Shown here: piece by piece, positions 1 to 64,000 of the stretch
Layout of the letters: the number at the start of each line of letters is the position of its first letter
Numbering within the stretch: position 1 is the first letter of the stretch
Assembly (NCBI GenBank): GCA_018677555.1
Contig: JAHHOT010000072.1
Location: 4,737-68,736 of the forward strand
Reading direction: 5' to 3'
DNA from: Gammaproteobacteria bacterium
GTDB taxonomy: Bacteria; Pseudomonadota; Gammaproteobacteria; Steroidobacterales; Woeseiaceae
Length of the DNA stretch: 64,000 nucleotides
Program-made: the position numbers and the translations under genes
Notes under the pieces: model-generated
The model's database searches: none
Told to the model about the DNA's origin: nothing
Seen by the model: the letters and a program-made list of their open reading frames with translations, nothing else

Positions 1-483
1 GGCTTCGCGCACGGCGCGCCGCGCCGGCGCTTCGTGCATATAGGCACCGGGTCCGACGTTGTGCAGCTTCGCCATGGATCCGGCCCAGATGACTTCACGT
101 GTCACCGCATTGCGGAACTCCATCCGGACCTCGGCGTTGAACCTTGCTGTGCCACCCGCTTCGATCGTTCCCCAGGCAGCGTCGTTGTCCCGGGGCTCCG
201 CTTCCAGCGGTGTTGCGACGAACAACATATGCAGAATCGCCTGCGCGCTGCTTTCCGTGTACTGCAGGCCCTTTTGATCCAGCACGATACTGGCCTCGTC
301 GCGCATCATCGGCTTGAGGAATTCCGGCATGTCCTCGAACTCGACACGATAGGTCGAGAGCGTCGCAGCTTGCGGCGTGCAGCAGAAACTGACGTTGGTC
401 GATATGGCCGGCAGGCCGGCGCAACCGATGAGTATGAACGCCGGAAAAAATGCGGCCAGCCGAATGCGTATACAGTTCTTCAC
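1..483 (-). CDS. putative lipoprotein (C-terminal part lies outside the window)
   Basis: My own translation of the minus strand from GTG 483-481 (GGAG 6 nt upstream) is stop-free to nt 1. It reads VKNCIRIRLAAFFPAFILIGCAGLPAISTN..., a signal peptide plus lipobox LIGC. It is missing from the ORF track only because no stop lies in the window. The + strand ORFs 34..732 and 377..1168 look like GC shadow frames. Confidence 0.55.
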   Translation of the reverse strand, partial: MKNCIRIRLAAFFPAFILIGCAGLPAISTNVSFCCTPQAATLSTYRVEFEDMPEFLKPMMRDEASIVLDQKGLQYTESSAQAILHMLFVATPLEAEPRDNDAAWGTIEAGGTARFNAEVRMEFRNAVTREVIWAGSMAKLHNVGPGAYMHEAPARRAVREA

Positions 484-595
484 GTCCTGCTCCAGTTGCT
501 GCGGCCAAATTACCCGGACCCGCGATACCGGGGCATTCGCAGAACCGTTCAGTCAGGCAGGTATAAACACTTATTCTATTGCCGGGCGCCGCGCA

Positions 596-2146
596 TCACG
601 CAGGAGGGGCTGGAGGACGCCGCTCGAGGAAATCGGTCACGCGCTCGCAGGCCATCGCGAACTCGAGCACCTGCTGGTCCTGGCCCGGGCGTCCGAGAAA
701 CTGGATGCCCATTGGTCTGCCGTCGTCGCTGAAGCCCGCCGGCAGGCAAACCACGGGCAACCCCGCCAGCGTGCCGCCGATGACCACCTCCATCCAGCGA
801 TGATAAGTGTCCATCTTCCTGCCATTGATCGACCCGGGCCAGTGCACGGTTTTGTCGAACGGGAAAACCTGCGCAGCCGGCAAAGCAAGCACGTCGTGGC
901 TGTCGAACAGTTTCAGCAACGCGCGATACCAGTCCGTTCGCGCGATTCCAGCGTCGGCGATTTCCCTGCCGCTCTGCTTGAAACTGCCTTCTATCTCCCA
1001 CTGAATCTCCGGCTTCAACAGGCGGCGTTTTTCGGGGTCTTCGTACAGCTCACGCGCACCGCCCAACGCCCAGTGTCGAAAGGTCAGCCAGGTCTGCCAC
1101 AGCCTGGCCATGTCGTAGTCCGGTTTGCAGGGTTCGACGTTCACGCCATATTCGCTCAAGCCACTTAGCGCCCGCTTACACAAGGGCAGAACGCCGTCCT
1201 CGGTCGCGAGATAACCGTCGTAATCGGCCATCCAGCCGATCCTGAATCCGCGCAGCGTCGCTGCCCTGAAATGTGCATAGCCGGGTATGCTGTCCGAACG
1301 GCTGAGCGGGTCGCGTGCGTCGAATCCCGCCATCGTGCCGAGCAACCGGACGGTGTCCTCGACGTTACGACCCATCGGCCCGGCCACGCCGAGCTGCTGG
1401 TAGTAGCCGTCCGCTTTCGGATAGGAAGGGACACGTCCCTGGCTGGGCCGGAAACCGACAACGTTATTGAACCCCGCCGGATTGCGCAGCGAACCCATCA
1501 TGTCGCTGCCATCGGCGACCGGCAGCATGCGTGTCGCCAGTCCGACGGCGGCGCCACCGGAGCTACCGCCGGATGTCAGGCGCGGATCGAAGGCGTTACC
1601 CGTGGTGCCGTGCACCGGGTTGTAACTTTGCGAGCCCAGGCCGAATTCCGGGGTGTTGGTTTTGCCGATGAAGATCGCGCCGGCGCGGCGGATGCGTTCT
1701 ATAAACAAGGTGTCGGAGGTCGCGACGGTGCCCGCGAATATCGGCGACCCGTTGCTGGTCTCCAGGCCTTTGGCGTCGGCCAGGTCCTTCACGGCATGCG
1801 GCATGCCGTGCATCCAGCCACGGTATTTGCCTTGCTCGAGCTCGCGGTCCGCTCGCCGCGCCTCGTCGACCAGCCTGTCCCGGTCGAGCATGCTGACGAT
1901 CGCGTTGTAATGTGCATTGTGCGACTCGATGCGGTCGAGATAGGCATGCATGACCTCGACGCAGCTTAGCTGACGTTGGCGAATGGCTTCGGACAGGCGC
2001 GCGGCGCTGAGATCCGTCAGATCCGCCGGGATATCGACCGGCCTGGCGACGGCGGCGACGGATGGCGCCGCAGCAACGGCGAGGCTGAGACCGGTCGCGC
2101 CCCGCAGGAATTGGCGTCGCCCGATGCCGTCTCGTTTTCTCGTCAT
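596..2146 (-). CDS. amidase-signature family amidase with twin-arginine (Tat) signal peptide
   Basis: ORF 596..2365 carries the amidase-signature Gly/Ser motif (LTSGGSSGGAAVGLA). The preferred start is the internal ATG 2146-2144, giving MTRKRDGIGRRQFLRGATGLSLAVAAAPSVAAVA (RRxFL Tat motif). The 73 codons upstream are Arg-rich and overlap the araC-type gene. This ATG overlaps that gene's stop as ATGA. Confidence 0.85.
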   Translation of the reverse strand: MTRKRDGIGRRQFLRGATGLSLAVAAAPSVAAVARPVDIPADLTDLSAARLSEAIRQRQLSCVEVMHAYLDRIESHNAHYNAIVSMLDRDRLVDEARRADRELEQGKYRGWMHGMPHAVKDLADAKGLETSNGSPIFAGTVATSDTLFIERIRRAGAIFIGKTNTPEFGLGSQSYNPVHGTTGNAFDPRLTSGGSSGGAAVGLATRMLPVADGSDMMGSLRNPAGFNNVVGFRPSQGRVPSYPKADGYYQQLGVAGPMGRNVEDTVRLLGTMAGFDARDPLSRSDSIPGYAHFRAATLRGFRIGWMADYDGYLATEDGVLPLCKRALSGLSEYGVNVEPCKPDYDMARLWQTWLTFRHWALGGARELYEDPEKRRLLKPEIQWEIEGSFKQSGREIADAGIARTDWYRALLKLFDSHDVLALPAAQVFPFDKTVHWPGSINGRKMDTYHRWMEVVIGGTLAGLPVVCLPAGFSDDGRPMGIQFLGRPGQDQQVLEFAMACERVTDFLERRPPAPPA

Positions 2147-3231
2147 GCGTTGGTCTCCAGGGTAGCGGCCGATCTCGCGGCAGCTGCATTGTAACCATCT
2201 CCGTTCTGCAGCCGTACCTGGCGCCTGAATTCTCGTGGCGTCGTGCCGAACCAGCGCCTGAATGCCCGGCAAAATGCAGCGGGTTCCGCGTAACCGAGGC
2301 GAGCGGACAGTTCCCCGACGGTAACGCTGCTGTCGCGCAGCAACCTGGCTGCGATGTCCTTGCATCGTTGCGTGACCAGGTCCTTGAACTGGCGTTTTTC
2401 GACCCGCAAGCGCCGAAACAAGGTGGCGGTCGATACACCGAGCGTACTCGCTACCAGCTCTGCGCGCGCACCTTGTCGCAATACCCCGTCCGTCAGCGCC
2501 TGCGTCACCGTCTCGTGAAACGCAAGCGGCGTGCCCGCGTTCCGCATCGTGCTCGAAATATGGTCTTCGAGTATCGGTATCAGGTGCGGGTCGAGGCCCT
2601 CGTACCAGCGGCGGGCTTCGGCAAGCGGCAACGTCAGTTCGTTGGCTCCCTGATCGAACAACACCGGCGCACCGAAAACACGACGATGGATGCTGCCGGC
2701 AGCAGCTGGCTGTGCATGCTCGAACGTAACCTGGGTGAGGCTACACTGGTTCTTGCTGAGCAGCCGCATGTAGCGCCAGATAAGCCCGATCGAGTATTCG
2801 CTGTCCTGGGCGCGGGGCGTGATCGAGTCGTCGACAATCCTGTAGGAAACCTGCAGGTAGTCGCCGACGTAGCTGATGTCCGTCGTCGACGAGCTTTGAA
2901 TGGCCTCGAGGTAGCGCTGCAGACTTTGCAGCTTGGTTTCGAGGTCGCCCGAACTGAGAAACAGGTAACCGACCGCGCCCAGCGCGTCCGGGCCCGATCG
3001 TTGCGCGAGCCTCAGCCCGAGCGCGGGATCGTCCAGCTCGGCCGCAAGCCACTCGAACATGCGCACGAAGCGCCGCAGGCTGATGAAGCGGCGGAAGTCC
3101 TGCAGCTCGTGCATTCGTATGCCATTGGTGGCCAGCCCCTGGCGCACGAGGTCCCGATGCTCACCGAGGTCGTTGTAAATCGACAGCAGCACGGTGGTCG
3201 AAATGACCGAGTCTCCGTCGGCCTGGGCCAT
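2143..3231 (-). CDS. AraC/XylS family transcriptional regulator
   Basis: C-terminal AraC-type HTH (TLFRRLRVEKRQFKDL ... LGYAEPAAFCRAFRRWFGTTPREFR) with a long N-terminal effector-type domain. The stop overlaps the amidase start. The gene is divergent from the receptor gene. Confidence 0.85.
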   Translation of the reverse strand: MAQADGDSVISTTVLLSIYNDLGEHRDLVRQGLATNGIRMHELQDFRRFISLRRFVRMFEWLAAELDDPALGLRLAQRSGPDALGAVGYLFLSSGDLETKLQSLQRYLEAIQSSSTTDISYVGDYLQVSYRIVDDSITPRAQDSEYSIGLIWRYMRLLSKNQCSLTQVTFEHAQPAAAGSIHRRVFGAPVLFDQGANELTLPLAEARRWYEGLDPHLIPILEDHISSTMRNAGTPLAFHETVTQALTDGVLRQGARAELVASTLGVSTATLFRRLRVEKRQFKDLVTQRCKDIAARLLRDSSVTVGELSARLGYAEPAAFCRAFRRWFGTTPREFRRQVRLQNGDGYNAAAARSAATLETNA

Positions 3232-3368
3232 AGAAACTACTCTTGTTAATTACCGCTACGAAAAATCAACCATGTGATCCAAAAAGTCAAATAATGAGCG
3301 GGCAAAGAGACGATACTGAGCGCGAATCTAGGGTCAAATGAGCCGCGTTGCGCGGCCTGGGGGAAACA

Positions 3369-5792
3369 ATGCGAAAAGGTACCGGCGCCCTCGCGGCAGC
3401 CGCGATTTTGTTATCGGCCACCACGGCCAGTAGCCAGTCGATCGAGGAGATCGTGGTCACTGCGCAAAAACGCGAGCAGGGCATCAACGATATCGGCATC
3501 ACCGTCAACGCATTTACCGGGGAGCAGTTGCGCGATTTCGGTTTTACGCGGGCGGAAGACATTGCACTCCTCACGCCGGGCCTGACAGTCAATGAAACGG
3601 CGGCAACCGGTGTGCCGCTCTATACCATTCGCGGCGTCGGCTTTCAGGATTACTCGACCGCCGCATCGTCCACGGTCGGCCTTTATTACGACGGCGTCGC
3701 AATGCCCTACACCGTCATGACGCGCGGCCTGATGTTCGACGTCGAGCGCGTCGAAGTCCTGAAGGGTCCGCAGGGCGACCTGTACGGTCGCAACACGACA
3801 GCCGGCCAGATCAACTTCATCAGCGCCATGCCGACCGACGAGTTTCAGGCCGGTATCAACGTGGGCTATGGCAGCTTCCGGACTGCAGACATCGAAGGAT
3901 ACGCCAGCGGGCCCTTCAGCGACCGTGTTCGCGGCCGTTTCGCGCTCCGCTCCGTGCAGTCGGGCGAGGGCTGGCAAAAGAGCCTCACACGAAACGACGA
4001 ACTCGGAGAGATTGACGTAACGGCGATGCGCGGCCTTCTGGAGATGGACCTGGGAGATTCGGCGGAGCTGTTGCTCAAAGTGCAATACGTGGACGACCAG
4101 TCCGACAACCAGGCGAACACCGCCTACGACGGTACGATTGCCGGCCTCGGCCCGTTTCAGAATCCCTACACGCCGCTCGACCAGTATTTTCTGCCAACCG
4201 GTAGCAACTTCGGCGAAACGCCGCCGTGGTACTCAACGGGTGACAACCGCGCTGCGGACTGGACCAACAGTTACACCAGCCCGCAAACCGGGCGCGTGTT
4301 CAATCTTCGGCCTGGCCGCGACAACCAGCTGACGGGAATCTCCGCAACCCTGAACTGGGAGCTCGGCGACACAACCCTGACATCTATCACTGCGTACGAC
4401 GAATTCGAGCGCGTGGAAGCGAACGACTGGGACGGCGGTTTTTACAACGATTCGAGCAACATCAATACGACCGACCTGAGCGTGTTCTCGCAGGAGCTGC
4501 GGCTTTCCGGGGGCGATGACCAGCTCTACTGGATTGCAGGCCTGTATTACTCGCGCGACGAAATGGACGAGTACTACCACTACTTCATGTCGGACTCGGT
4601 CTTCGGCCTGGGCTCAATCCCGTGGGGCGTCGGCCTGTTCGCGCCGACACCAATCGTCGAGCTCGACACGATTTACGACCAGGAGACGACGTCGGCCGCC
4701 GTTTTCGGGCGTGTCGAGTGGCAGTTCACGGATGCGTGGCGACTGACCATGGGACTTCGTTACACGGACGAGGAGAGAAACTGGTCAGGCTGTACCTTTA
4801 TCGCGGACGACGGCAGTTTGGCCGCGTTCCTGAACACACAGTTCGGCGCCAGCCTCGGTCCCGGCGACTGCGGCACGATCGACGACGACCCGAATTCGCC
4901 GACCTATATCTTCGCGCTGATCGGCGGCCCGAACATCAACGACGCGTTTCACGTGTACACCGACACCATCGATACCAGCCGCCTGATGGGCAAGATCGGC
5001 CTCGACTATGCCGTCAACGATGACGTCCTCATCTACGGCACAATCTCCAACGGCTTCAAATCCGGCGGCTTTAACGGCGCCAACTCGAACACGACGCTGC
5101 AGTTGCAGCCGTACAAGGAAGAAGTCCTGACGTCGTTCGAGATCGGCACGAAAGCGACGCTCGCAAACGGGCGCATGCAGCTCAATGCGGCTGCATTCTT
5201 CTACGATTACGAAGACAAGCAGGAACAGGATGCTGCGGTCGCATTCGTTGGTAACATTTCGGGCCTGACCAACGTGCCGGAATCCGAGATCGTCGGCGCC
5301 GAGATCGACATGCAATGGGCGCCGACGGATGCGATGTCAGTGAACCTGGGCATCGCGTGGCTGGATTCCGAAGTGAAGGAATGGAGTGCGGTTGATACCG
5401 ACCTGAGCGCATGGCCGAACGTCGTGCTGCGCGATGCGTCCGGCATCGAACTCGCACAGGCGCCGAATCTTTCGGTAAACGGGCTGTTCGGTTACGAGTG
5501 GCCGGTCGGGAACGGCAAGCTCATCGATGCGTCCGTGGACTTCGCCTACAAGGACAGCACCAGCGGCGGCGCCGAGGCGCCAAACGCAACCGAGGACTAT
5601 ACCCTGTGGAATGCCAGGGTTGGCTTCGGCGCGGACGACGGCCGCTGGCGGGTGATGCTGTGGGGCCGCAACCTGGCCGACGAATACTATTACCCGGCAG
5701 CATACGTAGGCGGCAACGGTCCGATGGTACGAACGGTCGGCATGCCACGCACCTACGGTGTATCGATGAACTACCGCTTCGGCGCGTACTGA
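3369..5792 (+). CDS. TonB-dependent outer-membrane receptor
   Basis: ORF 3348..5792 starts at TTG; I prefer ATG 3369, preceded by GGGGGAA. Signal peptide MRKGTGALAAAAILLSATTASS, plug start EEIVVTAQKREQGINDIGITV, long beta-barrel region and aromatic C-terminus ...YGVSMNYRFGAY. Confidence 0.9.
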   Translation: MRKGTGALAAAAILLSATTASSQSIEEIVVTAQKREQGINDIGITVNAFTGEQLRDFGFTRAEDIALLTPGLTVNETAATGVPLYTIRGVGFQDYSTAASSTVGLYYDGVAMPYTVMTRGLMFDVERVEVLKGPQGDLYGRNTTAGQINFISAMPTDEFQAGINVGYGSFRTADIEGYASGPFSDRVRGRFALRSVQSGEGWQKSLTRNDELGEIDVTAMRGLLEMDLGDSAELLLKVQYVDDQSDNQANTAYDGTIAGLGPFQNPYTPLDQYFLPTGSNFGETPPWYSTGDNRAADWTNSYTSPQTGRVFNLRPGRDNQLTGISATLNWELGDTTLTSITAYDEFERVEANDWDGGFYNDSSNINTTDLSVFSQELRLSGGDDQLYWIAGLYYSRDEMDEYYHYFMSDSVFGLGSIPWGVGLFAPTPIVELDTIYDQETTSAAVFGRVEWQFTDAWRLTMGLRYTDEERNWSGCTFIADDGSLAAFLNTQFGASLGPGDCGTIDDDPNSPTYIFALIGGPNINDAFHVYTDTIDTSRLMGKIGLDYAVNDDVLIYGTISNGFKSGGFNGANSNTTLQLQPYKEEVLTSFEIGTKATLANGRMQLNAAAFFYDYEDKQEQDAAVAFVGNISGLTNVPESEIVGAEIDMQWAPTDAMSVNLGIAWLDSEVKEWSAVDTDLSAWPNVVLRDASGIELAQAPNLSVNGLFGYEWPVGNGKLIDASVDFAYKDSTSGGAEAPNATEDYTLWNARVGFGADDGRWRVMLWGRNLADEYYYPAAYVGGNGPMVRTVGMPRTYGVSMNYRFGAY

Positions 5793-5862
5793 CAGACGAC
5801 GCGCAGCGCCGGCCCGGACTGCCGGCGGTGCGCGCTCCATACTCTTTATTATAAATTTCGGG

Positions 5863-7608
5863 ATGTCCGCCAGCGGGGACGACATGAACATCGCCAGCTT
5901 GAGCAGGTCATTCATCGCACTCTGCGCGGTTGTCGTGCTGGCCGGCTGCCAGGACTCAATGGAAGCGCGCGAGCCCGCCGACGTCGTGTTCCGCGGCGGG
6001 CACGTTCATACCGTCACTCAGGGCGTGGCGCAGGCGGTTGCAGCAACGTCGGGCACGATTGTATTCGTCGGCTCGAACGAAGACGCCGCGGCATTCACCG
6101 GGCCGGATACACGGGTTGTCGATCTCGACGGCCGCTTCATGATGCCCGGCATCGTCGATGCACACGTGCATCCGCTCGGCGGTGCAATCAAGGAATTGTT
6201 CCAGTGCAACTTTCCGTTTTCCGCGACGCCGGAGCAGATTGTCGCGGTGCTGCGGGAATGCGTGGCACAACGCCCGGACGCGGAATGGATCGTCGGCGGG
6301 CAATGGGACAGTGGCCTGTTCGAGCGATTCTCGATTGAATCGCCGCGCAAGCTGCTCGACGCTGTATCCGGCAGCGCTGCCGTGTTCTTCAGCGACGACA
6401 GCGGCCACAACGGCTGGGCCAATTCGCGCGCGCTGGACATCGCCGGCATAACCGCAGAAACCGCGGACCCGGCAGGCGGCAGCATTGGCCGGGAAACGGA
6501 CAGCACCCCCAACGGACTGCTATTCGAGACCGCGCAGGGCCTCGCCTACGAGGTCATTCCGAAGTACAGCGACGCGCAACACCTGCAGGCTGCACGCTGG
6601 TTATCCGACACCGCGAATTCCATGGGCATTACGGCGATGAAAGCAGCCGCGATCGAAGAGATCGAGATAGCCGCCTTTCACGAGGCCGATCTCAGCGATT
6701 CGCTCAACCTGCACATAGCGACGAGCATTCGCACGCCTTACGGCCATCGCACGACACCGCTCGACTACGACGAGATTGACCGGATTCGCGACACTTACGC
6801 ATCGGAAAACGTCGACACGCGCTTCGTCAAGATTTTTCTCGACGGCGTGCCGACGCCGGCACGCACGGCCGCCATGATCCATCCGTACTTACCGGACGAG
6901 GAGCATGGCGCGGATTACACCGGTCCGTTACACATCGACGTCAATACGCTGGCACCGGATCTCATCGAACTCGACCGGCGCGGCTACACGGTCAAGATCC
7001 ATACCGCCGGCGATCGCTCGGTGCGGGTCGCACTCGATGCCATCGAGCTTGCCCGGGACGCGACAGGCAACGCGGAAAAACGCCACGAACTGGCGCACGC
7101 CGGTTATATCGACGAATCGGATCTGCCGCGCTTCGCCGCGCTGAATGCGGTCGCCGACCTGTCGCCGGTTATCTGGCATCCGTCACCCATCATCGATGCG
7201 GTAATCATGGCGGTCGGCGAGGAACGGGGTGAGCGGTACTGGCCCGTGCGCGATCTGCTCGATTCGGGTGCGCCTGTCCTGGCCGGCTCGGACTGGCCCT
7301 CCGCCGTCCCGGACGCGAACCCGTGGGTCGGCATCGAGGCGTTCGTCACGCGGCGCGATCCGCGCGGCGATGCGCCAGGCGCACTGTGGCCGGAGCAGGC
7401 GATAACGCTTGCAGAAGCGATCGAGATCTACACAACGCATGGGGCGAAAGCGATGTTGCTGGGCGACCAGGTCGGCAGCATCGTCGTTGGCCGGAAAGCC
7501 GACCTGATTATTCTCGAACGTAACCCGTTCGACATTCCGATTGAAGAAGTCGGGGACACGGTTGTGCTGCAGACCTGGTTCGATGGCCGCCTGGTCTACG
7601 AAAAATAG
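5863..7608 (+). CDS. metal-dependent amidohydrolase (Amidohydro_3-like), lipoprotein
   Basis: Signal peptide plus lipobox (ALCAVVVLAGCQDS). Metal-binding HxH (PGIVDAHVHP), KIHTAGDRSVR and GSDWP motifs typical of the family. Alternative start ATG 5884 (MNIASL..., GGGGA upstream). Confidence 0.85.
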   Translation: MSASGDDMNIASLSRSFIALCAVVVLAGCQDSMEAREPADVVFRGGHVHTVTQGVAQAVAATSGTIVFVGSNEDAAAFTGPDTRVVDLDGRFMMPGIVDAHVHPLGGAIKELFQCNFPFSATPEQIVAVLRECVAQRPDAEWIVGGQWDSGLFERFSIESPRKLLDAVSGSAAVFFSDDSGHNGWANSRALDIAGITAETADPAGGSIGRETDSTPNGLLFETAQGLAYEVIPKYSDAQHLQAARWLSDTANSMGITAMKAAAIEEIEIAAFHEADLSDSLNLHIATSIRTPYGHRTTPLDYDEIDRIRDTYASENVDTRFVKIFLDGVPTPARTAAMIHPYLPDEEHGADYTGPLHIDVNTLAPDLIELDRRGYTVKIHTAGDRSVRVALDAIELARDATGNAEKRHELAHAGYIDESDLPRFAALNAVADLSPVIWHPSPIIDAVIMAVGEERGERYWPVRDLLDSGAPVLAGSDWPSAVPDANPWVGIEAFVTRRDPRGDAPGALWPEQAITLAEAIEIYTTHGAKAMLLGDQVGSIVVGRKADLIILERNPFDIPIEEVGDTVVLQTWFDGRLVYEK

Positions 7609-7627
7609 CAAGAGATTGAGGTCCACT

Positions 7628-9343
7628 ATGAAACTCCGATATCTGTTCGCCGCACTCGTAATGTTGCTGGCTGGCTGCGGTAAGTCACCGCAATCAACAA
7701 GTCCCGAGCCCGCAGCGCAGGCCGACGCGATCTACCGCAACGCGAGGATCTACACCGTCGATTCCAACGACAGCTGGGCCGAAGCGATGGCGGTCCGCGA
7801 CGGACGCATCGTTGCCGTGGGCAGCGACGCCGTGGTCAAGGGCCTCGCCGGTGAGCAAACCGTTTTGCACGATCTCGCCGGTCGCATGGTCATGCCCGGC
7901 ATTCACGACACCCACATCCACCCGTCGGACGCGGGCGTACAGAAACAGCTTGAATGCAGTTTTCTTTCCAACGACCTCGATGAAGTGCTGGACATCCTGA
8001 AAGGCTGCATCGCGGAAACGCCCGAGGGCGATTGGGTACGCGGCGGACAATGGAACGAAGGCCTGTTCGCATCCGGCAAGACGCCCAAAACCATTCTCGA
8101 CGAGATCGCGCCGGATCACCCGGTATTCCTCATGGACTGGTCGGTGCACAACGCGTGGGTCAATACACGCGCCCTCGAGATCTTCGGCATCGATAACGAC
8201 ACGCCTGATCCGCCGGGCGGTGTCATCGTACGCGACCCGGACAGCGGCGAAGCAACCGGAATCCTGCTGGACAATGCTGCTTACGACAACCGGCGCATCC
8301 TGCCGGTGTTCTCACTGGACGAACGCGCGGACGCGCTCGCCTGGGCGATCAACCAGATCGCGCAACACGGCATTACGACTTACAAGGAAGCGCTTGTCAC
8401 TGCCGCAGCCATGGAAGCTTACGCGGAGCTCGACGACCGGGATGCGTTGCCGCTGCGCGTCAAAACAAATCTCACCTGGAAGAGTTCGTGGGCGAATTCA
8501 CACGACGAGGAACTCGCGCTCATCGCAGCAAGAGACGATTTCGTAAGCGAGCGCATCAAGACCGACTTCGCGAAAATCATGCTCGACGGCATCCCGCCTA
8601 CGTACACCGCGGCATTGCTAGAGCCGTATGCCCCGAGCGAAGCCCACGGCGCAAACCACCGCGGCAAACTGATGTTCCAGCCGGACGAACTCAACGCGGA
8701 CGTCATCGCACTGGACAGGCAGGGGCTGTCCGTCAAGATTCACGCAACCGGCGACCGCTCAGCGCGGGTCGCCCTCGATGCATTCGAGGCAGCGCGCGAG
8801 GCGAACGGCAATTACGACCTCGTCCACGAAGTGTCGCACGCCGAGATCATCCATGCCGACGACATCCCCCGCTTCAAGGAACTGAACGTCGCCGCGGAGA
8901 TGTGCCCCATTTTGTGGTATCCGATTCCGGGCCTGGACTGGGAACTGTGGCTCGGCCCCGAACGCGCCAAGGTTTGGCCGGTTAAAACACTGACGGAATC
9001 CGGCGCACTCGTGATCTACGGCTCCGACTGGCCGGTCGTGCCGACGCCCAACCCGTGGACAGGCATAGAAGCGATGGTCACCCGCAGCGACCCGGCGGGC
9101 CCGGGCGACGAGCCGGACTGGCCCGAACAGGCGGTCGATCTCGCGACAGCGCTGCGCATCTTCACGATCAATGGCGCAATCGCCAACAAGGCCGGTGACG
9201 AAAGCGGCTCACTGGAAGTCGGCAAAGCCGCTGACTTCATTGTCCTCGATCGCAACATCTTTGACGTACCCATCACCGATGTCGGGGAAACCCAGGTCGA
9301 GCTGGTTGTCGTCAACGGCACGCCCGTGATCGACAAGCTGTGA
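7628..9343 (+). CDS. metal-dependent amidohydrolase (Amidohydro_3-like), lipoprotein; tandem paralogue of the upstream gene
   Basis: ORF 7541..9343. I prefer ATG 7628 (MKLRYLFAALVMLLAGCGKS, lipobox), which avoids overlap with the upstream gene. PGIHDTHIHP, KIHATGDRSAR and GSDWP motifs are colinear with 5863..7608. Confidence 0.85.
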   Translation: MKLRYLFAALVMLLAGCGKSPQSTSPEPAAQADAIYRNARIYTVDSNDSWAEAMAVRDGRIVAVGSDAVVKGLAGEQTVLHDLAGRMVMPGIHDTHIHPSDAGVQKQLECSFLSNDLDEVLDILKGCIAETPEGDWVRGGQWNEGLFASGKTPKTILDEIAPDHPVFLMDWSVHNAWVNTRALEIFGIDNDTPDPPGGVIVRDPDSGEATGILLDNAAYDNRRILPVFSLDERADALAWAINQIAQHGITTYKEALVTAAAMEAYAELDDRDALPLRVKTNLTWKSSWANSHDEELALIAARDDFVSERIKTDFAKIMLDGIPPTYTAALLEPYAPSEAHGANHRGKLMFQPDELNADVIALDRQGLSVKIHATGDRSARVALDAFEAAREANGNYDLVHEVSHAEIIHADDIPRFKELNVAAEMCPILWYPIPGLDWELWLGPERAKVWPVKTLTESGALVIYGSDWPVVPTPNPWTGIEAMVTRSDPAGPGDEPDWPEQAVDLATALRIFTINGAIANKAGDESGSLEVGKAADFIVLDRNIFDVPITDVGETQVELVVVNGTPVIDKL

Positions 9344-9429
9344 TTCTCATAATGGACAGTCACAAAACAACGACTTCCACCCGGTAACAGCTATTCTTTG
9401 CCGGCGCTCATGCAGGTACGGTTCACTGC

Positions 9430-10398
9430 ATGCCGAGAGCCCGCAAACACCTGGTGTGCCTGTCGGTGACACCCTACTACCACGTCACCTCGCGTTGCGT
9501 TCGCCGCGCCTTTCTCTGTGGCAAGGACCGATATTCCGGAAAGAGCTATGAACACCGCCGTGACTGGATAGAAACCCGCATCCGGGTACTGTCGTCATTG
9601 TTCAGCATCCGGGTCTGTGCCTACGCCGTCATGAGCAATCACTACCACCTCGTGGTGCACCTGCATCCGTCAGAAGCTACTGGCTGGAGCGAGCAGGACG
9701 TGCTGAAACGCTGGGCTGCCCTGTTCAGGGGACCATTGCTGGTACAGAAAGCGGTTGCAGGAGAACGGCTCAGCGAGGCAGAACAAGATACACTGCGCTC
9801 TATAGTCACGGTGTACCGGCAACGCCTCTCAAGCCTCAGTTGGTTCATGAAATGCCTAAACGAACCGATTGCCCGCAAAGCCAATGCCGAGGATCACTGT
9901 ACCGGCCACTTCTGGGAGGCCCGCTTTCACTCGCAGGCATTGTGCAGCGATGCAGCAATTCTGAGTGCCATGGCCTACGTGGACCTGAACCCGATACGCG
10001 CTGGCATCGCAAGCACACCAGAGAGCTCCGACCACACCAGCATCAGGGCACGTATTCGTGGAGAGAAAACAGACGATGAATGGGTCCGCTCAATCTCAAC
10101 GCTGATTAGAGACGGTGACCTGCACTCCTTGGAGATTCCGATACGGGCCTTGATGGCTTTCTCGGACGACGAGGTAAAAGAAACCGAGCCCCGGCTGCCG
10201 ATGCATGACCGTGATTACCTGCAACTTTTGGACAGCACTGGCCGCTATGCCCGTCGCCACAAGCGCGGCCGCATCGACCCGGCGATCGCCCCTGTCCTCG
10301 AGCGACTGGGTCTTTCTGCCGAGGAATGGTGCCAGGCCAGCACCTGTTTTCGGCAGGTCTACCGCAAAGGAAACCTCAGGCTGAAGAAACCGGCCTGA
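9430..10398 (+). CDS. IS200/IS605-type Y1 (HUH) transposase-like protein, REP-associated tyrosine transposase (RAYT)-like
   Basis: HUH motif in AYAVMSNHYHLVVHL, N-terminal YHVTSRCVRRAFL, and a later AMAYVDLNPIRAGIA with a candidate catalytic Tyr. There is no tnpB-like partner and I saw no terminal inverted repeats, so it looks like a solo copy. Confidence 0.75.
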   Translation: MPRARKHLVCLSVTPYYHVTSRCVRRAFLCGKDRYSGKSYEHRRDWIETRIRVLSSLFSIRVCAYAVMSNHYHLVVHLHPSEATGWSEQDVLKRWAALFRGPLLVQKAVAGERLSEAEQDTLRSIVTVYRQRLSSLSWFMKCLNEPIARKANAEDHCTGHFWEARFHSQALCSDAAILSAMAYVDLNPIRAGIASTPESSDHTSIRARIRGEKTDDEWVRSISTLIRDGDLHSLEIPIRALMAFSDDEVKETEPRLPMHDRDYLQLLDSTGRYARRHKRGRIDPAIAPVLERLGLSAEEWCQASTCFRQVYRKGNLRLKKPA

Positions 10399-10450
10399 TG
10401 GCCGGGCGCACTGTCAATTCAGGTGCCTACCTGGCGCAGGCCCGTGCCTG
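10390..10450. repeat. three consecutive short hairpins at or after the transposase stop
   Basis: CCGGCC-tgat-GGCCGG (10390-10405, spans the TGA stop), CAGGT-gcct-ACCTG (10420-10433) and CAGGC-ccgt-GCCTG (10437-10450). The last two contain the GTGCCT core that recurs in the downstream array. Confidence 0.5.
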
Positions 10451-10527
10451 GGCAAAACACCACTAACGATCCTCGACCGAGGTTAGCGGATTGAACGGGT
10501 TGTATGAAATCACGCACCGCTGCGTTT

Positions 10528-10715
10528 ATGTGTGCCTGTCCTAACACTACTCTCTAACACTACTCTGTGCCTGTCCACCAACGACCGTCCACCAACGACC
10601 CCTACACCAACCACTATGCCTGTCCACCAACTCCACCAACTACCACGCCAACGACCACCACGACCAATGTGCCTGTCCACCAACTACTACCATGTGCCTG
10701 TCCACCAACTACCGC
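10528..10715. repeat. strand-asymmetric CA-rich degenerate direct-repeat array (core TGTGCCTGTCC[ACCAAC])
   Basis: Core copies start at 10531, 10566, 10615 (TATGCC variant), 10668 and 10693, with spacings of 35, 49, 53 and 25 nt. There is a perfect 13-nt tandem duplication, ctaacactactct x2, at 10541-10566. Spacers are ACCAAC/CCACCA-type low complexity, and G is almost absent outside the core. The last copy ends 2 nt before the otsA stop (cta 10715-10717). Confidence 0.8.
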
Positions 10716-12103
10716 TAGCGCCGGTTGCGCAGCGCGCGCACGAAGCGACGACGCCAGGCCGTGATGTCGTTCTTTCTGAGGGTCTCCATCAGCACCGCGT
10801 GCCTGTCCTTCCTCTCGCTCAGCGGCATGTTCATGGCCATCGCAATGCCGTCCGCGATGTCGTCGCGGTCATAGGGATTGACGAGCAACGACTCCTGTAA
10901 CTCACAGGCAGCGCCGGCAAGGGTGGACAGCACCAGAACGCCCGGGTCGTCCGGGTCCTGCGCGACGACGAATTCTTTCGCAACGAGGTTCATGCCATCC
11001 CGGACCGGCGTTACCAGACCGACCGACGCGTGCCGGAACATCGCCATCAGCGGCTTGCGACTGACGCCCTTGTTGAGATAGCGAATGGGCACCCAGTCCG
11101 CTTGCGAGAAACGACCGTTAATGCGCCCGGAGGTCTGCTCGAGCTCCGAGCGAATTTCGTCGTAGGTGCGCACACCGGATCGCGTCGTCGGCGCGATCTG
11201 CAAATAAGTGACCGCGCGCCCGAAGTTCGGGTACTTCTCGAGCAGCCGCTCGAAGCCGAGCATGCGTTCCTGGAGTCCTTTGCTGTAGTCCAGCCGGTCG
11301 ACGCCGATGATCAGGTCCTTGCCGCCAAGGCTGCTGATCAGGCCACGAACGCTCTTCGAACTCTGGCCGGCGTCAGCCAGCTGCTGGATGCCGTCCACAT
11401 CGACGCCGATAGGAAATACGTCAGCAACGAAACTGCCGCCCTCCACGTCTACGATGTTGTCGTCACGGAATTCGGCGCCGACGATCGGCTCGCGTATGCA
11501 GGTTTCGAACGCCGCAAGGTCGCGTGACGTATGGAACCCGACAACGTCGTAGGCACACATCGATCGCAGCAGGTATTCGTGCCCGGGAACCGCCCGGAAC
11601 GCCTCGTAGCTGGGGAACGGCACGTGCAGAAAAAAGCCGATGGGACAGTCCACGCCCGCGCTGCGCAGTTCCGCGGCGAGCGGAATGAGATGATAGTCGT
11701 GCACCCAGATGACGTCGTTTGGCTGCAGCAACGGCACCAGCTTTCGCGCGAAAAGCGAATTGACACGTCGATACGCCTCGAAATCTGCTGCGTTGTACTC
11801 GACAAACCCGAGAAGATAGTGGCAGACGGGCCACAAGACCTTATTGCTGTAACCGTTGTAGTACTGTTCGAAATCGTCTTCGTTCAGCGCGAACGTCGCG
11901 AAGTCGATCTTGCCGCGCGTTTCCACCTCGACTTCGGATGACTCCGCCTGCGTGGTCTGGCCATTCCAGCCGAACCACATACCGCCCTCTTCTTCCAGCG
12001 CTGCCAGGATACCGACCGCCAGGCCGCCGGCGGAAGCGCCGTCTTTACGTGGCTTTGCCACGCGATTGGAAACCGTGACGAGCCGCGCTGAATTACCTGT
12101 CAT
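10715..12103 (-). CDS. otsA: alpha,alpha-trehalose-phosphate synthase (GT20)
   Basis: ORF 10715..12208. I prefer ATG 12103 (MTGNSARLVTVSNRV..., GGAG upstream). GT20/OtsA-type sequence throughout (LVTVSNR, WVHDYHL, GFFLHVPFP, LGVDRLDYSKG, VTPVRDGMNLVAKE). Confidence 0.9.
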   Translation of the reverse strand: MTGNSARLVTVSNRVAKPRKDGASAGGLAVGILAALEEEGGMWFGWNGQTTQAESSEVEVETRGKIDFATFALNEDDFEQYYNGYSNKVLWPVCHYLLGFVEYNAADFEAYRRVNSLFARKLVPLLQPNDVIWVHDYHLIPLAAELRSAGVDCPIGFFLHVPFPSYEAFRAVPGHEYLLRSMCAYDVVGFHTSRDLAAFETCIREPIVGAEFRDDNIVDVEGGSFVADVFPIGVDVDGIQQLADAGQSSKSVRGLISSLGGKDLIIGVDRLDYSKGLQERMLGFERLLEKYPNFGRAVTYLQIAPTTRSGVRTYDEIRSELEQTSGRINGRFSQADWVPIRYLNKGVSRKPLMAMFRHASVGLVTPVRDGMNLVAKEFVVAQDPDDPGVLVLSTLAGAACELQESLLVNPYDRDDIADGIAMAMNMPLSERKDRHAVLMETLRKNDITAWRRRFVRALRNRR

Positions 12104-12120
12104 TCGTGTTACTCCGTTGC

Positions 12121-13908
12121 TCAGAGAGCCTCGTGCCAGGATTTGCTGAGCCGCACGGCCGCATTGATGATGCCCGCCATGCTGTAGGTCTGAGGAAAAT
12201 TGCCCCACAAAGCGCCGGTTTTCGGATCGATGTCTTCAGACATCAGGCCCAACGGGTTGCGGCAGGACAGGATGTGTTCGAACAATTCGCGGGCCTCGTC
12301 GACCCGGCCAATGTTTGCGAGCGCGTCGATATACCAGAAGGTGCAGATATTGAATGCGTTTTCGGGCTCGCCAAAATCGTCCGCCGCGGCGTAGCGAAAC
12401 ATGTGTTTGCCGCGCAGTAGCTGGCGGCCGATGCTGTCGACCGTCGACACGAAGCGAGGGTCGTCACCGGCGATGAAACCGAGATGGCACATGGTCAGCA
12501 GGCTGGCGTCCATTTCCGGGCGACCGAAGCTCTCGGTAAAAGACTTCTGATCATCGTCCCAGGCACGCTCGAGAATAACGTCCTTGATTTTCTGCGCAGT
12601 CACTCGCCAATAACGTGCACGCTCACTCGCCCCGACATGTGCGGCGATTTTCGACAGGCGGTCGCAGGCTGCCCAGCACATCACGCTCGAAAAGGTGTGC
12701 ACGCGCTGACGACCGCGATACTCCCACAGACCCGCGTCGGGCTGGTCGAATTTTTGCGCGGCCAGCGTACCGAGACCTTCGAGTAACTTGAAATCGGTCG
12801 ATCGGCCTGCGTTGATCAGGCGGCTGTCGAAGAAATTCTGTGTCGCCGACAGGATGACCGAACCATAGACATCGTGCTGGGTTTGCAGATACGCCTCGTT
12901 GCCGCGGCGCACCGGGCCCATGCTTTTGTAGCCGGCGAGCGAGTCGACAGATTCCTCGGTCAGCCCGGATCGCGCGCTTATGCCGTAAAGGGGACGCAGG
13001 TCACCACCGCCGGCTTCGGCGACAATATTGATAATGTAACGAAGATACCCCTCCATCGTCTTGGTCGCGCCGAGGCGATTCAGCGCCTGTACGACGAAGT
13101 AGCTGTCGCGCAGCCAGCAAAAACGATAGTCCCAGTTGCGGCCGCTGTCGGCCGACTCGGGTATCGATGTTGTCAGCGCTGCCACCACCGCGCCGGTGTC
13201 CTCGAACGTACACAGCTTTAGCGTGATGGCGGCCCGGATGACAGCCTGCTGCCACTCGAACGGTATCGACAAGCCGCGTGACCATGACTGCCAGTACGCC
13301 TGCGTGGAACGGAAGTGGCTGTGAAAGCTGTCCCCGGCGGATTCGCGGACGGTCTCGTCGGGCCCGAGTATGAAGTAGACCGGCTGGTCCAGCACGAATG
13401 CGGACTCGTCCAGTACATGTGTGACGGCGGCATTCGTTGTCAATCTCGCCGTGGTGTCGGCACCGATGTATCGAATGTGATTACTGCCGTAGGTTACGTC
13501 ACACGCGGCGGCGCCGTAATTCTTTGCCGGCCGCAGCTTTACACGGATTCTCGGTGTGCCGGCGAGCGCTTCGACGCGGCGCAGCAGCATCATCGGCGTG
13601 AATGTCCGGCCGACGTACTCGTAGCGTGGCGCGAGATCGGTTATTCGCACCACACCGCCATCGACGTCGTACAAAGTCGTTTCGAGAATCGCCGTATTTG
13701 TCAGGTAACGTTGCTCGCTGCGGTCGGCATCGATGACTTCGACCTCGAAGAAACCAGGCGACTCGTCATCGTCGTCTGCCCGCAGCAGGCGACAGAACAC
13801 GGGATCTGAATCGAATTGCGGCATGCAGCTCCAGACATGCACCGCTTGCTTGTCCACGAGTGAGGCAATGCGGCCATTGCCGATAAGACCCAGATTCAGA
13901 TTGCTCAA
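12121..13908 (-). CDS. glycoside hydrolase family 15 (glucoamylase/trehalase-like)
   Basis: ORF 12121..13971. The GH15-typical N-terminus is LSNLNLGLIGNGRIASLV. The probable start is TTG at 13908-13906, with GGGAGAA 5 nt upstream. (alpha/alpha)6-barrel-type motifs are present (NWDYRFCWLRDS, GLWEYRG). The stop lies 17 nt upstream of the otsA start. Confidence 0.85.
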   Translation of the reverse strand: MSNLNLGLIGNGRIASLVDKQAVHVWSCMPQFDSDPVFCRLLRADDDDESPGFFEVEVIDADRSEQRYLTNTAILETTLYDVDGGVVRITDLAPRYEYVGRTFTPMMLLRRVEALAGTPRIRVKLRPAKNYGAAACDVTYGSNHIRYIGADTTARLTTNAAVTHVLDESAFVLDQPVYFILGPDETVRESAGDSFHSHFRSTQAYWQSWSRGLSIPFEWQQAVIRAAITLKLCTFEDTGAVVAALTTSIPESADSGRNWDYRFCWLRDSYFVVQALNRLGATKTMEGYLRYIINIVAEAGGGDLRPLYGISARSGLTEESVDSLAGYKSMGPVRRGNEAYLQTQHDVYGSVILSATQNFFDSRLINAGRSTDFKLLEGLGTLAAQKFDQPDAGLWEYRGRQRVHTFSSVMCWAACDRLSKIAAHVGASERARYWRVTAQKIKDVILERAWDDDQKSFTESFGRPEMDASLLTMCHLGFIAGDDPRFVSTVDSIGRQLLRGKHMFRYAAADDFGEPENAFNICTFWYIDALANIGRVDEARELFEHILSCRNPLGLMSEDIDPKTGALWGNFPQTYSMAGIINAAVRLSKSWHEAL

Positions 13909-14221
13909 GCGGTTTCTCCCGTGTCCGGTAAATCTAACCGTTGCCGAAACTTGGCAGCCAGTGGCGGGCACCCTCCATAAACGCCGGTAACGACGTTGCC
14001 GAGCTCGCCTGCTGCGCGTGCCAGCGTCATTCTACCTTCGATTATTCTCCAGGTGTCCACCCGTTCTGTTGCACGGTACTCATCGACCAACCGCAAACCG
14101 ATTGGTATCGTGCGCGACTATTGACACCGCGCACATATACCGAACAATGACCGGGTCTGTGCCGTATCGCGGAATCACCGGCCACGCACGCATTAAATAA
14201 ATCCTTACTCCGGGGGACCTG

Positions 14222-16444
14222 ATGAGATTTCTCATTCTTCTTGTATGCCTGCTGAGCGTTGTCGCGTCGGCGGATCATGGCGATATCGTCGGCTTCGACG
14301 CCGCTGGCAGCGCCACGCAGCGCGATATCGAGGCAATGCTCGACGCGTCGATTGACCCACGGGAAATGGACGGCTGGCTGCGCACAATGTCGGCCAAACC
14401 GCATCACGTGGGCTCACCCGGCAGCCGCGAAAATGCCGAGTACATTGCCGGGCTGCTGGACTCCTGGGGGTTCGACACCGAGATCGTCGAGTACGAGGTG
14501 CTGCTGCCGACGCCGCGCGTGCGGGAGGTCGAACTGGTCGCGCCGCAGCGATATTCCGCCGGGTTGAGGGAGGACTCGCTTGACCAGGATCCCAGCACGT
14601 CGGTTCGCGACGACTTGTTGCCGCCGTACAACGCGTTCTCGATCGACGGCAACGTAGAGGGCGAGCTCGTGTTCGTCAATTACGGGATTCCGGAAGACTA
14701 CGAAATCCTGGAGCGTCATGGCATCGACGTTTCCGGCAAGATTGCCATTGCCAGGTACGGCAAGTCCTGGCGCGGCATCAAGCCCAAGCTCGCGGGCGAA
14801 AAAGGAGCGATCGGCACGATCATCTATTCCGACCCTGCGGACGACGGCTACGGCGCGGGCGACGTTTACCCGGACGGCCCGTTCAAGCACGAAAGCGGCG
14901 TACAGCGCGGCTCCGTGATGGACATGCCGACCTACCCGGGCGACGTGCTCACGCCGGCGCGTGGCGCAACGAAAAACGCGAAACGCCTGCGCCGCGAGAA
15001 TGCGCCGACAATTACGCGCATTCCGGTATTGCCGATCTCGTGGCGCGACGCACTGCCGCTCCTGTCAGCAATGGGCGGGGAGGTCGTGCCGGAAGAATGG
15101 CGCGGCGACCTGCCGATCACCTACCACCTGGGCCCCGGTCCTGCCCGCGTGCGTCTCAGGGCCGAATTCGACTGGAACATGGTCACCGCCTACAACGTTA
15201 TCGCCCGCCTGGAAGGCGCTGAGTATCCGGACGAATGGGTCATTCGCGGCAATCACCACGATGGCTGGAACCACGGCGCCGCGGATCCGATTTCGGGACA
15301 GGTCGCCATGCTCGCGGAGGCCAAAGCAGTTGCCATGCTGGCACGCGAGGGGCATGCGCCCGGGCGGACTATTATTTATGCCGCGTGGGACGCGGAAGAG
15401 CCCGGCTTGATCGGCTCGACCGAGTGGGCCGAGCATCACGCCGACGAGCTCCGGAAAAAGGCGGTCGCCTATTTGAACACCGACGGCACCAGTCGCGGTT
15501 TCGTCAACATTGGCGGTAGTCACACGCTCGAGCGCTTTCTCAACCAGATCATCGAAGAAGTCGACGACCCGCGAAGCGAAATTTCGCTGAAAGAACGGGC
15601 GCGAGCGCGGCAACTCGTTTTTGCCGACGACGATAAAGAAAAAGCCGAAGCCAGGGAGCGCAGTGACCTGCGTATTTATCCAATGGGATCCGGCTCCGAT
15701 TACACGCCGTTCCTGCAACACCTCGGCATCGCGTCGGTCAACTTCTCGTTCGGCGGTGAAGGCGATGGCGGCAGTTATCACACGCTCTACGACACCTACG
15801 AGCACTTCACGCGCTGGCGCGACCCGGACCTGCTCTACACCGCAACGTTGCCAAAGGTCGCTGGCCGGGCAACGCTGCGGCTCGCGAACGCGCCCAGGCT
15901 GCCATTCGATTTCACGGCCTTTGCCGACAATGTCGCGATGTATATCAGTGAACTCGAGGAGCTCGCGAAAAAGATGCGCGAGGAAACGGAACATGACAAC
16001 GCGTTGATAGCGGATGGCACTTTCGCCGCCGCGCTCAATCCGTATCGCTCACTGGGCCCGCCTCCTATGAAAGACCCGGTGCCGCATTTCAATTTTGCGC
16101 CGCTGAAGAACTCGCTCGACCGATTGCAGACGAGTGCGGCGGAGCTGGCGAAGGCCGCGTCAGGCAATGACGCTACGTCCCGCGAGATCAACCGGTTGCT
16201 CTACACCTCTGAAAGGCTCATGACGAGGGATGAAGGGCTCACCGGCCGGCCATGGTACAAACACCACATCTACGCCCCGGGTTTTTATACCGGGTACGGC
16301 GTCAAGACGATTCCGGGGGTACGCGAAGCGATAGAGCAGCGGGACTACGAAACGGTTGAGCAACAGATAGCGGTCGCAGCCAGCGTTCTGGATGGCATCA
16401 GTCAGCGAATCGAGCGAATAACGCTGGCTGTTGCAAATAGATAG
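14222..16444 (+). CDS. M28 family zinc peptidase, glutamate carboxypeptidase II (PSMA/NAALADase)-like, with PA and TfR-dimerisation-like domains
   Basis: Signal peptide MRFLILLVCLLSVVASA. Co-catalytic zinc ligand blocks are colinear with GCPII (RGNHHDGWNHGAADPISG, AWDAEEPGLIGSTEW, LNTDG, GSGSDYTPFLQHLGIAS, GGSYHTLYDTYEH). C-terminal helical domain present. Confidence 0.85.
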   Translation: MRFLILLVCLLSVVASADHGDIVGFDAAGSATQRDIEAMLDASIDPREMDGWLRTMSAKPHHVGSPGSRENAEYIAGLLDSWGFDTEIVEYEVLLPTPRVREVELVAPQRYSAGLREDSLDQDPSTSVRDDLLPPYNAFSIDGNVEGELVFVNYGIPEDYEILERHGIDVSGKIAIARYGKSWRGIKPKLAGEKGAIGTIIYSDPADDGYGAGDVYPDGPFKHESGVQRGSVMDMPTYPGDVLTPARGATKNAKRLRRENAPTITRIPVLPISWRDALPLLSAMGGEVVPEEWRGDLPITYHLGPGPARVRLRAEFDWNMVTAYNVIARLEGAEYPDEWVIRGNHHDGWNHGAADPISGQVAMLAEAKAVAMLAREGHAPGRTIIYAAWDAEEPGLIGSTEWAEHHADELRKKAVAYLNTDGTSRGFVNIGGSHTLERFLNQIIEEVDDPRSEISLKERARARQLVFADDDKEKAEARERSDLRIYPMGSGSDYTPFLQHLGIASVNFSFGGEGDGGSYHTLYDTYEHFTRWRDPDLLYTATLPKVAGRATLRLANAPRLPFDFTAFADNVAMYISELEELAKKMREETEHDNALIADGTFAAALNPYRSLGPPPMKDPVPHFNFAPLKNSLDRLQTSAAELAKAASGNDATSREINRLLYTSERLMTRDEGLTGRPWYKHHIYAPGFYTGYGVKTIPGVREAIEQRDYETVEQQIAVAASVLDGISQRIERITLAVANR

Positions 16445-16460
16445 GCGCGACCAATTCGCG

Positions 16461-17429
16461 ATGCCGGACATTCCGCTCGTAGACCTGTCGCTTGCCGGGG
16501 GCCCGCGCAGAGATACCGTAATCGGGCAGATCGATGCGGCCTTTCGCGAAATCGGCTTCGTGTACCTCAGCGAGCATGGCATTCCTGCGCACACCGTAGA
16601 ATCGATACGCGCGGCGGTGATTGCCTACTTCGACCGAAGCACATCTGAAAAGGGCCGCGATCGCATCACGCGTGATAATTACCGGGGCTACATACCAACC
16701 GGTTTCTTCACCGCCAATTCCGGTGGCGGCGATGCCGACAATTACGAAGGCTACAAGCTGCACCTGGAGACAGATCCACGGGATCCGATCGTCGCAGAGT
16801 GCGATCTGTATGGCCCGAACAGGTGGCCCGCAGCGCCGAAACGCTTCCGCGAGGCAGTCATGAATTACTGGCTCGCCTGCGACCGCGTCGCGGACACGCT
16901 GCTCGAAATCGCTGCGACCATTCTCGGCATCGATCGAAAATGGTTTCTCGACTTGTTCGAAAAGCCAATGACGAACATGACCCTGCTGCACTACCCGCCC
17001 GCCGATTCGAGGCTGAACTCCTGTGGCATACACCCGCACAAGGATACGGATGCATTCACCATACTCGCGGGGGACAACGTCAGCGGCCTGATGGTGCGCC
17101 GCCGCGGCGGTGACCAGTGGATCGAGGCACGGCCGCCGGCAGGCTCGCTCGTCGTGAACCTTGGCGATCTGCTGGAGCTCTGGTCCGGCGGCTACTTCGT
17201 GTCGACGCCGCACAAGGTCGTCGACATCAGCGGCAAAGATCGCTACAGCTTTCCGTATTTCCTTGTGCCGCGTTTCGACACCATAGTCGAGCCACTGCGA
17301 AAACCGGTCGACGGTTTCAACCGCGCCCCGGTGCATGTGGGCGACGTTTCGCGTGAGGTCTGGCGTACCAATTGGCCGGATGCGGAACAGAAAGACGGCA
17401 GTTACGACCTGGGCACGTTGCATGACTGA
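16461..17429 (+). CDS. 2OG-Fe(II) oxygenase (isopenicillin N synthase-like family)
   Basis: ORF 16431..17429; I prefer ATG 16461 (MPDIPLVDLS, typical N-terminus). HxD...H facial triad (GIHPHKDTDAFTIL ... YFVSTPHKV) and RxS (DRYSFPYF). Confidence 0.85.
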   Translation: MPDIPLVDLSLAGGPRRDTVIGQIDAAFREIGFVYLSEHGIPAHTVESIRAAVIAYFDRSTSEKGRDRITRDNYRGYIPTGFFTANSGGGDADNYEGYKLHLETDPRDPIVAECDLYGPNRWPAAPKRFREAVMNYWLACDRVADTLLEIAATILGIDRKWFLDLFEKPMTNMTLLHYPPADSRLNSCGIHPHKDTDAFTILAGDNVSGLMVRRRGGDQWIEARPPAGSLVVNLGDLLELWSGGYFVSTPHKVVDISGKDRYSFPYFLVPRFDTIVEPLRKPVDGFNRAPVHVGDVSREVWRTNWPDAEQKDGSYDLGTLHD

Positions 17430-17564
17430 CCGGCGAAGCCGGTCCCGGATTGCCGTGTCGCCAGTCGTCGCCATGATCCGCTTCACAGGATTGACCGATC
17501 AGCCGTATCGCCACGGTGCCGCGCTGCGGATTCGGTTAAAATTACCAAAAACGGGGAAGCGGAC

Positions 17565-18095
17565 ATGCAATCAACGAATCTTCTGCCGGCAGGCGCCTTA
17601 TGTCTCTGCAGCTTGTTTGGCGCGACAACGACTCTCGGCGCCGAGCCGCGCACGGAACACACATACACGGTTGCCGACGGCGAACAACGGCCGGCCGCCA
17701 CACTGGCGGACGCACACTGGCTTGTCGGCTCCTGGACCGGGACGGCGTTCGGGCAGCGTTTCGAAGAAGTCTGGAACGCACCGTCGGCCGGTTCGATGGT
17801 TGGGATGTTCAAACTTTTCGACGGTGACGAGGTTTCTTTCTACGAGATTCTTTTGCTGACCGTCGAGGACGGCACGCTTAGCCTGAAAGTGAAACACTTC
17901 AATCCCGATTTCAGTGCCTGGGAGGACAAGGCGGACTACGTCAACTTCAGGCTGGCCAAACTCGAGGACGACGCCCTGCACTTTTCCGGCATAAGTTTTT
18001 ACCGGCGCGACGATGATCGTATCGATGGCTATATCGTCATGCGTAATGGTGAAGATATCACCGAGCACAAGCTGACCTATGAGCGCCAGCATTAA
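17565..18095 (+). CDS. secreted protein of unknown function (tentatively DUF6265-like)
   Basis: Signal peptide MQSTNLLPAGALCLCSLFGATTTLGA. The WLVGSW...FEEVW...MVGMF pattern is what I associate with that DUF. There is no functional motif. Confidence 0.55.
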   Translation: MQSTNLLPAGALCLCSLFGATTTLGAEPRTEHTYTVADGEQRPAATLADAHWLVGSWTGTAFGQRFEEVWNAPSAGSMVGMFKLFDGDEVSFYEILLLTVEDGTLSLKVKHFNPDFSAWEDKADYVNFRLAKLEDDALHFSGISFYRRDDDRIDGYIVMRNGEDITEHKLTYERQH

Positions 18096-18138
18096 TAATG
18101 CTCTGCGCAGCTCATTTGTGGGCTAGCGGCGTTTCAGA

Positions 18139-19995
18139 ATGGAGGCAGGCATTCGGCTGTGTATTCTTGCGGCCGTCCTGTGTGCCTGCAGCAGAGCACC
18201 CGAGCCACCCGGCAATCCGGATACAGTGCCACCGCAAGGCGTAAGTCTCACTGACTACGTCGCCGCAAATCCGCTGCCCATACAAACGGAGGCAAGCACC
18301 GCCACTGATCGCTCCCGGTGGGGCGAACTTCTGCTCGACCTGGACAATCGCAATGTCGTGTCCGGGGATATGGCGGACGCGGATAATATCACCGACGTAA
18401 TTCGCGCCTATCATCGCGCCTGGCTCGATCAGAGCAGCGAACAGCTTCGCAGGCTACTTGCCAAAGATGTCGTTCGTGTTCGCCAGGGACGGAAAACGCG
18501 AGGCATCGAGCAGGCCATCGAACAGGCAAAAAAGGAGACGCGCGGCGAACGGCCCCATGGCTACAGGACGTCTATGCGATTTTCGATCTACCGCATGACG
18601 CTGGATATCCGGCAGGAGCTCGCGGTCGCTCATTATTCCGTCGCCATACATGCTGGCTCGCGCCGGGAGTTCGCCGACATCGCAACGGTGATGCAGGTGC
18701 TGCAGCAGGTCGACGGCACCTGGCAAATTCTCGCGCACATCGAGAGCGATCGGCTGGCAGACCACAGCACACCGCGATTCGCTGACGACGTACCGAGCCG
18801 GCGGACGCCGATTCGCATGGACTTCGTCTATCCCGCGAAAAACCTGGACCGTGCGATCGAGTTCTACTCGCCGCTGCTGGGCGCCCCGTCGGTGGTGACG
18901 GAGAACCGGGCATCGTTCCGTCTCGGCGATTCCTTTTTCGAGCTCGAAATCAACCCGCTGAATCGGCGGGTACTGATGAAGGAAGGGTATGCGAACGGCT
19001 ACGCCATCGTCGACGTACCCCACTTCGGTGTCATCAACAGATGGATGTCGGAGCGAGAATGGGCAGAAGCGGTTTTCACGGATTGCGGGTTTGACCGTTG
19101 CGTAATCACCGAAGATCCGTCGGGCAACGTCATTGTATGGCGACGCGACCGGCCGAGGGTATCAGACGAGGCTGTCTGGCCGACGGTCAACGTGTCGCCG
19201 GATGCTTTGCAGCGCTATCCGCTGGCACACAACATACGTGCAATGCTCGTTTCATGGATCGCGACAAACGCGGATGCCGTGATGCGGCAGCTGACGGACA
19301 CGGCGACGTGGATCGACGATGGGGAGCGCACGGCATCCGGTGAGCCGGGCATTCGGCGCTTGCTGGAGGCTCGCTGGCGACCATTCGTCCGCGGCCCGGA
19401 CGGAATCGATGCCGACATCGTCGTTCGCAATCTGCAAATTCGCGAATCCGACGACTTTCAGCTGGCCACTTTTACACTCGAGGTCGATATGCGCAGCGAT
19501 ACCAGGGACTCGTTTCGCGCACACGTGCTGCAACTCTGGTCTGCCGAGTCGTCGCCGCAGGTCGAATACTCCTTCATCGCCCGCGCAAGGCAACAACGCG
19601 ATGCACCGGTCAGCAACATGGACTACACCGCCTATCCCGTTGCGAACCTGGGCGCCGCCGGCCGTTATTACAAGATTCTTTTTGGGGCAGAACCCTACCG
19701 TGACGACAACTGGTTCGGCTTCTGGACCACCACAGGCGTTTTTGGCCTGGTCGGCGCATCGTCGCAGGGCGATTCCTATCGCGCCATTCCACACCGGGCA
19801 AACGGTTACGCGGATTTCAACGTCAATTCGATCGAGGATACGTATGCCTACCTGCGAGCGAAGGGCGCAAGGTTCCCGCTGTTACCGGGGATTAACGAAA
19901 CGCCCGGGATTGATGAACAGCCGGGTTACAGGCAGCTGCTCGCAATAGACAGCGAGGGAAACCTGGTGAATTTCAGCGAGCATCCCGACAATTAA
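18139..19995 (+). CDS. lipoprotein with duplicated SnoaL/DUF4440-like plus VOC (glyoxalase/dioxygenase-fold) modules
   Basis: Lipobox ILAAVLCACS. Two NTF2-like stretches (YHRAWLDQSSEQLRRLLAKDVV..., MLVSWIATNADAVMRQLTDTATWIDDG...) are each followed by a VOC-like stretch (FVYPAKNLDRAIEFYSPLLGAP..., YTAYPVANLGAAGRYYKILFGAEP...). Confidence 0.65.
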   Translation: MEAGIRLCILAAVLCACSRAPEPPGNPDTVPPQGVSLTDYVAANPLPIQTEASTATDRSRWGELLLDLDNRNVVSGDMADADNITDVIRAYHRAWLDQSSEQLRRLLAKDVVRVRQGRKTRGIEQAIEQAKKETRGERPHGYRTSMRFSIYRMTLDIRQELAVAHYSVAIHAGSRREFADIATVMQVLQQVDGTWQILAHIESDRLADHSTPRFADDVPSRRTPIRMDFVYPAKNLDRAIEFYSPLLGAPSVVTENRASFRLGDSFFELEINPLNRRVLMKEGYANGYAIVDVPHFGVINRWMSEREWAEAVFTDCGFDRCVITEDPSGNVIVWRRDRPRVSDEAVWPTVNVSPDALQRYPLAHNIRAMLVSWIATNADAVMRQLTDTATWIDDGERTASGEPGIRRLLEARWRPFVRGPDGIDADIVVRNLQIRESDDFQLATFTLEVDMRSDTRDSFRAHVLQLWSAESSPQVEYSFIARARQQRDAPVSNMDYTAYPVANLGAAGRYYKILFGAEPYRDDNWFGFWTTTGVFGLVGASSQGDSYRAIPHRANGYADFNVNSIEDTYAYLRAKGARFPLLPGINETPGIDEQPGYRQLLAIDSEGNLVNFSEHPDN

Positions 19996-20019
19996 ATTAC
20001 GGGCTGGCCGCGAACGGAT

Positions 20020-20481
20020 TCATTGCTTCAGCAACAATGCCTGTATCGCGTCCACGTCCTGACCAACCATGTCCTTGTCAATCGTCAGCTCCGGCTCCGT
20101 TACGCCTTCCGTTTTCAGCGCCTGGCGCAGCAGGCCCAGGAAGCGGGGTGCGGCGATGAGCGCATAGCGGCGGCAGGTGCCGCTCAAGAATGCCTTGTGG
20201 ACGCGTATCGCAATCTCCTTGGCAAAGCGAATCGCATCCTGGCGCTCGCTGCGCGGCTTCTCCCTGGCCAGGGTATGGCGGCCGGCGCCGTGACTGTCGA
20301 ATGAGCGGCCGCCGCGGTCGGCCAGTCGCTCGCTGGTTTTCTTGCGGGCGCTGGGATTCTCGAGCGCAAACCGTTCGCAGAGCGGCGCCCGGCTGTTTTC
20401 GCGTTCGAAAACGATGGCGCTTGCTTCATCCGCCACCACGACCCAGCTGGTTTTGCGGCTGCCCGGCGCGGAATCGATCAT
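20020..20481 (-). CDS. host-attachment family protein (Host_attach-like)
   Basis: SWVVVADEASAIVFERE N-terminus, GRSFDSHGAGRH, FAKEIA, LIAAPRFLGLLRQAL and IDKDM blocks typical of the family. AGGAGG lies upstream of the ATG. Confidence 0.7.
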   Translation of the reverse strand: MIDSAPGSRKTSWVVVADEASAIVFERENSRAPLCERFALENPSARKKTSERLADRGGRSFDSHGAGRHTLAREKPRSERQDAIRFAKEIAIRVHKAFLSGTCRRYALIAAPRFLGLLRQALKTEGVTEPELTIDKDMVGQDVDAIQALLLKQ

Positions 20482-20625
20482 CGCACAGTCCTCCTGTTGC
20501 CAATCGCAGCTGCCAATATGGGCGAGTGCTTACGCCCGATCATACGAGTACTTTTACGTATTGATTGCAGCTTTGTCGAGCCGAAACTCTTAATACTGAT
20601 GAATTCGAAGGTTGAGACCTGTCCG

Positions 20626-22011
20626 ATGAGTTTCGAACTGCAGTTTTTTGGTGCAACCGGTCAGGTGACCGGGTCCCTGTATGCGCTGCGTAGCAATGGC
20701 CACCTGGTCCTGATGGAGTGCGGCCTGGTCCAGGGCGGGCAGCGGGAAGAGGAGCAAAATCGCCAGGACTTTCCCGTAGCCATAGACGAGATCGACGCGG
20801 TCGTACTGAGTCACGCGCACATCGACCACAGCGGACGGGTTCCTTTGCTCGTACAGCGGGGCTATCGGGGCCCTGTGTACACGCAGAACGCGTCAAAAGC
20901 GCTGTGCGAGATCATGCTTCCGGACGCCGGCTACCTGAACGAGAAAGACGCGGAGTGGCAAAACAAAAAGCTGCGTGCAAAGGGTAAACGCCCGATCGCG
21001 CCGCTTTATACCCGGGCAGACGCCGTGGAGTGCCTGGAGCAGTTCCGCAGCGCGGCCTACGACGAACCGTTCGACGTCGTCCCGGGCCTGGAAGTCCGTT
21101 TTCACGACGCCGGTCACATCCTCGGCGCCGCGATTGTCGAGCTGACCCAGAAAAACCCGGGTGGCGCCAAGACGCTCGTGTTCAGCGGGGACCTCGGCTA
21201 TCGCGACGCACCAGTGATGAATTCGCCGGTGGCTATCAGCCATGCCGACGCCGTCCTGATGGAAAGTACCTACGGGGACCGCTTGCATCGCAGTTTCGAC
21301 GCGACCATCGAGGAGCTGACCGGCGTATTCAGCGCGGCACGCGCAGGTAAAGGCAATATCCTGATTCCGGCATTCACCGTGGGCAGGACCCAGGATCTGC
21401 TTTACCTCATGGCGGAGCATTACGACGAGTGGCAGCTGGATGACTGGCAAATCTTCCTCGACAGCCCCATGGGTATCGAGGCTACACGGGTGTACTCGGA
21501 TTACCGCCATCTTTACGGCGCCAGGTTATTCGGCCCTGATTCCAGCCTGCCCGATCTGCCGAACTATCATGCGAGCCGCACGACCGAAGACTCCATGGCA
21601 ATCAACAAGATTGAATCTGGCGCAATCATTATTGCCGGTAGCGGTATGTGCAGCGGCGGCCGGATTCTGCATCATTTAAAGAACAATATCTGGCGCCCCG
21701 AATGCCATATTGTTATCGTCGGCTTCCAGGCCTACGGCACGCTCGGGCGGCGCATCGTCGACGGGGCAAAGGAAATCCGGCTCTGGGGTGACACCTACAG
21801 TGTGCGCGCACAGGTTCATACCGTCGGTGGCCTGTCCGCTCATGCTGACCAGCTCGACCTGGTCAATTGGTATAACAACTTCGACAACAAGCCGCCGCTG
21901 TACCTGGTGCACGGCGAGCCGGAGCCGCAACGAATCCTGAAACAGCTGCTGGAAAACGATCACGGCGCGAACGTAACGATCGCCGAGCACGGTCAGTCGG
22001 TGGACGTCTAA
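20626..22011 (+). CDS. MBL-fold metallo-hydrolase with beta-CASP / RNA-specificity domain (RNase J/CPSF-like)
   Basis: ORF 20497..22011; I prefer ATG 20626 (MSFELQFFGATGQVTGS). HxHxDH motif (SHAHIDHSG), beta-CASP region and C-terminal ...GGLSAHADQLDL... motif. Confidence 0.85.
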   Translation: MSFELQFFGATGQVTGSLYALRSNGHLVLMECGLVQGGQREEEQNRQDFPVAIDEIDAVVLSHAHIDHSGRVPLLVQRGYRGPVYTQNASKALCEIMLPDAGYLNEKDAEWQNKKLRAKGKRPIAPLYTRADAVECLEQFRSAAYDEPFDVVPGLEVRFHDAGHILGAAIVELTQKNPGGAKTLVFSGDLGYRDAPVMNSPVAISHADAVLMESTYGDRLHRSFDATIEELTGVFSAARAGKGNILIPAFTVGRTQDLLYLMAEHYDEWQLDDWQIFLDSPMGIEATRVYSDYRHLYGARLFGPDSSLPDLPNYHASRTTEDSMAINKIESGAIIIAGSGMCSGGRILHHLKNNIWRPECHIVIVGFQAYGTLGRRIVDGAKEIRLWGDTYSVRAQVHTVGGLSAHADQLDLVNWYNNFDNKPPLYLVHGEPEPQRILKQLLENDHGANVTIAEHGQSVDV

Positions 22012-22028
22012 GCGGGAGTTTGGCGACC

Positions 22029-23000
22029 ATGATTGACGACGACTCCAGCAATACGGTGCCGCGCCCGGCTGATCCGGTCAAACGACGCGAACGCCTGCCA
22101 GGGGAAAAAGCGAAGTCGAACCGCGAAGACCCGCAGGCAAGCAGCCGCGTCGCCGCGCTGATAAACAGCCCGGCATACCGCCCCGCCGACCTGGATGTCG
22201 AATTTCTCAACCACGACTCGGCGCGCGGCGCCAGGTTGCAGCTGGACTACCTGAAGCCGGAATTGTTACTGCAAAATGCCGGTGTGGAGGAGACGATAGT
22301 CGTCTTCGGCGGAACGCGAATCCGCGAACCCGGTGAAGCGCGCCGCGAGTTCGACGCGGCAGCGAAAGCGTTGCGCCGAAAGCCGAATAGCTACAAATTG
22401 CGACGCAGGCTTCGCGTTGCTGAAAAAAGACTCGCCAGCTCGGACTACTATCGGATTGCGCGCGAGTTTGGCGCAATTATCGGCAGGGCTGGCGCCGGTC
22501 CCAGCGACTGCCGGCTGACGCTCATGACGGGCGGCGGGCCCGGAATCATGGAGGCGGCAAATCGCGGCGCCGCAGACGTTGGCGCCAAAAGTATCGGGCT
22601 GAACATCACGTTGCCGCACGAGCAGTTTCCCAACCCGTATATTGCCGAGGAAATGTGTTTCAGCGTGCGCTACTTCGCGATTCGCAAGCTGCATTTTCTG
22701 CTTCGTGCGCGAGCACTGGTCGTCTTTCCGGGTGGCTTCGGCACGCTCGACGAACTGTTCGAAACGCTGAACCTCGTGCAAACGCGAAAAATCAAGCCGT
22801 TGCCCATCGTGCTCGTCGGGCAACAATTCTGGCGTCGTGTAATGGACGTCGACTTCGTCGCCGCGGAAGGCCTCGTCGACAGCGAAGACCTGGAATTATT
22901 CTGGTTTGCAGAATCGGCCCAACAAATCTGGGACGGTATCAGGGAGTGGCACGGACAGGCCGGCAGTGCCCTGCACTGCGACATACCCGCGAATCGATGA
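22029..23000 (+). CDS. LOG / TIGR00730 family protein with extended N-terminus
   Basis: GGGPGIMEAANRGA and PGGFGTLDELFE motifs. The ORF track starts at TTG 22020; ATG 22029 has better spacing to GGGAG. The stop overlaps the ATPase start (ATGA). Confidence 0.8.
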   Translation: MIDDDSSNTVPRPADPVKRRERLPGEKAKSNREDPQASSRVAALINSPAYRPADLDVEFLNHDSARGARLQLDYLKPELLLQNAGVEETIVVFGGTRIREPGEARREFDAAAKALRRKPNSYKLRRRLRVAEKRLASSDYYRIAREFGAIIGRAGAGPSDCRLTLMTGGGPGIMEAANRGAADVGAKSIGLNITLPHEQFPNPYIAEEMCFSVRYFAIRKLHFLLRARALVVFPGGFGTLDELFETLNLVQTRKIKPLPIVLVGQQFWRRVMDVDFVAAEGLVDSEDLELFWFAESAQQIWDGIREWHGQAGSALHCDIPANR

Positions 23001-25717
23001 GTCCAGCCACAATCGCCGAAGCGGCCGCGGCAGTCCAGGAACCCTGGAGCCTTGATGCACAGGAAGTAGCTTCGCGTCTTCGTGTCGACGCTGAGGCCGG
23101 GCTTACATCGACCGATGCTGAGAGGCGCCGCAATACTTACGGCGACAATCGCCTGCGCGGCCCGCGACGGCGCGCGGCTCTCGCGATCTTCATCGACCAG
23201 TTCAAGAGCATCGTCATCCTGCTACTGGCCGTCGCTGGCACGCTGGCTATATTTCTCGCCGATCACGTGGAAGGCCTGGCCATTTTTGCGGTAATCGCAA
23301 TCAATACCGCTATCGGGTTTGTCACGGAATGGCGCGCTGTTCGATCGATGGAGGCGCTGAGTCATCTAGGCACGGTCGACACCACCGCGATGCGCGATGG
23401 AGTCCTCAAGAAAATCCCGGCAGTAGAATTGGTACCCGGTGACATCGTCGTTTTCGAAGGCGGCGACATCGTAACCGCTGACATTCGGCTGCTCGAGGCC
23501 GCCAAGCTGCAAGCTAATGAATCCACGCTCACCGGTGAGTCGATGCCGGTCAGCAAATCTGTCGACGCTATCAGTGCAGAGACACCGCTGGTCGGGCGAA
23601 TAAATACGGTCTACAAGGGCACGGCAATCACCCGCGGTTCCGGCAAGGGCGTCGTCGTTGGTACCGGTTTCAATACCGAGCTCGGCAGAATCACGGAACT
23701 TGTCACCACGGCGGAAGCTGCCCAGACGCCCCTCGAGAAACGGCTCGACGCCCTCGCGCACCGCCTTGTCTGGATCGTCGTTCTTCTCGCAATTCTTATT
23801 GCAGCCGGCGGGGTGATCGTCGGCCGCGAACTGATGCTCGCGATCGAGGTCGCTATCGCCCTGGCGGTCGCGGCGATCCCCGAAGGGCTGCCCATCGTCG
23901 CAACAATCGCGTTGGCGCGCGGCATGTGGCGCATGGCGCAGCGAAACGCGCTCATCGCGCGCCTGTCAGCCGTCGAAACGCTCGGCGCAACCAGCATCAT
24001 ACTGACGGACAAGACCGGCACGCTGACGGAAAACGAAATGCTCGTCACAGCAGCCCGCGTCGCCGATGCCAGTCTTTCGGTCGACATGGCAGCAGCCGGC
24101 CCGGCGCAGCGTTTCTTTGAGGACGGTAAAGCACCGTCACTGGAAGTCGCGGAAAACCTCGACGAGCTACTGAGAACTGGTGTGCTGTGCAGCAACGCAA
24201 GCGTGACGGTATTGCCGGATGGCGAACTGGAGAAAGTCGGCGATCCGACGGAAATCGCGTTGCTCGTTGCCGGCCTGTGGCGCGGTATCGAACGAAGCCG
24301 GCTGCTGGAATCACTACCGGAGATGGTCGAACTTGCGTTTGACCCTGATAACAAGCGCATGGCGACGATTCACCAGGACGGCGGCGCAGTGCTTGTCGCC
24401 GTCAAGGGAGCTCCGGAAGCGATAATCCCGCTTTGCAGCAGCGTGCGGCATCCCTCGGGCGACGCGGATCTCGACGATGACAAGCGGCAAGCCTGGCTCC
24501 GGCATGCCGGTGATGTTGCCGCCCGCGGTTTGCGCACCCTGGCAATAGCCCGCAAGTCCGCCGCAGACAGCAGCACGGACGCGTACGCCGGACTATGTCT
24601 ACTGGGCATCGTCGGTCTCGAAGACCCGCCGAGACAGGGGGTCAGGGAGGCCATCGCAGCCTGCCACGCCGCAGGGATAGATGTCGTCATGGTCACCGGT
24701 GACCACGCAGCCACTGCGCGGCAAATCGCCATCGACACCGGGATCGCCGACGACACGACCCAAGCGGAACTCTATATCGACGGCATTGCCGACGCGGACA
24801 GGCTGGAATCCGCACTGCTGGGGTCGCTCGGTGCTGCGCGGGTTTTTTCGAGAGTCTCTCCGGAGCAAAAGTTGCGGCTGATTGACCAGTACCAGCAGGG
24901 CGGGAAAATCGTCGCGATGACCGGCGATGGCGTTAACGACGCGCCCGCACTCAGGAAGGCCGATATCGGGGTGGCGATGGGTGTCCGTGGCACGGACGTG
25001 GCCAGGGAAGCCGCTGCGATGGTGCTGCAGGATGACGAATTTCGCACGATTGTCGAAGCCGTACACCAGGGCCGCGCTATCTACGCCAACATTCGTAAGT
25101 TCGTGATCTACCTGCTGTCCTGCAATATGAGCGAGGTTCTGGTTGTTGCACTTGCCACGATTGCCGGCGCACCCTTGCCGCTATTGCCGCTGCAAATACT
25201 GTTTCTGAATCTCGTCACCGATGTCTTTCCCGCCCTGGCCCTCGGGGTAGGCGAAGGGTCGTCAGGCCTGATGCGGGAAAAACCGAGACCGGCGGATGAA
25301 CCCGTGCTGACTCGTGCACACTGGTTGCGAATTGCATTCCACGGGACAGTCATCGCGCTGACCGTGCTGGCCGCAATGGCGCTGGCGCAATATCAGCTCG
25401 GATTCGACACGACGACGGCGGTCACCGTTTCGTTCTGCACGCTGGCGCTCGCGCAGGTCTGGCACGTTTTCAATATGCGTGACGACATGCGACGCGTCTT
25501 CGACAACGAAATTACCCGCAATCCCTGGGTCTGGGCCGCCGTCAGCATCTGCCTGGCGTTGATTGCTGCGGCGGTATTTACACCGCTGATGAGTAGTGTG
25601 TTGCAACTCACCAACCCGGGCGCAAGTGGCTGGCTGCTGATCGTCGCCATGAGCCTGGTCCCATTGGCCGTGGCGCCGCTCGTGCGCCGCCTGCTGCCGC
25701 TAGACTCAGGGCCCTGA
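22997..25717 (+). CDS. P-type cation-transporting ATPase (P2-type, Ca2+/Mg2+-like)
   Basis: ORF 22655..25717, but its first 114 codons overlap the LOG gene and are Arg-rich. I prefer ATG 22997 (MSPATIAEAAAAVQEPWSL...). DKTGTLT, TGES, PEGLP and TGDGVNDAPAL motifs. Confidence 0.9.
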   Translation: MSPATIAEAAAAVQEPWSLDAQEVASRLRVDAEAGLTSTDAERRRNTYGDNRLRGPRRRAALAIFIDQFKSIVILLLAVAGTLAIFLADHVEGLAIFAVIAINTAIGFVTEWRAVRSMEALSHLGTVDTTAMRDGVLKKIPAVELVPGDIVVFEGGDIVTADIRLLEAAKLQANESTLTGESMPVSKSVDAISAETPLVGRINTVYKGTAITRGSGKGVVVGTGFNTELGRITELVTTAEAAQTPLEKRLDALAHRLVWIVVLLAILIAAGGVIVGRELMLAIEVAIALAVAAIPEGLPIVATIALARGMWRMAQRNALIARLSAVETLGATSIILTDKTGTLTENEMLVTAARVADASLSVDMAAAGPAQRFFEDGKAPSLEVAENLDELLRTGVLCSNASVTVLPDGELEKVGDPTEIALLVAGLWRGIERSRLLESLPEMVELAFDPDNKRMATIHQDGGAVLVAVKGAPEAIIPLCSSVRHPSGDADLDDDKRQAWLRHAGDVAARGLRTLAIARKSAADSSTDAYAGLCLLGIVGLEDPPRQGVREAIAACHAAGIDVVMVTGDHAATARQIAIDTGIADDTTQAELYIDGIADADRLESALLGSLGAARVFSRVSPEQKLRLIDQYQQGGKIVAMTGDGVNDAPALRKADIGVAMGVRGTDVAREAAAMVLQDDEFRTIVEAVHQGRAIYANIRKFVIYLLSCNMSEVLVVALATIAGAPLPLLPLQILFLNLVTDVFPALALGVGEGSSGLMREKPRPADEPVLTRAHWLRIAFHGTVIALTVLAAMALAQYQLGFDTTTAVTVSFCTLALAQVWHVFNMRDDMRRVFDNEITRNPWVWAAVSICLALIAAAVFTPLMSSVLQLTNPGASGWLLIVAMSLVPLAVAPLVRRLLPLDSGP

Positions 25718-25838
25718 CGGCTCTACGTATTCCCCGCAATCGACGGTTATGAACACGGATAGGTGTACCGTTTCCGCCACAATAGGATTCTGTCAAGGAT
25801 AGGAAAAAGGCGCATTGGTGGCGGAGGATTCTGAAGCA

Positions 25839-26762
25839 ATGAGTGGAAAGCGGCACATACTTGCCATCGTCGAACCGGAAAACGAGCCATTGATTGTCGC
25901 GAGAAAGGCGGCATGGTTTGCACGGGTCAATGGCTTCGGGCTCACGCTCATATGGTGCGACGCGGATGTCGGCCCGCTCGACGGCCCGTTCCTCGTATCC
26001 AACGCGGCACGTGACATTGCAACGCAGATTCGCGCGGCACAGCAACAGATGGTTGAGGAACTGGCCGAAGAAATCGACGACGAAGGAGTCCCGGTTGCCG
26101 CGCAGGTGCTCGAAGAACGGCCGATCGGCGACGGCCTGCTGTCGATGATCGACCGCAGCATGCCTGCATTCGTGTTCAAGGGCACGCGTTACCATGACGC
26201 CGCCGAGCGCTCGATTTTTGTAGACACCGACTGGCACCTGATGCGCGGCTGCTCCTGTCCGCTATGGCTGGTCAAACGCAAATTTCGTGAGGAGCGGCCG
26301 ACTATTGTTGCGGCGGTGGACCCGATGCATACGCATGACAAGTCTGCTGCTCTGGACACGGCGATCGTCGAGCATGCAAAGACGATCGCCGAACTCGCCG
26401 GCGGAGACGTGCATCTTTTTCATTCCTACCAGCCCATGGCCGGCCTGGCGGCGGCGGCGAACAGATCCTTTAAGCCGGTCACGCTTGCGGCCGAAGAAAT
26501 CATCGACGAGCTTCGCGAGGAACACCAGCAGAAGCTGAACGATCTCGCGGCGTCTTGCGGCATCGATGCCAAACATACCCACCAGCTGTCCGGAGTGCCG
26601 CGCGAAGTGTTGCCGGCGTTCGCAAGGTCCATCAAGGCCGATCTCGTGGTCATGGGTACGCAGGCGCGCTGGGGAATCAAGCGCGCCGTCATCGGCAGCA
26701 CTGCGGAGCGGGTGCTGGATCACCTGCCCTGTGACACACTGCTGGTCAAACCGGCCGTCTAA
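25839..26762 (+). CDS. universal stress protein, tandem USP domains (UspE-like)
   Basis: Two USP-like halves. The C-terminal half ends with VVMGTQARWGIKRAVIGSTAERVLDHLPCDTLLVKP. The ORF track starts at TTG 25815; ATG 25839 follows GGAGGA. Confidence 0.8.
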   Translation: MSGKRHILAIVEPENEPLIVARKAAWFARVNGFGLTLIWCDADVGPLDGPFLVSNAARDIATQIRAAQQQMVEELAEEIDDEGVPVAAQVLEERPIGDGLLSMIDRSMPAFVFKGTRYHDAAERSIFVDTDWHLMRGCSCPLWLVKRKFREERPTIVAAVDPMHTHDKSAALDTAIVEHAKTIAELAGGDVHLFHSYQPMAGLAAAANRSFKPVTLAAEEIIDELREEHQQKLNDLAASCGIDAKHTHQLSGVPREVLPAFARSIKADLVVMGTQARWGIKRAVIGSTAERVLDHLPCDTLLVKPAV

Positions 26763-26783
26763 CGACGCAGCGCGGGCTGGCCG

Positions 26784-27455
26784 TTACGTCCGCGCGGGCA
26801 CCGCCAGCGTATTCACGGCAATCGAAATGCGGTCGCGCGAGCCCTGATGCGGCGTCACCCAGTGAGCCAGCCACGCCGGAAACGCGATGAGCTGGCCGAC
26901 CTTCGGCGTGAAGCGATGGTCCGACCGGTAGGTCGACCCGTCGGGATTCATCATGCGCAGATCGGGCTTGTACATGACCGGCAACGGGTTTCGCGGGTCC
27001 TGCAAGACAATCTGGCCTGCTTTTTCCTCGCTTTCGCCGTCCGCCAGCCCGTCGTCCACGTAAAAGACCACCGACCACAGGGAACCCGGATGCGTATGCG
27101 ACTCGTGTCCGACCGACGGTGGGCAGATATTGGCCCACATTTCCGCCGTCCATTCGAAGCGCGGCTTGTGCGGATCGGTCTGGCCGATGTCGCGCGTGTA
27201 GCGCGCGCACATGTGCAGCATCTGGGTAATGAGTTTTACCGCCGCTTCACCACCCCATTGCAGCATTCCCGTATCGGATTGCCAGCCGCCCTTGTTGGAT
27301 CGACTGGTGCTCGGATGCGATTCGGCGCGCGCCAGGATAATGGACCTGAGTTCTTCGACGAGCCCGGCCGAATCCGGTATTTCCGACGTTATCAATGGCG
27401 TGGCGAATAGCCCTTCGAACCTGGCGTCGCGGGCAGCGGACATGTCGTCAATCAT
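26784..27455 (-). CDS. 2OG-Fe(II) oxygenase-superfamily protein, TIGR02466-like (tentative)
   Basis: HESHTHPGSLWSVVFYVD and LIAFPAWLAHWVTPH blocks, colinear with the same blocks in 35929..36549. Confidence 0.6.
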   Translation of the reverse strand: MIDDMSAARDARFEGLFATPLITSEIPDSAGLVEELRSIILARAESHPSTSRSNKGGWQSDTGMLQWGGEAAVKLITQMLHMCARYTRDIGQTDPHKPRFEWTAEMWANICPPSVGHESHTHPGSLWSVVFYVDDGLADGESEEKAGQIVLQDPRNPLPVMYKPDLRMMNPDGSTYRSDHRFTPKVGQLIAFPAWLAHWVTPHQGSRDRISIAVNTLAVPART

Positions 27456-27548
27456 TGCGGTGTCACTCTGTTGTCAGCGCTACGGGCAGTATAAGCCGAA
27501 GGCCCGGCCATTTCGCTCCGGCTACAGCCTGCGGACGGCGCCGCGACA

Positions 27549-28418
27549 TCAGTCGAGAAGATCGTCGTTGCGATTCTCGCCTTTCCGGGCGGCGTAGTGG
27601 ACGGGAAGTGCCCGGCCGTAAAGCTGCATGGCACGTTCGACTTTCGCCACCATTCCCGGCCGGTCGACGAATGAGAAAATACCGACGTAGCGGCGGCGCT
27701 GTCCCTGCACGGCGGTAACACGATGCAGCGAGTAACGACCCTTGAAGATTTGCAGATCGCCGGGATTCAATTGCAGGCTTCGAACCAGGCCATGGTCGCC
27801 ATCGAGGATAGCCTGGACCCCTGCGTAGTTCTCCGCCGCGGCCGAACGCAGGTTCGGGACGTATTCGAACAGCCCACCAGCCTCTCCGTTTTGTATGGAC
27901 AGCGTCACGGTGTAATTGTTGGTATCGAAGTGCCATGGAAACCCGCTGCCATGCTCGACGACGTTGATGATAACGTCCGCCAGAGGGTCCGCATAGCGAT
28001 GGAAACTGCGCTCTTCAAGCGCATCCCGGATAAACGCCATGAGCGGCGGCCACTCGTAGAGGGCGCGCAATGGACTCTGCGCAGCGAAATTGTCGGCCGG
28101 CACGAACGCATTCGAGCGATCGTAAAAACGCCGCACCGGATGCGCCCGTGGCAGCGACTCGTCATCGCGCGTGAAATAGGCATTGGTCCGGTTGAATGAA
28201 CGGTGTGCGTGGGGAGCCACTGAATCAGCTTCTTCGACGAGCGCGGGAACGTGTTGCGCCCGGATGAAGCCGGGCACTACGGCACAACCGACCGAACGCA
28301 GCTCGTCCCGCAATCGGCTGATTAACTGTGTGTAAGTGGCGGAGCTGATATTGCCGATCGGATAGCGTTCGGTGTCAACATAATCCTGTGCAAGTAACAT
28401 CGGGCAATACCCCGTCAA
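27549..28418 (-). CDS. Fe(II)/2OG-dependent oxygenase-like protein (HxD type, so a predicted hydroxylase rather than a halogenase)
   Basis: FPWHFDTNNY (HxD) and a distal GRYSLHRV His, with a jelly-roll-like C-terminal half. The family subtype is not resolved by eye. Confidence 0.55.
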   Translation of the reverse strand: MTGYCPMLLAQDYVDTERYPIGNISSATYTQLISRLRDELRSVGCAVVPGFIRAQHVPALVEEADSVAPHAHRSFNRTNAYFTRDDESLPRAHPVRRFYDRSNAFVPADNFAAQSPLRALYEWPPLMAFIRDALEERSFHRYADPLADVIINVVEHGSGFPWHFDTNNYTVTLSIQNGEAGGLFEYVPNLRSAAAENYAGVQAILDGDHGLVRSLQLNPGDLQIFKGRYSLHRVTAVQGQRRRYVGIFSFVDRPGMVAKVERAMQLYGRALPVHYAARKGENRNDDLLD

Positions 28419-28699
28419 AAAATCAGCCAGGCACGCAGCCGTTTGTTCCGGCCTGCGCTAATCGAACTGCAGCATTGGCTTGCAGACATCGTGATGTCCA
28501 GCGGTTACCGCTCGACGGCCCGTCAACCCAGCCAATAACAACACGTCTCCGTTTGGGAAACGCCGGAAAATGACAGGCTATATAACGATTGTGCATAATG
28601 AAACGAAGACGACTGCTTTGACAGGCGAATAAAAACAATAATAACGGTGCGCCAGTTTACATAATCTGAATCGCGCCACACAGCATTCAGGGGAAAACT

Positions 28700-31183
28700 A
28701 TGTTGTCTCGTAGCTCGTTCATCGTGAGCGTTCTCTTTTTGTGTGGGTCACTCTCCGCAACAAATCTCGTGTACGCCGCCGAACCGCAATACGTTACCTT
28801 GCCGGATCAATACATCATCACCTTCCGCGACGGAATGACACGCCAGCAGGTTCTGACACTGACCCGGCAGATGACGACACAGCACGGCCTGCGCCTGCGC
28901 CACACCTTCAAGAACACCATCAAGGGATTCTCGGCGGCCTTTCCGCCTGGCGTTGCCGAATCCCTGCGCAGTCATCCAGACGTTATTGCCGTGGAACAGA
29001 ACGGATACTGGTACATCGAAGGCAGTCGCAGCGTCATTCAGACCGTTGACGCGCCGACCAATCTGCTCGTAACGGCCGTCGGCGATACGCAACTGGACGT
29101 CACCTGGACGGACAACGCGACGACTGACCAGGGCAGCATTGTCGAGCGCTCGACGACCGGAATCGGCGGCACCTATACGCAGGTCGCGTTGATGATCGGC
29201 GCGAACATCACGAGCTACAGCGACACCGATGTTGTGGTCGGACAGGAGTATTGCTACCAGGTTCGTGTGGGCGAGGGACCGGGTGTTCTCGGCCCGTTCT
29301 CGGACCCTGCCTGCGGCAGCATTGTCGATGATCCGCCGACCGATCCGCCGGTAGCACCGACCGGCCTGACAGCTACAACGATTGACGATCAGCGCATCGA
29401 CCTTGACTGGGTCGACGAGTCGGATGACGAAACCGGGTTCCGCATCGAGCGCTCCACGGGCGCGGGCGGCGCGTTTGCAGAGATTGACCTGACCGGCACA
29501 AACGTCAGCAACTACTCCGACACCGCGCTGGACGCCGATACCGAATACTGTTACCGGGTGGCCGCCTACAACGACATCGGCGACTCGGCGTTCACGGCCG
29601 ATGTCTGCGCGACAACGGACTCGGAGCCGCCGGCAACCGCACCGCTCGGCGCGCCGACGGGCATGAGCGCGACGGCGATCGGCGAAACCCAGATCGACGT
29701 CACCTGGACCGACAACGCTACGGAAGAGGCCGGCTTCGACATCCAGCGCTCGACTACGGGCATCGACGGCACCTATACCTCACTCGGGGTTATCGCTGCG
29801 AACAGCACGAGTTACTCGGATACGACCGTCGTGGCGGACACCGAATATTGCTACCGCATTCGAGCTGGTCGCGGCGCCGGTGACCTGGGCGAGTTCTCGG
29901 CAAGCGTTTGCGCGACCCCGGGTACGCCCGATCCAAGCGATCCGCCAGCTGCGCCGGACGGGCTTGCGACAACCGTCGTCAGCTTCTCGCGCATCGACAT
30001 TGACTGGAACGACAATTCCGACAACGAAGACGGCTTCGAAATCGAACGTGCCACCGGCGCGGGCGGTGCTTTCGCGCAAATCGATGTCGTCGGTTCCGGC
30101 GTTACGACCTACCAGGACAGCACCCTGGTCGCGGAGACCGAATACTGCTACCGCGTACGTGCGTACAACAGTGTTGGCGACTCGGACTACACCGCCGAGG
30201 TATGCGCTACCACGCCGGAAGAGCCGGTGACCGGCGAATGTACCGATCCCGGAAATCACGACGACCTGAGCGAGACCTGGGGCATCACGCAGATCAAGGC
30301 TGATCTCAACACGACCTGGCAAGCCGCGCAGTCTGCGGGATGTGAGCTGACGCCGTGGTTCTTCGGTTTGGATACCGGCGTTGACAGCGATCACGACGAC
30401 CTCAACGTTGCCGAAATCATGGGGCATCTCGCCGCCGATCCAGGCCACAGTGGCGAAGACGGCCACGGTCATGGCACCCACACCGCGGGCACCGCTGCTG
30501 CGATTGATGGCAACGATGGCGTTACCGGAGTGGCGCCGGGTGCGTCCGTTTACGGCTTCAAGGTCTGCGACGACGCCGGCTCCTGCGCGATCGACGACAT
30601 CGTGTCCGGCGTCGACGAGGTGACTGCGCGCAGAAATGCCAACCCGGATCAGCCAATGGTGGTCAACATGAGCCTTGGCGGCGGCGCTAACGAAGCAAAC
30701 GACACCGCCGTGCGCCGTGCAGTCAACGCCGGCGTTACCGTGGCCCTGTCCGCGGGCAACGGTTCATTGGGTGCCTGTCTGTTCCCGGCCGATAGTCAGA
30801 ACAATTCGCCGGCGAGAACCGGCGATGACCTGATCAACGCACAGGACGGCAGCGACGGCGACACCGCCAGGATCAACGGCATCATCACGACCACATCGAC
30901 AGACACAACCGACAGTGACGTCAACTGCAACTTCGGCAACCCTGTCACTGTTGCAGCGCCAGGCGACAACATCTGGTCAACCTGGCTCGACAACGGTCAC
31001 GCGTTCTCGAGTGGCACGTCGATGGCCAGCCCGCACGCTGCGGGAGCGGCAATCCTGTACCTGCACAACAATCCGGACGCCGCGCCGGTCGATGTCGAAC
31101 AGGCAATCGTCAACGAGCTGGATCCGTGGACGACCGACGAAACGCCAAACGCGGACGGCCGCCTCGATGCCGAAACGCTTTGA
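28700..31183 (+). CDS. secreted subtilisin-like serine protease (S8) with I9 propeptide and four internal Fn3-like repeats
   Basis: Signal peptide MLSRSSFIVSVLFLCGSLSATNLVYA. I9 inhibitor-like YIITFRDGMTRQQV...FKNTIKGFSAAF...DVIAVEQN. Catalytic triad blocks GLDTGVDSDHDDL, HGHGTHTAGTAAA and SGTSMASPHAAGAA, plus oxyanion SAGNG. Confidence 0.9.
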   Translation: MLSRSSFIVSVLFLCGSLSATNLVYAAEPQYVTLPDQYIITFRDGMTRQQVLTLTRQMTTQHGLRLRHTFKNTIKGFSAAFPPGVAESLRSHPDVIAVEQNGYWYIEGSRSVIQTVDAPTNLLVTAVGDTQLDVTWTDNATTDQGSIVERSTTGIGGTYTQVALMIGANITSYSDTDVVVGQEYCYQVRVGEGPGVLGPFSDPACGSIVDDPPTDPPVAPTGLTATTIDDQRIDLDWVDESDDETGFRIERSTGAGGAFAEIDLTGTNVSNYSDTALDADTEYCYRVAAYNDIGDSAFTADVCATTDSEPPATAPLGAPTGMSATAIGETQIDVTWTDNATEEAGFDIQRSTTGIDGTYTSLGVIAANSTSYSDTTVVADTEYCYRIRAGRGAGDLGEFSASVCATPGTPDPSDPPAAPDGLATTVVSFSRIDIDWNDNSDNEDGFEIERATGAGGAFAQIDVVGSGVTTYQDSTLVAETEYCYRVRAYNSVGDSDYTAEVCATTPEEPVTGECTDPGNHDDLSETWGITQIKADLNTTWQAAQSAGCELTPWFFGLDTGVDSDHDDLNVAEIMGHLAADPGHSGEDGHGHGTHTAGTAAAIDGNDGVTGVAPGASVYGFKVCDDAGSCAIDDIVSGVDEVTARRNANPDQPMVVNMSLGGGANEANDTAVRRAVNAGVTVALSAGNGSLGACLFPADSQNNSPARTGDDLINAQDGSDGDTARINGIITTTSTDTTDSDVNCNFGNPVTVAAPGDNIWSTWLDNGHAFSSGTSMASPHAAGAAILYLHNNPDAAPVDVEQAIVNELDPWTTDETPNADGRLDAETL
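29051..30211 (+). repeat. four tandem Fn3-like coding repeats in an A-B-A-B pattern (period about 600 nt for the A-B pair)
   Basis: Repeats start at aa 118, 219, 318 and 418. R1/R3 share QxDVTWTDNAT..(E/Q)RSTTGI.GTYT..SYSDT; R2/R4 share RIDxDWxDxSD.E.GFxIER.TGAGGAFAxID. Each has a conserved EYCY(R/Q)V...C pair of cysteines. Confidence 0.8.
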
Positions 31184-31227
31184 GTATTCAGCAGGCTTCA
31201 GGCTCCCGCTAACGTAAGGGGGGGGGT

Positions 31228-31268
31228 AAGGCCGAGCCGGACCCTGGCGTCCGGTTCGGCCTTGTTTT
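31228..31268 (+). terminator. Rho-independent terminator downstream of the protease gene
   Basis: 15-bp stem AAGGCCGAGCCGGAC / GTCCGGTTCGGCCTT (one G-U pair), 6-nt loop, then GTTTT. It lies between convergent genes and is preceded by a G9 run at 31218-31226. Confidence 0.75.
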
Positions 31269-31283
31269 AACGGGCGCCTGGCA

Positions 31284-32021
31284 TCAGCGCTCGAAGTCGG
31301 GCGTGCGCACCTTGGTCTGATGGCCGGCGAAGGTATTGCCCATCTGGTCCTCGCCTTTCATGTAGCTGCGCTGCCAGCCGGCCTTGACGGCCTCTGATTC
31401 CGGTTTCTTGAGGTCTTCGTTGAACTTCAACCGGTCCTCTCGCCATTTCACATACTGGTCATAAAGTTTGCGGTCTTCGTTGATCACTTTCAGCCTGGCC
31501 TGGAACTTGGCGACATAGTGCCGCGGATACGGCACGATCGTGCAAACCGGTTCGCCTTTCTCGAAGCGCACTTTGTGTCGCTTGCGCGTGAACTGCCAGT
31601 TCATCGTGAACGTGAAGGGCGTCCAGTCTGTTTCGATCAGGCCTTCCAGTGCAGCGATACCGTCTTTAGGACAGTTCGTCGGTCCCTTGACCCAGATATT
31701 GTGCGACTTGCTGGTGCGGAACAGGTAGCCCAGCGAGAATGTAAGCACGCCGTGCCCGAAATGCGACCCAACCAGCGGTGACGCGGGCCCGTCGAAACTG
31801 ATTCGAATGGCATCAAGCCCGTCCTTGCCGTTCCACCTGGCGGTAAACGACGCCGGACAAAGTATGTCCCAGCCCACCTGGTTGGCCATCGAGAGAGGCA
31901 GGCAGCGATAGGCAAAGCGGTCCTGCGTGTCGTCCATCCACTGGCGGCGTCGATGCGCCGTCTGGATGGGCATTGGCTCCTCGACGACCTCGTATGCGGT
32001 GATCTCCAGCTTGTCCTTCAC
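31284..32021 (-). CDS. conserved hypothetical protein (tentatively DUF6065-like)
   Basis: GTG start at 32021 with GAGGGA upstream. FAYRCLPLSMANQVGWDILCP block. No signal peptide and no catalytic motif recognised. Confidence 0.5.
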   Translation of the reverse strand: MKDKLEITAYEVVEEPMPIQTAHRRRQWMDDTQDRFAYRCLPLSMANQVGWDILCPASFTARWNGKDGLDAIRISFDGPASPLVGSHFGHGVLTFSLGYLFRTSKSHNIWVKGPTNCPKDGIAALEGLIETDWTPFTFTMNWQFTRKRHKVRFEKGEPVCTIVPYPRHYVAKFQARLKVINEDRKLYDQYVKWREDRLKFNEDLKKPESEAVKAGWQRSYMKGEDQMGNTFAGHQTKVRTPDFER

Positions 32022-32119
32022 GGCCTGTCCCTCTGGCGAAATTCGTCCTCAGTGTAACGAATTCCACCACGCATTCCGTGCGCCAGGTCTCGCCGGATTC
32101 GCGCCTTTACAGCGCGTTT

Positions 32120-32698
32120 TCAGCGTGCCGCCTGCAGGATTTCCGCGGGTTTCAGGCGCTTCCACAAGTCGCCGGGCTCAGGCGAGAATACCGCCTCCGT
32201 GGTCGCTTTGGCGATATTCCAGCTGCCCTCCAACAACTCACGTTCGAGCTGACCCGGCGACCATCCGGCGTACCCCAGGTACAGTCGCAGACTCGATGCA
32301 TCGGGCTCCAGTGCGAGCAACGCTTCAGTCAGTGGCACCATGTAGACGTTGCCGAATACGTTCACCGCATCCTCGGGCGGCGTTTCGGTCCGCAGAAGAA
32401 GCCGCAGTGTGTGCATCCCGACAGGCCCGCCGAAAAACAGGCTCCCTTCGTATCGGGCCACGCCATCCAGATCCGGTAGCGCTTCGGCAGGATCGATATC
32501 CGTCGGTCGATTGACGATCAGGCCGAGCGTTCCGGCGTCGTTATAACGGAGTATCAAAACCACGGTATGGCGGAACGCCGGGCCGCCCACGAGCTCGGTA
32601 GCTATCAGCAGCCTGCCGGCGCCAGGACTGGTTTCCGCATGGGCCACGGGCGACAGCAAGCAGAAGGATGCAATTAACAAGCGGGTGATATTCGTCAT
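32120..32698 (-). CDS. YqgE/AlgH family (UPF0301) protein with an N-terminal signal peptide
   Basis: FRHTVVLILRYNDAGTLGLIVNRPTD, FFGGPV and LGYAGWSPGQLERELLEGSW blocks are typical of AlgH/YqgE. The N-terminus MTNITRLLIASFCLLSPVAHA-E looks like a Sec signal. Confidence 0.75.
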   Translation of the reverse strand: MTNITRLLIASFCLLSPVAHAETSPGAGRLLIATELVGGPAFRHTVVLILRYNDAGTLGLIVNRPTDIDPAEALPDLDGVARYEGSLFFGGPVGMHTLRLLLRTETPPEDAVNVFGNVYMVPLTEALLALEPDASSLRLYLGYAGWSPGQLERELLEGSWNIAKATTEAVFSPEPGDLWKRLKPAEILQAAR

Positions 32699-32864
32699 AC
32701 CCGCTCAAGTATAGAACGGATAATCCGGTCGCACAGCGTACGCATCCCGGCGTTGCGACTGCCGGGCTGAAAACGGATACCGACACCGCGGCATTGTCGG
32801 GATCGCCACTATTTGCGATGCCGGTATCCGGAGAGGACGGCGCGACAGGCGCGCCGTTTCGTGG

Positions 32865-33515
32865 CTAGTAGATACGTTTGACCGCCACGCGCGCCACCGG
32901 ATTGCGCCAGTCGTAGGCCGACGCTTCGAGGTCGCCGATTCCGTGAATACCGGAACTGATGTGCACGAAGCCTTCGCCGTCTTCGTCGGACGGTCCGGCG
33001 CCACCGCATACCGGCCCGGGAATGTTGGCACAGAGTTCGTCGTTGTGCTCCGAACCCGCATCGTAAGCCGGGACCATGTGTGACGCGTAGTACCTCGGCA
33101 GCCGCACGGTGTTGAGTGCGACGAAGGTATCGTTGGTCGGAATAAGCATGCCGGCAAGGCTCAGGCGATCGAACTTCTTCGTTGCAGATATTTCGACGGT
33201 TACGGACGCGCCCGGACCCAACAGTCCTTCCGAGTTCGCCGTCGCGTACACCTTATCGGGCAGACCGTTCAGCAGGTCCGCCATCGGCGTGATGTTACCG
33301 CTCTCTGCGATCGTGGCCAGCTCCGCGCTGGCGGCATCGCCTGCGCGGAACAGACTGATCGAGCGCTTGTGGCTCACCAGCAGCAGCGGCGTAAACGTCT
33401 GATTTGCGGTGATGTTGGTCACGGTGACCGCATAGCGCCGCTCCCCCGAATGATCCGCGTATGCCGCTGCACTTCCAAGCAGTGTGGCGAGCAGTACCAG
33501 CAGGATTTTTTTCAT
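32865..33515 (-). CDS. secreted spondin_N domain protein
   Basis: ORF 32865..33596; I prefer ATG 33515 (MKKILLVLLATLLGSAAAYA, AAGGAG upstream). YAVTVTNITANQTFTPLLLVSH ... FRAGDAASAELATIAESGN pattern. Confidence 0.7.
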   Translation of the reverse strand: MKKILLVLLATLLGSAAAYADHSGERRYAVTVTNITANQTFTPLLLVSHKRSISLFRAGDAASAELATIAESGNITPMADLLNGLPDKVYATANSEGLLGPGASVTVEISATKKFDRLSLAGMLIPTNDTFVALNTVRLPRYYASHMVPAYDAGSEHNDELCANIPGPVCGGAGPSDEDGEGFVHISSGIHGIGDLEASAYDWRNPVARVAVKRIY

Positions 33516-33701
33516 CGTTGTTCTCCTTCGTCGTGAGCCGATTGCCGGCCCGGTGCCGGATCGTCTGCAGCGGATACGGTAGACGGCAATGTTCACGTGC
33601 GTATCACCGCGGCGACGGCGGTCTGTGATATTTGCGTGATATCCGGGGTCTATTCTTTACCGGCAGATGCGAAGCGCCTGACCCATGCGGAGCCCGGCGG
33701 C

Positions 33702-34424
33702 ATGAAAAACAAGAAAATCCTCGTGGTTGAGGACGAACAGGATATTGCCGATCTGTTGCTGTTACACCTCGCCGACCTCAGCGACGACGTCGAACTGGCG
33801 GCCGACGGTCACGCAGGGCTACGGCTGGCAACGTCCCGCCACTGGGACCTGATCGTACTCGACCTGCGGCTACCCGGACCGGACGGCCTGGAGATTTGCC
33901 GTGCGGTGCGCCTTAAGGACACCTACACGCCTATCCTGATGCTGACCTCGAAGTCGTCGGAACTCGACCGCGTACTTGGACTCGAGTTGGGCGCCGACGA
34001 CTACATGACCAAGCCGTTCAGCGTGCTGGAACTGATGGCCCGGGTCCGCGCCATATTTCGCCAGGTAGAAGCCATCGAAAACGAGTCACGGTTTTCGACG
34101 GACCGGATACGCATCGGCCCGCTGCTGATCAATTCCGCCGCACGGGTCGTGAAAAAGGGCGACGACCAGGTCGACCTTACGGCACGCGAATTCGACCTGC
34201 TGTTGCACTTCGCGACGCATCCGGGCCGCGTATTCCGCCGCTCCGAACTCCTCGACCGTGTGTGGGGTCACGGCCACGAAGGCTACGAACATACGGTCAA
34301 CTCACACATCAACCGGCTGCGCTCGAAGATCGAGGACAACCCTGCCGACCCTGCCTGCATCGTTACCGTCTGGGGCGTCGGCTACAAGCTCGATGACTCC
34401 GGAATGAGGGAGTCAACGCGATGA
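33702..34424 (+). CDS. OmpR-family two-component response regulator
   Basis: ORF 33597..34424; I prefer ATG 33702 (MKNKKILVVEDEQDIADLL). Receiver Asp in LIVLDLRLPG. Winged-helix C-terminus (LTAREFDLLLHFATHPGRVFRR..., VWGVGYKL). Confidence 0.9.
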   Translation: MKNKKILVVEDEQDIADLLLLHLADLSDDVELAADGHAGLRLATSRHWDLIVLDLRLPGPDGLEICRAVRLKDTYTPILMLTSKSSELDRVLGLELGADDYMTKPFSVLELMARVRAIFRQVEAIENESRFSTDRIRIGPLLINSAARVVKKGDDQVDLTAREFDLLLHFATHPGRVFRRSELLDRVWGHGHEGYEHTVNSHINRLRSKIEDNPADPACIVTVWGVGYKLDDSGMRESTR

Positions 34425-35902
34425 GGACGCTGTACGCCAAACTGTCCTTCGCGATGATTGCGATCATCGCAATCGTCGGCGCCGGATTTGTGGTCATCTA
34501 CCAGGCAGCGACAACGCTCTACTACGAAGAACTGACGCAGCGCCTCAACGCGCCGATTGCCATGTACGTGACCGGCGAACAAGCGCTCATGCGTCCCGAC
34601 GGCGCTGTCGATCAGGCGGCACTGAAAGAACTGGCGCACCGAGCGATGATCATCAATCCCGCGATAGAGGTTTACCTTCTGGACGCGAACGGGCGGATAC
34701 TCGGCCATGCCTTGCCGCCGGAGTCCGTGCTCCTGAACCAGGTATCCGTTCAGCCGGTGCAGCGCTTGATCGAAGGCAATGTCGAGATGCCGTTCAAGGG
34801 CGCTGACCCACGGAATCCCGCGCGGGACAAGATTTTTTCAGCCGCGGAAGTCCGTAGCGACGACGGCGTGCTACTCGGGTACCTGTATGTCGTCCTGGGC
34901 GGCCAGAAGTATGACGAGCTGGTGACCACGCTACAGGGAAGCTACGCAAGAGATCTCGGTGTCTGGGCAATCCTGGCGCTGACGATGCTCGCGGCCGGCA
35001 TCGGGGTCGTTGCGTTCGGCTTGTTGACGCGCCGGCTGCGCAAGCTGACGTTGACCGTGCAGCAATTTGGCGACGGCAACTTCGAATCGGCCCTGCCGGA
35101 CGCCGAACCGGGTCGCGGTAACGACGAAATCGATCAGCTGGACACCACGTTTCGCGCCATGGCGGTGCGCATCAGCGATCAACTCGACCGCCTCAGGGAA
35201 ACCGACCGGCTGCGACGCGAGCTCGTCACCAACGTGTCGCATGACCTGCGAACGCCGCTGGCATCGATGCAGGGCTACCTGGAGACCCTGCTGATCAAGA
35301 ACGGCTCGTTATCGGATGTCGAAAGAGAGCGTTGCCTCAGCATCGCGAGAAAAAACACGCAACGGCTTGGCGAACTCGTGGACGACCTGTTCGAGCTGTC
35401 CAAGCTCGATTCGGCGAGCGTCACCCCGGTATTCGAGTCGTTTTCCCTCGCCGAGCTGCTGCAGGACACGGCGCAGGAATTCGAACTGCACGCCCGCGAG
35501 AAGAATATCGACATAGAGATCGCTGCCCCGGCAGATGCCACGCAGGTTTACGCGGATATCGGCCTTATCCAGCGCGTTCTCGAAAACCTCATCCGCAATG
35601 CCATCCAGTTCACTTCCGCCGACGGGCACATACGGATAACGGTCGACAAGCTGCCCGAACGCGTTGCAGTTTCCGTCAGCGACGATGGCTGCGGCATACC
35701 GGAATCCGAAATCGGCCGTATTTTCGATCGCTTCTACCACCGGCAGGCCGCGAACAACAGGCGCTCGGGCGCCGCCGGCCTGGGCCTCGCTATCGTGAAA
35801 CGTATCCTGGATCTTCACGGCAGCCGCATCACGGTGACCAGCGAAGTCGATCGCGGCACGCGCTTCGAATTCGACCTCCCGGGGAAGCAGCTGGCGGCCT
35901 AA
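34421..35902 (+). CDS. sensor histidine kinase (periplasmic sensor, HAMP, HisKA, HATPase_c)
   Basis: ATGA overlap with the regulator gene. Two TM segments, H-box VSHDLRTPLASMQGYLE, and N/G boxes (LIRNAIQFT, DDGCGIP, GLGLAIVKRI). Confidence 0.9.
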   Translation: MRTLYAKLSFAMIAIIAIVGAGFVVIYQAATTLYYEELTQRLNAPIAMYVTGEQALMRPDGAVDQAALKELAHRAMIINPAIEVYLLDANGRILGHALPPESVLLNQVSVQPVQRLIEGNVEMPFKGADPRNPARDKIFSAAEVRSDDGVLLGYLYVVLGGQKYDELVTTLQGSYARDLGVWAILALTMLAAGIGVVAFGLLTRRLRKLTLTVQQFGDGNFESALPDAEPGRGNDEIDQLDTTFRAMAVRISDQLDRLRETDRLRRELVTNVSHDLRTPLASMQGYLETLLIKNGSLSDVERERCLSIARKNTQRLGELVDDLFELSKLDSASVTPVFESFSLAELLQDTAQEFELHAREKNIDIEIAAPADATQVYADIGLIQRVLENLIRNAIQFTSADGHIRITVDKLPERVAVSVSDDGCGIPESEIGRIFDRFYHRQAANNRRSGAAGLGLAIVKRILDLHGSRITVTSEVDRGTRFEFDLPGKQLAA

Positions 35903-35928
35903 CTACACGGCAGCGCCGCTGCAGGACG

Positions 35929-36549
35929 TTAGAGCGTGAGCTCCGATACGTCGCGATAGTTGCCGATCTTGCCCTTGATAAAACAGTTGAATGCGATCGA
36001 GTATCGCGGCTCGCTCGACGTGTTGGTCTCGACCAGGTGCTGTAATCCGGACGAGAACAGGATCACGTCGTTGCGCTTCGGCTCCACGATATTGGCCGGC
36101 GTGTTGTAGATGTTGCGCTTTTCCGTCTGCGGCGGCAGCTCCAGTTGCTGGTAGGAACGATGCTTCTCGAAGATCATGCGCGCAACGGGCGACGGAAGGT
36201 CCGTGTAGTACAGTGAGCCTGATACCAGCGAATTGGAATGTGAATGCCCGTGCATACCGACGTTCGGGCTGTTGATAAGAGACCAGGACTGGGTGACGTA
36301 GAGCTTCTGGCTGATGCCCATCACCTCGCTGGCATAGATATCCAGCGTTTCCTGAATCGCGTTCTTGATACTGGCCATCTCCGGTTCTTCGAAGATATAC
36401 AGGTTTTCGGAGATCAGGTTGCTCTGGTTGCGCACCATCTTCAGGTTCTTGATGTATTCGACCTGCGCCTCGCTGATGGCATGGCCAATATTTGCGCGCA
36501 TGTACGGCTCGGCGAAAAGGGGTTCGATGTGGTAGTTCTCTGGGGCCAT
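35929..36549 (-). CDS. 2OG-Fe(II) oxygenase-superfamily protein, TIGR02466-like (tentative); paralogue of 26784..27455
   Basis: GMHGHSHSNSLVSGSLYYTD and VILFSSGLQHLVETN blocks. GC looks visibly lower than in the neighbouring genes. Confidence 0.6.
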   Translation of the reverse strand: MAPENYHIEPLFAEPYMRANIGHAISEAQVEYIKNLKMVRNQSNLISENLYIFEEPEMASIKNAIQETLDIYASEVMGISQKLYVTQSWSLINSPNVGMHGHSHSNSLVSGSLYYTDLPSPVARMIFEKHRSYQQLELPPQTEKRNIYNTPANIVEPKRNDVILFSSGLQHLVETNTSSEPRYSIAFNCFIKGKIGNYRDVSELTL

Positions 36550-36687
36550 GAATACGGGTCCAGGCAGCCGGGGTTATAACTTTTAAGCATAAGTGAGGCG
36601 AAATCAAGCTTCACCGCGGGATCAGGCGCTGAGCGACCGCCCGAAGGCGGGCTGCCGGAGGGACTGAGTGGAGCGACGTCGCTGGAT

Positions 36688-38025
36688 TCAGGCCGCGATG
36701 ACGCGCGCTTTCAGCAGCTGTTGCACCGCCGCAGAGGCAACGATTTGGCCTTCGTTGACGTACGCCTCGTGATTCTCGGTGACTTTTTTTGGTTCGTACA
36801 CATAGTTCACCAGCATGCCGGCGGACTGCTGCAGTCCCTTGGCTGAGGGATTGCCCAGCCAGTTGATGCGCTCGAGTCGCGCCCCGTTTCGCAGGTGAAA
36901 GCGGGCAGCCGGATCGATCGGCTCGCCGTGTTTTTTAACGTTGAGCAGATAGTGCGCGCACAGTGTAAGCATAACTGGCTGCAGCTCCGCGCATAGCCCC
37001 TCGTCTTCGTGCCAGCCATCGTCGCTCAGCACCGCCAGTATCTTTCGTTCTGCTTCCGCCAACGGCAGCTCGCCCGGCGTAAATTTCAGGACGTCGTCAA
37101 GCCACGTTCTGAAACCCGGAATCGGTGACAACGTGGAAAACGTTTTGATGTGGTCGAGCTCGGCGGAGAGTTTGTCGGTGACGTGCTTGATCAGGAAGTC
37201 GCCGAAAGACACTCCCTTCAGGCCCGGCTGGCAGTTGTTGATGGAATAGAAGATTGCCGTGTCCGGGCGCTCATTCGACAGTTCGCAGGGGTTATCCTGC
37301 TGAAGGACGCAGGCAATCTTGTCCGTAAGCCCCTTCATCAGCGCGACCTCGACGAAAACGAGCGGCTCTTCGGGCAGTGCCGGGTGGAAGAACGCGAAGA
37401 ACCGGCGGTCTTTTTCGAGGCGGCGCCGCAGGTCGTCCCAACCCTGGATCTCGTGCACCACCTCGTAGGCAATAAGCTTTTCGAGGATAGCCGCGGGCGT
37501 GTTCCAGTCGATGCGTTCGAGGGTCAGAAATCCGCGATTAAACCAGAGCCGCAGCAGGTACACCATGTCGCTGTCGACCGGCAACAGGCGCGGATGCCTG
37601 GGCAGAAACCGGTTGAGGTCTTCGCGCATGGCGACGATAGCAGCTGTACCCTCGGGCGCCATGTTGATCGCACGCAACAGTGTCTGTCGCGGTGAGTCTG
37701 CCGCCTTGACCATCTTCATGTGCGTATCCGGCGTCGGGTTTGCCTGGTAGATCTCGATGGCCTCGCCCAGCACTTCCGGGTTCGGCAGGAATTCGTTCAG
37801 CAGGACCCTGAAGAAGGCAAGCTTGGCGTCGTCGTCGAGGCCTGCGTAGGTCTCGATGATCTCCACCGCCAGGGATATCGCCGAAGCCTCGGCGCGTATC
37901 TGCAGCAGCCGTTTGCACATGTCGGCAATATCACCGTTGTGCCCTGGTCGTGCTTTTCCGGAGAATGCCTGGCGGCTGGCCGAGGCGATGTTGGAAATGA
38001 GGTTTCGCAGTGATCCGGCTTTCAT
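36688..38025 (-). CDS. malonyl-CoA decarboxylase
   Basis: ORF 36688..38202. The MCD-family pattern includes AIFYSINNCQPGLKGVSFGDFLIKHV and NPSAKGLQQSAGMLVNYVY. I prefer ATG 38025 (MKAGSLRNLISN..., 445 aa); the longer N-terminus has no family-like sequence. Confidence 0.8.
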   Translation of the reverse strand: MKAGSLRNLISNIASASRQAFSGKARPGHNGDIADMCKRLLQIRAEASAISLAVEIIETYAGLDDDAKLAFFRVLLNEFLPNPEVLGEAIEIYQANPTPDTHMKMVKAADSPRQTLLRAINMAPEGTAAIVAMREDLNRFLPRHPRLLPVDSDMVYLLRLWFNRGFLTLERIDWNTPAAILEKLIAYEVVHEIQGWDDLRRRLEKDRRFFAFFHPALPEEPLVFVEVALMKGLTDKIACVLQQDNPCELSNERPDTAIFYSINNCQPGLKGVSFGDFLIKHVTDKLSAELDHIKTFSTLSPIPGFRTWLDDVLKFTPGELPLAEAERKILAVLSDDGWHEDEGLCAELQPVMLTLCAHYLLNVKKHGEPIDPAARFHLRNGARLERINWLGNPSAKGLQQSAGMLVNYVYEPKKVTENHEAYVNEGQIVASAAVQQLLKARVIAA

Positions 38026-38254
38026 CGCTGCAGCGTCGCGTCCGTTCGAATCTGAGCCTTGATTGTTCACCAAAACCCGCGCGGGAGCGAGGAACTCGCT
38101 CACATGCCCGGCCACGACTCGCGGCGCCGGACCGCGCACGCTTGGCAACGTTATGTTAACTAATAGGCTGCGCCGGATAGCCAGTGTCTTCACCACTGCC
38201 ATCGGCGCCGCTGATCCAATATCCTAGGAGCCCGGACATACACCAGGTGAGGTC

Positions 38255-38734
38255 ATGATCAAACGGCTGTTCGAGCAGGTAATGCAAACGCTTTCGGAGG
38301 GTGAATCGGCAGACTCCTCGCGCGGCGATCGCGAAGCGGCGCTGCGCATGGCCACCGCCGTGCTGATGATCGACGTCGCGCTGGCCGACAATCTCTTCGA
38401 CGAAGCGGAACTGGACCGGGTGCTCGATCTGATCGAGGCGAACTTCGGGCTCACCCCGCAGGAAGCGGCCGAACTCACCAACGCAGCTACCGAGAAAGCC
38501 GAAGAACTGGTATCGCTGCACGAGTTTACCCAGCTACTGCACCAGAACCTCAGCGAAGCCGAAAAAGCCCGAATCGTCGGCTTGTTGTGGCAAATCGCCT
38601 ACGCGGACGGCGAACTCGACAAATTCGAGGACGCGCTCGTGCTCAAGATCAGCGATCTGCTGTACGTCAGCCGCGGCCGGGTCATGCGCCTGAAACACGA
38701 TGCGGGTGTCGCCGCTAACGTGCCGGAAGCCTGA
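38255..38734 (+). CDS. TerB-family (tellurite-resistance TerB / DjlA N-domain-like) protein
   Basis: Paired acidic-helix pattern: AVLMIDVALADNLFDEAE... and LLWQIAYADGELDKFEDALVLKISDLL. Confidence 0.7.
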   Translation: MIKRLFEQVMQTLSEGESADSSRGDREAALRMATAVLMIDVALADNLFDEAELDRVLDLIEANFGLTPQEAAELTNAATEKAEELVSLHEFTQLLHQNLSEAEKARIVGLLWQIAYADGELDKFEDALVLKISDLLYVSRGRVMRLKHDAGVAANVPEA

Positions 38735-38930
38735 GCCACCTCGAACCCGCCGTCGTCACCTCAGGGTGCCGCGCCATTCAATTGAAACCTCCTTGTGCCG
38801 ATCGATGGAATTGAACGCGAGCGGACCCCGGCAAAACGCAACTTTCTGACCAAATGTACTAAACTCGACCGCAAGTCCGCGCTACGACGGACCGGGTACA
38901 TAAAGAATCAATCATCAGGGGAAACAGCAG

Positions 38931-40268
38931 ATGTCGGTCTACGAGCAGAACGCCAGCGACAAGCCCAGGCGTATTTTCCTTTCGTACAGCAGCGCCGATC
39001 GCCTGCGAACCTCGGGCCTGGCGTTGCTGCTGGAAGCAATGGGACACCAGGTGTTTCACGACCACCGCACGATAAAGCCGGGGATGCGCTGGGAGGCTGC
39101 GTTGCAGGACGGGCTCGACGATGCGAACGCGGTCATGGTGTTCTGGACGCGTCACGCGTCGAAGTCCGACTGGGTGCGAAAGGAGTACGAATATTTTCTG
39201 AGCCGCTACCCGGATCGGATACTGGTGCCCGTGCTCGGCGACGAAACACCGTTGACGGAAATGCTCAAGACGCGACAGCAGGCGGACTTCGTGCCCGTGG
39301 TCAACGAGGTGCTGGAAAAAAAGCGCGACATGAAAAAGGAAGGCGCAAGCGCCAGGGAGATCGAGGCGGCGGTCGCCGAAAGCCTCAGGAAAAACGGCGT
39401 CGAGATGAAATCGAAACACCAGCGGCGGATGTTGTTCCTGTTCCTGGGTTTCGGCTGGCTTCTTACATTACTGCGCTTCCCCTGGTCCTGGCTACAATCG
39501 TCCGGCGGCAAGGCGGTCGAGGCAACGGCGCAGGCGTCCGTTGGGCAGATCGCCGTGATAGCCGCCGCGGGCGTCATCGGCATGGGTGCTGCGGTACCGA
39601 CGGCGAAGTCGATGTTGGAGAAGCAGATGCCGTCGGACGTCATTGAGGCCGCCAAGGTCAATGAAGTGCTTCTGCGCGAGAACGATGAGCTCCGACAGAA
39701 CAATCTGGCGCTCAGGGCGATGGAAGGGAGTCTCGCGGCAATGCAGACAGCCATCAACAAACTCGGCAAGCAGGTGGACGAGCTCGAGTTGAAGGGTCCG
39801 TCTCAGGCCGCCTGCGTATCGCCCGAACAATTCAACAGCTGCCAGACCGGCATCCAGAACGCACGCACTGATCTCACCGGACAGTTGCGGAATCTGTCCG
39901 GGCGGCTCGACCTGATCGAACGCCAGACTGCGAGCGCCGGAGAAGTGGGCAAAGTGACGGCGGAGGTCGTTGAGTCCGGGATACAGGGTTTCGGCGACTG
40001 CGCGGCCAAACCACAACCCGAAGCCCAGCCTGAGCCGGATTACCCGCGGCGGGCGCGTATCGACGGTGTCGAAGGCAAGGTCCTCGTAGCGGCAGAAATC
40101 GATGCGGACGGCGGTGTTACCAATGTGACGGCGGACGGCGAGTCGCCGATACTCAACCAGGCGGCAATCGACGCCGTTCGGCGATGGACCTTCACGCGTT
40201 GCGAGGTCGATGGCGAGGCGGTGCCGGCAGCGTTCAAGGTAAGTATCGATTTCAGCCTCCACAACTAA
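38931..40268 (+). CDS. TIR domain - transmembrane - coiled coil - TonB C-terminal domain fusion protein
   Basis: aa 13-105 RIFLSYSSADR...VMVFWTRHASKSDWVRKEYEYF (TIR_2-like; SxWVxxE with Glu85 at nt 39183-39185). Hydrophobic aa 164-185 (MLFLFLGFGWLLTLLRFPWSWL) and Ala/Gly-rich aa 203-222. Leu/Gln-rich helical region. AKPQPEAQPEPD linker. aa 369-443 PDYPRRARIDGVEGKVLVAAEIDADGGVTNV...LNQAAIDAVRRWTF...VSIDFSL (TonB_C pattern). Confidence 0.75.
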   Translation: MSVYEQNASDKPRRIFLSYSSADRLRTSGLALLLEAMGHQVFHDHRTIKPGMRWEAALQDGLDDANAVMVFWTRHASKSDWVRKEYEYFLSRYPDRILVPVLGDETPLTEMLKTRQQADFVPVVNEVLEKKRDMKKEGASAREIEAAVAESLRKNGVEMKSKHQRRMLFLFLGFGWLLTLLRFPWSWLQSSGGKAVEATAQASVGQIAVIAAAGVIGMGAAVPTAKSMLEKQMPSDVIEAAKVNEVLLRENDELRQNNLALRAMEGSLAAMQTAINKLGKQVDELELKGPSQAACVSPEQFNSCQTGIQNARTDLTGQLRNLSGRLDLIERQTASAGEVGKVTAEVVESGIQGFGDCAAKPQPEAQPEPDYPRRARIDGVEGKVLVAAEIDADGGVTNVTADGESPILNQAAIDAVRRWTFTRCEVDGEAVPAAFKVSIDFSLHN

Positions 40269-40289
40269 CGGCTTAAAGTCCCAACAGCA

Positions 40290-41675
40290 ATGAAAAAGCG
40301 AATTCCGCTCATCGTTGCGGTCCTGGCACTGGCGGTGGTGATCGCGATCGGGCTCATTGACCGGTACTCGCCGCGTTACGATGCCGAATATATTGGTGCT
40401 GCTGCCTGTGGCGAGTGCCATACGCAAATCTACCCGGAATGGCAGCGCTCGCCGCACGCCAACATGTTGCGCAAGCCGGCGCCCAACTCTGTTGTCGGCG
40501 ACTTCGACAATGCGTCCTGGACCCTGCCGCCCGCTGCGCGTCGTTTGCCGGTGGATTCAGAGCCGGCGGCGCGCATGTACGCGCGAGAAGGCAGCTGGTA
40601 CATGGATTTGCGAGAACCGGCCAGCGATTCCTTCCGCACCTTCCGGATTGATTACGTCGTTGGCTACCAGTATCGCCAGGTTTACCTGACCCGCGAGGAC
40701 GGCGGAGTATTGCGTCGCCTGCCGCTGCAGTGGTCGGTGCCGCGCCAGGAATTTTTTCCGTACTGGAACCTGCAGGAGAAAAGCACACCGACCGTACCGG
40801 ACCTATGGGCGCAAATGACGTCGCAAAACTCCGCGTGGAACCTCTTTTGTGCGCGTTGCCACACGACCCATCTCGTCATCAACAGAAAAAATGCCAATCA
40901 CACCGTGGCTGACGTCGAGTGGGCCGACGACGGAATCGCTTGCGAAGCCTGCCACGGGCCGGGCAGCCTGCATGCAAAGTATTTCGAAAGCAATTACCTG
41001 AATCGAATCTCTCAATGGATCAACAGCAATTTGCGCGGTGATCCCGTTGCGTACATTGCGAGCGCCGGGAAACTGAACAAGGGCGAGGCGATGAGTGTGT
41101 GCGCCCGCTGCCATGGCGCGGACATCTACATGTCCGGCACTGACGTTTACCGCAGCTACGAGCCCGGCTATAGCCGAACAGGCCACACCAACGACCTGTC
41201 GGCGTACTTCGAGTCCGCTCCGCTGACACCGTCCCGCAACATCCCGACGCTGGAAACCTGGTCCGACGGGGAGCCGAAGGGCATCGGCATGCTGTTCCGC
41301 TCCCTCATCGAATCCGAGTGCTACCGGCAGGCGGAAGTTCGCTGTTACGACTGCCACAATCCGCACGACAACAAGCAGGCAGCGAAGCCGGGACTTTTGT
41401 TCCCTTCGGAAGCCAGCAACGATTACTGTCTTGGATGTCACGAAGATCTGCGCGAGCGCGTCGCAGAGCACACGCGGCACGAACCGGATTCGCCGGGCGC
41501 CTACTGCTACGATTGCCACATGCCGAAAATCATTACCAAGCTGGCGACCGGTGAACTTGAATTGACCCGGACACACCGCATGAGCCTGATCCCGGGCGCG
41601 CACGACGAATGGCAGCCCGGGAACGCACCGAATGCCTGCCTCTCCTGTCACGGTCTCGATGCGCCGGCGCTGTAA
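40290..41675 (+). CDS. membrane-anchored multihaem (8 x CXXCH) c-type cytochrome
   Basis: N-terminal anchor MKKRIPLIVAVLALAVVIAIGLI. Eight haem-binding motifs: CGECH, CARCH, CEACH, CARCH, CYDCH, CLGCH, CYDCH, CLSCH. The start lies 21 nt after the TIR-TonB_C gene. Confidence 0.85.
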   Translation: MKKRIPLIVAVLALAVVIAIGLIDRYSPRYDAEYIGAAACGECHTQIYPEWQRSPHANMLRKPAPNSVVGDFDNASWTLPPAARRLPVDSEPAARMYAREGSWYMDLREPASDSFRTFRIDYVVGYQYRQVYLTREDGGVLRRLPLQWSVPRQEFFPYWNLQEKSTPTVPDLWAQMTSQNSAWNLFCARCHTTHLVINRKNANHTVADVEWADDGIACEACHGPGSLHAKYFESNYLNRISQWINSNLRGDPVAYIASAGKLNKGEAMSVCARCHGADIYMSGTDVYRSYEPGYSRTGHTNDLSAYFESAPLTPSRNIPTLETWSDGEPKGIGMLFRSLIESECYRQAEVRCYDCHNPHDNKQAAKPGLLFPSEASNDYCLGCHEDLRERVAEHTRHEPDSPGAYCYDCHMPKIITKLATGELELTRTHRMSLIPGAHDEWQPGNAPNACLSCHGLDAPAL

Positions 41676-41708
41676 CGCGACGGCGCGGCAACAAACGGCA
41701 AATCGATT

Positions 41709-43253
41709 TTGAAGGCCCCGACATTTCTGCTGCTTGCCCTGGCGCCGCTCATCGGCAGTGCGCAGGCTGTGGTCGACATCGATGTCGTCGACGGGCCGGT
41801 CACGAACATACTGACCTCGGGTCAACCACTGTCACTGTCCATTCGCGTGCGCGGCGCCGGGCGCGATGCAGGCAAGGGACTGAGTTACGAATGGCGGGAC
41901 TTTCGCGGCAACGCGGTGAGCCCGGGAACGCCGTTGGGCAGCGGCACGACCGAGGTAACGGCACCGACGGCAAAACCCGGCTACCTCGGACTGGCATTCG
42001 TTGCCGACGATCCGGATGTGCGAATAAATCCCTCGACCGGCCTGCGCCAGGAACTCGGCTTCGTGTTCGTCCCATCGGCGAACCCGCCCGCGCGAGCGGC
42101 CGGTTCACCGTTCGGCATCGTGCATCCCGACCTCGATGACCCGAATATGCCCACCTGGGTCAAGACCCTGACGTGGAATACGACCAGCGCCCGATACTGG
42201 CCGGACGAAATCGCGAAACGGCGCGATGCCGGATATCACGAGCTGCCGCTGGTCTCCGGCAACGGGTGGGCCGGCGACGACAGCAGCAACATCGCAGACG
42301 CGCAACTCGATGAGCTCTCGTCACGTTTCGGCACCTATATCAGTGCGGATCCGAATGTGCGCTACTGGGAACTCGGTCGCGAGGAGAACCTCGGCAGGCG
42401 CTTCGAGCAAAGCGCATATTTTGACAACCTCGCGGCGAAGGCGGCAGCGCTGCGGCGGGCGGCTGTCGAGCGCGGAATTTCCGTGAAATTCATATATCAA
42501 ATCGGCGGCAGGAGCCTGACCGATGCCCGCAAATTCTTCGCCAGCGATGCAGCGGAGGAATTCGACATCGTGGCCCCGCATCCGTATTACTGGCCGGAAT
42601 TTCCGACACCCGAGAAATGGCTCGCCCGTTTCATCGGGGACCGCAGGGCCGCGATGCAGGAAAACGGCCTCGACATGCCAATGTGGTTCACCGAGATCGG
42701 CGCGCCACAGAATGATGCCAGGCTACCGACAATGTATTCCGGGCGGCATCCGGTGCCCGGGCACAGGCGCGAGGAAAACGCAGCCTATCTCGTCAAAACT
42801 CACGTAATAGCGCTGGCCAGCGGTGTCGAAAAAGTATTCTGGTACAACTACGTCGACAGGAAACCCGACATCTCCGATGTCGAGGAACATTTCGGCCTTA
42901 TCGACTACTGGGGATATCCGAAACCGGCCTATGCTGCCTACGTGACAACATTGCGCTGCATTGGTAACAAACGACCGGCGGCCCGGAGCACTGCAGCCGG
43001 GTTACATGTATACCGATTCAGCGCGGCCGGCGAACACTGCGTCGTACTGTGGTCGCACCCGGATGCCGCAGCCACCGTTTCGTTTCAGTCGATCATCGAA
43101 GGCGTTCCCGCAGCAAAGATCGACTCTATATCCGATACGGTCGGTGCACCAATGACTGCCGGTGACGCGCTTGAAATTGACGGATACCCGGTGTTTTTGC
43201 GAATGACCAGCGAGACAGCCGCGAAGGACTCAGTCAGCGATTCTCCAGACTGA
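41709..43253 (+). CDS. secreted TIM-barrel glycoside hydrolase-like protein (clan GH-A; GH39/GH5/PslG-like, subtype unresolved)
   Basis: TTG start per the ORF track. Signal peptide MKAPTFLLLALAPLIGSAQA. Candidate acid/base in YWELGREEN and nucleophile in MWFTEIGAP. FWYNY block, with beta-sandwich-like N- and C-terminal regions. Confidence 0.6.
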   Translation: MKAPTFLLLALAPLIGSAQAVVDIDVVDGPVTNILTSGQPLSLSIRVRGAGRDAGKGLSYEWRDFRGNAVSPGTPLGSGTTEVTAPTAKPGYLGLAFVADDPDVRINPSTGLRQELGFVFVPSANPPARAAGSPFGIVHPDLDDPNMPTWVKTLTWNTTSARYWPDEIAKRRDAGYHELPLVSGNGWAGDDSSNIADAQLDELSSRFGTYISADPNVRYWELGREENLGRRFEQSAYFDNLAAKAAALRRAAVERGISVKFIYQIGGRSLTDARKFFASDAAEEFDIVAPHPYYWPEFPTPEKWLARFIGDRRAAMQENGLDMPMWFTEIGAPQNDARLPTMYSGRHPVPGHRREENAAYLVKTHVIALASGVEKVFWYNYVDRKPDISDVEEHFGLIDYWGYPKPAYAAYVTTLRCIGNKRPAARSTAAGLHVYRFSAAGEHCVVLWSHPDAAATVSFQSIIEGVPAAKIDSISDTVGAPMTAGDALEIDGYPVFLRMTSETAAKDSVSDSPD

Positions 43254-43929
43254 TCGCCAGCTCGCCGAAGCTTGCTTCCAGGTAGTCGACGAGCGCATAG
43301 ATAAACAGAACGATACCGGCCATCTCCAGCACCTCCTCGATCGTCTGCAGCACCACATAGCGTACATTCGCACTACCGGATTCTTCGAACACATACCCGC
43401 CAAGCATCTCGAACCCTATCGCACCGGTAACGAACAACGACCCGGCGATGACAAAAAGAACCGCGGTACGCCGCGGAAGGCGCAGCAGGAATCTGAAATA
43501 AGCCGCAGCGAGAACCGCAAAAGCGATGCCGTAGGGAATTATCCAGGCGTAGTAAAAGAACCCGCTGGCGCCAAACATATCCCGCGTCGGTTCGATCATT
43601 CGCTCGTGTAACTGGATGCTTTCATCGAGCGCCAGGAAAACAAACACGACGGCCAGAAGATACCAGTACCATGACTGGCCTTGACCGGAGCGCCACGCGA
43701 CGATGCCGATGAATGCGAGCAAAAATGCACAAAACAGGATTGCGAAGGACGCATAGTAAGTCGGCGGGTTGTTTTCCGAACCCAGCGACAGAAAACTCAC
43801 GAGGCCGTACAGGCGGTCATCGCCGCTCGCGAAGCGCACCGCCTGCACGACGATATGGGCCAACGTGAGGGTCAATGCGACCACAGCAAATGCACCGGCG
43901 ACATAGCGTGCTTGCAACCTGAAAATCAT
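43234..43929 (-). CDS. polytopic membrane protein of unknown function
   Basis: ORF 43234..43974; I prefer ATG 43929, which forms an ATGA overlap with the upstream methyltransferase stop. About six hydrophobic segments. The 3' end overlaps the convergent hydrolase gene by 20 nt. Confidence 0.6.
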   Translation of the reverse strand: MIFRLQARYVAGAFAVVALTLTLAHIVVQAVRFASGDDRLYGLVSFLSLGSENNPPTYYASFAILFCAFLLAFIGIVAWRSGQGQSWYWYLLAVVFVFLALDESIQLHERMIEPTRDMFGASGFFYYAWIIPYGIAFAVLAAAYFRFLLRLPRRTAVLFVIAGSLFVTGAIGFEMLGGYVFEESGSANVRYVVLQTIEEVLEMAGIVLFIYALVDYLEASFGELAISLENR

Positions 43930-44711
43930 GCGGTTTCCTGCCGGGCCGATACAATATTTTGCGGCTTGACACACATGAATATGTTCTCGTCTCTCCTCAG
44001 GCCGTACTTTCGCACATCTTGTTCCGCAATGTCGTCCGCTGCATCCATCGTCACGCTGAATCCCGCCTGGGTAAGGCGCTCGACAAAATCCCTGCCGTAA
44101 AAACGAACATGGCTTCGCTCGCCGAAGAGCCGTTTTCTTTCCTCGGGGTCTGTCACTGACGGATCCTCCAGCGTCGGCTGATCCAGGCGGATGGGCACGC
44201 TCACGATGGCGTTGCCGCCGGGTTTGAGCACCCGGTAAAGCTCTGCAATGGCGCCGCGATCGTCGTGGACGTGTTCCAGTACGTGGATACAGAGCGCTGC
44301 ATCTACGCTATCCGACTGCAGGGGCAACGATGCCATGTCGCCGCGCGTCGTTACCTGCGGGCCCGCAGCCACCAGGTCGATACCGATGTATTCGAGCGTC
44401 GTTATGTGTCGGAACCGCCGGCCGAATGAATACCACGGTGCAATTTCGAGGAGACGCGCCGGACTGCGCAAGAGCCCGGTATTTTGTTCAATGAAACGCC
44501 AGATACGACGATGGCGCGCCTTCGCGTTGCAGCGTGGACAATAACCGGTATCGCTCGACCTCAGAATAGAGCCCTCGCCGGCAAACGCGCGCGCATTCCA
44601 TCCGCACACCGGGCACTGATAGCGCCGGCCGTAGAATAAAACGCCTCGCAGCAGCAGCGCCGCTTCCTTTAATGACACGGTTGTGGAAGATTTTGTAAGT
44701 TGCATTAGCAA
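43926..44711 (-). CDS. class I SAM-dependent methyltransferase with N-terminal Cys4 zinc ribbon
   Basis: CPVCGW...CPRCN zinc-ribbon pattern. Methyltransf_11-like LLEIAPW...GIDL... and LYRVLKPGGNAIVSVP. Confidence 0.75.
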   Translation of the reverse strand: MLMQLTKSSTTVSLKEAALLLRGVLFYGRRYQCPVCGWNARAFAGEGSILRSSDTGYCPRCNAKARHRRIWRFIEQNTGLLRSPARLLEIAPWYSFGRRFRHITTLEYIGIDLVAAGPQVTTRGDMASLPLQSDSVDAALCIHVLEHVHDDRGAIAELYRVLKPGGNAIVSVPIRLDQPTLEDPSVTDPEERKRLFGERSHVRFYGRDFVERLTQAGFSVTMDAADDIAEQDVRKYGLRRDENIFMCVKPQNIVSARQETA

Positions 44712-44874
44712 GGTTCAAACTGGCTTACAGGATTGCATCGGAGACCGCTTTATCAGCTTATGTTTAATCTATCTTCGGCGCAAAATACTTTCTCTGTAGA
44801 AAATTTTCGTGTTCGCGAATTTGAAATACCGTTAATTGTTGAACGTGATATCTTAGTCAAAAAAGCAGCAACCA

Positions 44875-46143
44875 GTGCAAGAAAAACGAAAAGAACATGC
44901 CGTCGTTATCGGCCTTGACACGATGCAGGGCCTGCAGACCGCGAGGATTTTGGCCAGCCACGACATTCCGGTGATCGGTGTCGCCGCCAATTCGCGCCAT
45001 CATGCCTGCCGCACGCGTGTGTGCGAAAGAATCGTAGTCACCGACACGAGCGCCGGGACGTTGATTGGCGAACTGCTCGCGCTTGGCCAGTCGCTCGAGA
45101 GCAAGGCAGTCCTGTTCCCCTGCCACGATCATTGCGTTTCCCTGATTTCACGGCGGCGCGAGGAATTGCAGGATCTCTTCCACATCATGCTGGCCGACGC
45201 CGCAGTCGTCGACATGTTGGCGGACAAAATCAGTTTTTACAGGTTCGTAAAAAACCTCTCCGTCAAGGTCCCGCAGACGCATATTCTGCGCCAGCCCTCG
45301 GACGCACTCGATATCGCGCCCCGGCTCGAGTACCCCTGCGTCATCAAGCCCGTCATCCGCACTCCACAATGGAATTCGCAGACGATGTCGAAAGCATTCC
45401 ATGTTGCGGACGCGCGTGAATTTCTTGCCGTCTACGAAAAGGTGCACGGCTGGACCACGGAACTGATGGTGCAGCAGTGGATTGTCGGTGACGATTCGCA
45501 TCTCTACTCTTGCAACGTCTACTTTGATCGTGACTCCAAACCCGTAACGAGCTTCACCGCCCGCAAGCTGCGGCAGTGGCCACCCCGCGTAGGGTCGAGC
45601 TGCTTCGGTGAAGAAGTTCGTAACGACGAAGTACGCGATGCGAGCCTGCGTATATTCAGGCAGGCAGGATATGTCGGGCTCGGTTACATCGAGATGAAGC
45701 AGGACCAGCGCAGCGGTGTACACTACGCCATCGAAGCCAATGTCGGTCGGCCGACCGGGCGATCGGCAATTGCCGAGGCCGGGGGTGTCGACATGCTGCT
45801 GGCGATGTACTGCGATGCTACGGGTCGTCCCATGCCCGAAGGCCTCGAACAAACCTATGCCGGGGTCAAGTGGATCGATCTTCGCCACGATGTGCAATCG
45901 GCAGTTTTTTATATTCGCAACGGCGAATTGACGGTTGGCAACTGGCTGCGCTCACTTCGTGGCCGCAAGGCGTATGCGGTATTCTCGTGGAGAGACCCGC
46001 TGCCGTTCCTGGCCGACCTGTGGAACGCGGCCCGCATTGCGATGTCGCGGGAAGAACGCAAGCGCCGCAATCACTCCCGAGCGGTTAAATCACAAGCGGC
46101 AGCAGCCGCGTTGCCCAGTGTAAGTGAAGAAAAGAAACTATGA
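44875..46143 (+). CDS. ATP-grasp domain protein (COG3919-like carboxylate-amine ligase)
   Basis: N-terminal HAVVIGLDTMQGLQTARILASHDIPVIGV, YPCVIKP, ELMVQQWIVGDD and IEMKQD...YAIEANVGR blocks typical of predicted ATP-grasp enzymes. GTG start. Confidence 0.7.
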   Translation: MQEKRKEHAVVIGLDTMQGLQTARILASHDIPVIGVAANSRHHACRTRVCERIVVTDTSAGTLIGELLALGQSLESKAVLFPCHDHCVSLISRRREELQDLFHIMLADAAVVDMLADKISFYRFVKNLSVKVPQTHILRQPSDALDIAPRLEYPCVIKPVIRTPQWNSQTMSKAFHVADAREFLAVYEKVHGWTTELMVQQWIVGDDSHLYSCNVYFDRDSKPVTSFTARKLRQWPPRVGSSCFGEEVRNDEVRDASLRIFRQAGYVGLGYIEMKQDQRSGVHYAIEANVGRPTGRSAIAEAGGVDMLLAMYCDATGRPMPEGLEQTYAGVKWIDLRHDVQSAVFYIRNGELTVGNWLRSLRGRKAYAVFSWRDPLPFLADLWNAARIAMSREERKRRNHSRAVKSQAAAAALPSVSEEKKL

Positions 46144-47054
46144 GGATTCTCCTGCTCAGCCGCATTTTCGAAGACTCTATCCTGCGACTCGCCGCGGATC
46201 ACGATGTCATACGGGCGTACGACGCCTCGGCGGAGGAACATCTCGACTTGATCAAAGACCGCGATGCCCTCGTCTTTCGCAGCGGCGTCGACGTCACGCG
46301 CGACCTGATGTCGCGAGCACCGGATCTTCGATTGCTGATCCGCGCCGGATCCGGTCTGGACAACATCGATCTCGATTACGTTCGGGAGAAGGGGCTCGAG
46401 CTGGTTCGCGTCCCGGGGCCCGGTGCAAGGGCGGTGGCCGAGCTCGCATTCAGCTTCATGCTCGCGCTGGCCCGGCAGGTGCTGGTTGCCGACAGCTTGC
46501 TGCGGCAGGGACGCTGGGCCAAACACGAGCTGACCGGCTATCTGCTCGAGGGCAAGACGCTCGGCATATACGGGGCCGGCAATATCGGTTCCCTGGTCGG
46601 CCGCATGGGAGTCGCGTGGGGAATGAACGTGGTGGGTTGTGTGGAGAACCTGTCGGAAGAGCGGGAACAGCAGTTCCGTGAGCAGGGCATCGAACTCGCC
46701 GACGCCGACGACGTCGTGTCCCGCGCGGATTTCCTGAGCATCAACGTGCCCCTCAACGACAGCACGCGCAACCTCATCGGCAGCGAAGTCATCGGGCGCA
46801 TGAAGCCGGGCAGTTTCCTGGTTAACCTCGCCCGCGGCGGCATCGTCGACGAAGACGCGCTGCTCGACGCCCTCGTCAGCAAGCATCTCGCAGGCGCCGC
46901 ACTCGATGTTCATGCGCGCGAAGGCGAGAACGAGATATCCGCGCTCGCGACATTGTCCAACGTGATTCTTACGCCGCACATGGGCGCCATGACCGTCGAC
47001 TCGCAGCGCGCGGTTGGCGAAAGGGTAATCGAGATCGTGCAAAACCGTGCCTGA
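46140..47054 (+). CDS. D-isomer-specific 2-hydroxyacid dehydrogenase (PGDH-like)
   Basis: ATGA overlap with the ATP-grasp gene. NAD fold GKTLGIYGAGNIGSLVG. Catalytic blocks LARGGIVDEDAL and LTPHMGA. Confidence 0.85.
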   Translation: MRILLLSRIFEDSILRLAADHDVIRAYDASAEEHLDLIKDRDALVFRSGVDVTRDLMSRAPDLRLLIRAGSGLDNIDLDYVREKGLELVRVPGPGARAVAELAFSFMLALARQVLVADSLLRQGRWAKHELTGYLLEGKTLGIYGAGNIGSLVGRMGVAWGMNVVGCVENLSEEREQQFREQGIELADADDVVSRADFLSINVPLNDSTRNLIGSEVIGRMKPGSFLVNLARGGIVDEDALLDALVSKHLAGAALDVHAREGENEISALATLSNVILTPHMGAMTVDSQRAVGERVIEIVQNRA

Positions 47055-47103
47055 CCGGGCGCAGGCGTTGCCCGCAACCGCCAGCTGCGGCTAGCATCCC
47101 TCA

Positions 47104-47850
47104 ATGAACAACACCGCGGCTCCTGCCCGACCCATGCCGGATAGCTCGAGAAAAAGAAAACTGTTTAAAGGCAAGAGCATCGCGGTTGTCGGTGCCGATG
47201 GCTCCGGCAAGTCCACGATGGCGCAAATGCTTGTCGAGAGCGCGCCGTCCGCAATGAAATATCTCTACATGGGCGCATCGATCGAGGCCAGCAGCATTGC
47301 ACTGCCCACCTCTCGCCTTCTCGTCCGGCTGAAAAGGCGCCGCCTCCAGGCCGATATCGACCCGAACGCACCATTGCCGCCCACCGACGAGATGTCCGAT
47401 GACATGAAATCACGCTTGCCTGGCGGCACGCTCGTGAAAGGCCTCGGTGTCATCAACCGAATCGCGGAGGAATGGTATCGCCAGCTATACCTGTGGGCCT
47501 ATAAAGCGCGGGGCTACATGGTCGTTTGCGACCGGCACTTCCTGTACGAGTACTTTCCGGACAGCGACAGCCTGCGCTCGCAGAGCCGGCGTCTCAGCGT
47601 GCGCCTGCATGACGGCATGCTAAGGCGTTTTTTCCCCCGGCCGGACCTGACGCTGCACCTGGATGCGCCGGCCGAGATTCTCTATGCCAGAAAACCCGAA
47701 TGGACCGTCGCGCATATCGAGCGACAACGAGCGGGCATAGTGGAGCAGGGTCGCGCCGATCGCCGCTTCGTCCGCATCGATGCAACGCAATCTATCGAAG
47801 ACGTCTTCCAGGACGTTTCCCGTCAGGTGGATGCGTTACGGCAAAACTGA
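47104..47850 (+). CDS. P-loop kinase-like protein (thymidylate/deoxynucleoside kinase fold)
   Basis: Walker A VVGADGSGKST and VVCDRHF (DRx) motif. The substrate cannot be inferred. Confidence 0.55.
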   Translation: MNNTAAPARPMPDSSRKRKLFKGKSIAVVGADGSGKSTMAQMLVESAPSAMKYLYMGASIEASSIALPTSRLLVRLKRRRLQADIDPNAPLPPTDEMSDDMKSRLPGGTLVKGLGVINRIAEEWYRQLYLWAYKARGYMVVCDRHFLYEYFPDSDSLRSQSRRLSVRLHDGMLRRFFPRPDLTLHLDAPAEILYARKPEWTVAHIERQRAGIVEQGRADRRFVRIDATQSIEDVFQDVSRQVDALRQN

Positions 47851-47896
47851 CCGGGCGGGCAATTCCTGCAATGCGCAGCGGGCGCAAACTGAATTC

Positions 47897-49141
47897 CTAG
47901 TTGGTCAGCCGGCCGTCAAGGAACCGCCGGTCGATGACATCCAGCACCCGCTTGCAGGACTGGCCGTCTGTATAGGTGTTGAATCGCCGGCGAATCGCTG
48001 ACCACTGCGCGTCGCGATCGTCGTCGATTGCGCTTCCGCTCGCGGCGTCGCGCAATGCACTGAGCATTTGCTTGCCGTCGTGACAAACCGGCCCGACGGC
48101 AATTTGCTGCGGGTCGAATATGAGTGAGCGGCTTGAGCTCGAAAAGTCCGCAAGATCCGGCATGTAGTAGACGATTGCCCGCTCCAGCAGCATGAAGTCG
48201 AAGATGATCGATGAATAATCACTGATCAGCGTGTTCGTCATGGCCATCAGCCGGTAGATGTCCGATCCCTGCTCCAGCTCGTGAACGTGATGACCCTTGC
48301 CGCAAAACGTGCTTTCGTCGTCCGGGTGAAACTTGAAGAAGAAGCTGCCGTTCACGCTGTCCATGAGCTCGTCGAGCTCAGCCCAGTCGACATCGAAATA
48401 CGCCGCGCCACTGTCGCGGTAGGTTGGCAGGTACATGAATACATGGCGACCACCATTCAATGCGTCCTGAAACGCCGGCGGCACGCTGGCGTCCACCGCC
48501 GAGCCGCTTCCGAACAGGACGTCGTTGCGCGGATAGCCGGTAACTACGCTGACGTCGGGCTCAAGGTCGAATGCACGGTCCGTAATTCGCGCGGTTTCCG
48601 GCGAGGTCGCGATAATCATGTGCGGTCGATGCACGTGCCACGGCATCATGACCGACAGCAGTGCACGCTCGGGCCAGGTGCCGTGGAAAAGCCGGTAATA
48701 GCGACTGTCCCGAGTTGCGATGTCTCGCTCGAATGCCTTGAGAGGGACACCGCTCCACAAGTTGATTCGCCTGGCGCCCCGGCAGGTCCAGAAATTGATG
48801 TCCTTGGAGAATGAATCGAAAAGATACAATCCGGCACGCAGGCAGCACCCGATGCCGCGTGGCGACCAGATCCAGTGTGCTTCCACACCCCGCGCCGAAA
48901 GCTGCTCAACAATGTGTTTTTCGCGAGAAATCCAGACCAGGCGAATTCGGTCGGACACCTTCTCCTGGCAATAGTTGAAGAATGCGGCGCTGTTGTCGGC
49001 GAAGCGGTAACCGCCCCAGGAGCCGAATACCCACAAATCGTCCCGCCGGGGTACGAAGCCGCTGACCAGGTAAATCGGGAATAAATACAGACGTGCCAGG
49101 AGGAGCAGGGCATAGCCGGTGAAGCGTCGCAATGTTTTCAT
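47897..49141 (-). CDS. CDP-glycerol glycerophosphotransferase family protein (TagB/TagF-like)
   Basis: N-terminal membrane-associated helix, then WVFGSWGGYRFADNSAAFFNY, YLPTYRD, FKFHP and LISDYSSIIFDFMLLERAIVYY blocks characteristic of the Glyphos_transf family. Confidence 0.8.
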   Translation of the reverse strand: MKTLRRFTGYALLLLARLYLFPIYLVSGFVPRRDDLWVFGSWGGYRFADNSAAFFNYCQEKVSDRIRLVWISREKHIVEQLSARGVEAHWIWSPRGIGCCLRAGLYLFDSFSKDINFWTCRGARRINLWSGVPLKAFERDIATRDSRYYRLFHGTWPERALLSVMMPWHVHRPHMIIATSPETARITDRAFDLEPDVSVVTGYPRNDVLFGSGSAVDASVPPAFQDALNGGRHVFMYLPTYRDSGAAYFDVDWAELDELMDSVNGSFFFKFHPDDESTFCGKGHHVHELEQGSDIYRLMAMTNTLISDYSSIIFDFMLLERAIVYYMPDLADFSSSSRSLIFDPQQIAVGPVCHDGKQMLSALRDAASGSAIDDDRDAQWSAIRRRFNTYTDGQSCKRVLDVIDRRFLDGRLTN

Positions 49142-49257
49142 TCTTGTTGGACGAATCCTTGCAGACTGAACGGTCGAGTTGTTTTAATGGTTGAGATCCG
49201 CGGAGAATAACACCAGCGGTTGCCGCAAGTCCGGGAAAAAAAATAAAGGACGTCAAC

Positions 49258-50442
49258 GTGCAAAATTCGCCGGCCCGGAGCAACGTGGCCAACCCAGGTC
49301 TACTCCGCGTCGTGCATTTGTTTCGCACGCCCGTCGGCGGATTGTTCCGTCACGTTTGCGACCTGGCGGGGGAACAGAGCAGGCTGGGATACGATGTCGG
49401 CATCGTCTGCGATTCCTCTACCGGTGGCGCTCGCGCCGATGATGCTCTTGCGGCACTGGCGGCGTCATGCACCCTCGGCGTGCATCGCCTGCCCATACGG
49501 CGCCTGCCGGGCCCGTCGGACCTTCACACCGGGCGCGCGGTTAGCCGGATTCTCGCCCGATTGCGGCCGGATATCGTGCATGGCCACGGCGCGAAGGGCG
49601 CGGCGTTCGGTCGGCTGCTGGCGCGGCGAGTCGGCGCCAGGGCAATTTACACGCCACACGGCGGTTCGTTGCATTATTCCCGCTCGACGATCGCGGGATT
49701 GCTTTTTCTCGGCGCTGAGCGTTTGCTCCTGGCCCGAACTGACGGTGCGATCTTCGAGAGCAACTACACGGCGGGAGTGTTCGTTGAAAAGATCGGGCAA
49801 CTCCCCTGCCCGTCCAGCGTGATTCACAACGGTATTCGCGACGACGAGTTTCTTGACAACGACGTGGCGGCGGAATTCGACTTTGTATACGTCGGGGAGA
49901 TTCGTGAAATCAAGGGAATCCTGACGCTGATGGATGCGATCAGCCGCCTTGCGGATCGTGCTTCCTTCTCAGTTGCCATCGCAGGCGACGGCGAACTGAA
50001 GCCGGCTATCAAGCAGCGCATCGCAGCGGAGTCGCTCGACGCAACCGTGACGCTCATGCCGCCGGTCTATCCAGCGACGACCATCATTCGCAAGGCACGC
50101 TGCATTGTGGTTCCGTCGCTGGCCGAGTCGCTGCCCTATATCGTATTGGAGTCTGTAGCAGCGGGTGTGCCGGTCCTCGCAACGAACGTGGGTGGCGTTC
50201 CGGAGATTTTCGGTTCTTACAGCAGGAATCTGCTACCCGCCGGCGACAGTACCGCACTTGCCGATGCAATGCTTTCGAGGTTGCAAAACCCCGAATCGTA
50301 TGACGAAATAACCGCCGCCATGCGCGAACACACCCGACATAATTTCAAATTGAGCGACATGGTGCAGCAGACGCTGCAGTTCTACGACGAGGTATTATGC
50401 GGTAGCGGCAGCCGGGTAAGGCCCGCCGTCAATCGACGTTGA
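49258..50442 (+). CDS. glycosyltransferase family 4 (GT-B, Glycos_transf_1)
   Basis: LLRVVHLFRTPVGG N-terminal domain. C-terminal PSLAESLPYIVLESVAAGVPVLATNVGGVPEI (EX7E-type). GTG start. Confidence 0.85.
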   Translation: MQNSPARSNVANPGLLRVVHLFRTPVGGLFRHVCDLAGEQSRLGYDVGIVCDSSTGGARADDALAALAASCTLGVHRLPIRRLPGPSDLHTGRAVSRILARLRPDIVHGHGAKGAAFGRLLARRVGARAIYTPHGGSLHYSRSTIAGLLFLGAERLLLARTDGAIFESNYTAGVFVEKIGQLPCPSSVIHNGIRDDEFLDNDVAAEFDFVYVGEIREIKGILTLMDAISRLADRASFSVAIAGDGELKPAIKQRIAAESLDATVTLMPPVYPATTIIRKARCIVVPSLAESLPYIVLESVAAGVPVLATNVGGVPEIFGSYSRNLLPAGDSTALADAMLSRLQNPESYDEITAAMREHTRHNFKLSDMVQQTLQFYDEVLCGSGSRVRPAVNRR

Positions 50443-51487
50443 CCCGGCGAAAGCGGTTCGACAGCGCAAATGGCAGACCGCTCAGGAACAGCTTGACGTA
50501 CTTCAGGCGCTGGTAATCCCCGTTCAGCGAGACGCGCGGCAGCGCGTGCAGGTGATCGGCGTGCTCCGCGAAGACCACACCCTTGCGCGTTGTCACCGCG
50601 GTGGCAAAACCGAGGCGCGCGGCGACGTCGAACTCCCTGGGCCCGGCGGAAGCGGCGTCCCCGTATGGATACGCGGCATGCGCCGGCCGGACGCCGGCGT
50701 TCTTCTCGATATCATCGACATTCTGCTCGAATTCGCGCGACACGTCGGCTGCAGCGAGCTTGCTGAGGGCCCGGTGGCTTTCGGTATGAGCGCCAACGGT
50801 CAAAAGCCCGCTGTCATGCATTTCGCGCACCATGGCCCAGGTCAGCGGTCTGTTGTCTGTCGGCGAGCCCTGGTCGTGTTCCGGGTAGCGCTCGCGCAGC
50901 AGCTGCAGCGCGCCTTCCTGCTGCTCCAGGGGCGCCCGCCGTAGTGCCCAGTAAATCTCGTCGAATGCCTGCGCCTTCTGTGCCGTCGTGCCGGTCACCC
51001 GCTCGAATCGTTGCCCGCCAACGGTCATCTCGACGTGGTCCCGGTCCCGAATGGTGTTTTCCAGGTGCTGCCACCACAGGTGCAGGCGCCCGTGCATCAA
51101 CCCGCTACAGAGGTAAACCGTAAACGGCACCTTGTGTTTCCTGAAGATCGGCCAGGCATGCAGGTAGTTATCTGCGTAGCCATCGTCCAGCGTAAAGCTG
51201 ACGAAGCGCCGCCCGTTACCGCCGCGGACGAGGCGCCTACGGAACTCGTCCAGCGAAACGATGTCAATGTTCAGGTCACGTGCCAGTGCGATGACCGCGT
51301 CGAGGAATTCGGGCGAGATGTTCAGTATGCGATTGGGCGAGAAAGGAGCGTCCTGTTGCTGCGGCGTAACGTGATGCAGTGTCAGCAAAACGCCGCGACC
51401 ACTGAACCTTTTCCTGAACAGGTGGTACATACCGCTGTGGTACAGCCCGTTCAGGGCCAGCTTAAGGAGCGACGTTGTATGCGACAT
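50429..51487 (-). CDS. polysaccharide deacetylase family protein (CE4)
   Basis: FTLDDGYADNY (DD metal/catalytic motif) and GAHTESH block. The 3' end overlaps the convergent GT4 gene by 14 nt. Confidence 0.8.
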   Translation of the reverse strand: MSHTTSLLKLALNGLYHSGMYHLFRKRFSGRGVLLTLHHVTPQQQDAPFSPNRILNISPEFLDAVIALARDLNIDIVSLDEFRRRLVRGGNGRRFVSFTLDDGYADNYLHAWPIFRKHKVPFTVYLCSGLMHGRLHLWWQHLENTIRDRDHVEMTVGGQRFERVTGTTAQKAQAFDEIYWALRRAPLEQQEGALQLLRERYPEHDQGSPTDNRPLTWAMVREMHDSGLLTVGAHTESHRALSKLAAADVSREFEQNVDDIEKNAGVRPAHAAYPYGDAASAGPREFDVAARLGFATAVTTRKGVVFAEHADHLHALPRVSLNGDYQRLKYVKLFLSGLPFALSNRFRRVNVD

Positions 51488-51681
51488 AATCTGGCTTTAT
51501 GTGCCACTGAAAAAAAATCGTCTTTATGACCCGATAAATCCCGAAATAAATATTTCATCGTTGAGCGCACTTGCGCTTACTCGAACTATACGTTGAAATT
51601 GAAAGGTTCGAAATGAAGCATTGTTCGTGCAGCGTACCCGCACGCGCAACGACTTAAAAAACAAGAAACCCGGAACAACAA

Positions 51682-53148
51682 ATGGTAGCAAACCTGGGCG
51701 AGTCAACCGGCCCACTCATTCAACGTCACAAGAATCACCGGATTCTTTCGGAAAGTATTACTGCAGGCCTCGTAATCCTGCTCGACGCCGTGACAATTCT
51801 CGTTGTTGGCTGGCTGATTTATGCGTTCTACCTGACTGCCGTTCCCGAACCGGATGCCTTCGTTCGCTACACCACGATACTGGTGATAGTTGCGTACCTG
51901 GTCGTGCAGTCGTTTTACCTGGCCGGCCTGTACAGCTTTGATGCCATCGTGACCCCGACACAACAGATCGGCAAAATCCTGTCCATATCCTCCGTCGTGT
52001 TCCTGGTCCTGGTGGCTGCGGGCTTCGCGCTCAAAATATCCGATGATTACTCCCGGGTGTGGGTGTTCAGCACGGCGATATCGGTAGTCGTGTTGCTGTG
52101 CGTGATGCGTGCAATTGTTGTAAGTATCATTCGCCGTCTCGCCAGGCGGGGCTACCTCGCACACAATATTCTCATCTACGGCGCCACGGAACAGGCGCAG
52201 CGTTTCATCGAGCAGCTGAACCAGATCAACGCACCCTGGAACCGAATCATCGGGATTTTCGACGACCGGCACTCAGCGCACAAAAACGTGATCGCCGGCG
52301 TAAACGTCGAGGGTGGGCTGCAGGAGCTTGTCGAGTGTGCGAGAAAAACACGCGCCGACGAAGTCGTCATTGCACTGCCGTGGGGCGATCAGCGGCGTGT
52401 CAGTGAAATCCTGCAGGTAATGAAGGTTCTGCCGACCAACATCCGGCTGAGTCCCGATCTCGCCAGCATGCGCATACTGAGCGGCACCATCAATTACCAG
52501 TATGGCGTGCCGCTTGCGTCAGTCTACGAAAAGCCGATATCCGGCTGGCAAAACGTCGAAAAACGCGCGTTCGATATCCTTGTCAGCTCGACCATGTTGC
52601 TGCTGTTGTCGCCGCTGATCGCCCTGCTGTGTGCCGGCGTCAAGCTGGACAGCCCTGGCCCGGTCTTTTTCCGCCAGCGCCGCTACGGATTCAACAACGA
52701 GTTAATCAAGATCTGGAAGCTTCGCACCATGTACGTCGACCAGCAGGACGAGAAGGCGGAGCGCCTTGCGACGCCGGACGACCCGCGCGTTACGAAATTC
52801 GGTTCATTTCTTCGCCGCTCGAGCCTCGACGAGTTGCCGCAACTTTTCAACGTGTTACATGGCGACATGTCGCTGGTCGGGCCGCGTCCGCACGCGCTGC
52901 AAGCCAAAGCGGCCGGACAGCTTTACCAGGATGCGGTTGGCGAGTACGCCGCCCGCCACCGGGTAAAACCCGGACTGACCGGCTGGGCCCAGGTCAACGG
53001 CTGGCGCGGAGAAACCGATACGCATGAGAAGATCGTCAAGCGTGTCGAGCACGATCTCTACTACATCGAGAACTGGTCGGTCGGGCTGGACATTCGCATC
53101 CTGTTGCGAACCGCCGTGGTGCTGTTCAAACAGGAAAACGCCTACTAG
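51682..53148 (+). CDS. undecaprenyl-phosphate sugar phosphotransferase (WbaP/WcaJ-type EPS priming enzyme)
   Basis: Four or five N-terminal TM segments, a central Rossmann-like domain, and a C-terminal Bac_transf domain (KRAFDILVSSTMLLLLSPL..., PGPVFFRQRRYG, LDELPQLFNVLHGDMSLVGPRP). Confidence 0.9.
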   Translation: MVANLGESTGPLIQRHKNHRILSESITAGLVILLDAVTILVVGWLIYAFYLTAVPEPDAFVRYTTILVIVAYLVVQSFYLAGLYSFDAIVTPTQQIGKILSISSVVFLVLVAAGFALKISDDYSRVWVFSTAISVVVLLCVMRAIVVSIIRRLARRGYLAHNILIYGATEQAQRFIEQLNQINAPWNRIIGIFDDRHSAHKNVIAGVNVEGGLQELVECARKTRADEVVIALPWGDQRRVSEILQVMKVLPTNIRLSPDLASMRILSGTINYQYGVPLASVYEKPISGWQNVEKRAFDILVSSTMLLLLSPLIALLCAGVKLDSPGPVFFRQRRYGFNNELIKIWKLRTMYVDQQDEKAERLATPDDPRVTKFGSFLRRSSLDELPQLFNVLHGDMSLVGPRPHALQAKAAGQLYQDAVGEYAARHRVKPGLTGWAQVNGWRGETDTHEKIVKRVEHDLYYIENWSVGLDIRILLRTAVVLFKQENAY

Positions 53149-53168
53149 CGATTCTGCTTCAGGGAGCG

Positions 53169-55421
53169 CTAGCCCTCCTCGCTGTAATACTTCCTGAGCG
53201 CCCCGTGGTAAGCGCCGGAATCGCCGTAATGGTATTGCGCGTGCTTGCCGACATCGACCATGTTCAACAGGGTGCCCGACAGATGCCCGCGCGTCCGGCC
53301 CAGCTCCCGCAATGTATGCGCAACAACCGTTTTCGGCGTGCGCGACCAGCGGACGACCAGCATGGTCGTGTCGACCTTGCGGCTCAGCGCGCAGGCGTCG
53401 AGGCCTGCGATGATCGGCGGCGTGTCGATGACGACAAATTCGTACTCTCCCTCGGCAAAGCCGATGAGTTCATCCATCGTTCTGGAATCGAGCAACGGCA
53501 GCGGATCCTCGACCGGCTGGCCCGCGGTAATGAATTCGAGCCCGGTTTCCTGGTCGACGTTTATCGTTGGATGCTCACATTTTCCAGACAGGTAGTCCGT
53601 CAGGCCGACGCTATTCTCCGCATCGAGCACGTCGTGGATCGAAGGATTGCGGGTGTCGGCGTCGATCAGCAGCGTTCGGTGGCCGGAAACCGCGCGGGCC
53701 CGCGCGAGCCCGAGTGCGATAGTCGATTTGCCTTCGCCGGGGTGCGAGGAAGTGACGACGACTGTCGTGGGACCTGCGGGCACAGCGATGGTCAGGCTCC
53801 AATAGGCGGTTCGCAATGCCTGCGCGAACGCGGATCGTGGCTGTTCGAGCATGTAGGTGGCGGGCTCGATCTTGCGCAGGCCTTTCGTGCCCAGCAAGGG
53901 AACGAAGCCGAGCGACGTCATGCCGGTCTCCTGCTCGATCTGCTCGCCGCTCACGAAGCCGCGCTGCAAGGACTCCATGATGAAAACCGCGATGATCGCA
54001 AGCAAGGCAGACAGCGGAATGACGATGCCGAGCATGAACGCCTTGTTCGGGAAAGACGGTTGCGACGGCGCATCCGCACGCGAGATGATCCGCGCCCCGG
54101 CTTGCTGTGGCTGCATTTCGTCCTGCGAACTGATCTCCCGGAAGCGCGCCAGCAGGGTCGCAAGCAAAGCGCGACTGGCCTCCGCCTCGCGCTCCAGCGC
54201 CCGCAACTGGATCTCCTTGTCGTTCGACCGTGCCATGACATTCTTCAGCCGGGCCAGCTCGCTCTGCAGCGATTCTTCGCGCGCCGCAGCGATCGCCACT
54301 TCGTTCGACAGGTTCCTGACGACCTTGTTGACCTCGCTATCGATGCGCTGGGCAAGATCCTGTGCCTCGGCCTGCAGCTGGATCATGCGAGGATGCGACG
54401 GGCCGTATTCCGCGGATAATTCAGCAACCCGTCGTTCGACCTCGGTTTGCTGTTCCTTCAGACGCTGAATCAACGCTGAGTCAAGTACCTCGCTGGCGGA
54501 TGCAACGCCGTCCTCCGAGCTGATCAGGCTGGATAGCTGCCGCAGGCGCGCACGCGCCTCGGCCTCCGCAGCTCTCGCCAGCACCAGCTGCCCATTCAAC
54601 TCCGCAATCTGCTGAGCGGTGAGCGTGCCACCCTCGGTTTGTAACAGCTCCGCGGTCTCGCGAAAGTCCTCGACCGCCTGTTCCGACGCGGCCACCTGTT
54701 CGCGTAGGTCACTTACGCGCTCGTTCAGCCAGTCGTTGGCCACTTTCGTCGCTTCGTACTTGGTTTCCAGCTGCGACAACAGATACTGATCCGCAACGGC
54801 ATTCGAAATTGCCGCCGCTTTTTCCGCGTCGACCGAGGTAATGACGACCGACAGGACCCGCGAGTCTTTCACGGCTTCGACGTCCAGCTTGTTGAGGAAC
54901 GAATCGACGATGGCAGAGCGACTGGCCGTTCCGTCACCGATATCGCGCCCGAAAAGGGCGAGCGTTTTTGCAACAAGCCCCGGCGGGCGCAGGCCACTGT
55001 TGAACTCCGGATCTCCGTCCAGGCCCAGCTTGTCGACTACTGCCGCGGCAAGGCCACGCGACTGCAGCACTTCGACCTGGCTGCGCACGCCCTGGTCATC
55101 GGCCGTGCGGCCCGCAAGCACGGAATCCACTGTGGGAATCGTGACCTGCTGGGGTTCCAGCAATATGAGCGTTTCCGCGTCGTAACGAGGGGTCACGAAC
55201 TGCAACGAGACGCTTACCAGCACAACGCTGGCGAATACGACGCCGAGGACGAACCATTTGCGCCGGAACAGGATATTGAGCAAATCGCCCAGACCGGCAT
55301 CGCTTTCATGCACGTGGTAGGTTGGCGGCGGGCCCGGAGGCTCCGCCTGACTGGCGGCGATTCTGGCCGGCTGCCGGCGCCCGTTCGCGGAAATATGTGG
55401 TTTGGGTCGTCGCGCAACCAT
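53169..55421 (-). CDS. wzc: polysaccharide co-polymerase / tyrosine autokinase (Wzc/GumC-like, PCP-2a)
   Basis: Wzz-type N-terminal domain with a long periplasmic coiled coil. Walker A SSHPGEGKST, A' LLIDADTRNPS, B VVIDTPP. Tyr-rich tail HAQYHYGDSGAYHGALRKYYSEEG. Confidence 0.9.
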   Translation of the reverse strand: MVARRPKPHISANGRRQPARIAASQAEPPGPPPTYHVHESDAGLGDLLNILFRRKWFVLGVVFASVVLVSVSLQFVTPRYDAETLILLEPQQVTIPTVDSVLAGRTADDQGVRSQVEVLQSRGLAAAVVDKLGLDGDPEFNSGLRPPGLVAKTLALFGRDIGDGTASRSAIVDSFLNKLDVEAVKDSRVLSVVITSVDAEKAAAISNAVADQYLLSQLETKYEATKVANDWLNERVSDLREQVAASEQAVEDFRETAELLQTEGGTLTAQQIAELNGQLVLARAAEAEARARLRQLSSLISSEDGVASASEVLDSALIQRLKEQQTEVERRVAELSAEYGPSHPRMIQLQAEAQDLAQRIDSEVNKVVRNLSNEVAIAAAREESLQSELARLKNVMARSNDKEIQLRALEREAEASRALLATLLARFREISSQDEMQPQQAGARIISRADAPSQPSFPNKAFMLGIVIPLSALLAIIAVFIMESLQRGFVSGEQIEQETGMTSLGFVPLLGTKGLRKIEPATYMLEQPRSAFAQALRTAYWSLTIAVPAGPTTVVVTSSHPGEGKSTIALGLARARAVSGHRTLLIDADTRNPSIHDVLDAENSVGLTDYLSGKCEHPTINVDQETGLEFITAGQPVEDPLPLLDSRTMDELIGFAEGEYEFVVIDTPPIIAGLDACALSRKVDTTMLVVRWSRTPKTVVAHTLRELGRTRGHLSGTLLNMVDVGKHAQYHYGDSGAYHGALRKYYSEEG

Positions 55422-55957
55422 CAGAAAAATCGCTCCGGTACTTCGATGACATCGCCGGGTAATACGGTCGTGTCCGGGTTAGCTTTAATTTCGGTTTTCT
55501 CCTCGCCGTCCGGCCTGGTAATGAGGACTGCCTTCGTTTTGGCTCTGTAGGTGTAGCCGCCGGCCAGCGCCACCGCATTCAGCACCGTCATACCGCTGAC
55601 GTACGGGTAGCTGCCGGGCGCCTTCACTTCGCCGATGATGTAAAACGGCCGATACGTGAGAACCTCGACACTCACTTTCGGCTTTTTGAGATAGTCCGGC
55701 TGCAACGCTTCGGTGATGGACTCCTCGAGTTGGTCTGCGGTCAGGCCACTGGCGCGCACCTCCTGGATAAGTGGCAGCGAGATGTTGCCCTGGCTGTCCA
55801 GATCGAACTCACCGGAAAGGTCTTCGTGTCCGTATACCGTGACCTTTACCCGGTCTCCGGAGCCCAGCCGGTACCCGAGCTCCTCAGCGAGCGTCGCGGC
55901 GGCAAAAAAAATCGCCACGCCGAGAGTGAGCAGTCGAATTAACGTATTCATGTTCAT
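55421..55957 (-). CDS. wza: short outer-membrane polysaccharide export (OPX) protein (Poly_export + one SLBB domain)
   Basis: Signal peptide without a lipobox Cys. YRLGSGDRVKVTVYG (PES-type motif). SLBB-like PFYIIGEVKAPGSY...TVLNAVALAGG...PGDVIEVPE. At 178 aa it lacks a Wza-type C-terminal OM helix. There is a 1-nt overlap with the wzc start. Confidence 0.85.
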   Translation of the reverse strand: MNMNTLIRLLTLGVAIFFAAATLAEELGYRLGSGDRVKVTVYGHEDLSGEFDLDSQGNISLPLIQEVRASGLTADQLEESITEALQPDYLKKPKVSVEVLTYRPFYIIGEVKAPGSYPYVSGMTVLNAVALAGGYTYRAKTKAVLITRPDGEEKTEIKANPDTTVLPGDVIEVPERFF

Positions 55958-55959
55958 TG

Positions 55960-57222
55960 TTATAGCTGGCCCTTTACCGACAAACTGTAAATGTTTCTGG
56001 AGAAGCCGATGCCGGCGATTGGCGGGTCGACGTCACGGTCCGTGTAGCGATAGCCGATCTCGAGCTCTATCCAGCGATTCATCATGTAGCGCGCCGTAAA
56101 GCTTGCCGACCGTACGCGGTCTTCGCGGTCGATACCATCGAAATCCTCTGTTGCCGTACTGCCGCGCAGTTCGAAAATCAGGTTGCGCAGCAACTCGTGG
56201 TCGATGCCGAGCCCGAAACGGACGACATCGCGGCCGGCGGTTTCGCCAACCGTTGTCGCCTCGACCTGACGTCGCCCGGAGATCGTGATGGTCGTCAAAC
56301 CCGTGGCATTCCACGACAGGTCAGCACCGAATGAAAGCCCATCGATGGTGTCGAATCTCGGATCATCGTAGGTTTCAGACAGGTATCCGACGAATATGTC
56401 CCCGAAAGTTGCGCCGGAGAAATCGAGCGTCGTGCCCACCGCCACCTCGTAGCCCGTCGAACTTCGCTCGAAGCCGCGGTCGTCGAATTGAAAATCGTAT
56501 TCGGTCTCGTGGGCGCTGCCCTGCAGGAATATCGAATAGGCAGGATGAAACCCATAGCCCAGCCTTGCGGACCCGAATACGCTCGACCTGTCCCGATCGT
56601 CGTTGTTGACAACACCGCCGCTGCCGATGACGTCTTCGTAGTCCAGTTGTTCGTATTCCACCATCAGTCGTGTATGGAAAAGGCGTGGACCCGTGGGCGT
56701 TTCGAAGGACAGCGCTGCCCGGTCCTGGTCGAACGGGGTCGGTGTAAAGCCGCGCTCATCATCGGGGGACCCGCGGTCTTCGTGCCGCCGCCGGTGAAAT
56801 ACGTCCAACAGGAAGAACCGGCCGCGTACCGTGTCGATGCGCGCTTGGCCGAAAACCGAGTAGTTCTCGTGATCCTCCGTGGTGAAGTCCTGGTATCGCA
56901 ATATCTCTCCATCTGCGCCGAAATTCAGGGCGTGCCTGTTCCAGTCTGACCGTAATGCGAGCGCCGGTACGCCAACGTAAATCGTGTCGCTGATTGCGTC
57001 CGCGTCCGTTGCGAAAATATTGCTGTTCTTTCGTGCTTCGGCCCCCAGCTCCGGGAACAAACGGAATCCGCCGATGCGAATACCCAAAGCGTCCAGCTCA
57101 GGCCGCGCGCGATTACCCACTGTTTCGTTGCGCGCGACTTCCTGCGCCGCGACGGCAGCGCAGCCCAGAATGGAGCAGATGATCAACATGATCTTCGCGT
57201 TATTGTTATTGCTTCTTGTCAT
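55960..57222 (-). CDS. outer-membrane beta-barrel protein (EPS-locus porin-like)
   Basis: Signal peptide ...ILGCAAVAAQE. Alternating amphipathic beta-strand pattern along the whole length, with frequent Y/F-x-G/D turns. Its stop lies 2 nt before the OPX gene start. Confidence 0.7.
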   Translation of the reverse strand: MTRSNNNNAKIMLIICSILGCAAVAAQEVARNETVGNRARPELDALGIRIGGFRLFPELGAEARKNSNIFATDADAISDTIYVGVPALALRSDWNRHALNFGADGEILRYQDFTTEDHENYSVFGQARIDTVRGRFFLLDVFHRRRHEDRGSPDDERGFTPTPFDQDRAALSFETPTGPRLFHTRLMVEYEQLDYEDVIGSGGVVNNDDRDRSSVFGSARLGYGFHPAYSIFLQGSAHETEYDFQFDDRGFERSSTGYEVAVGTTLDFSGATFGDIFVGYLSETYDDPRFDTIDGLSFGADLSWNATGLTTITISGRRQVEATTVGETAGRDVVRFGLGIDHELLRNLIFELRGSTATEDFDGIDREDRVRSASFTARYMMNRWIELEIGYRYTDRDVDPPIAGIGFSRNIYSLSVKGQL

Positions 57223-57268
57223 TGCTTGTGACGTTTTCGTTTAGTTTACGAGCCGCAGCCGCCACTAG

Positions 57269-58543
57269 CTAGCCCGACTGATTTCTCAGGCCTGAACCGC
57301 CCTGATAGCGCAAATTTTTCAACATAACGGCCGAACCGTGCGCAAGCGTCGCCCGGTCGACGGCGATTGTGAGGCCCCAGATCATCGCCAGCAACAACCA
57401 CAGATGTCGCCAGTGTGTGCTGTCGATAAACAAACTCTGGAACAACGTACCCAAGAGAACGGCCAGGACCACGTGGAGATCGCTCTGCAACGGCCAGCGC
57501 ATTCCGATACGGCCGATTGCCCGGTACAGCGCCTGCACAAGGAACAGCCCGAACGCCACAGCGCCCAGCCAGCCACCTTCGAGTGCGGCGTGCAGAAACA
57601 GGTTGTGGGGCTCCATGCCGATTTCCGGCGTCGACATGCCCGGGCCGATGCCCAGCGGCCGGCTGCCGACTTCTTCCAGCGCCATCGCCTGCGTGTGGAA
57701 GCGCCCGCCTGTTTCGATGTCGTACTGCTTGAAGATTTTCGCCCTGTCGAAGAACCGCTGGCCCGCCGCCGTGTTGTTGACTGCCCAGGTCAGCGTGGCG
57801 CCGGAGACAAGTGTAACGATGCCGACAATAATCGTAAGGCGGATCTTTTCCCTGAGCGACGGCGTTGTAGCGATGCTCAGTAACATGTAACTGGCCAGGG
57901 CAATGCCGAAATTGAGCCAGGCGCCGCGCGAGAACGACAGCAAAATGCCGAAGGCAATAACGAGGAACTTCGCCGCCTCGATGAAAAACTGCGTGTGGCG
58001 CGCCTTGAGCATGCGGGACAACAAGTAGATAGCGATGGGGATGAGAAAGGGGCCGAACACGTTCGGGTCCTTGAAGGGCCCCTTCGCACGGCCGAACGCA
58101 TCGCCGACAATAAACGCGGGCATCAGGTCGTAGTATTCGAGACAACCCCAGACAGCCGCGAATAGTGCTGCAACGGTGTAGCCGCTCCAGATTATGCGCA
58201 TATTCTTTTCTGTCGCGCTGACAATGATCGAAACGAAGAGAAGCCAGCTGAGTGCCATGTAGATGCGTGTAACCAGCGGACGAACCGTGACATCAGGCTC
58301 GCCGGAAACGAGCGCGCCAACGAGGTTTCCGGCGGTAAACAGCGCCAGCAATAACGCGGGCACGGCAATCTCGCCGGGCACCCGGAGCCGGTAGGAATAC
58401 AGCAGCACGAACAGCAGGATCAGCATAAAATCGTACGGCGCCGGTTCGATGAATACGATGCAACTGATAGCCATCGTGAACCACAGGAGTGGCTCCGACC
58501 ATTTCAGCGTGTCGCTGTCTGCTTGGGGATTTTCGTACTTCAC
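57269..58543 (-). CDS. O-antigen ligase/polymerase family membrane protein (Wzy-like)
   Basis: About 10-12 TM segments with a large loop. Wzy_C-like region (FSRGAWLNFGIALASYML ... HNLFLHAALEGGWLGAVAF). Confidence 0.75.
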   Translation of the reverse strand: MKYENPQADSDTLKWSEPLLWFTMAISCIVFIEPAPYDFMLILLFVLLYSYRLRVPGEIAVPALLLALFTAGNLVGALVSGEPDVTVRPLVTRIYMALSWLLFVSIIVSATEKNMRIIWSGYTVAALFAAVWGCLEYYDLMPAFIVGDAFGRAKGPFKDPNVFGPFLIPIAIYLLSRMLKARHTQFFIEAAKFLVIAFGILLSFSRGAWLNFGIALASYMLLSIATTPSLREKIRLTIIVGIVTLVSGATLTWAVNNTAAGQRFFDRAKIFKQYDIETGGRFHTQAMALEEVGSRPLGIGPGMSTPEIGMEPHNLFLHAALEGGWLGAVAFGLFLVQALYRAIGRIGMRWPLQSDLHVVLAVLLGTLFQSLFIDSTHWRHLWLLLAMIWGLTIAVDRATLAHGSAVMLKNLRYQGGSGLRNQSG

Positions 58544-58649
58544 TGTTTTTGTTCTTGTTGGTACGGGTTTTGTGCTCGAACGTTCAATCTTACGACGCCA
58601 TGCATTGCCTGTGCGGCGAATGTTCCCACGTTATGTAAACAACAAGAAC

Positions 58650-58689
58650 GCAACGCATAATTTCAAGCGTTGCCAGTTTTATTTTTCTT
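58650..58689 (+). terminator. terminator/attenuator-like hairpin inside the AT-rich wzy-pepM intergenic region
   Basis: GCAACGC-ataatttcaa-GCGTTGC (7-bp stem) followed by cagTTTTATTTTTCTT. The minus-strand side is also T-rich (GTTCTTGTTGTTT). The function is unclear because the flanking genes are divergent. Confidence 0.3.
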
Positions 58690-58965
58690 GTGGTCAAATT
58701 CCATCGGCTGCGGAGTCAGGCGAAAATTTGCGTTATGTATCAAGAAGTATCAGTGCTTGCGCGAAGTGTGATCAGCAGCTAATAATGTAATAAGACGGTA
58801 ACAAAAAAACTGTTCGCCGTAACGAACTAAAACAGTTACCCAGGAAATTCTCGAAGCACGGTTTGCCAGCGCCGCAAGGCATCGCACATCCGAATATCAC
58901 GTGTTGCCAGGTCTAATTCATGTGCATTCGAGAATACTAATAACGCTTTTCCTCAGGGACCCGCA

Positions 58966-60654
58966 GTGTCAGAAAAATTACAGGCAACCAATCCTCTCGC
59001 TTTCACCGTGCGACATGATCGTCGTGCAACCGATAAAAAAACCGTCAAGTTTCGCAATCTGCTGCAATCCGATCAGCTTGAATTCATTTGTGAGGCACAC
59101 AACGGGCTGAGTGCAAAAATCTGCGAGGAGGCCGGCTTCAAAGGAATCTGGGCCAGCGGTCTCTGCCTGTCGGCCCAGTTCGGCGTGCGCGATTCGAACG
59201 AGGCAAGCTGGACCCAGCTCATGGAAATGCTCGAGTTCATGAGTGACGCAACCAGCATTCCGATCATGCTCGACGGCGATACCGGTTACGGTAACTTCAA
59301 CAACATGCGCCGGCTCGTCACCAAGCTGGAGCAACGCGACATCGCTGCGGTATGCATCGAAGACAAACTTTTCCCGAAAACCAACAGTTTTATCCACTCG
59401 AGAGAACATCCGCTCGCCGATATCGATGAGTTCTGCGGCAAGATCAAGGCGGCAAAGGACGCGCAGAAATGCGATTCCTTCTCGGTCGTTGCGCGCATTG
59501 AATCATTGATTGCCGGCTGGGGAATGGATGAAGCGCTGCGTCGTGCCGAGGCCTACCATGCAGCGGGCGCGGATGCGATCCTGATTCACAGCGCCAAGTC
59601 GAAGGCCGACGAAGTACTGTCGTTCAAGAAAGAATGGGGCGATCGCGGGCCGGTGGTCATCGTGCCGACCAAGTACTATTCCACGCCGACCGACGTGTTC
59701 CGGGAGCACCGCTTTTCAATGGTTATCTGGGCCAACCACATCCTGCGGTCGGCTGTGTCCGCCATGCAATCGACCGCCAGGCGGATACAGGAAGAGGAAT
59801 GCCTGCATTCGATCGAAGACAGCATTGCGTCGGTTGGCGAGGTATTCCGGCTGCAGGGCGCGCAGGAACTGCAGGCTGCCGAGGCGCGCTATCTGCCGGT
59901 CAGTGCGCAGAAGACCCGCGCGATCGTACTCGCCGCGGCGCGCGGATCGGACATGGGGGAGCTCACGGCTGACCGTCCGAAAGCAATGATTACTGTCCGC
60001 AACAAGAGCCTGCTTTCGCATATCGTGGATGCCTACAACGCCGCGGGAATTTCTCAGCTGAACGTAGTACGCGGATACTGCAAGGACGCGGTCGACCTGC
60101 CCAATATCAATCTCGTCGACAATGACGATTACGCGGATACCGGTGAATTGTATTCGCTACACCTGGCGCTTAATGCCGTTACTGGCAAAGGCGACACTGT
60201 CATATCCTACGGCGACGTTCTGTTTCGAAAATATATTCTGGACGCCGTGCTGGAAGCCGACGACGACTTCGTTATCGCTGTCGATGCTGCCTGGCGTGAG
60301 ACCGCGAACCGGGACCGCAGTGCGGACTATGTCGCCTGTTCGATGCCGAACACGCGCAACGCGTTCTACCGCAGCGTGACGCTGGAAAAAATGGACAATG
60401 ACATCGAATCGCCCCATATCCACGGCGAATGGATGGGTATTCTGAAGGTATCCGAAGCGGCCTACGAACGATTTACAGCCATAGTTCGCGAAATCGTTCA
60501 CTCGCCGCAAGCGCCAGGGCGCGCTGCCGACATGCCGCACCTATGCAATGAATTGATTCGTCGTGGCCATTCAATCCGTGTAATCTACTCGACTGGAAAC
60601 TGGCTGGACGTTGATACCGTTGAAGATGTCGTCGCATCAAGCAGCTTTCAGTGA
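58966..60654 (+). CDS. aepX: phosphoenolpyruvate mutase fused to a C-terminal nucleotidyltransferase (PntC-like cytidylyltransferase) domain
   Basis: GTG start with AGGGA upstream. PepM pattern: [75 protein letters not shown]. From about aa 320, [34 protein letters not shown]... is an NTP-transferase fold. Confidence 0.9.
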
Positions 60655-60686
60655 CAGGCAATCGCGGCTGAACGGCCGAATCCCCG

Positions 60687-61820
60687 ATGATTGAGGCGGG
60701 CAGCTTCCTTGCCGCAGCCCGAAGCCGCGGCTTCGAGCTGATTTCCGGCGTGCCCTGCTCGTACCTGACACCTTTCATCAACCGCGTCATCGACGACGAT
60801 GCTGTACGCTACGTGGCTGCGGCCAACGAGGGCGATGCTGTTGCCATCGCCGCGGGATCAGAGCTGGGTGGTGTCCCGGCAATCGCGATGTTTCAGAACT
60901 CCGGCCTCGGCAACGCTGTGAGTCCGCTCACCTCGTTAACTCACGTGTTCAAGCTTCCGGTGTTGCTGATCGTAACGCTGCGCGGTGAGCCTGGCGGCCC
61001 ACCGGACGAGCCGCAGCATTCGCTCATGGGTGCGATCACGCTCGAAATTCTGCAATCGATGAAGATTCCCTGGGAGTATTTCCCGGACGACGAGGATCAG
61101 GTCGAGGCCGTACTGGACAAGGCGCTGGCAGCCATGAAAGAGACGCAGCGGCCATTCGCACTTGCCATGCGCAAAGGCACTGTAAAACCTTCGCCCATCC
61201 GTACACGTTTGCAGCAGAAAGATGTAGGCGCGCAGACATGCACCAACAAGGAGGCCACGCACCGGCGGCGCGACATGCTGCTGGCGATACAACAGGCGAG
61301 CCTGGCACCGGATATCGTCATCGCGACAACAGGCTATACAGGGCGCGAGCTTTTTGCCTGCGAGGACCGGGAGAACCAGCTTTACATGGTCGGCTCGATG
61401 GGCTGCGCGCCAAGCCTCGGGCTGGGTCTCGCGCTGTGTCGGCCGGAGCGCAACGTGACTGTCATTGACGGGGACGGCGCCGCGATGATGCGCATGGGTT
61501 CGATGACCACCATCGGCTACGAACGCCCGACAAACCTGGTCCACATACTGCTCGATAATCATGTGCACGAGTCAACCGGTGCACAATCGACAGTCTCCCG
61601 GTCGATCGACTTCTGTGCAATCGCGGCAGCTTGCGGCTACCCGGCTGTATACCGCGTCAACGATCCGCAGGAGCTTACAGACCTGCTGAAAAGAAAAGAT
61701 CCGCAACTGAAGTTTATCCACGTTCCGATACTGCCGGGCATACCGGAAAATCTTGGACGGCCCGCAAGCACGCCAGCCGAGGTTGCCTCCCGGCTTCGAA
61801 AATTCATGGACAGGAAATAA
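60687..61820 (+). CDS. aepY: phosphonopyruvate decarboxylase (ThDP-dependent)
   Basis: N-terminus FLAAARSRGFELISGVPCSYLTPFIN. ThDP-binding GDGAAMMRMGSMTT...LDNHVHESTG. Confidence 0.9.
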   Translation: MIEAGSFLAAARSRGFELISGVPCSYLTPFINRVIDDDAVRYVAAANEGDAVAIAAGSELGGVPAIAMFQNSGLGNAVSPLTSLTHVFKLPVLLIVTLRGEPGGPPDEPQHSLMGAITLEILQSMKIPWEYFPDDEDQVEAVLDKALAAMKETQRPFALAMRKGTVKPSPIRTRLQQKDVGAQTCTNKEATHRRRDMLLAIQQASLAPDIVIATTGYTGRELFACEDRENQLYMVGSMGCAPSLGLGLALCRPERNVTVIDGDGAAMMRMGSMTTIGYERPTNLVHILLDNHVHESTGAQSTVSRSIDFCAIAAACGYPAVYRVNDPQELTDLLKRKDPQLKFIHVPILPGIPENLGRPASTPAEVASRLRKFMDRK

Positions 61821-62914
61821 TGAGCAAGAAATGGATACTGTTGAACCCGGGCCCGGTGACACTGACCGAGTCAGTGCGTGCGGCCCTTACCCGGGATGAC
61901 TGGTGTCACCGCGAAACGGAATTCGCCAGTCTCACGCAGTCGATAAACGAGCGTATTGCCGGCGTCTACGAGGAATCGTCTGCAAACTATGCATCCGTGC
62001 TACTGACGGGATCGGGAACGCTCGCCGTCGAGTCCATGCTCACCACGTTCGCCCCCCGGGACAGCAAAACCCTGGTCGTCACAAACGGCGTTTATGGCGA
62101 GCGCATGGAGGCGATGCTACGCGCAAAGGGCCGGCCCGTCGTTACCGTCAACTCCGCGTGGGAGGCGCCGATGGACCTGGAGAGCGTCGAAGCCGTATTG
62201 CGGGCGGACCAGGAGGTCAGTCACGTTCTTGCCGTTCATCACGAAACGACGACGGCCCGCCTGAACGACCTGGACGGTCTAGGCAAACTCTGCCGCGACT
62301 ATGACCGGGCGCTGTTGCTGGATGCTGTCAGCAGCTTTGGCGCCGAACGGATCAGTTTCGACGACTGGAACCTTGCCGCACTGGCCGCGACGGCCAACAA
62401 GTGCATTCATGGCGTTCCGGGGCTGTCGTTCGTCCTCGCGCGCCGTGATCTCTACGCTGAGCCGGACCCGACTTGCGGCAGCGTTTACCTGGATGCCAAC
62501 CGCTACTTCAGAACCCAGCACGGCGACGGCTACTCGCCGTTTACCTTGTCGGTACAGGTCGCGTTCGCGCTCGATACCGCGCTCGACGAACTCGCAGCCG
62601 GCGGCGGCTGGAAGGCGCGCGGGGCGCGTTATGCGGCTGTCGGCAAACGTGTGCGTGATGAGCTGGCGAGGCTTGGCATCGAACCATTTATCCCGGCGGA
62701 CGACTTTTCAGCGGTCATGGCGAGTTATCGATTGCCGGAAGGTATTGCCTACGAGCAGATGCACGACGACCTGAAAGCGCGTGGATTCATAGTATATGCC
62801 GGCCAGGGCCACTTTTCCTCGAGCATGTTCCGTATAGCCCACATGGGCGCGATCGCCGATGCCGATGTCGACCGGCTACTCGCTGCGCTGCGCGAATTTT
62901 TCGCCGACAACTGA
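61820..62914 (+). CDS. aepZ: 2-aminoethylphosphonate:pyruvate aminotransferase (class V)
   Basis: ORF 61631..62914. I prefer ATG 61820 (MSKKWILLNPGPVTLTESVRAAL), which overlaps the ppd stop (TAATG). The PLP-Lys context is ATANKCIHGVPG. Confidence 0.9.
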   Translation: MSKKWILLNPGPVTLTESVRAALTRDDWCHRETEFASLTQSINERIAGVYEESSANYASVLLTGSGTLAVESMLTTFAPRDSKTLVVTNGVYGERMEAMLRAKGRPVVTVNSAWEAPMDLESVEAVLRADQEVSHVLAVHHETTTARLNDLDGLGKLCRDYDRALLLDAVSSFGAERISFDDWNLAALAATANKCIHGVPGLSFVLARRDLYAEPDPTCGSVYLDANRYFRTQHGDGYSPFTLSVQVAFALDTALDELAAGGGWKARGARYAAVGKRVRDELARLGIEPFIPADDFSAVMASYRLPEGIAYEQMHDDLKARGFIVYAGQGHFSSSMFRIAHMGAIADADVDRLLAALREFFADN

Positions 62915-62917
62915 CCG

Positions 62918-63673
62918 ATGCGCGCCGTCACAACTGCGGTTATCCTCGCCGCCGGCATGGGCACGCGGCTCAAAGCGGAAAACCACGACCGGCCGAAAGG
63001 CTTTCTCAAGCTTGGCGAAAAGCCCATCGTGGAAGAATCGATTTCGAGACTACAGGAGGCCGGGATAAACAGCATCCTGATTGCGACCGGCCATTGTCAT
63101 GACTATTACGATGCGCTTGCCCGGGAATCCGGCGGCAGCATCCAGACCGCCTACAATGCCAGCTATCGCGACTCCGGTAGCATGTACTCGCTCTATTGCG
63201 CCAGGGAGCTGGTACAGGACGACTTCCTGTTGCTGGAATCGGACCTGATATATGAGCAGCGGGCACTCACCAGCCTGATGCACCAGCCACAATCCGATTG
63301 CGTACTGCTGTCTGACGCGACCAATTCCGGCGACGAAGTATTTGTCGAAACCCGCGACGATTTACTGGTCGCAATGTCGAAGGACAGATCGCAGCTCGGC
63401 AGCATCGCCGGGGAACTCGTCGGCATAACACGAGTGTCGAAGCGGCTGTTCGAAATAATGATCGATATAGCCGAGGCTGCGTTTCGCTCAACCTTGCACT
63501 ACGATTACGAGACTGACTGCCTGGTCGCCGCAGCAAAGCAACATCCGGTACATTGCCATCTTGAAGGCGACCTGGCCTGGGGTGAAATCGACGACGCATC
63601 GCATCTCGCAAGGGCCCGCTCGAGCGTTTACCCGCAGATCCTTGCTCGCGACGCTTCGTTGCTGCGTCAATGA
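62918..63673 (+). CDS. stand-alone nucleotidyltransferase (LicC/NTP_transferase-like)
   Basis: N-terminal AVILAAGMGTRLKAENHDRPKGFLKLGEKPIV (G-x-G-T-R-L signature). The start is 3 nt after the aminotransferase stop. The stop overlaps the next gene's start (ATGA). Confidence 0.8.
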   Translation: MRAVTTAVILAAGMGTRLKAENHDRPKGFLKLGEKPIVEESISRLQEAGINSILIATGHCHDYYDALARESGGSIQTAYNASYRDSGSMYSLYCARELVQDDFLLLESDLIYEQRALTSLMHQPQSDCVLLSDATNSGDEVFVETRDDLLVAMSKDRSQLGSIAGELVGITRVSKRLFEIMIDIAEAAFRSTLHYDYETDCLVAAAKQHPVHCHLEGDLAWGEIDDASHLARARSSVYPQILARDASLLRQ

Positions 63674-64000
63674 CTGAAAAAATTCCACAGGGCTTCTCCG
63701 CGCTGGCGCGGGGATCAGCATTCGTGTTTGCCTGCCGCGTAACCGGCGCCGCGTTTGCGCTGCTGCTGCAGGTGCTGCTCGCCCGCTGGCTCGGTGCCGA
63801 TGGAATGGGCATTTACGTCCTTGCGTTTTCATGGAGCATACTGCTCGCAACCGTCAGCCACCTCGGATTGGCTACCGCTTCCGTAAGAGTCATTGGCCGG
63901 GCCATCGAGGAAGACCAGCCAGGAGTCATTCACGGCTACCTGCGCCGTACGCGCCAGCTCGTCCCCGGTGCAGGCATGCTGATGGCGGTCATTGGTTCGA
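63670..64000 (+). CDS. polysaccharide flippase-like membrane protein (Wzx/MOP family), N-terminal fragment cut by window edge
   Basis: My own translation from ATG 63670: MTEKIPQGFSALARGSAFVFACRVTGAAFALLLQVLLARWLGADGMGIYVLAFSWSILLATVSHLGLATASVRVI... It is stop-free to nt 64000. The pattern is typical of the N-terminus of oligosaccharide flippases. Confidence 0.6.
   Translation, partial: MTEKIPQGFSALARGSAFVFACRVTGAAFALLLQVLLARWLGADGMGIYVLAFSWSILLATVSHLGLATASVRVIGRAIEEDQPGVIHGYLRRTRQLVPGAGMLMAVIGS

Follow-up and report, generated by a model that had tools for sequence, protein, structure and literature searches.

The bacterial TIR systems known so far sense, in general terms, intracellular events (nucleic acids, phage proteins, second messengers), and in those TIR domains that act as NADases the Glu of the WxxxE motif is catalytic. 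The activity of TIR-SAVED, from CBASS, needs oligomerisation, and in Thoeris the TIR protein ThsB is paired with the effector ThsA. Surveillance of the cell envelope is found in other defences, such as Zorya (whose ZorAB binds peptidoglycan through a periplasmic domain), Kiwa (KwaA) and SNIPE, which have in common the concept of an inner-membrane protein with periplasmic sensing at phage entry and a cytoplasmic effector (PMC13434031). A membrane-tethered TIR is known from amoebae, where the filament-forming TIR NADase TirC is held in check by a transmembrane tether whose removal results in filaments and cell death (PMC13142454).

The protein analysed here is encoded in a window (i.e., the whole stretch of DNA under study) of 64,000 nucleotides from a Gammaproteobacteria bacterium. 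It joins an N-terminal, putatively membrane-tethered TIR to a C-terminal TonB_C domain, a combination that is unique with respect to AbTir, BtpA, PdTIR, TIR-SAVED and ThsB. The original prediction was aware of no system with this architecture and, in agreement with it, no account of the architecture was found in the literature searched. The TIR-TonB_C protein is both rare and, in that literature, undescribed. It resembles Zorya, Kiwa and SNIPE in concept, but there is no sequence kinship among them, and whereas those systems are multi-gene or use nuclease/DNA-binding effectors, here a single polypeptide would carry the TIR effector and the TonB_C sensor or anchor, its role in defence being putative. 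With Toll-like receptors (TLRs) and TirC it shares the predicted succession of extracytoplasmic domain, membrane anchor and cytoplasmic TIR. Unlike in TLRs, the polarity is the opposite (the TIR is N-terminal, in type-II orientation), there are no LRRs and the enzymatic Glu is present, which the TIR domains of TLRs presumably lack. This likeness to TLRs and TirC is one of design, not of descent.

The two end domains and the stalk

The reading frame runs uninterrupted from its ATG to a TAA stop, and homologues keep both the start Met and the N-terminus MSVY(D/E)Q. The features of the gene are the following:

38917..38922, + strand: ribosome-binding site AGGGGA, 8 nt 5' of the ATG (read from sequence)
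38931..40268, + strand: complete gene, 445 aa plus stop, comprising TIR, membrane module, helical stalk and TonB_C (ORF list, translation)
38973..39293, + strand: TIR_2 domain, placed by Pfam at aa 15-121, with a fold that probably reaches ~aa 150 (PF13676, PDB profiles, Foldseek)
39171..39185, + strand: WxxxE motif W81-V-R-K-E85, in which 39183-39185 encode the putatively catalytic Glu (alignment, conservation)
39294..39425, + strand: conserved helical linker, aa 122-165, with a basic KSKHQR cluster at its end (AF2, conservation)
39426..39482, + strand: hydrophobic segment H1, aa 166-184, RMLFLFLGFGWLLTLLRFP, candidate membrane anchor (hydropathy)
39483..39542, + strand: loop that joins H1 to H2, aa 185-204, conserved and containing the motif VE(K/A)TAQ (alignments)
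39543..39596, + strand: second candidate for the membrane, the Ala/Gly-rich hydrophobic segment H2, aa 205-222, GQIAVIAAAGVIGMGAAV (hydropathy)
39597..39941, + strand: helical stalk, aa 223-337, two long helices around Cys295 and Cys304 (AF2, periodicity)
39942..40028, + strand: flexible linker, aa 338-366, with Cys357 and a Pro/Glu/Gln run (sequence; pLDDT low to moderate)
40029..40259, + strand: TonB_C domain, aa 367-443, which carries Cys424 and the YP motif (Y371, P372) (PF03544, TIGR01352, AF2, Foldseek)

A TIR_2 and a TonB_C domain had originally been read at the two ends of the protein, and both are real, with scores above the Pfam cut-offs and folds that match solved structures. The TIR_2 profile (PF13676) is matched at aa 15-121 with 71.5 bits (E=1.1e-19, cut-off 28), as it is by 60/60 family members. 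The closest relatives in sequence and fold are PdTIR, BtpA and AbTir, which appeared as PDB profile matches and again with Foldseek (BtpA 4c7m/4lzp, AbTir 7uxu and PdTIR 3h16; prob 1.0, target-normalised TM 0.53-0.64). The AF2 model, of moderate confidence in this part (pLDDT 60-83), presents the alternating beta-alpha elements of the flavodoxin-like TIR fold. Along with this TIR_2-type fold, the protein shares with PdTIR, BtpA/TcpB and AbTir the WxxxE motif and the invariant Glu at the catalytic position: W81-x-x-x-E85 lines up with the W..E of PdTIR and BtpA, and W81, V82 and E85 are invariant in all 60 members, as had been anticipated for Glu85 among orthologues. By this signature, the TIR domain would be of the NAD-cleaving type.

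As for the defence systems, the closest PADLOC profile is that of the TIR of TIR-SAVED (E=5e-10, covering profile positions 11-153 of 404), but the protein has no SAVED domain and no cyclase neighbour. With respect to Thoeris, the Pfam model ThsB_TIR, at 17.9 bits, did not reach its cut-off of 21.2, nor did the NCBIfam Thoeris model (37 against 220), and there is no adjacent ThsA effector. More generally, Pfam and the neighbour genes revealed no SAVED, STING, Sir2/ThsA, cyclase or Argonaute domain or partner.

The two hydrophobic segments, the helical stretch and the Pro/Glu/Gln linker that had been described between both domains were found as well, by hydropathy, AF2 and sequence, respectively. 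A, L, E and Q abound in the tail, and its stalk, where AF2 predicts helices at 235-284 and 298-337, has a 3.5-residue (heptad-type) periodicity above that of shuffles (p ~0.045 and ~0.015) and is probably a coiled coil; Cys304 is kept in 30/31 members despite a mean pairwise identity of only 22% in the stalk. The 11-residue run KPQPEAQPEPD, the only Pro-rich part of the spacer, precedes the TonB_C domain. The latter is matched at aa 367-443 by Pfam (PF03544; 64.1 bits, E=1.6e-17, cut-off 24.6) and by the NCBIfam model tonB_Cterm (TIGR01352; 42.9 bits, cut-off 27.1), it is modelled confidently by AF2 (pLDDT 85-94) and its Foldseek matches comprise 6i97_D, the TonB CTD bound to FoxA (TM 0.80, rmsd 1.9 A), together with 1u07, 6fip and 9dc4_T. 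Y371 and P372 are conserved in at least 90%.

A rare family with a constant module and variable tails

The fusion, whose conservation had been put as a question, is conserved in relatives and recurs in ~30 protein clusters from MAGs of Gammaproteobacteria, Gemmatimonadota and Acidobacteriota. Since these clusters are independent and the fusion is under purifying selection, it is not a product of chance. The family is represented by 77 of 1.84 billion cluster representatives and is patchy, with 16 of 185,579 species genomes. An identical protein (P0001) comes from a Gammaproteobacteria MAG, where it is labelled 'TonB family protein'. There are no relatives on viral contigs, and a phage origin of the gene was discarded for that reason.

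Conservation is unevenly distributed along the protein, with a nearly invariant TIR-membrane module and a stalk and TonB_C that diverge (mean pairwise identities of 74% for the TIR and 37% for the TonB_C, next to that given above for the stalk). On a restricted set of few close pairs, omega amounted to 0.07-0.14 in the N-module and to 0.27-0.32 in the tail, i.e., both halves are under purifying selection, which is relaxed in the tail; region-wide positive selection in the putatively periplasmic half was contemplated and, at these values, not found. A fixed output (the TIR) and a variable input (the tail) form the pattern expected of a receptor.

The variability of the tail goes beyond its sequence. 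Distant and much longer branches also end in TonB_C (P0073, 928 aa; P0075, 843 aa), P0011 carries two copies of it, and the TIR-H1-loop-H2 module is also followed by WSC, VWD, CARDB, VWA or WD40 domains or by tails with 6-12 Cys. Swappable (here putative) sensor domains on a constant TIR are common to this family and to the membrane-tethered TIR proteins of the TLR/TirC kind. An insert of ~90 aa in P0025, P0027, P0028 and P0030 was read as FN3, without confirmation by Pfam at E<=0.001.

Membrane module, orientation and comparison with TonB

The part that would hold the TIR at the membrane is highly conserved. AF2 places helices at 122-136 and 141-154 of the linker, in which N125, R132 and G138 vary little or not at all, and H1 is almost invariant in the TonB_C-type family (L170, L172, G173, F174, W176, L180, R182, P184). 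In the loop, E197 and Q201 are invariant in A1, and E197 and A200 reach at least 90% in A3, while G205, Q206 and G217 are conserved in H2. The flank before H1 is basic (mean of 4.4 Lys/Arg), the loop has means of 2.4 Lys/Arg and 1.35 Asp/Glu, and the 15 residues after H2 are net acidic (Lys/Arg 1.3, Asp/Glu 2.4). The hydropathy of H1 and H2 is similar in most members; neither hydropathy nor charge counts decided between them as the membrane-spanning segment, and AlphaFold gave no usable topology for the region (pLDDT 33-46).

Does the tail then reach the periplasm? The original prediction had placed the TonB_C there, and both the types of tail domains and the distribution of Cys favour this location. 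They speak, if only indirectly, against the even number of membrane passes that the original prediction had named as a refutation. The same module is joined to the WSC, VWD, CARDB, VWA, WD40 and cysteine-rich tails mentioned above, and TonB_C is known from the periplasm only. The density of Cys per 100 aa is 1.61 in the tails versus 0.38 in the N-module, where 0/31 TonB_C-type members have any, and the clade of the window has 4 Cys per tail. The N-terminus would accordingly be cytoplasmic and the C-terminus periplasmic. If, on the other hand, H1 and H2 both spanned the membrane as a hairpin, stalk and TonB_C would be cytoplasmic, and the protein, instead of being trans-envelope, would combine a cytoplasmic TIR associated with the membrane and an interaction domain similar to TonB_C. 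The comparable hydropathy of the two segments, the low pLDDT of the region and a sister family in which H1 and H2 look like helices of ~18-20 residues with a short conserved loop between them are in line with such a hairpin, and the similarity of the segments counts against the trans-envelope reading that we prefer. Nevertheless, a cytoplasmic tail fits poorly with the location of TonB_C, with the WSC, VWD, CARDB and disulfide-type Cys-rich tails, with the four-fold enrichment of Cys in the tails and with the acidic flank after H2, and we consider the hairpin very unlikely.

The layout of membrane anchor, extended spacer (predicted to be periplasmic) and C-terminal TonB_C with its YP motif is also that of TonB. 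This raises the question of whether the protein is a genuine TonB paralogue, i.e., an energy transducer served by an unlinked ExbB-ExbD pair, with the cytoplasmic TIR as a regulatory add-on. Its textbook TonB_C, with a fold equal to that of receptor-bound TonB CTDs, and the label in the source annotation would agree with it, and exbBD genes are often unlinked from tonB. However, neither H1 nor H2 of the window protein contains His (His163 lies just before H1), and the SxxxH motif of the TonB anchor (SHLS), searched at aa 160-224, is absent in 59/60 family members and present in one. The TonB equivalog models are far from being reached (the best of them, NF008082, gives 37 bits against a cut-off of 265, through the C-terminal domain only), and no ExbB, ExbD, TolQ or TolR was found among the annotated neighbours, either at 18-58 kb of the window or at the other loci. 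Furthermore, TonB has a long Pro-rich rod where this protein has a mainly helical spacer, which we take to be reminiscent of domain II of TolA; its short N-terminus contrasts with the 165-residue TIR part (predicted to be cytoplasmic) found here, and the same N-terminal module carries non-TonB tails. There is thus little chance that the protein is an energy transducer, and the earlier judgement that it does not look like a canonical one stands. The annotation 'TonB family protein' can be corrected in this sense, given that the features defining an energy transducer are missing.

Genomic context and proposed function

The composition of the gene (GC 0.614, GC3 0.771) is that of its neighbours, so a recent horizontal acquisition in the window genome is unsupported, and there are no mobile elements near it in the window. 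Upstream, the Rfam scan of the window detected no RNA element or riboswitch and the promoter scan of the + strand found nothing. Downstream, a gap of 21 bp, without a terminator on the + strand, separates it from a multihaem (octahaem) cytochrome gene, an arrangement specific to the window: as to the conservation of the neighbours, which had been raised as a question, neither TerB nor the cytochrome recurs at any other locus, which discards a conserved operon with them. Pfam annotation of 18-58 kb of the window gives housekeeping genes and an exopolysaccharide cluster, and PADLOC found no convincing match in 10 window neighbours; a defence island there was rejected on these grounds. An all-against-all BLAST of neighbours, with 22 and then 34 loci, produced no conserved partner gene; all that it found were spurious ORFs in overlap, synteny inside clades and two-component proteins of a generic kind. 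The TIR-TonB_C gene stands alone and is self-contained. Within this small sample of loci, residence in a defence island was the exception, a conflict island being found in 1 of ~15 distinct contexts (L048), and ordinary housekeeping neighbourhoods in the remaining ~14.

The reading we prefer, at close to but somewhat less than even confidence, is that of a stand-alone, inner-membrane-anchored and envelope-spanning TIR sensor-effector, which probably signals the condition of the cell envelope. In it, the conserved juxtamembrane and membrane module would hold the cytoplasmic TIR at the inner membrane, and the stalk would project the TonB_C toward the peptidoglycan and the outer membrane, where it might dock, as TonB does, onto outer-membrane receptors at their TonB boxes, or else onto a different partner in the envelope. 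As long as they are tethered in this manner, the TIR domains would be too dispersed or misoriented for assembly. A change in the docking or the oligomeric state of the periplasmic part, caused for example by a distorted envelope or by TonB-dependent receptors being hijacked during phage or bacteriocin entry, could be transmitted via the stalk and the membrane module and bring the TIR domains into clusters. These clusters would cleave NAD+, and either its depletion or an ADP-ribose-derived signal would lead to growth arrest. In favour of this reading are the two end domains, the invariant W81 and E85, the swappable tails on a constant module, the distribution of Cys and charges, the absence of partner genes, the L048 context and the precedents of TirC and of Zorya, Kiwa and SNIPE, while topology, enzymatic activity, trigger and immune role are inferred.

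Other observations count against this reading and are better accommodated by a function in physiology. The protein could be a resident chromosomal sensor that couples the status of the outer envelope or of TonB-dependent receptors either to the NAD+ metabolism of the cytoplasm or to a nucleotide signal produced by the TIR, or its TIR could be a mere protein-interaction scaffold, with no part in immunity in either case. Most loci are housekeeping, the composition is native, no mobile elements lie nearby and the neighbours of the window copy include no defence genes; the high conservation of the TIR across phyla and an omega below 1 in the tail are unusual for fast-evolving defence genes, and the lack of viral copies leaves no visible link to phage counter-defence. 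Nonetheless, the rarity and patchiness of the family fit an accessory trait better than a core function, no reader or effector for the signal is linked to the gene, one locus is clearly a conflict island and, regarding the scaffold variant, the invariant WxxxE would argue for catalysis. We therefore hold this physiological role to be unlikely, although it is the most probable of the alternatives.

A different possibility is that the membrane module and the TonB_C only park an auto-active TIR and that proteolysis of the linker, as proposed for TirC, frees a filament-forming and NAD+-depleting TIR with no conformational signal across the membrane. Apart from the TirC precedent (PMC13142454), the conserved linker (aa 122-165) could contain a cleavage site, and genes for M48-family peptidases lie near in two clades (L050/L007, with LemA, and L052), although not family-wide. 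Such a release would leave unexplained the purifying selection on the tail (omega ~0.3), the presence of TonB_C in distant branches and the swapped extracellular tails, and we regard it as quite improbable.

Returning to the envelope-spanning sensor-effector, a broader version of it is conceivable, albeit somewhat doubtful: that the TIR-H1-loop-H2 proteins make up a small family of bacterial receptors, modular, type-II and 'Toll-like', with a constant cytoplasmic TIR NADase and interchangeable periplasmic sensors (TonB_C, WSC, VWD, CARDB, VWA, WD40, disulfide-rich), whose TonB_C members would monitor the outer-membrane receptors exploited by phages and bacteriocins. If true, this would be a single-polypeptide, outside-in immune sensor, acting before or at genome entry. 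The wiring of a TIR to a periplasmic docking domain of the TonB type would extend TIR signalling to envelope surveillance, as a bacterial counterpart of the logic of Toll-like receptors (extracellular sensor, membrane, cytoplasmic TIR). In addition, one gene with a fixed output and swappable inputs lends itself well to the study of two questions: by what means would a signal pass through the membrane and trigger the assembly of the TIR? And which roles does TonB_C have outside energy transduction?

The only conflict island, that of L048, has a content of its own. In the pooled PADLOC search (a small sample of 124 neighbours from 13 loci), the TIR and phospholipase matches all came from this locus, while the others (RtcR-type regulators, SspA/DndA-like, MzaA), which are not assigned to a locus, may be generic homologues. 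The island comprises DUF4231+SLATT, PLD and a patatin effector of the CBASS type (E=9e-46), and the TIR-TonB_C gene lies in it among three other TIR genes, one of which encodes an unrelated protein with the same layout of TIR, single TM and tail.

Domain architecture and comparison with TonB

At the domain level, profile matches place the 445-aa TIR-TonB_C protein (whose residues are numbered below as aa) in both TIR_2 and TonB_C, since its two ends score above their Pfam cut-offs and match both folds by Foldseek, as the original prediction had read from the sequence. Its features, in window positions or residues, are:

38917-38922, +, ribosome-binding site AGGGGA, 5' of the ORF
38931-40268, +, TIR-TonB_C gene, complete ORF of 445 codons
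aa 15-121, TIR_2 (PF13676), Pfam E=1.1e-19, 71.5 bits, cut-off 28
aa 166-184, H1, hydrophobic segment RMLFLFLGFGWLLTLLRFP
aa 205-222, H2, Ala/Gly-rich hydrophobic segment
aa 235-284 and aa 298-337, two long stalk helices predicted by AlphaFold2
39813-39815 and 39840-39842, codons of Cys295 and Cys304 in the stalk
aa 367-443, TonB_C (PF03544), Pfam E=1.6e-17, 64.1 bits, cut-off 24.6

In the AlphaFold2 model, which had 31 homologues as input, confidence is high over TonB_C (pLDDT 85-94) and moderate over the TIR (60-83). Against the PDB, Foldseek retrieved for the TonB end 6i97_D, the FoxA-bound form (TM 0.80, rmsd 1.9 A), as well as 1u07, 6fip and 9dc4_T, and for the TIR end BtpA (4c7m/4lzp), AbTir (7uxu) and PdTIR (3h16), the same bacterial TIRs that a PDB sequence search with the N-module profile (TIR-linker-H1-loop-H2) returned. 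Profile alignments match W81-V-R-K-E85 with the W..E of PdTIR and BtpA, the Glu equivalent to E85 being the catalytic residue of TIR NADases; W81, V82 and this glutamate, to which attention had already been drawn, are unchanged in 60/60 aligned members. Between the two ends, both expected hydrophobic segments are present, and so are the helical stretch, with a 3.5-residue periodicity in its helices above that of shuffled controls (p ~0.045 and ~0.015), and the Pro/Glu/Gln linker, a KPQPEAQPEPD run directly N-terminal to TonB_C.

A true TonB energy transducer carrying a TIR add-on would agree with the tonB_Cterm domain model of NCBIfam, which is above its cut-off (42.9 vs 27.1 bits), but this explanation is very improbable: no full-length TonB equivalog model of NCBIfam was reached (best 37 vs 265 bits), the SxxxH anchor is absent from 59/60 members, there is no Pro-rich rod and, as first noticed for the membrane helix, neither H1 nor H2 of the window protein contains a His. 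ExbBD linkage was seen at none of the loci, which is non-decisive for TonB membership. Two defence families were also considered and rejected, namely Thoeris ThsB (profile below cut-off, no ThsA) and TIR-SAVED (no SAVED domain, no cyclase).

A constant N-terminal module with swappable tails

The homologue search retrieved an identical protein ('TonB family protein', from a Gammaproteobacteria MAG) and ~30 further clusters in which the fusion of PF13676 and PF03544 recurs, with 37-64% full-length identity; Gemmatimonadota MAGs are among them, with one copy on a 4.1-Mb chromosome. In the family alignment, aa 1-210 (TIR, helical linker, H1, loop and start of H2) are nearly invariant, the loop after H1 carrying the motif VE(K/A)TAQ, and strong divergence follows downstream of aa 210. 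Pairs of members are on average 74% identical over the TIR, 57% over the membrane module, 22% over the stalk and 37% over TonB_C. Gene pairs with dS ~0.5 give dN/dS values of 0.07-0.14 over the N-terminal module and 0.27-0.32 over the tail; therefore, both halves are under purifying selection, from which the gene can be taken to be functional. Constraint is weaker in the tail, with no region-wide positive selection visible there.

The same N-module is found in a sister family of 270-400 aa, plus some longer proteins, with tails other than TonB_C. Pfam scans of two successive sets of N-module proteins detected TIR_2 in 60/60 and 36/37, and TonB_C in 31/60 of the first. TonB_C also ends two distant long relatives, P0073 (928 aa) and P0075 (843 aa), and occurs twice in P0011, while WSC, VWD, CARDB, VWA and WD40 appear once each. 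Examples of sister tails, the majority of which have no Pfam match, are:

L015:2875-4206, cysteine-rich tail domain with 12 Cys, no Pfam match
L019:7995-9017, cysteine-rich tail domain with 6 Cys, no Pfam match
P0052, WSC tail
P0076, VWA tail
P0034, beta-sandwich-like segment and WD40 propeller tail

Judged from these sequences, the N-terminal module is the constant part and the tails are swappable. Two Gemmatimonadota MAGs (loci L006/L014 and L008/L013) have two diverged TIR-TonB_C paralogues each, one of them a 562-aa protein with tandem TonB_C domains, which hints at a periplasmic end diversifying within a genome.

The family is conserved yet very rare. When 1.84 billion cluster representatives were searched exhaustively with the N-module profile, 77 proteins matched at E<1e-30, ~40 of them spanning the whole module. 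Among 185,579 species, each represented by a single genome, 16 loci were >40% identical to the N-module, all in MAGs (Gemmatimonadota, Acidobacteriota/Thermoanaerobaculia and several gammaproteobacterial or burkholderial lineages). Another ~18 loci were found among 241 million metagenome records, and none in the viral contigs searched.

Membrane topology and proposed working

The model carries no topology information over aa 175-229 (pLDDT 33-46), and the arrangement has to be read from other features. The protein has no signal peptide, a basic cluster directly precedes H1 (mean 4.4 Lys/Arg), the first 15 residues past H2 are net acidic, and Cys is found at 1.61 per 100 aa in the tails vs 0.38 in the N-terminal module, being absent from all 31 TonB_C-type N-modules. 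Furthermore, WSC, VWD and CARDB are domain types from outside the cytoplasm, and TonB_C itself is not known from any compartment but the periplasm. For these reasons a cytoplasmic TIR with a periplasmic tail is favoured, the latter location being quite probable. Such an arrangement needs the chain to cross the membrane an odd number of times, yet the hydropathy of H1 and H2 is similar, so one of them is probably not membrane-spanning, but an interfacial, re-entrant or oligomerisation helix. That likeness would suit a hairpin that passes through the membrane twice and leaves the tail cytoplasmic, a reading that the charges, cysteines and tail domains make very unlikely. The conservation of tail cysteines also favours the periplasm, and those of the stalk are possible sites of an inter-chain disulfide or of redox sensing: Cys304 is kept in 30/31 TonB_C-type members, though the surrounding stalk is 22% identical, and the window's clade has 4 Cys in every tail, Cys295, Cys357 and Cys424 being conserved in it only (11/31).

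Tentatively, we favour an envelope-spanning TIR sensor-effector, in which TonB_C would dock on an outer-envelope partner (the TonB boxes of outer-membrane receptors, as TonB does, or possibly peptidoglycan), and a change in docking or in the oligomeric state of the stalk would bring the cytoplasmic TIR domains together and thereby switch on NAD+ cleavage. The membrane module is as strictly conserved as the TIR. Self-assembly is required for TIR NADase activity, a need that the clustering-triggered mechanism fits, as it does the nearest defence profile in PADLOC, the TIR of TIR-SAVED. It is also in line with amoeba TirC, a filament-forming TIR NADase held back by a membrane tether (PMC13142454). 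Toll-like receptors and TirC are similarly built of extracytoplasmic domain, membrane anchor and cytoplasmic TIR, and there is a resemblance in design to Zorya, Kiwa and SNIPE, envelope-surveillance defences with which bacteria watch for incoming phages (PMC13434031); in all these cases, homology is limited to the TIR fold. With the function, topology and trigger that we infer, this would be a TIR effector whose sensor or anchor is new and periplasmic or, seen from the other end, a TonB_C protein whose output, in the cytoplasm, is new. Both the architecture and its modular family are genuine and out of the ordinary, and would be relevant to the fields of bacterial immunity and TonB biology; in agreement with the original prediction, a literature search found no description of such a protein, and databases label it only as 'TonB family protein'.

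Genomic surroundings

The genes around the window copy are:

Upstream, P-type ATPase, Usp and subtilase
26784-27455 and 35929-36549, -, two PF13759 2OG-Fe(II) oxygenase paralogues
27549-28418, -, HalD-like halogenase
31284-32021, -, DUF6065
33597-35902, response regulator and histidine kinase, upstream
Upstream, 2OG-Fe(II) oxygenase and malonyl-CoA decarboxylase
38255-38734, TerB, 197 bp upstream
40290-41675, +, multihaem cytochrome c, starting 21 bp past the TIR-TonB_C stop
41709-43253, +, 514-aa ORF after the cytochrome gene, no Pfam or PADLOC match
47897-58543, exopolysaccharide/capsule cluster, downstream

This copy sits in ordinary chromosome: its GC and GC3 equal those of its neighbours, among which no ExbB/ExbD, TonB-dependent receptor or mobile element was found; the window has no Rfam element, and PADLOC gave no convincing match on 10 neighbours. 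Because no + strand terminator lies in the 21-bp gap, the TIR-TonB_C and cytochrome genes may be co-transcribed in this genome. The adjacency to TerB and the cytochrome, raised earlier as potentially conserved, turned out to be window-specific, since neighbours differ from locus to locus elsewhere and all-against-all comparison of 22 and then 34 loci gave no family-wide partner gene. A 200-600 bp intergenic region usually precedes the gene in other loci.

The suspicion of defence islands held for a conflict-island-type neighbourhood (L048/L049), one of ~15 distinct contexts:

L048:7154-18743, array on a Gemmatimonadota contig, same island in L049 and L010
L048:9364-10482, +, 372-aa TIR protein, sequence unrelated to the family
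Array member, 178-aa TIR
Array member, TIR-TPR-S protein
Array member, patatin, PADLOC match to CBASS-type phospholipase effectors (E=9e-46)
Array members, PG_binding_1 protein, DUF4231 + SLATT_1 and a 186-aa protein without assigned identity
Nearby gene, PLD, weak DrmC matches

The array is tight and co-directional in L048/L049, with four consecutive TIR genes, the TIR-TonB_C gene included, and no complete known system by PADLOC. The 372-aa protein has an N-terminal TIR, one clear TM helix (aa 183-201, after KSRR) and a ~170-aa tail with two Cys at its end, which points to a wider class of TIRs that are tethered to the membrane and carry outside domains. Altogether, genomic context gives thin support for immunity, and mostly housekeeping contexts, native composition, unusually high TIR conservation and a tail omega <1 disfavour an immune role. 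They would suit a non-immune physiological role in envelope or NAD signalling, which, with the L048 island on the other side, we consider rather unlikely.

Less probable still is a tether from which the TIR is released by proteolysis. Two lineages have M48 peptidase genes immediately upstream of the TIR-TonB_C gene, paired in one clade with LemA. These genes do not occur family-wide and would be relevant only if activation involved proteolytic release:

L050:4971-7608, LemA and M48 peptidase, same clade in L060/L061
L052:3170-6331, M48 peptidase

In the Acidobacteria copy (L007:7347-8000; also P0019 in L050/L051), the gene call has an upstream extension of ~211 aa with three hydrophobic segments. 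This stretch is coding-like (GC1/2/3 0.65/0.49/0.77), but a ribosome-binding-site-like AAAGGGAAA lies ahead of the conserved ATG, so that either a genuine membrane extension at the N-terminus or a wrongly called start may be at hand.

Within 12 kb upstream of the window gene, both PF13759 genes, the halogenase and DUF6065 may form a small modification or biosynthetic set. The large capsule cluster comprises genes for glycerophosphotransferase, GT4, polysaccharide deacetylase, sugar transferase, Wzz-type tyrosine kinase, Poly_export, BBP2 porin and Wzy_C; at L001, the closest homologue's locus, a Wzy_C-TPR gene and a sulfatase are nearby, and this proximity of polysaccharide genes to both copies is probably coincidence. 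Finally, at L054:8349-10085 (a Halioglobus MAG), a DsbA gene lies directly downstream of a sister-family gene, and a Sel1 + TonB_C protein is encoded close by on the opposite strand; a TonB_C protein near a membrane TIR may be coincidence here.

Follow-up and report, generated by a model that had tools for sequence, protein, structure and literature searches.

A putative 2-aminoethylphosphonate tailoring operon within a Wzx/Wzy-dependent exopolysaccharide locus of a gammaproteobacterium

Why would genes for the synthesis of 2-aminoethylphosphonate (AEP) be packed against genes for polysaccharide export, and which enzyme would join the phosphonate to a glycan? The question is raised by a 64,000-nt stretch of a gammaproteobacterial genome (GCA_018677555.1, JAHHOT010000072.1:4737-68736; hereafter the window), in which four + strand genes at positions 58966-63673 encode a fusion of PepM to a nucleotidyltransferase (NT), the decarboxylase Ppd, a biosynthetic AEP aminotransferase and a free-standing NT. 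Judging from their sequences and surroundings, we consider it likely that these genes act as an AEP 'phosphonyl tailoring' operon built into a Wzx/Wzy-dependent exopolysaccharide (EPS) locus, with a TagF-like transfer step. The module and its upstream region are as follows:

58544..58965, no strand: divergent intergenic region of 422 nt between wzy (-) and pepM (+), the presumed promoter region
58966..60654, + strand: PepM-NT fusion gene, 562 aa, GTG start; TIGR02320 and PF12804
60687..61820, + strand: phosphonopyruvate decarboxylase (Ppd), 377 aa; TIGR03297
61820..62914, + strand: biosynthetic AEP aminotransferase (AepZ type), 364 aa from ATG; TIGR03301
62918..63673, + strand: free-standing PntC-type AEP cytidylyltransferase, 251 aa; homology to PDB 6PD1/6PD2

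A sequence-only reading of this DNA had described a tightly packed four-gene AEP module, which is borne out by the ORF calls and by family matches far beyond chance. The junctions it gave are all exact on direct reading of the sequence: a 32-nt gap between pepM-NT and ppd (60655-60686), a TAATG overlap between ppd and the aminotransferase gene (61818-61822), a 3-nt gap before the free NT gene (62915-62917) and an ATGA overlap of the latter with the flippase gene wzx (63670-63673). All three AEP enzymes score above the NCBI equivalog cut-offs, with 384.9 bits for PepM (TIGR02320, cut-off 319.55), 419.2 bits for Ppd (TIGR03297, cut-off 312.5) and 371.9 bits for the aminotransferase (TIGR03301, cut-off 360.8), the last two being encoded by adjacent, overlapping genes. 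The PepM domain comprises aa 29-300 (about nt 59050-59865) and contains the EDKxxxxxNS motif at aa 132-141, a check that the earlier reading had proposed, while Ppd carries the GDG...N TPP motif at aa 262. The aminotransferase, for which a longer ORF with a TTG start at 61631 would overlap Ppd, has the ANKC lysine motif and reaches 273 against the catabolic PhnW model TIGR02326, below its cut-off of 400.8; by these scores it matches the biosynthetic model and not the catabolic one. The divergent wzy/pepM layout recurs in the related locus L085, and no sigma-70 consensus site was found in the 422-nt intergenic region (58544..58965).

The two NTs of the module differ markedly in their relation to PntC. 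The free-standing enzyme matches the NTP_transf_3/NTP_transferase families and aligns over its full length with the PntC domain of Tde1415 (PDB 6PD1/6PD2; E 2.2e-49, residues 5-244 on 3-241). Its E107 and E198 align with E104 and E196 of Tde-PntC, both of the residues that contact the AEP amine, G13, G15, R17 and K27 of the GxGTR...PK P-loop are present, and no substitution of R17, K27 or E198 occurs among 17 homologues. Because of this close homology to a crystallized and assayed enzyme, we infer that the free NT (62918-63673) is the PntC of the pathway, converting CTP and AEP to CMP-AEP. The sequence-only reading had looked for the PntC-type enzyme in the C-terminal domain of the fusion, an assignment that the sequence comparisons speak against. 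This domain (aa 306-562, nt 59881-60651), in which NTP_transf_3 (PF12804) matches aa 319-440 after the PepM domain, is predicted to adopt the LicC/PntC fold: the model has a pLDDT of 87.5, its best Foldseek matches are LicC 1JYK (TMq 0.72) and PntC 6PD2 (TMq 0.77), and hhalign against the PntC profile gives a probability of 99.3%. Its match to Treponema denticola PntC has an E-value of 3e-4, against 2e-49 for the free NT. In the alignment to PntC, R17, E107 and E198 correspond to D329, Y415 (invariant) and M523; the P-loop reads AARGSDM, with D329 at the canonical Arg position and the invariant R326 three positions before it. The domain was not filed as PntC because it has neither the Arg at the canonical P-loop position nor the two glutamates that meet the AEP amine. 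The Asp/Tyr/Met replacements are kept family-wide, and the fused NT is probably a separate conserved LicC/PntC-fold paralogue with a substrate other than AEP.

The module is flanked by polysaccharide genes:

49258-50442, + strand: GT4 glycosyltransferase
50429-51487, - strand: polysaccharide deacetylase
51682..53148, + strand: WcaJ-type undecaprenyl-phosphate glucose phosphotransferase (priming enzyme); TIGR03023, 492.7 bits, cut-off 410.75
53169..55421, - strand: Wzc-type chain-length regulator/tyrosine autokinase with Wzz, GNVR and P-loop domains
55421..55957, - strand: short Wza-like export protein, 178 aa; PF02563 and SLBB
55960..57222, - strand: BBP2_2 outer-membrane beta-barrel; PF10082, 316.7 bits
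57269..58543, - strand: Wzy_C-family polymerase/ligase; PF04932, 47.2 bits
63670..64000, + strand: Wzx-type flippase, 438 aa, overlapping pntC by ATGA and extending 986 nt past the window end

The adjoining Wza, Wzc, Wzy and priming-transferase genes that had been named earlier are confirmed by domain matches, together with the BBP2_2 porin, the GT4 enzyme and the deacetylase. The components of a Wzx/Wzy-dependent EPS or capsule locus are thus present, namely a priming enzyme, Wzx, Wzy, a PCP-2a protein (Wzc; TIGR01007, 120.1 bits, cut-off 108) and an OPX protein (Wza, in a short 178-aa form whose nearest NCBIfam model, TIGR03027, is below cut-off). Wzx matches PF01943 (Polysacc_synt) with 32.6 bits on the full protein (L002:407-1723). 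A FemAB/GNAT-like gene follows wzx outside the window (L002:1741-2808). The conserved GT4 and deacetylase genes have about 50% identity to counterparts in Gemmatimonadota loci and in L089 and L091.

On the far side of the glycan genes lie a candidate transferase and four conserved companion genes:

43926-44711, - strand: methyltransferase
44875-46143, + strand: ATP-grasp ligase
46140-47054, + strand: PGDH-like D-2-hydroxyacid dehydrogenase
47104-47850, + strand: dTMP-kinase-like P-loop protein
47897..49141, - strand: TagF-like transferase of the Ser subfamily, 414 aa; PF04464; candidate CMP-AEP:glycan phosphonyl transferase

The TagF-like protein matches PF04464 with 180 bits (profile positions 6-365 of 367) and is encoded by the only PF04464 gene in the genome (82% complete), 10 kb from pepM and on the opposite strand. 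The two catalytic histidines of TagF, H444 and H584, have been described as invariant (PMC10901376). In the alignment, His272 takes the H584 position and Ser130 (NLWSGVPLK) that of H444, and Ser replaces His in 116 of 120 homologues. The His is present (NLWHGVPLK) in two remoter homologues, both from Gemmatimonadota genomes that have no PepM; the change is specific to the PepM-associated clade. PepM is found within 10 kb of a Ser-type homologue (50-60% identity or more) in eight of ten contexts, and the Ser-type gene directly follows pntC in L086 and L089, while in one Gemmatimonadales chromosome the TagF-like homologue is 1.7 Mb from the PepM cluster. A 619-aa variant occurs in an unrelated lipid-type cluster. 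No match to LicD was found in the genome (82% complete). The activity of the TagF-like enzyme is uncertain, since the family's 'invariant' catalytic base is missing, but from its gene context it is the best candidate for the AEP-to-glycan transferase. In L003, L064, L084-L086, L089, L091 and L092, counterparts of the companion genes with 46-72% identity occur alongside the PepM and TagF-like genes, and Gemmatimonadota, Spirochaetes and Gammaproteobacteria share the order pepM-NT/ppd/aept/pntC. The cross-phyla set of Ser-type TagF-like enzyme, PGDH-like dehydrogenase, ATP-grasp ligase and methyltransferase goes beyond the known cluster type.

We propose the following pathway. Based on equivalog-level family membership, the PepM domain would convert PEP to phosphonopyruvate, Ppd would decarboxylate this to phosphonoacetaldehyde, thereby drawing the mutase reaction on against its unfavourable equilibrium, and the AepZ-type aminotransferase would yield AEP, which the free NT would activate to CMP-AEP, as its homology to characterized PntC suggests. 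The TagF-like enzyme would then move the AEP-phosphonyl group of CMP-AEP onto a sugar hydroxyl in the repeat unit, which would be carried on undecaprenyl-PP, initiated by the WcaJ-type enzyme and elongated by GT4. Once decorated, the unit would be flipped by Wzx and polymerized by Wzy, and the polymer would leave the cell by way of Wzc, Wza and the BBP2_2 barrel. Further tailoring of the phosphonate or its acceptor is probably the task of the dehydrogenase, ATP-grasp ligase and methyltransferase. The PepM-Ppd-aminotransferase route, PntC-type step and polysaccharide decoration foreseen in the sequence-only reading find support in the family assignments, the translational coupling of pntC to wzx and the synteny in other phyla; the phosphonoglycan is a prediction.

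Several other readings have to be weighed. In one, which we regard as unlikely, the TagF-like enzyme would transfer polyol phosphate in the ordinary way of its family, with CDP-glycerol or CDP-ribitol supplied by one of the two NTs, such as the fused one; the decoration would then resemble teichoic acid, and another, unrecognised enzyme would attach AEP. Membership of PF04464 with TarF as the nearest NCBIfam model, the retained equivalent of the leaving-group His584 and a fused NT free of any assigned substrate would fit; however, the base His is Ser specifically in the PepM-associated clade, Ser-clade genes directly follow pntC in two loci, and no TIGR01518 match for a TagD-type CDP-glycerol synthase was found, in a genome that is only 82% complete and in which other NT families could supply the donor. 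We regard a phosphonolipid, in which CMP-AEP would be used on diacylglycerol or ceramide instead of a glycan, as quite improbable: pntC is coupled to wzx, the operon is embedded in EPS genes, and the 84-kb contig contains no CDP-alcohol phosphatidyltransferase, the three copies in the genome lying elsewhere, even though large known groups of PepM-NT plus PntC clusters are lipid-type and a CDP-OH_P_transf gene beside the cluster in L084 and L092 hints at lipid products in some relatives. A reversal of the NT roles, with the fused domain as AEP cytidylyltransferase and the free NT acting on, for instance, a sugar-1-phosphate, could be argued from the fusion to PepM and the predicted LicC/PntC-like fold, but is the least credible of these readings given the gap in E-values and the conserved loss of Arg17, Glu107 and Glu198.

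A different kind of alternative extends the proposed pathway and does not exclude it, in that the attached group might not be plain AEP. Either the methyltransferase, and the ATP-grasp ligase in concert with the dehydrogenase, add an N-methyl or N-acyl group to AEP, or there is a second phosphonate branch with a VlpB-like reduction of phosphonopyruvate by the dehydrogenase, giving phosphonolactate for activation by the fused NT. We see this as possible, if not the expected outcome. The three tailoring genes travel with PepM across phyla, the dehydrogenase gene is often divergently adjacent to pepM, and the fused NT lacks both amine-binding glutamates; the dehydrogenase itself is closest to phosphoglycerate dehydrogenases, and VlpB, a 2-Hacid_dh_C enzyme, has been proposed as the phosphonopyruvate reductase of valinophos biosynthesis. 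Yet Ppd and such a reductase would compete for one substrate, and the dehydrogenase is absent from most Nitrospira fusions. More speculatively, we hypothesize that the Ser-for-His subfamily fills the long-vacant role of a CMP-phosphonate:glycan phosphonyl transferase in Gram-negative bacteria, and that a conserved eight-gene set (PepM-NT, Ppd, AEPT, PntC, Ser-type TagF-like enzyme, PGDH-like dehydrogenase, ATP-grasp ligase and methyltransferase) installs two different or further-tailored phosphonates, with the fused NT activating a non-amine phosphonate, e.g. phosphonolactate from the dehydrogenase; taken as a whole, this is doubtful.

How does the predicted AEP-tailoring operon compare with known systems? 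Few such polymers have been characterized, as had been noted before, but the locus is less novel than this implied, since the literature already describes loci in which a Ppm-NT fusion and a second, separate PntC lie next to glycan genes (Rice 2019, PMC6697681; Li and Horsman 2022, PMC8942020). The Pnt clusters of T. denticola, Atopobium rimae and Olsenella uli (Rice et al. 2019, PMC6697681) likewise combine a Ppm fused to a PF12804 NT with Ppd, AEPT and a separate PntC, and adjoin genes for cell-surface glycans; the free NT of the present locus aligns full length with the Tde1415 PntC domain, keeping the AEP-contact glutamates. In contrast to those clusters, PntC and AEPT are unfused here, the host is Gram-negative with a Wzx/Wzy/Wzc/Wza locus, and a TagF-like enzyme is found in place of a LicD-like transferase. 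The aepXYZ genes of Bacteroides fragilis polysaccharide B, a phosphonoglycan as cited in Li and Horsman 2022 (PMC8942020), also lie inside a capsular/EPS repeat-unit locus; going by this literature description, the aminotransferase here, which fits the PhnW-AepZ biosynthetic model, is a shared element, and the companion tailoring genes differ. The 'Burkholderiales_CDP-OH' phosphonolipid group (Li and Horsman 2022, PMC8942020) similarly has two PntC-like NTs, one of them Ppm-fused, and the AEP core, but combines these with phospholipid-synthesis genes and a 2OG oxygenase, whereas here EPS genes are present and the contig has no CDP-alcohol transferase. The VlpB branch of valinophos biosynthesis offers a family-level likeness, a 2-Hacid_dh_C/PGDH-like dehydrogenase beside pepM and an ATP-grasp ligase, while here the dehydrogenase gene shares a glycan locus with those for Ppd and AEPT. 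Finally, the GT-B catalytic domain of TagF/TarF/TarL (PF04464; PDB 3L7I-M, 8VA1) aligns over aa 37-403 of the TagF-like protein, which is single-domain like TarF. The leaving-group His (TagF H584/TarL H433) is kept as H272, the nucleophile-activating 'invariant' His (TagF H444/TarL H300) is Ser130 here and Ser throughout the PepM-associated subfamily, and the presumed donor is a CMP-phosphonate in contrast to the CDP-polyol of the known enzymes.

Four genes on the + strand make up the 2-aminoethylphosphonate (AEP) core, and their positions match the ORF coordinates, as the sequence-only reading had claimed:

58966-60654 (+): PEP mutase (PepM) fused to a nucleotidyltransferase (NT) domain; PEP mutase model TIGR02320 (NCBIfam), 384.9 bits vs a cut-off of 319.55
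60687-61820 (+): phosphonopyruvate decarboxylase (Ppd); TIGR03297 (NCBIfam), 419.2 bits vs a cut-off of 312.5
61820-62914 (+): AEP aminotransferase; biosynthetic PhnW-AepZ model TIGR03301 (NCBIfam), 371.9 bits vs a cut-off of 360.8; catabolic PhnW model TIGR02326 (NCBIfam), same protein, 273 bits vs a cut-off of 400.8
62918-63673 (+): free NT

Judged by the curated models, the predicted identity of the three AEP enzymes is not in doubt. The 10-residue PepM-specific motif EDKxxxxxNS, for which a check had been proposed, is present at aa 132-141, and Ppd carries a TPP motif. The aminotransferase is taken to be biosynthetic and not catabolic, since it scores above the cut-off of TIGR03301 and below that of TIGR02326; with PepM and Ppd both encoded, a catabolic PhnW/PhnX reading is rejected. 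The tight packing described for these genes is likewise seen: the stop of the PepM fusion (60654) and the ppd start (60687) leave a 32-nt gap, ppd ends and the aminotransferase gene begins within a shared TAATG (61818-61822), the aminotransferase gene, ending at 62914, is followed after a 3-nt gap by the ATG at 62918, and the stop of the free NT gene overlaps the ATG of a Wzx-like gene in ATGA (63670-63673). Scans of 58400-59100 gave no promoter-like site for sigma-70 and a single terminator-like hairpin, as many as expected by chance.

The core is indeed embedded in an exopolysaccharide (EPS) locus, being surrounded by Wzx, Wzy_C, Wzc, Wza-like and WcaJ-type genes. The fifth gene encodes a 438-aa Wzx-type flippase and is followed by a FemAB/GNAT-like gene and the operon end, located in the continuation of the contig beyond the window. 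The genes divergent from pepM encode Wzy_C, a BBP2_2 barrel, a short protein resembling Wza, and Wzc. Beyond them to the left lie the gene for an undecaprenyl-phosphate glucose phosphotransferase of WcaJ type (TIGR03023, 492.7 bits vs 410.75) and genes for a deacetylase, a GT4 glycosyltransferase, a TagF-like protein, a P-loop kinase-like protein, a phosphoglycerate dehydrogenase (PGDH)-like dehydrogenase, an ATP-grasp ligase and a methyltransferase. Window positions 41709-43974 encode a 514-aa protein without a Pfam or NCBIfam match and, on the opposite strand, a 246-aa protein found with 48-52% identity beside a methyltransferase in two loci of relatives (L086 and L091); these two genes may delimit the EPS locus on its left side.

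The sequence-only reading was largely right overall, although it gave the role of AEP cytidylyltransferase (PntC) to the wrong NT, namely the PepM-fused C-domain. The PntC domain of Treponema denticola Tde1415 has been solved and assayed, with the amine of AEP contacting Glu104 and Glu196 (Rice et al. 2019, PMC6697681). The free NT matches this structure over its whole length (E 2.2e-49, residues 5-244 to 3-241) and keeps both glutamates as E107 and E198, whereas the fused domain matches it with an E-value of only 3e-4 and has LicC as its best sequence match (E 8e-11); the two NTs of the operon share 27% identity. In the structural model of the fused domain (pLDDT 87.5), the best superpositions are on LicC and PntC (TMq 0.72-0.77). 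Profile-profile alignment of the fused NT family with PntC (probability 99.3%; the fused-domain alignment, A1, holds 39 sequences) reveals three family-wide changes: R17 of PntC, the canonical P-loop Arg, is replaced by Asp/Glu while an Arg three residues before it is invariant (AAxRGxE/D), the E107 position is an invariant Tyr, and the E198 position is Met. Because of these differences in structure matches, glutamates and family-wide residues, the free NT is assigned as PntC and the fused domain is not, and the AEP assay proposed for the latter was aimed at the wrong protein. A degenerate fused domain is also rejected, as the domain is strongly conserved among 79 homologues, including the Mg-binding SYGD motif and the invariant relocated Arg. 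The PepM-fused NT is hence not simply a second PntC; it is predicted to be a small-phosph(on)ate cytidylyltransferase-like enzyme, probably with a substrate other than AEP. A literature search outside the subscription journals returned nothing on the function of Ppm-fused NTs (Ppm being PepM).

At most Nitrospira loci (L011, L014, L016 and others), PepM-NT stands alone, with no homologue of Ppd, AEP aminotransferase or PntC within 10 kb. Nitrospira genomes with a lone PepM-NT (G461-G463) have no full-length Ppd above the cut-off; they encode only a remote, split alpha/beta decarboxylase pair that is sulfopyruvate decarboxylase-like. As the Nitrospira fusions are mostly solitary and G461-G463 are without a full-length Ppd, the fused NT may work without the AEP branch. 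The Nitrospira contexts gave no clue to its partner. Homologues (46-72% identity) of three further proteins of the locus, the ATP-grasp ligase, the methyltransferase and the PGDH-like dehydrogenase, occur together with PepM and a TagF-like gene in Gammaproteobacteria, Gemmatimonadota, Planctomycetota and unassigned metagenome contigs, and the dehydrogenase gene often stands next to pepM in divergent orientation. These gene families raise the possibility of a second branch that leads to phosphonolactate, or of AEP being N-acylated or N-methylated, and either could give the fused NT a substrate. A dTMP-kinase-like P-loop gene (47104-47850) belongs to the same transcription unit as the ATP-grasp and dehydrogenase genes, and its product has homologues in L085 and L091 (53-55% identity). 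A thymidylate kinase flanks Ppm in another cluster family (Li and Horsman, PMC8942020), and CMP recycling is a possible role for the protein.

For the attachment step, the genome (82% complete) has no match to LicD and no TagD-type glycerol-3-phosphate cytidylyltransferase, and its single PF04464 gene is the TagF-like gene within the EPS locus (47897-49141, - strand). In TagF, His444 has been described as the invariant nucleophile-activating base (PMC10901376). Aligned to the TagF catalytic domain, the TagF-like protein has Ser130 at this position (NLWSGVPLK) and keeps the His584 equivalent as H272. Ser is found at the His444 position in 116/120 homologues with at least 49% identity, and eight of ten readable contexts of Ser-type genes have PepM within 10 kb (the window, L004, L064, L084, L085, L086, L089 and L092), with the Ser-type gene directly after pntC in L086 and L089. 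L091, also among the ten, ends at a contig end. Two distant homologues (34-36% identity) from Gemmatimonadota genomes without PepM keep the His (NLWHGVPLK), and one Gemmatimonadales chromosome has 1.7 Mb between its PepM cluster and a trio of TagF-like, Wzx and methyltransferase genes. The His-to-Ser change tracks with PepM across phyla, and the Ser-type TagF-like protein is the best candidate for a CMP-AEP:glycan transferase, an association that is correlative and includes a small sample of His-type proteins. No paper tying a TagF-like enzyme to AEP transfer was found outside the subscription journals. The protein also has an N-terminal hydrophobic segment (aa 8-28) with basic residues on either side, which may be a membrane anchor. 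A 619-aa Ser-type variant (51% identity; L090:10001-11860) has no PepM nearby and belongs to an unrelated, aryl-polyene/lipid-like cluster with ApeP/ApeI-like genes, ketoacyl synthases, LolA_3 and Lip_A_acyltrans.

Other relatives appear to use other transfer routes, either Sulfatase/EptA-like or through a CDP-alcohol phosphatidyltransferase. In a Chromatiaceae MAG, a gene for a 557-aa membrane Sulfatase-family (EptA/LtaS-like) protein (L012:14638-16311) follows pepM-NT/ppd/aept/pntC in place of the TagF-like gene, which suggests an alternative attachment route; a Sulfatase-family gene is also present in L084. Since a CDP-alcohol phosphatidyltransferase lies beside the same cluster in relatives from Planctomycetota and metagenomes (L084:18370-21233 and L092:1-544), some members may make, or pass through, a phosphonolipid. 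None is encoded on the present contig.

Full-length PepM-NT homologues with 59-65% identity occur in Gemmatimonadota, Spirochaetes, Nitrospira and Gammaproteobacteria, and the order pepM-NT/ppd/aept/pntC recurs in Gemmatimonadota, Spirochaetes and Gammaproteobacteria. The nearest named accessory genes come from a Gammaproteobacteria MAG. PntC homologues were found in 0/36 genomes of the window's own family and 1/24 of the same order, and 400 genomes of the same phylum held no close TagF-like homologue. GC content falls to 0.547 at 58001-60000, whereas most of the window has about 0.60-0.62. Taken with the occurrence in several phyla and the near-absence from family and order, this dip indicates a sporadic distribution, probably through horizontal transfer.

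[quoted passage not shown] Metagenome annotation would gain from knowing which EPS loci make such polymers, and this locus supplies a clear, testable transferase candidate that a single diagnostic substitution (His to Ser) sets apart. The AEP module is of a kind already known, since PF12804 is fused to 33% of Ppm enzymes and some clusters encode a nearby NT in addition to the fused one (Rice et al., PMC6697681), and polysaccharide B of B. fragilis is listed as an AEP phosphonoglycan (Li and Horsman 2022, PMC8942020). The steps after CMP-AEP have been called enigmatic (Rice 2019, PMC6697681), and the part worth pursuing here is the conserved Ser-type TagF-like transferase with its tailoring set. 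Within that set, the dehydrogenase most closely resembles phosphoglycerate dehydrogenases and, by family and context, may be likened to VlpB, a 2-Hacid_dh_C enzyme proposed to reduce phosphonopyruvate in valinophos biosynthesis.
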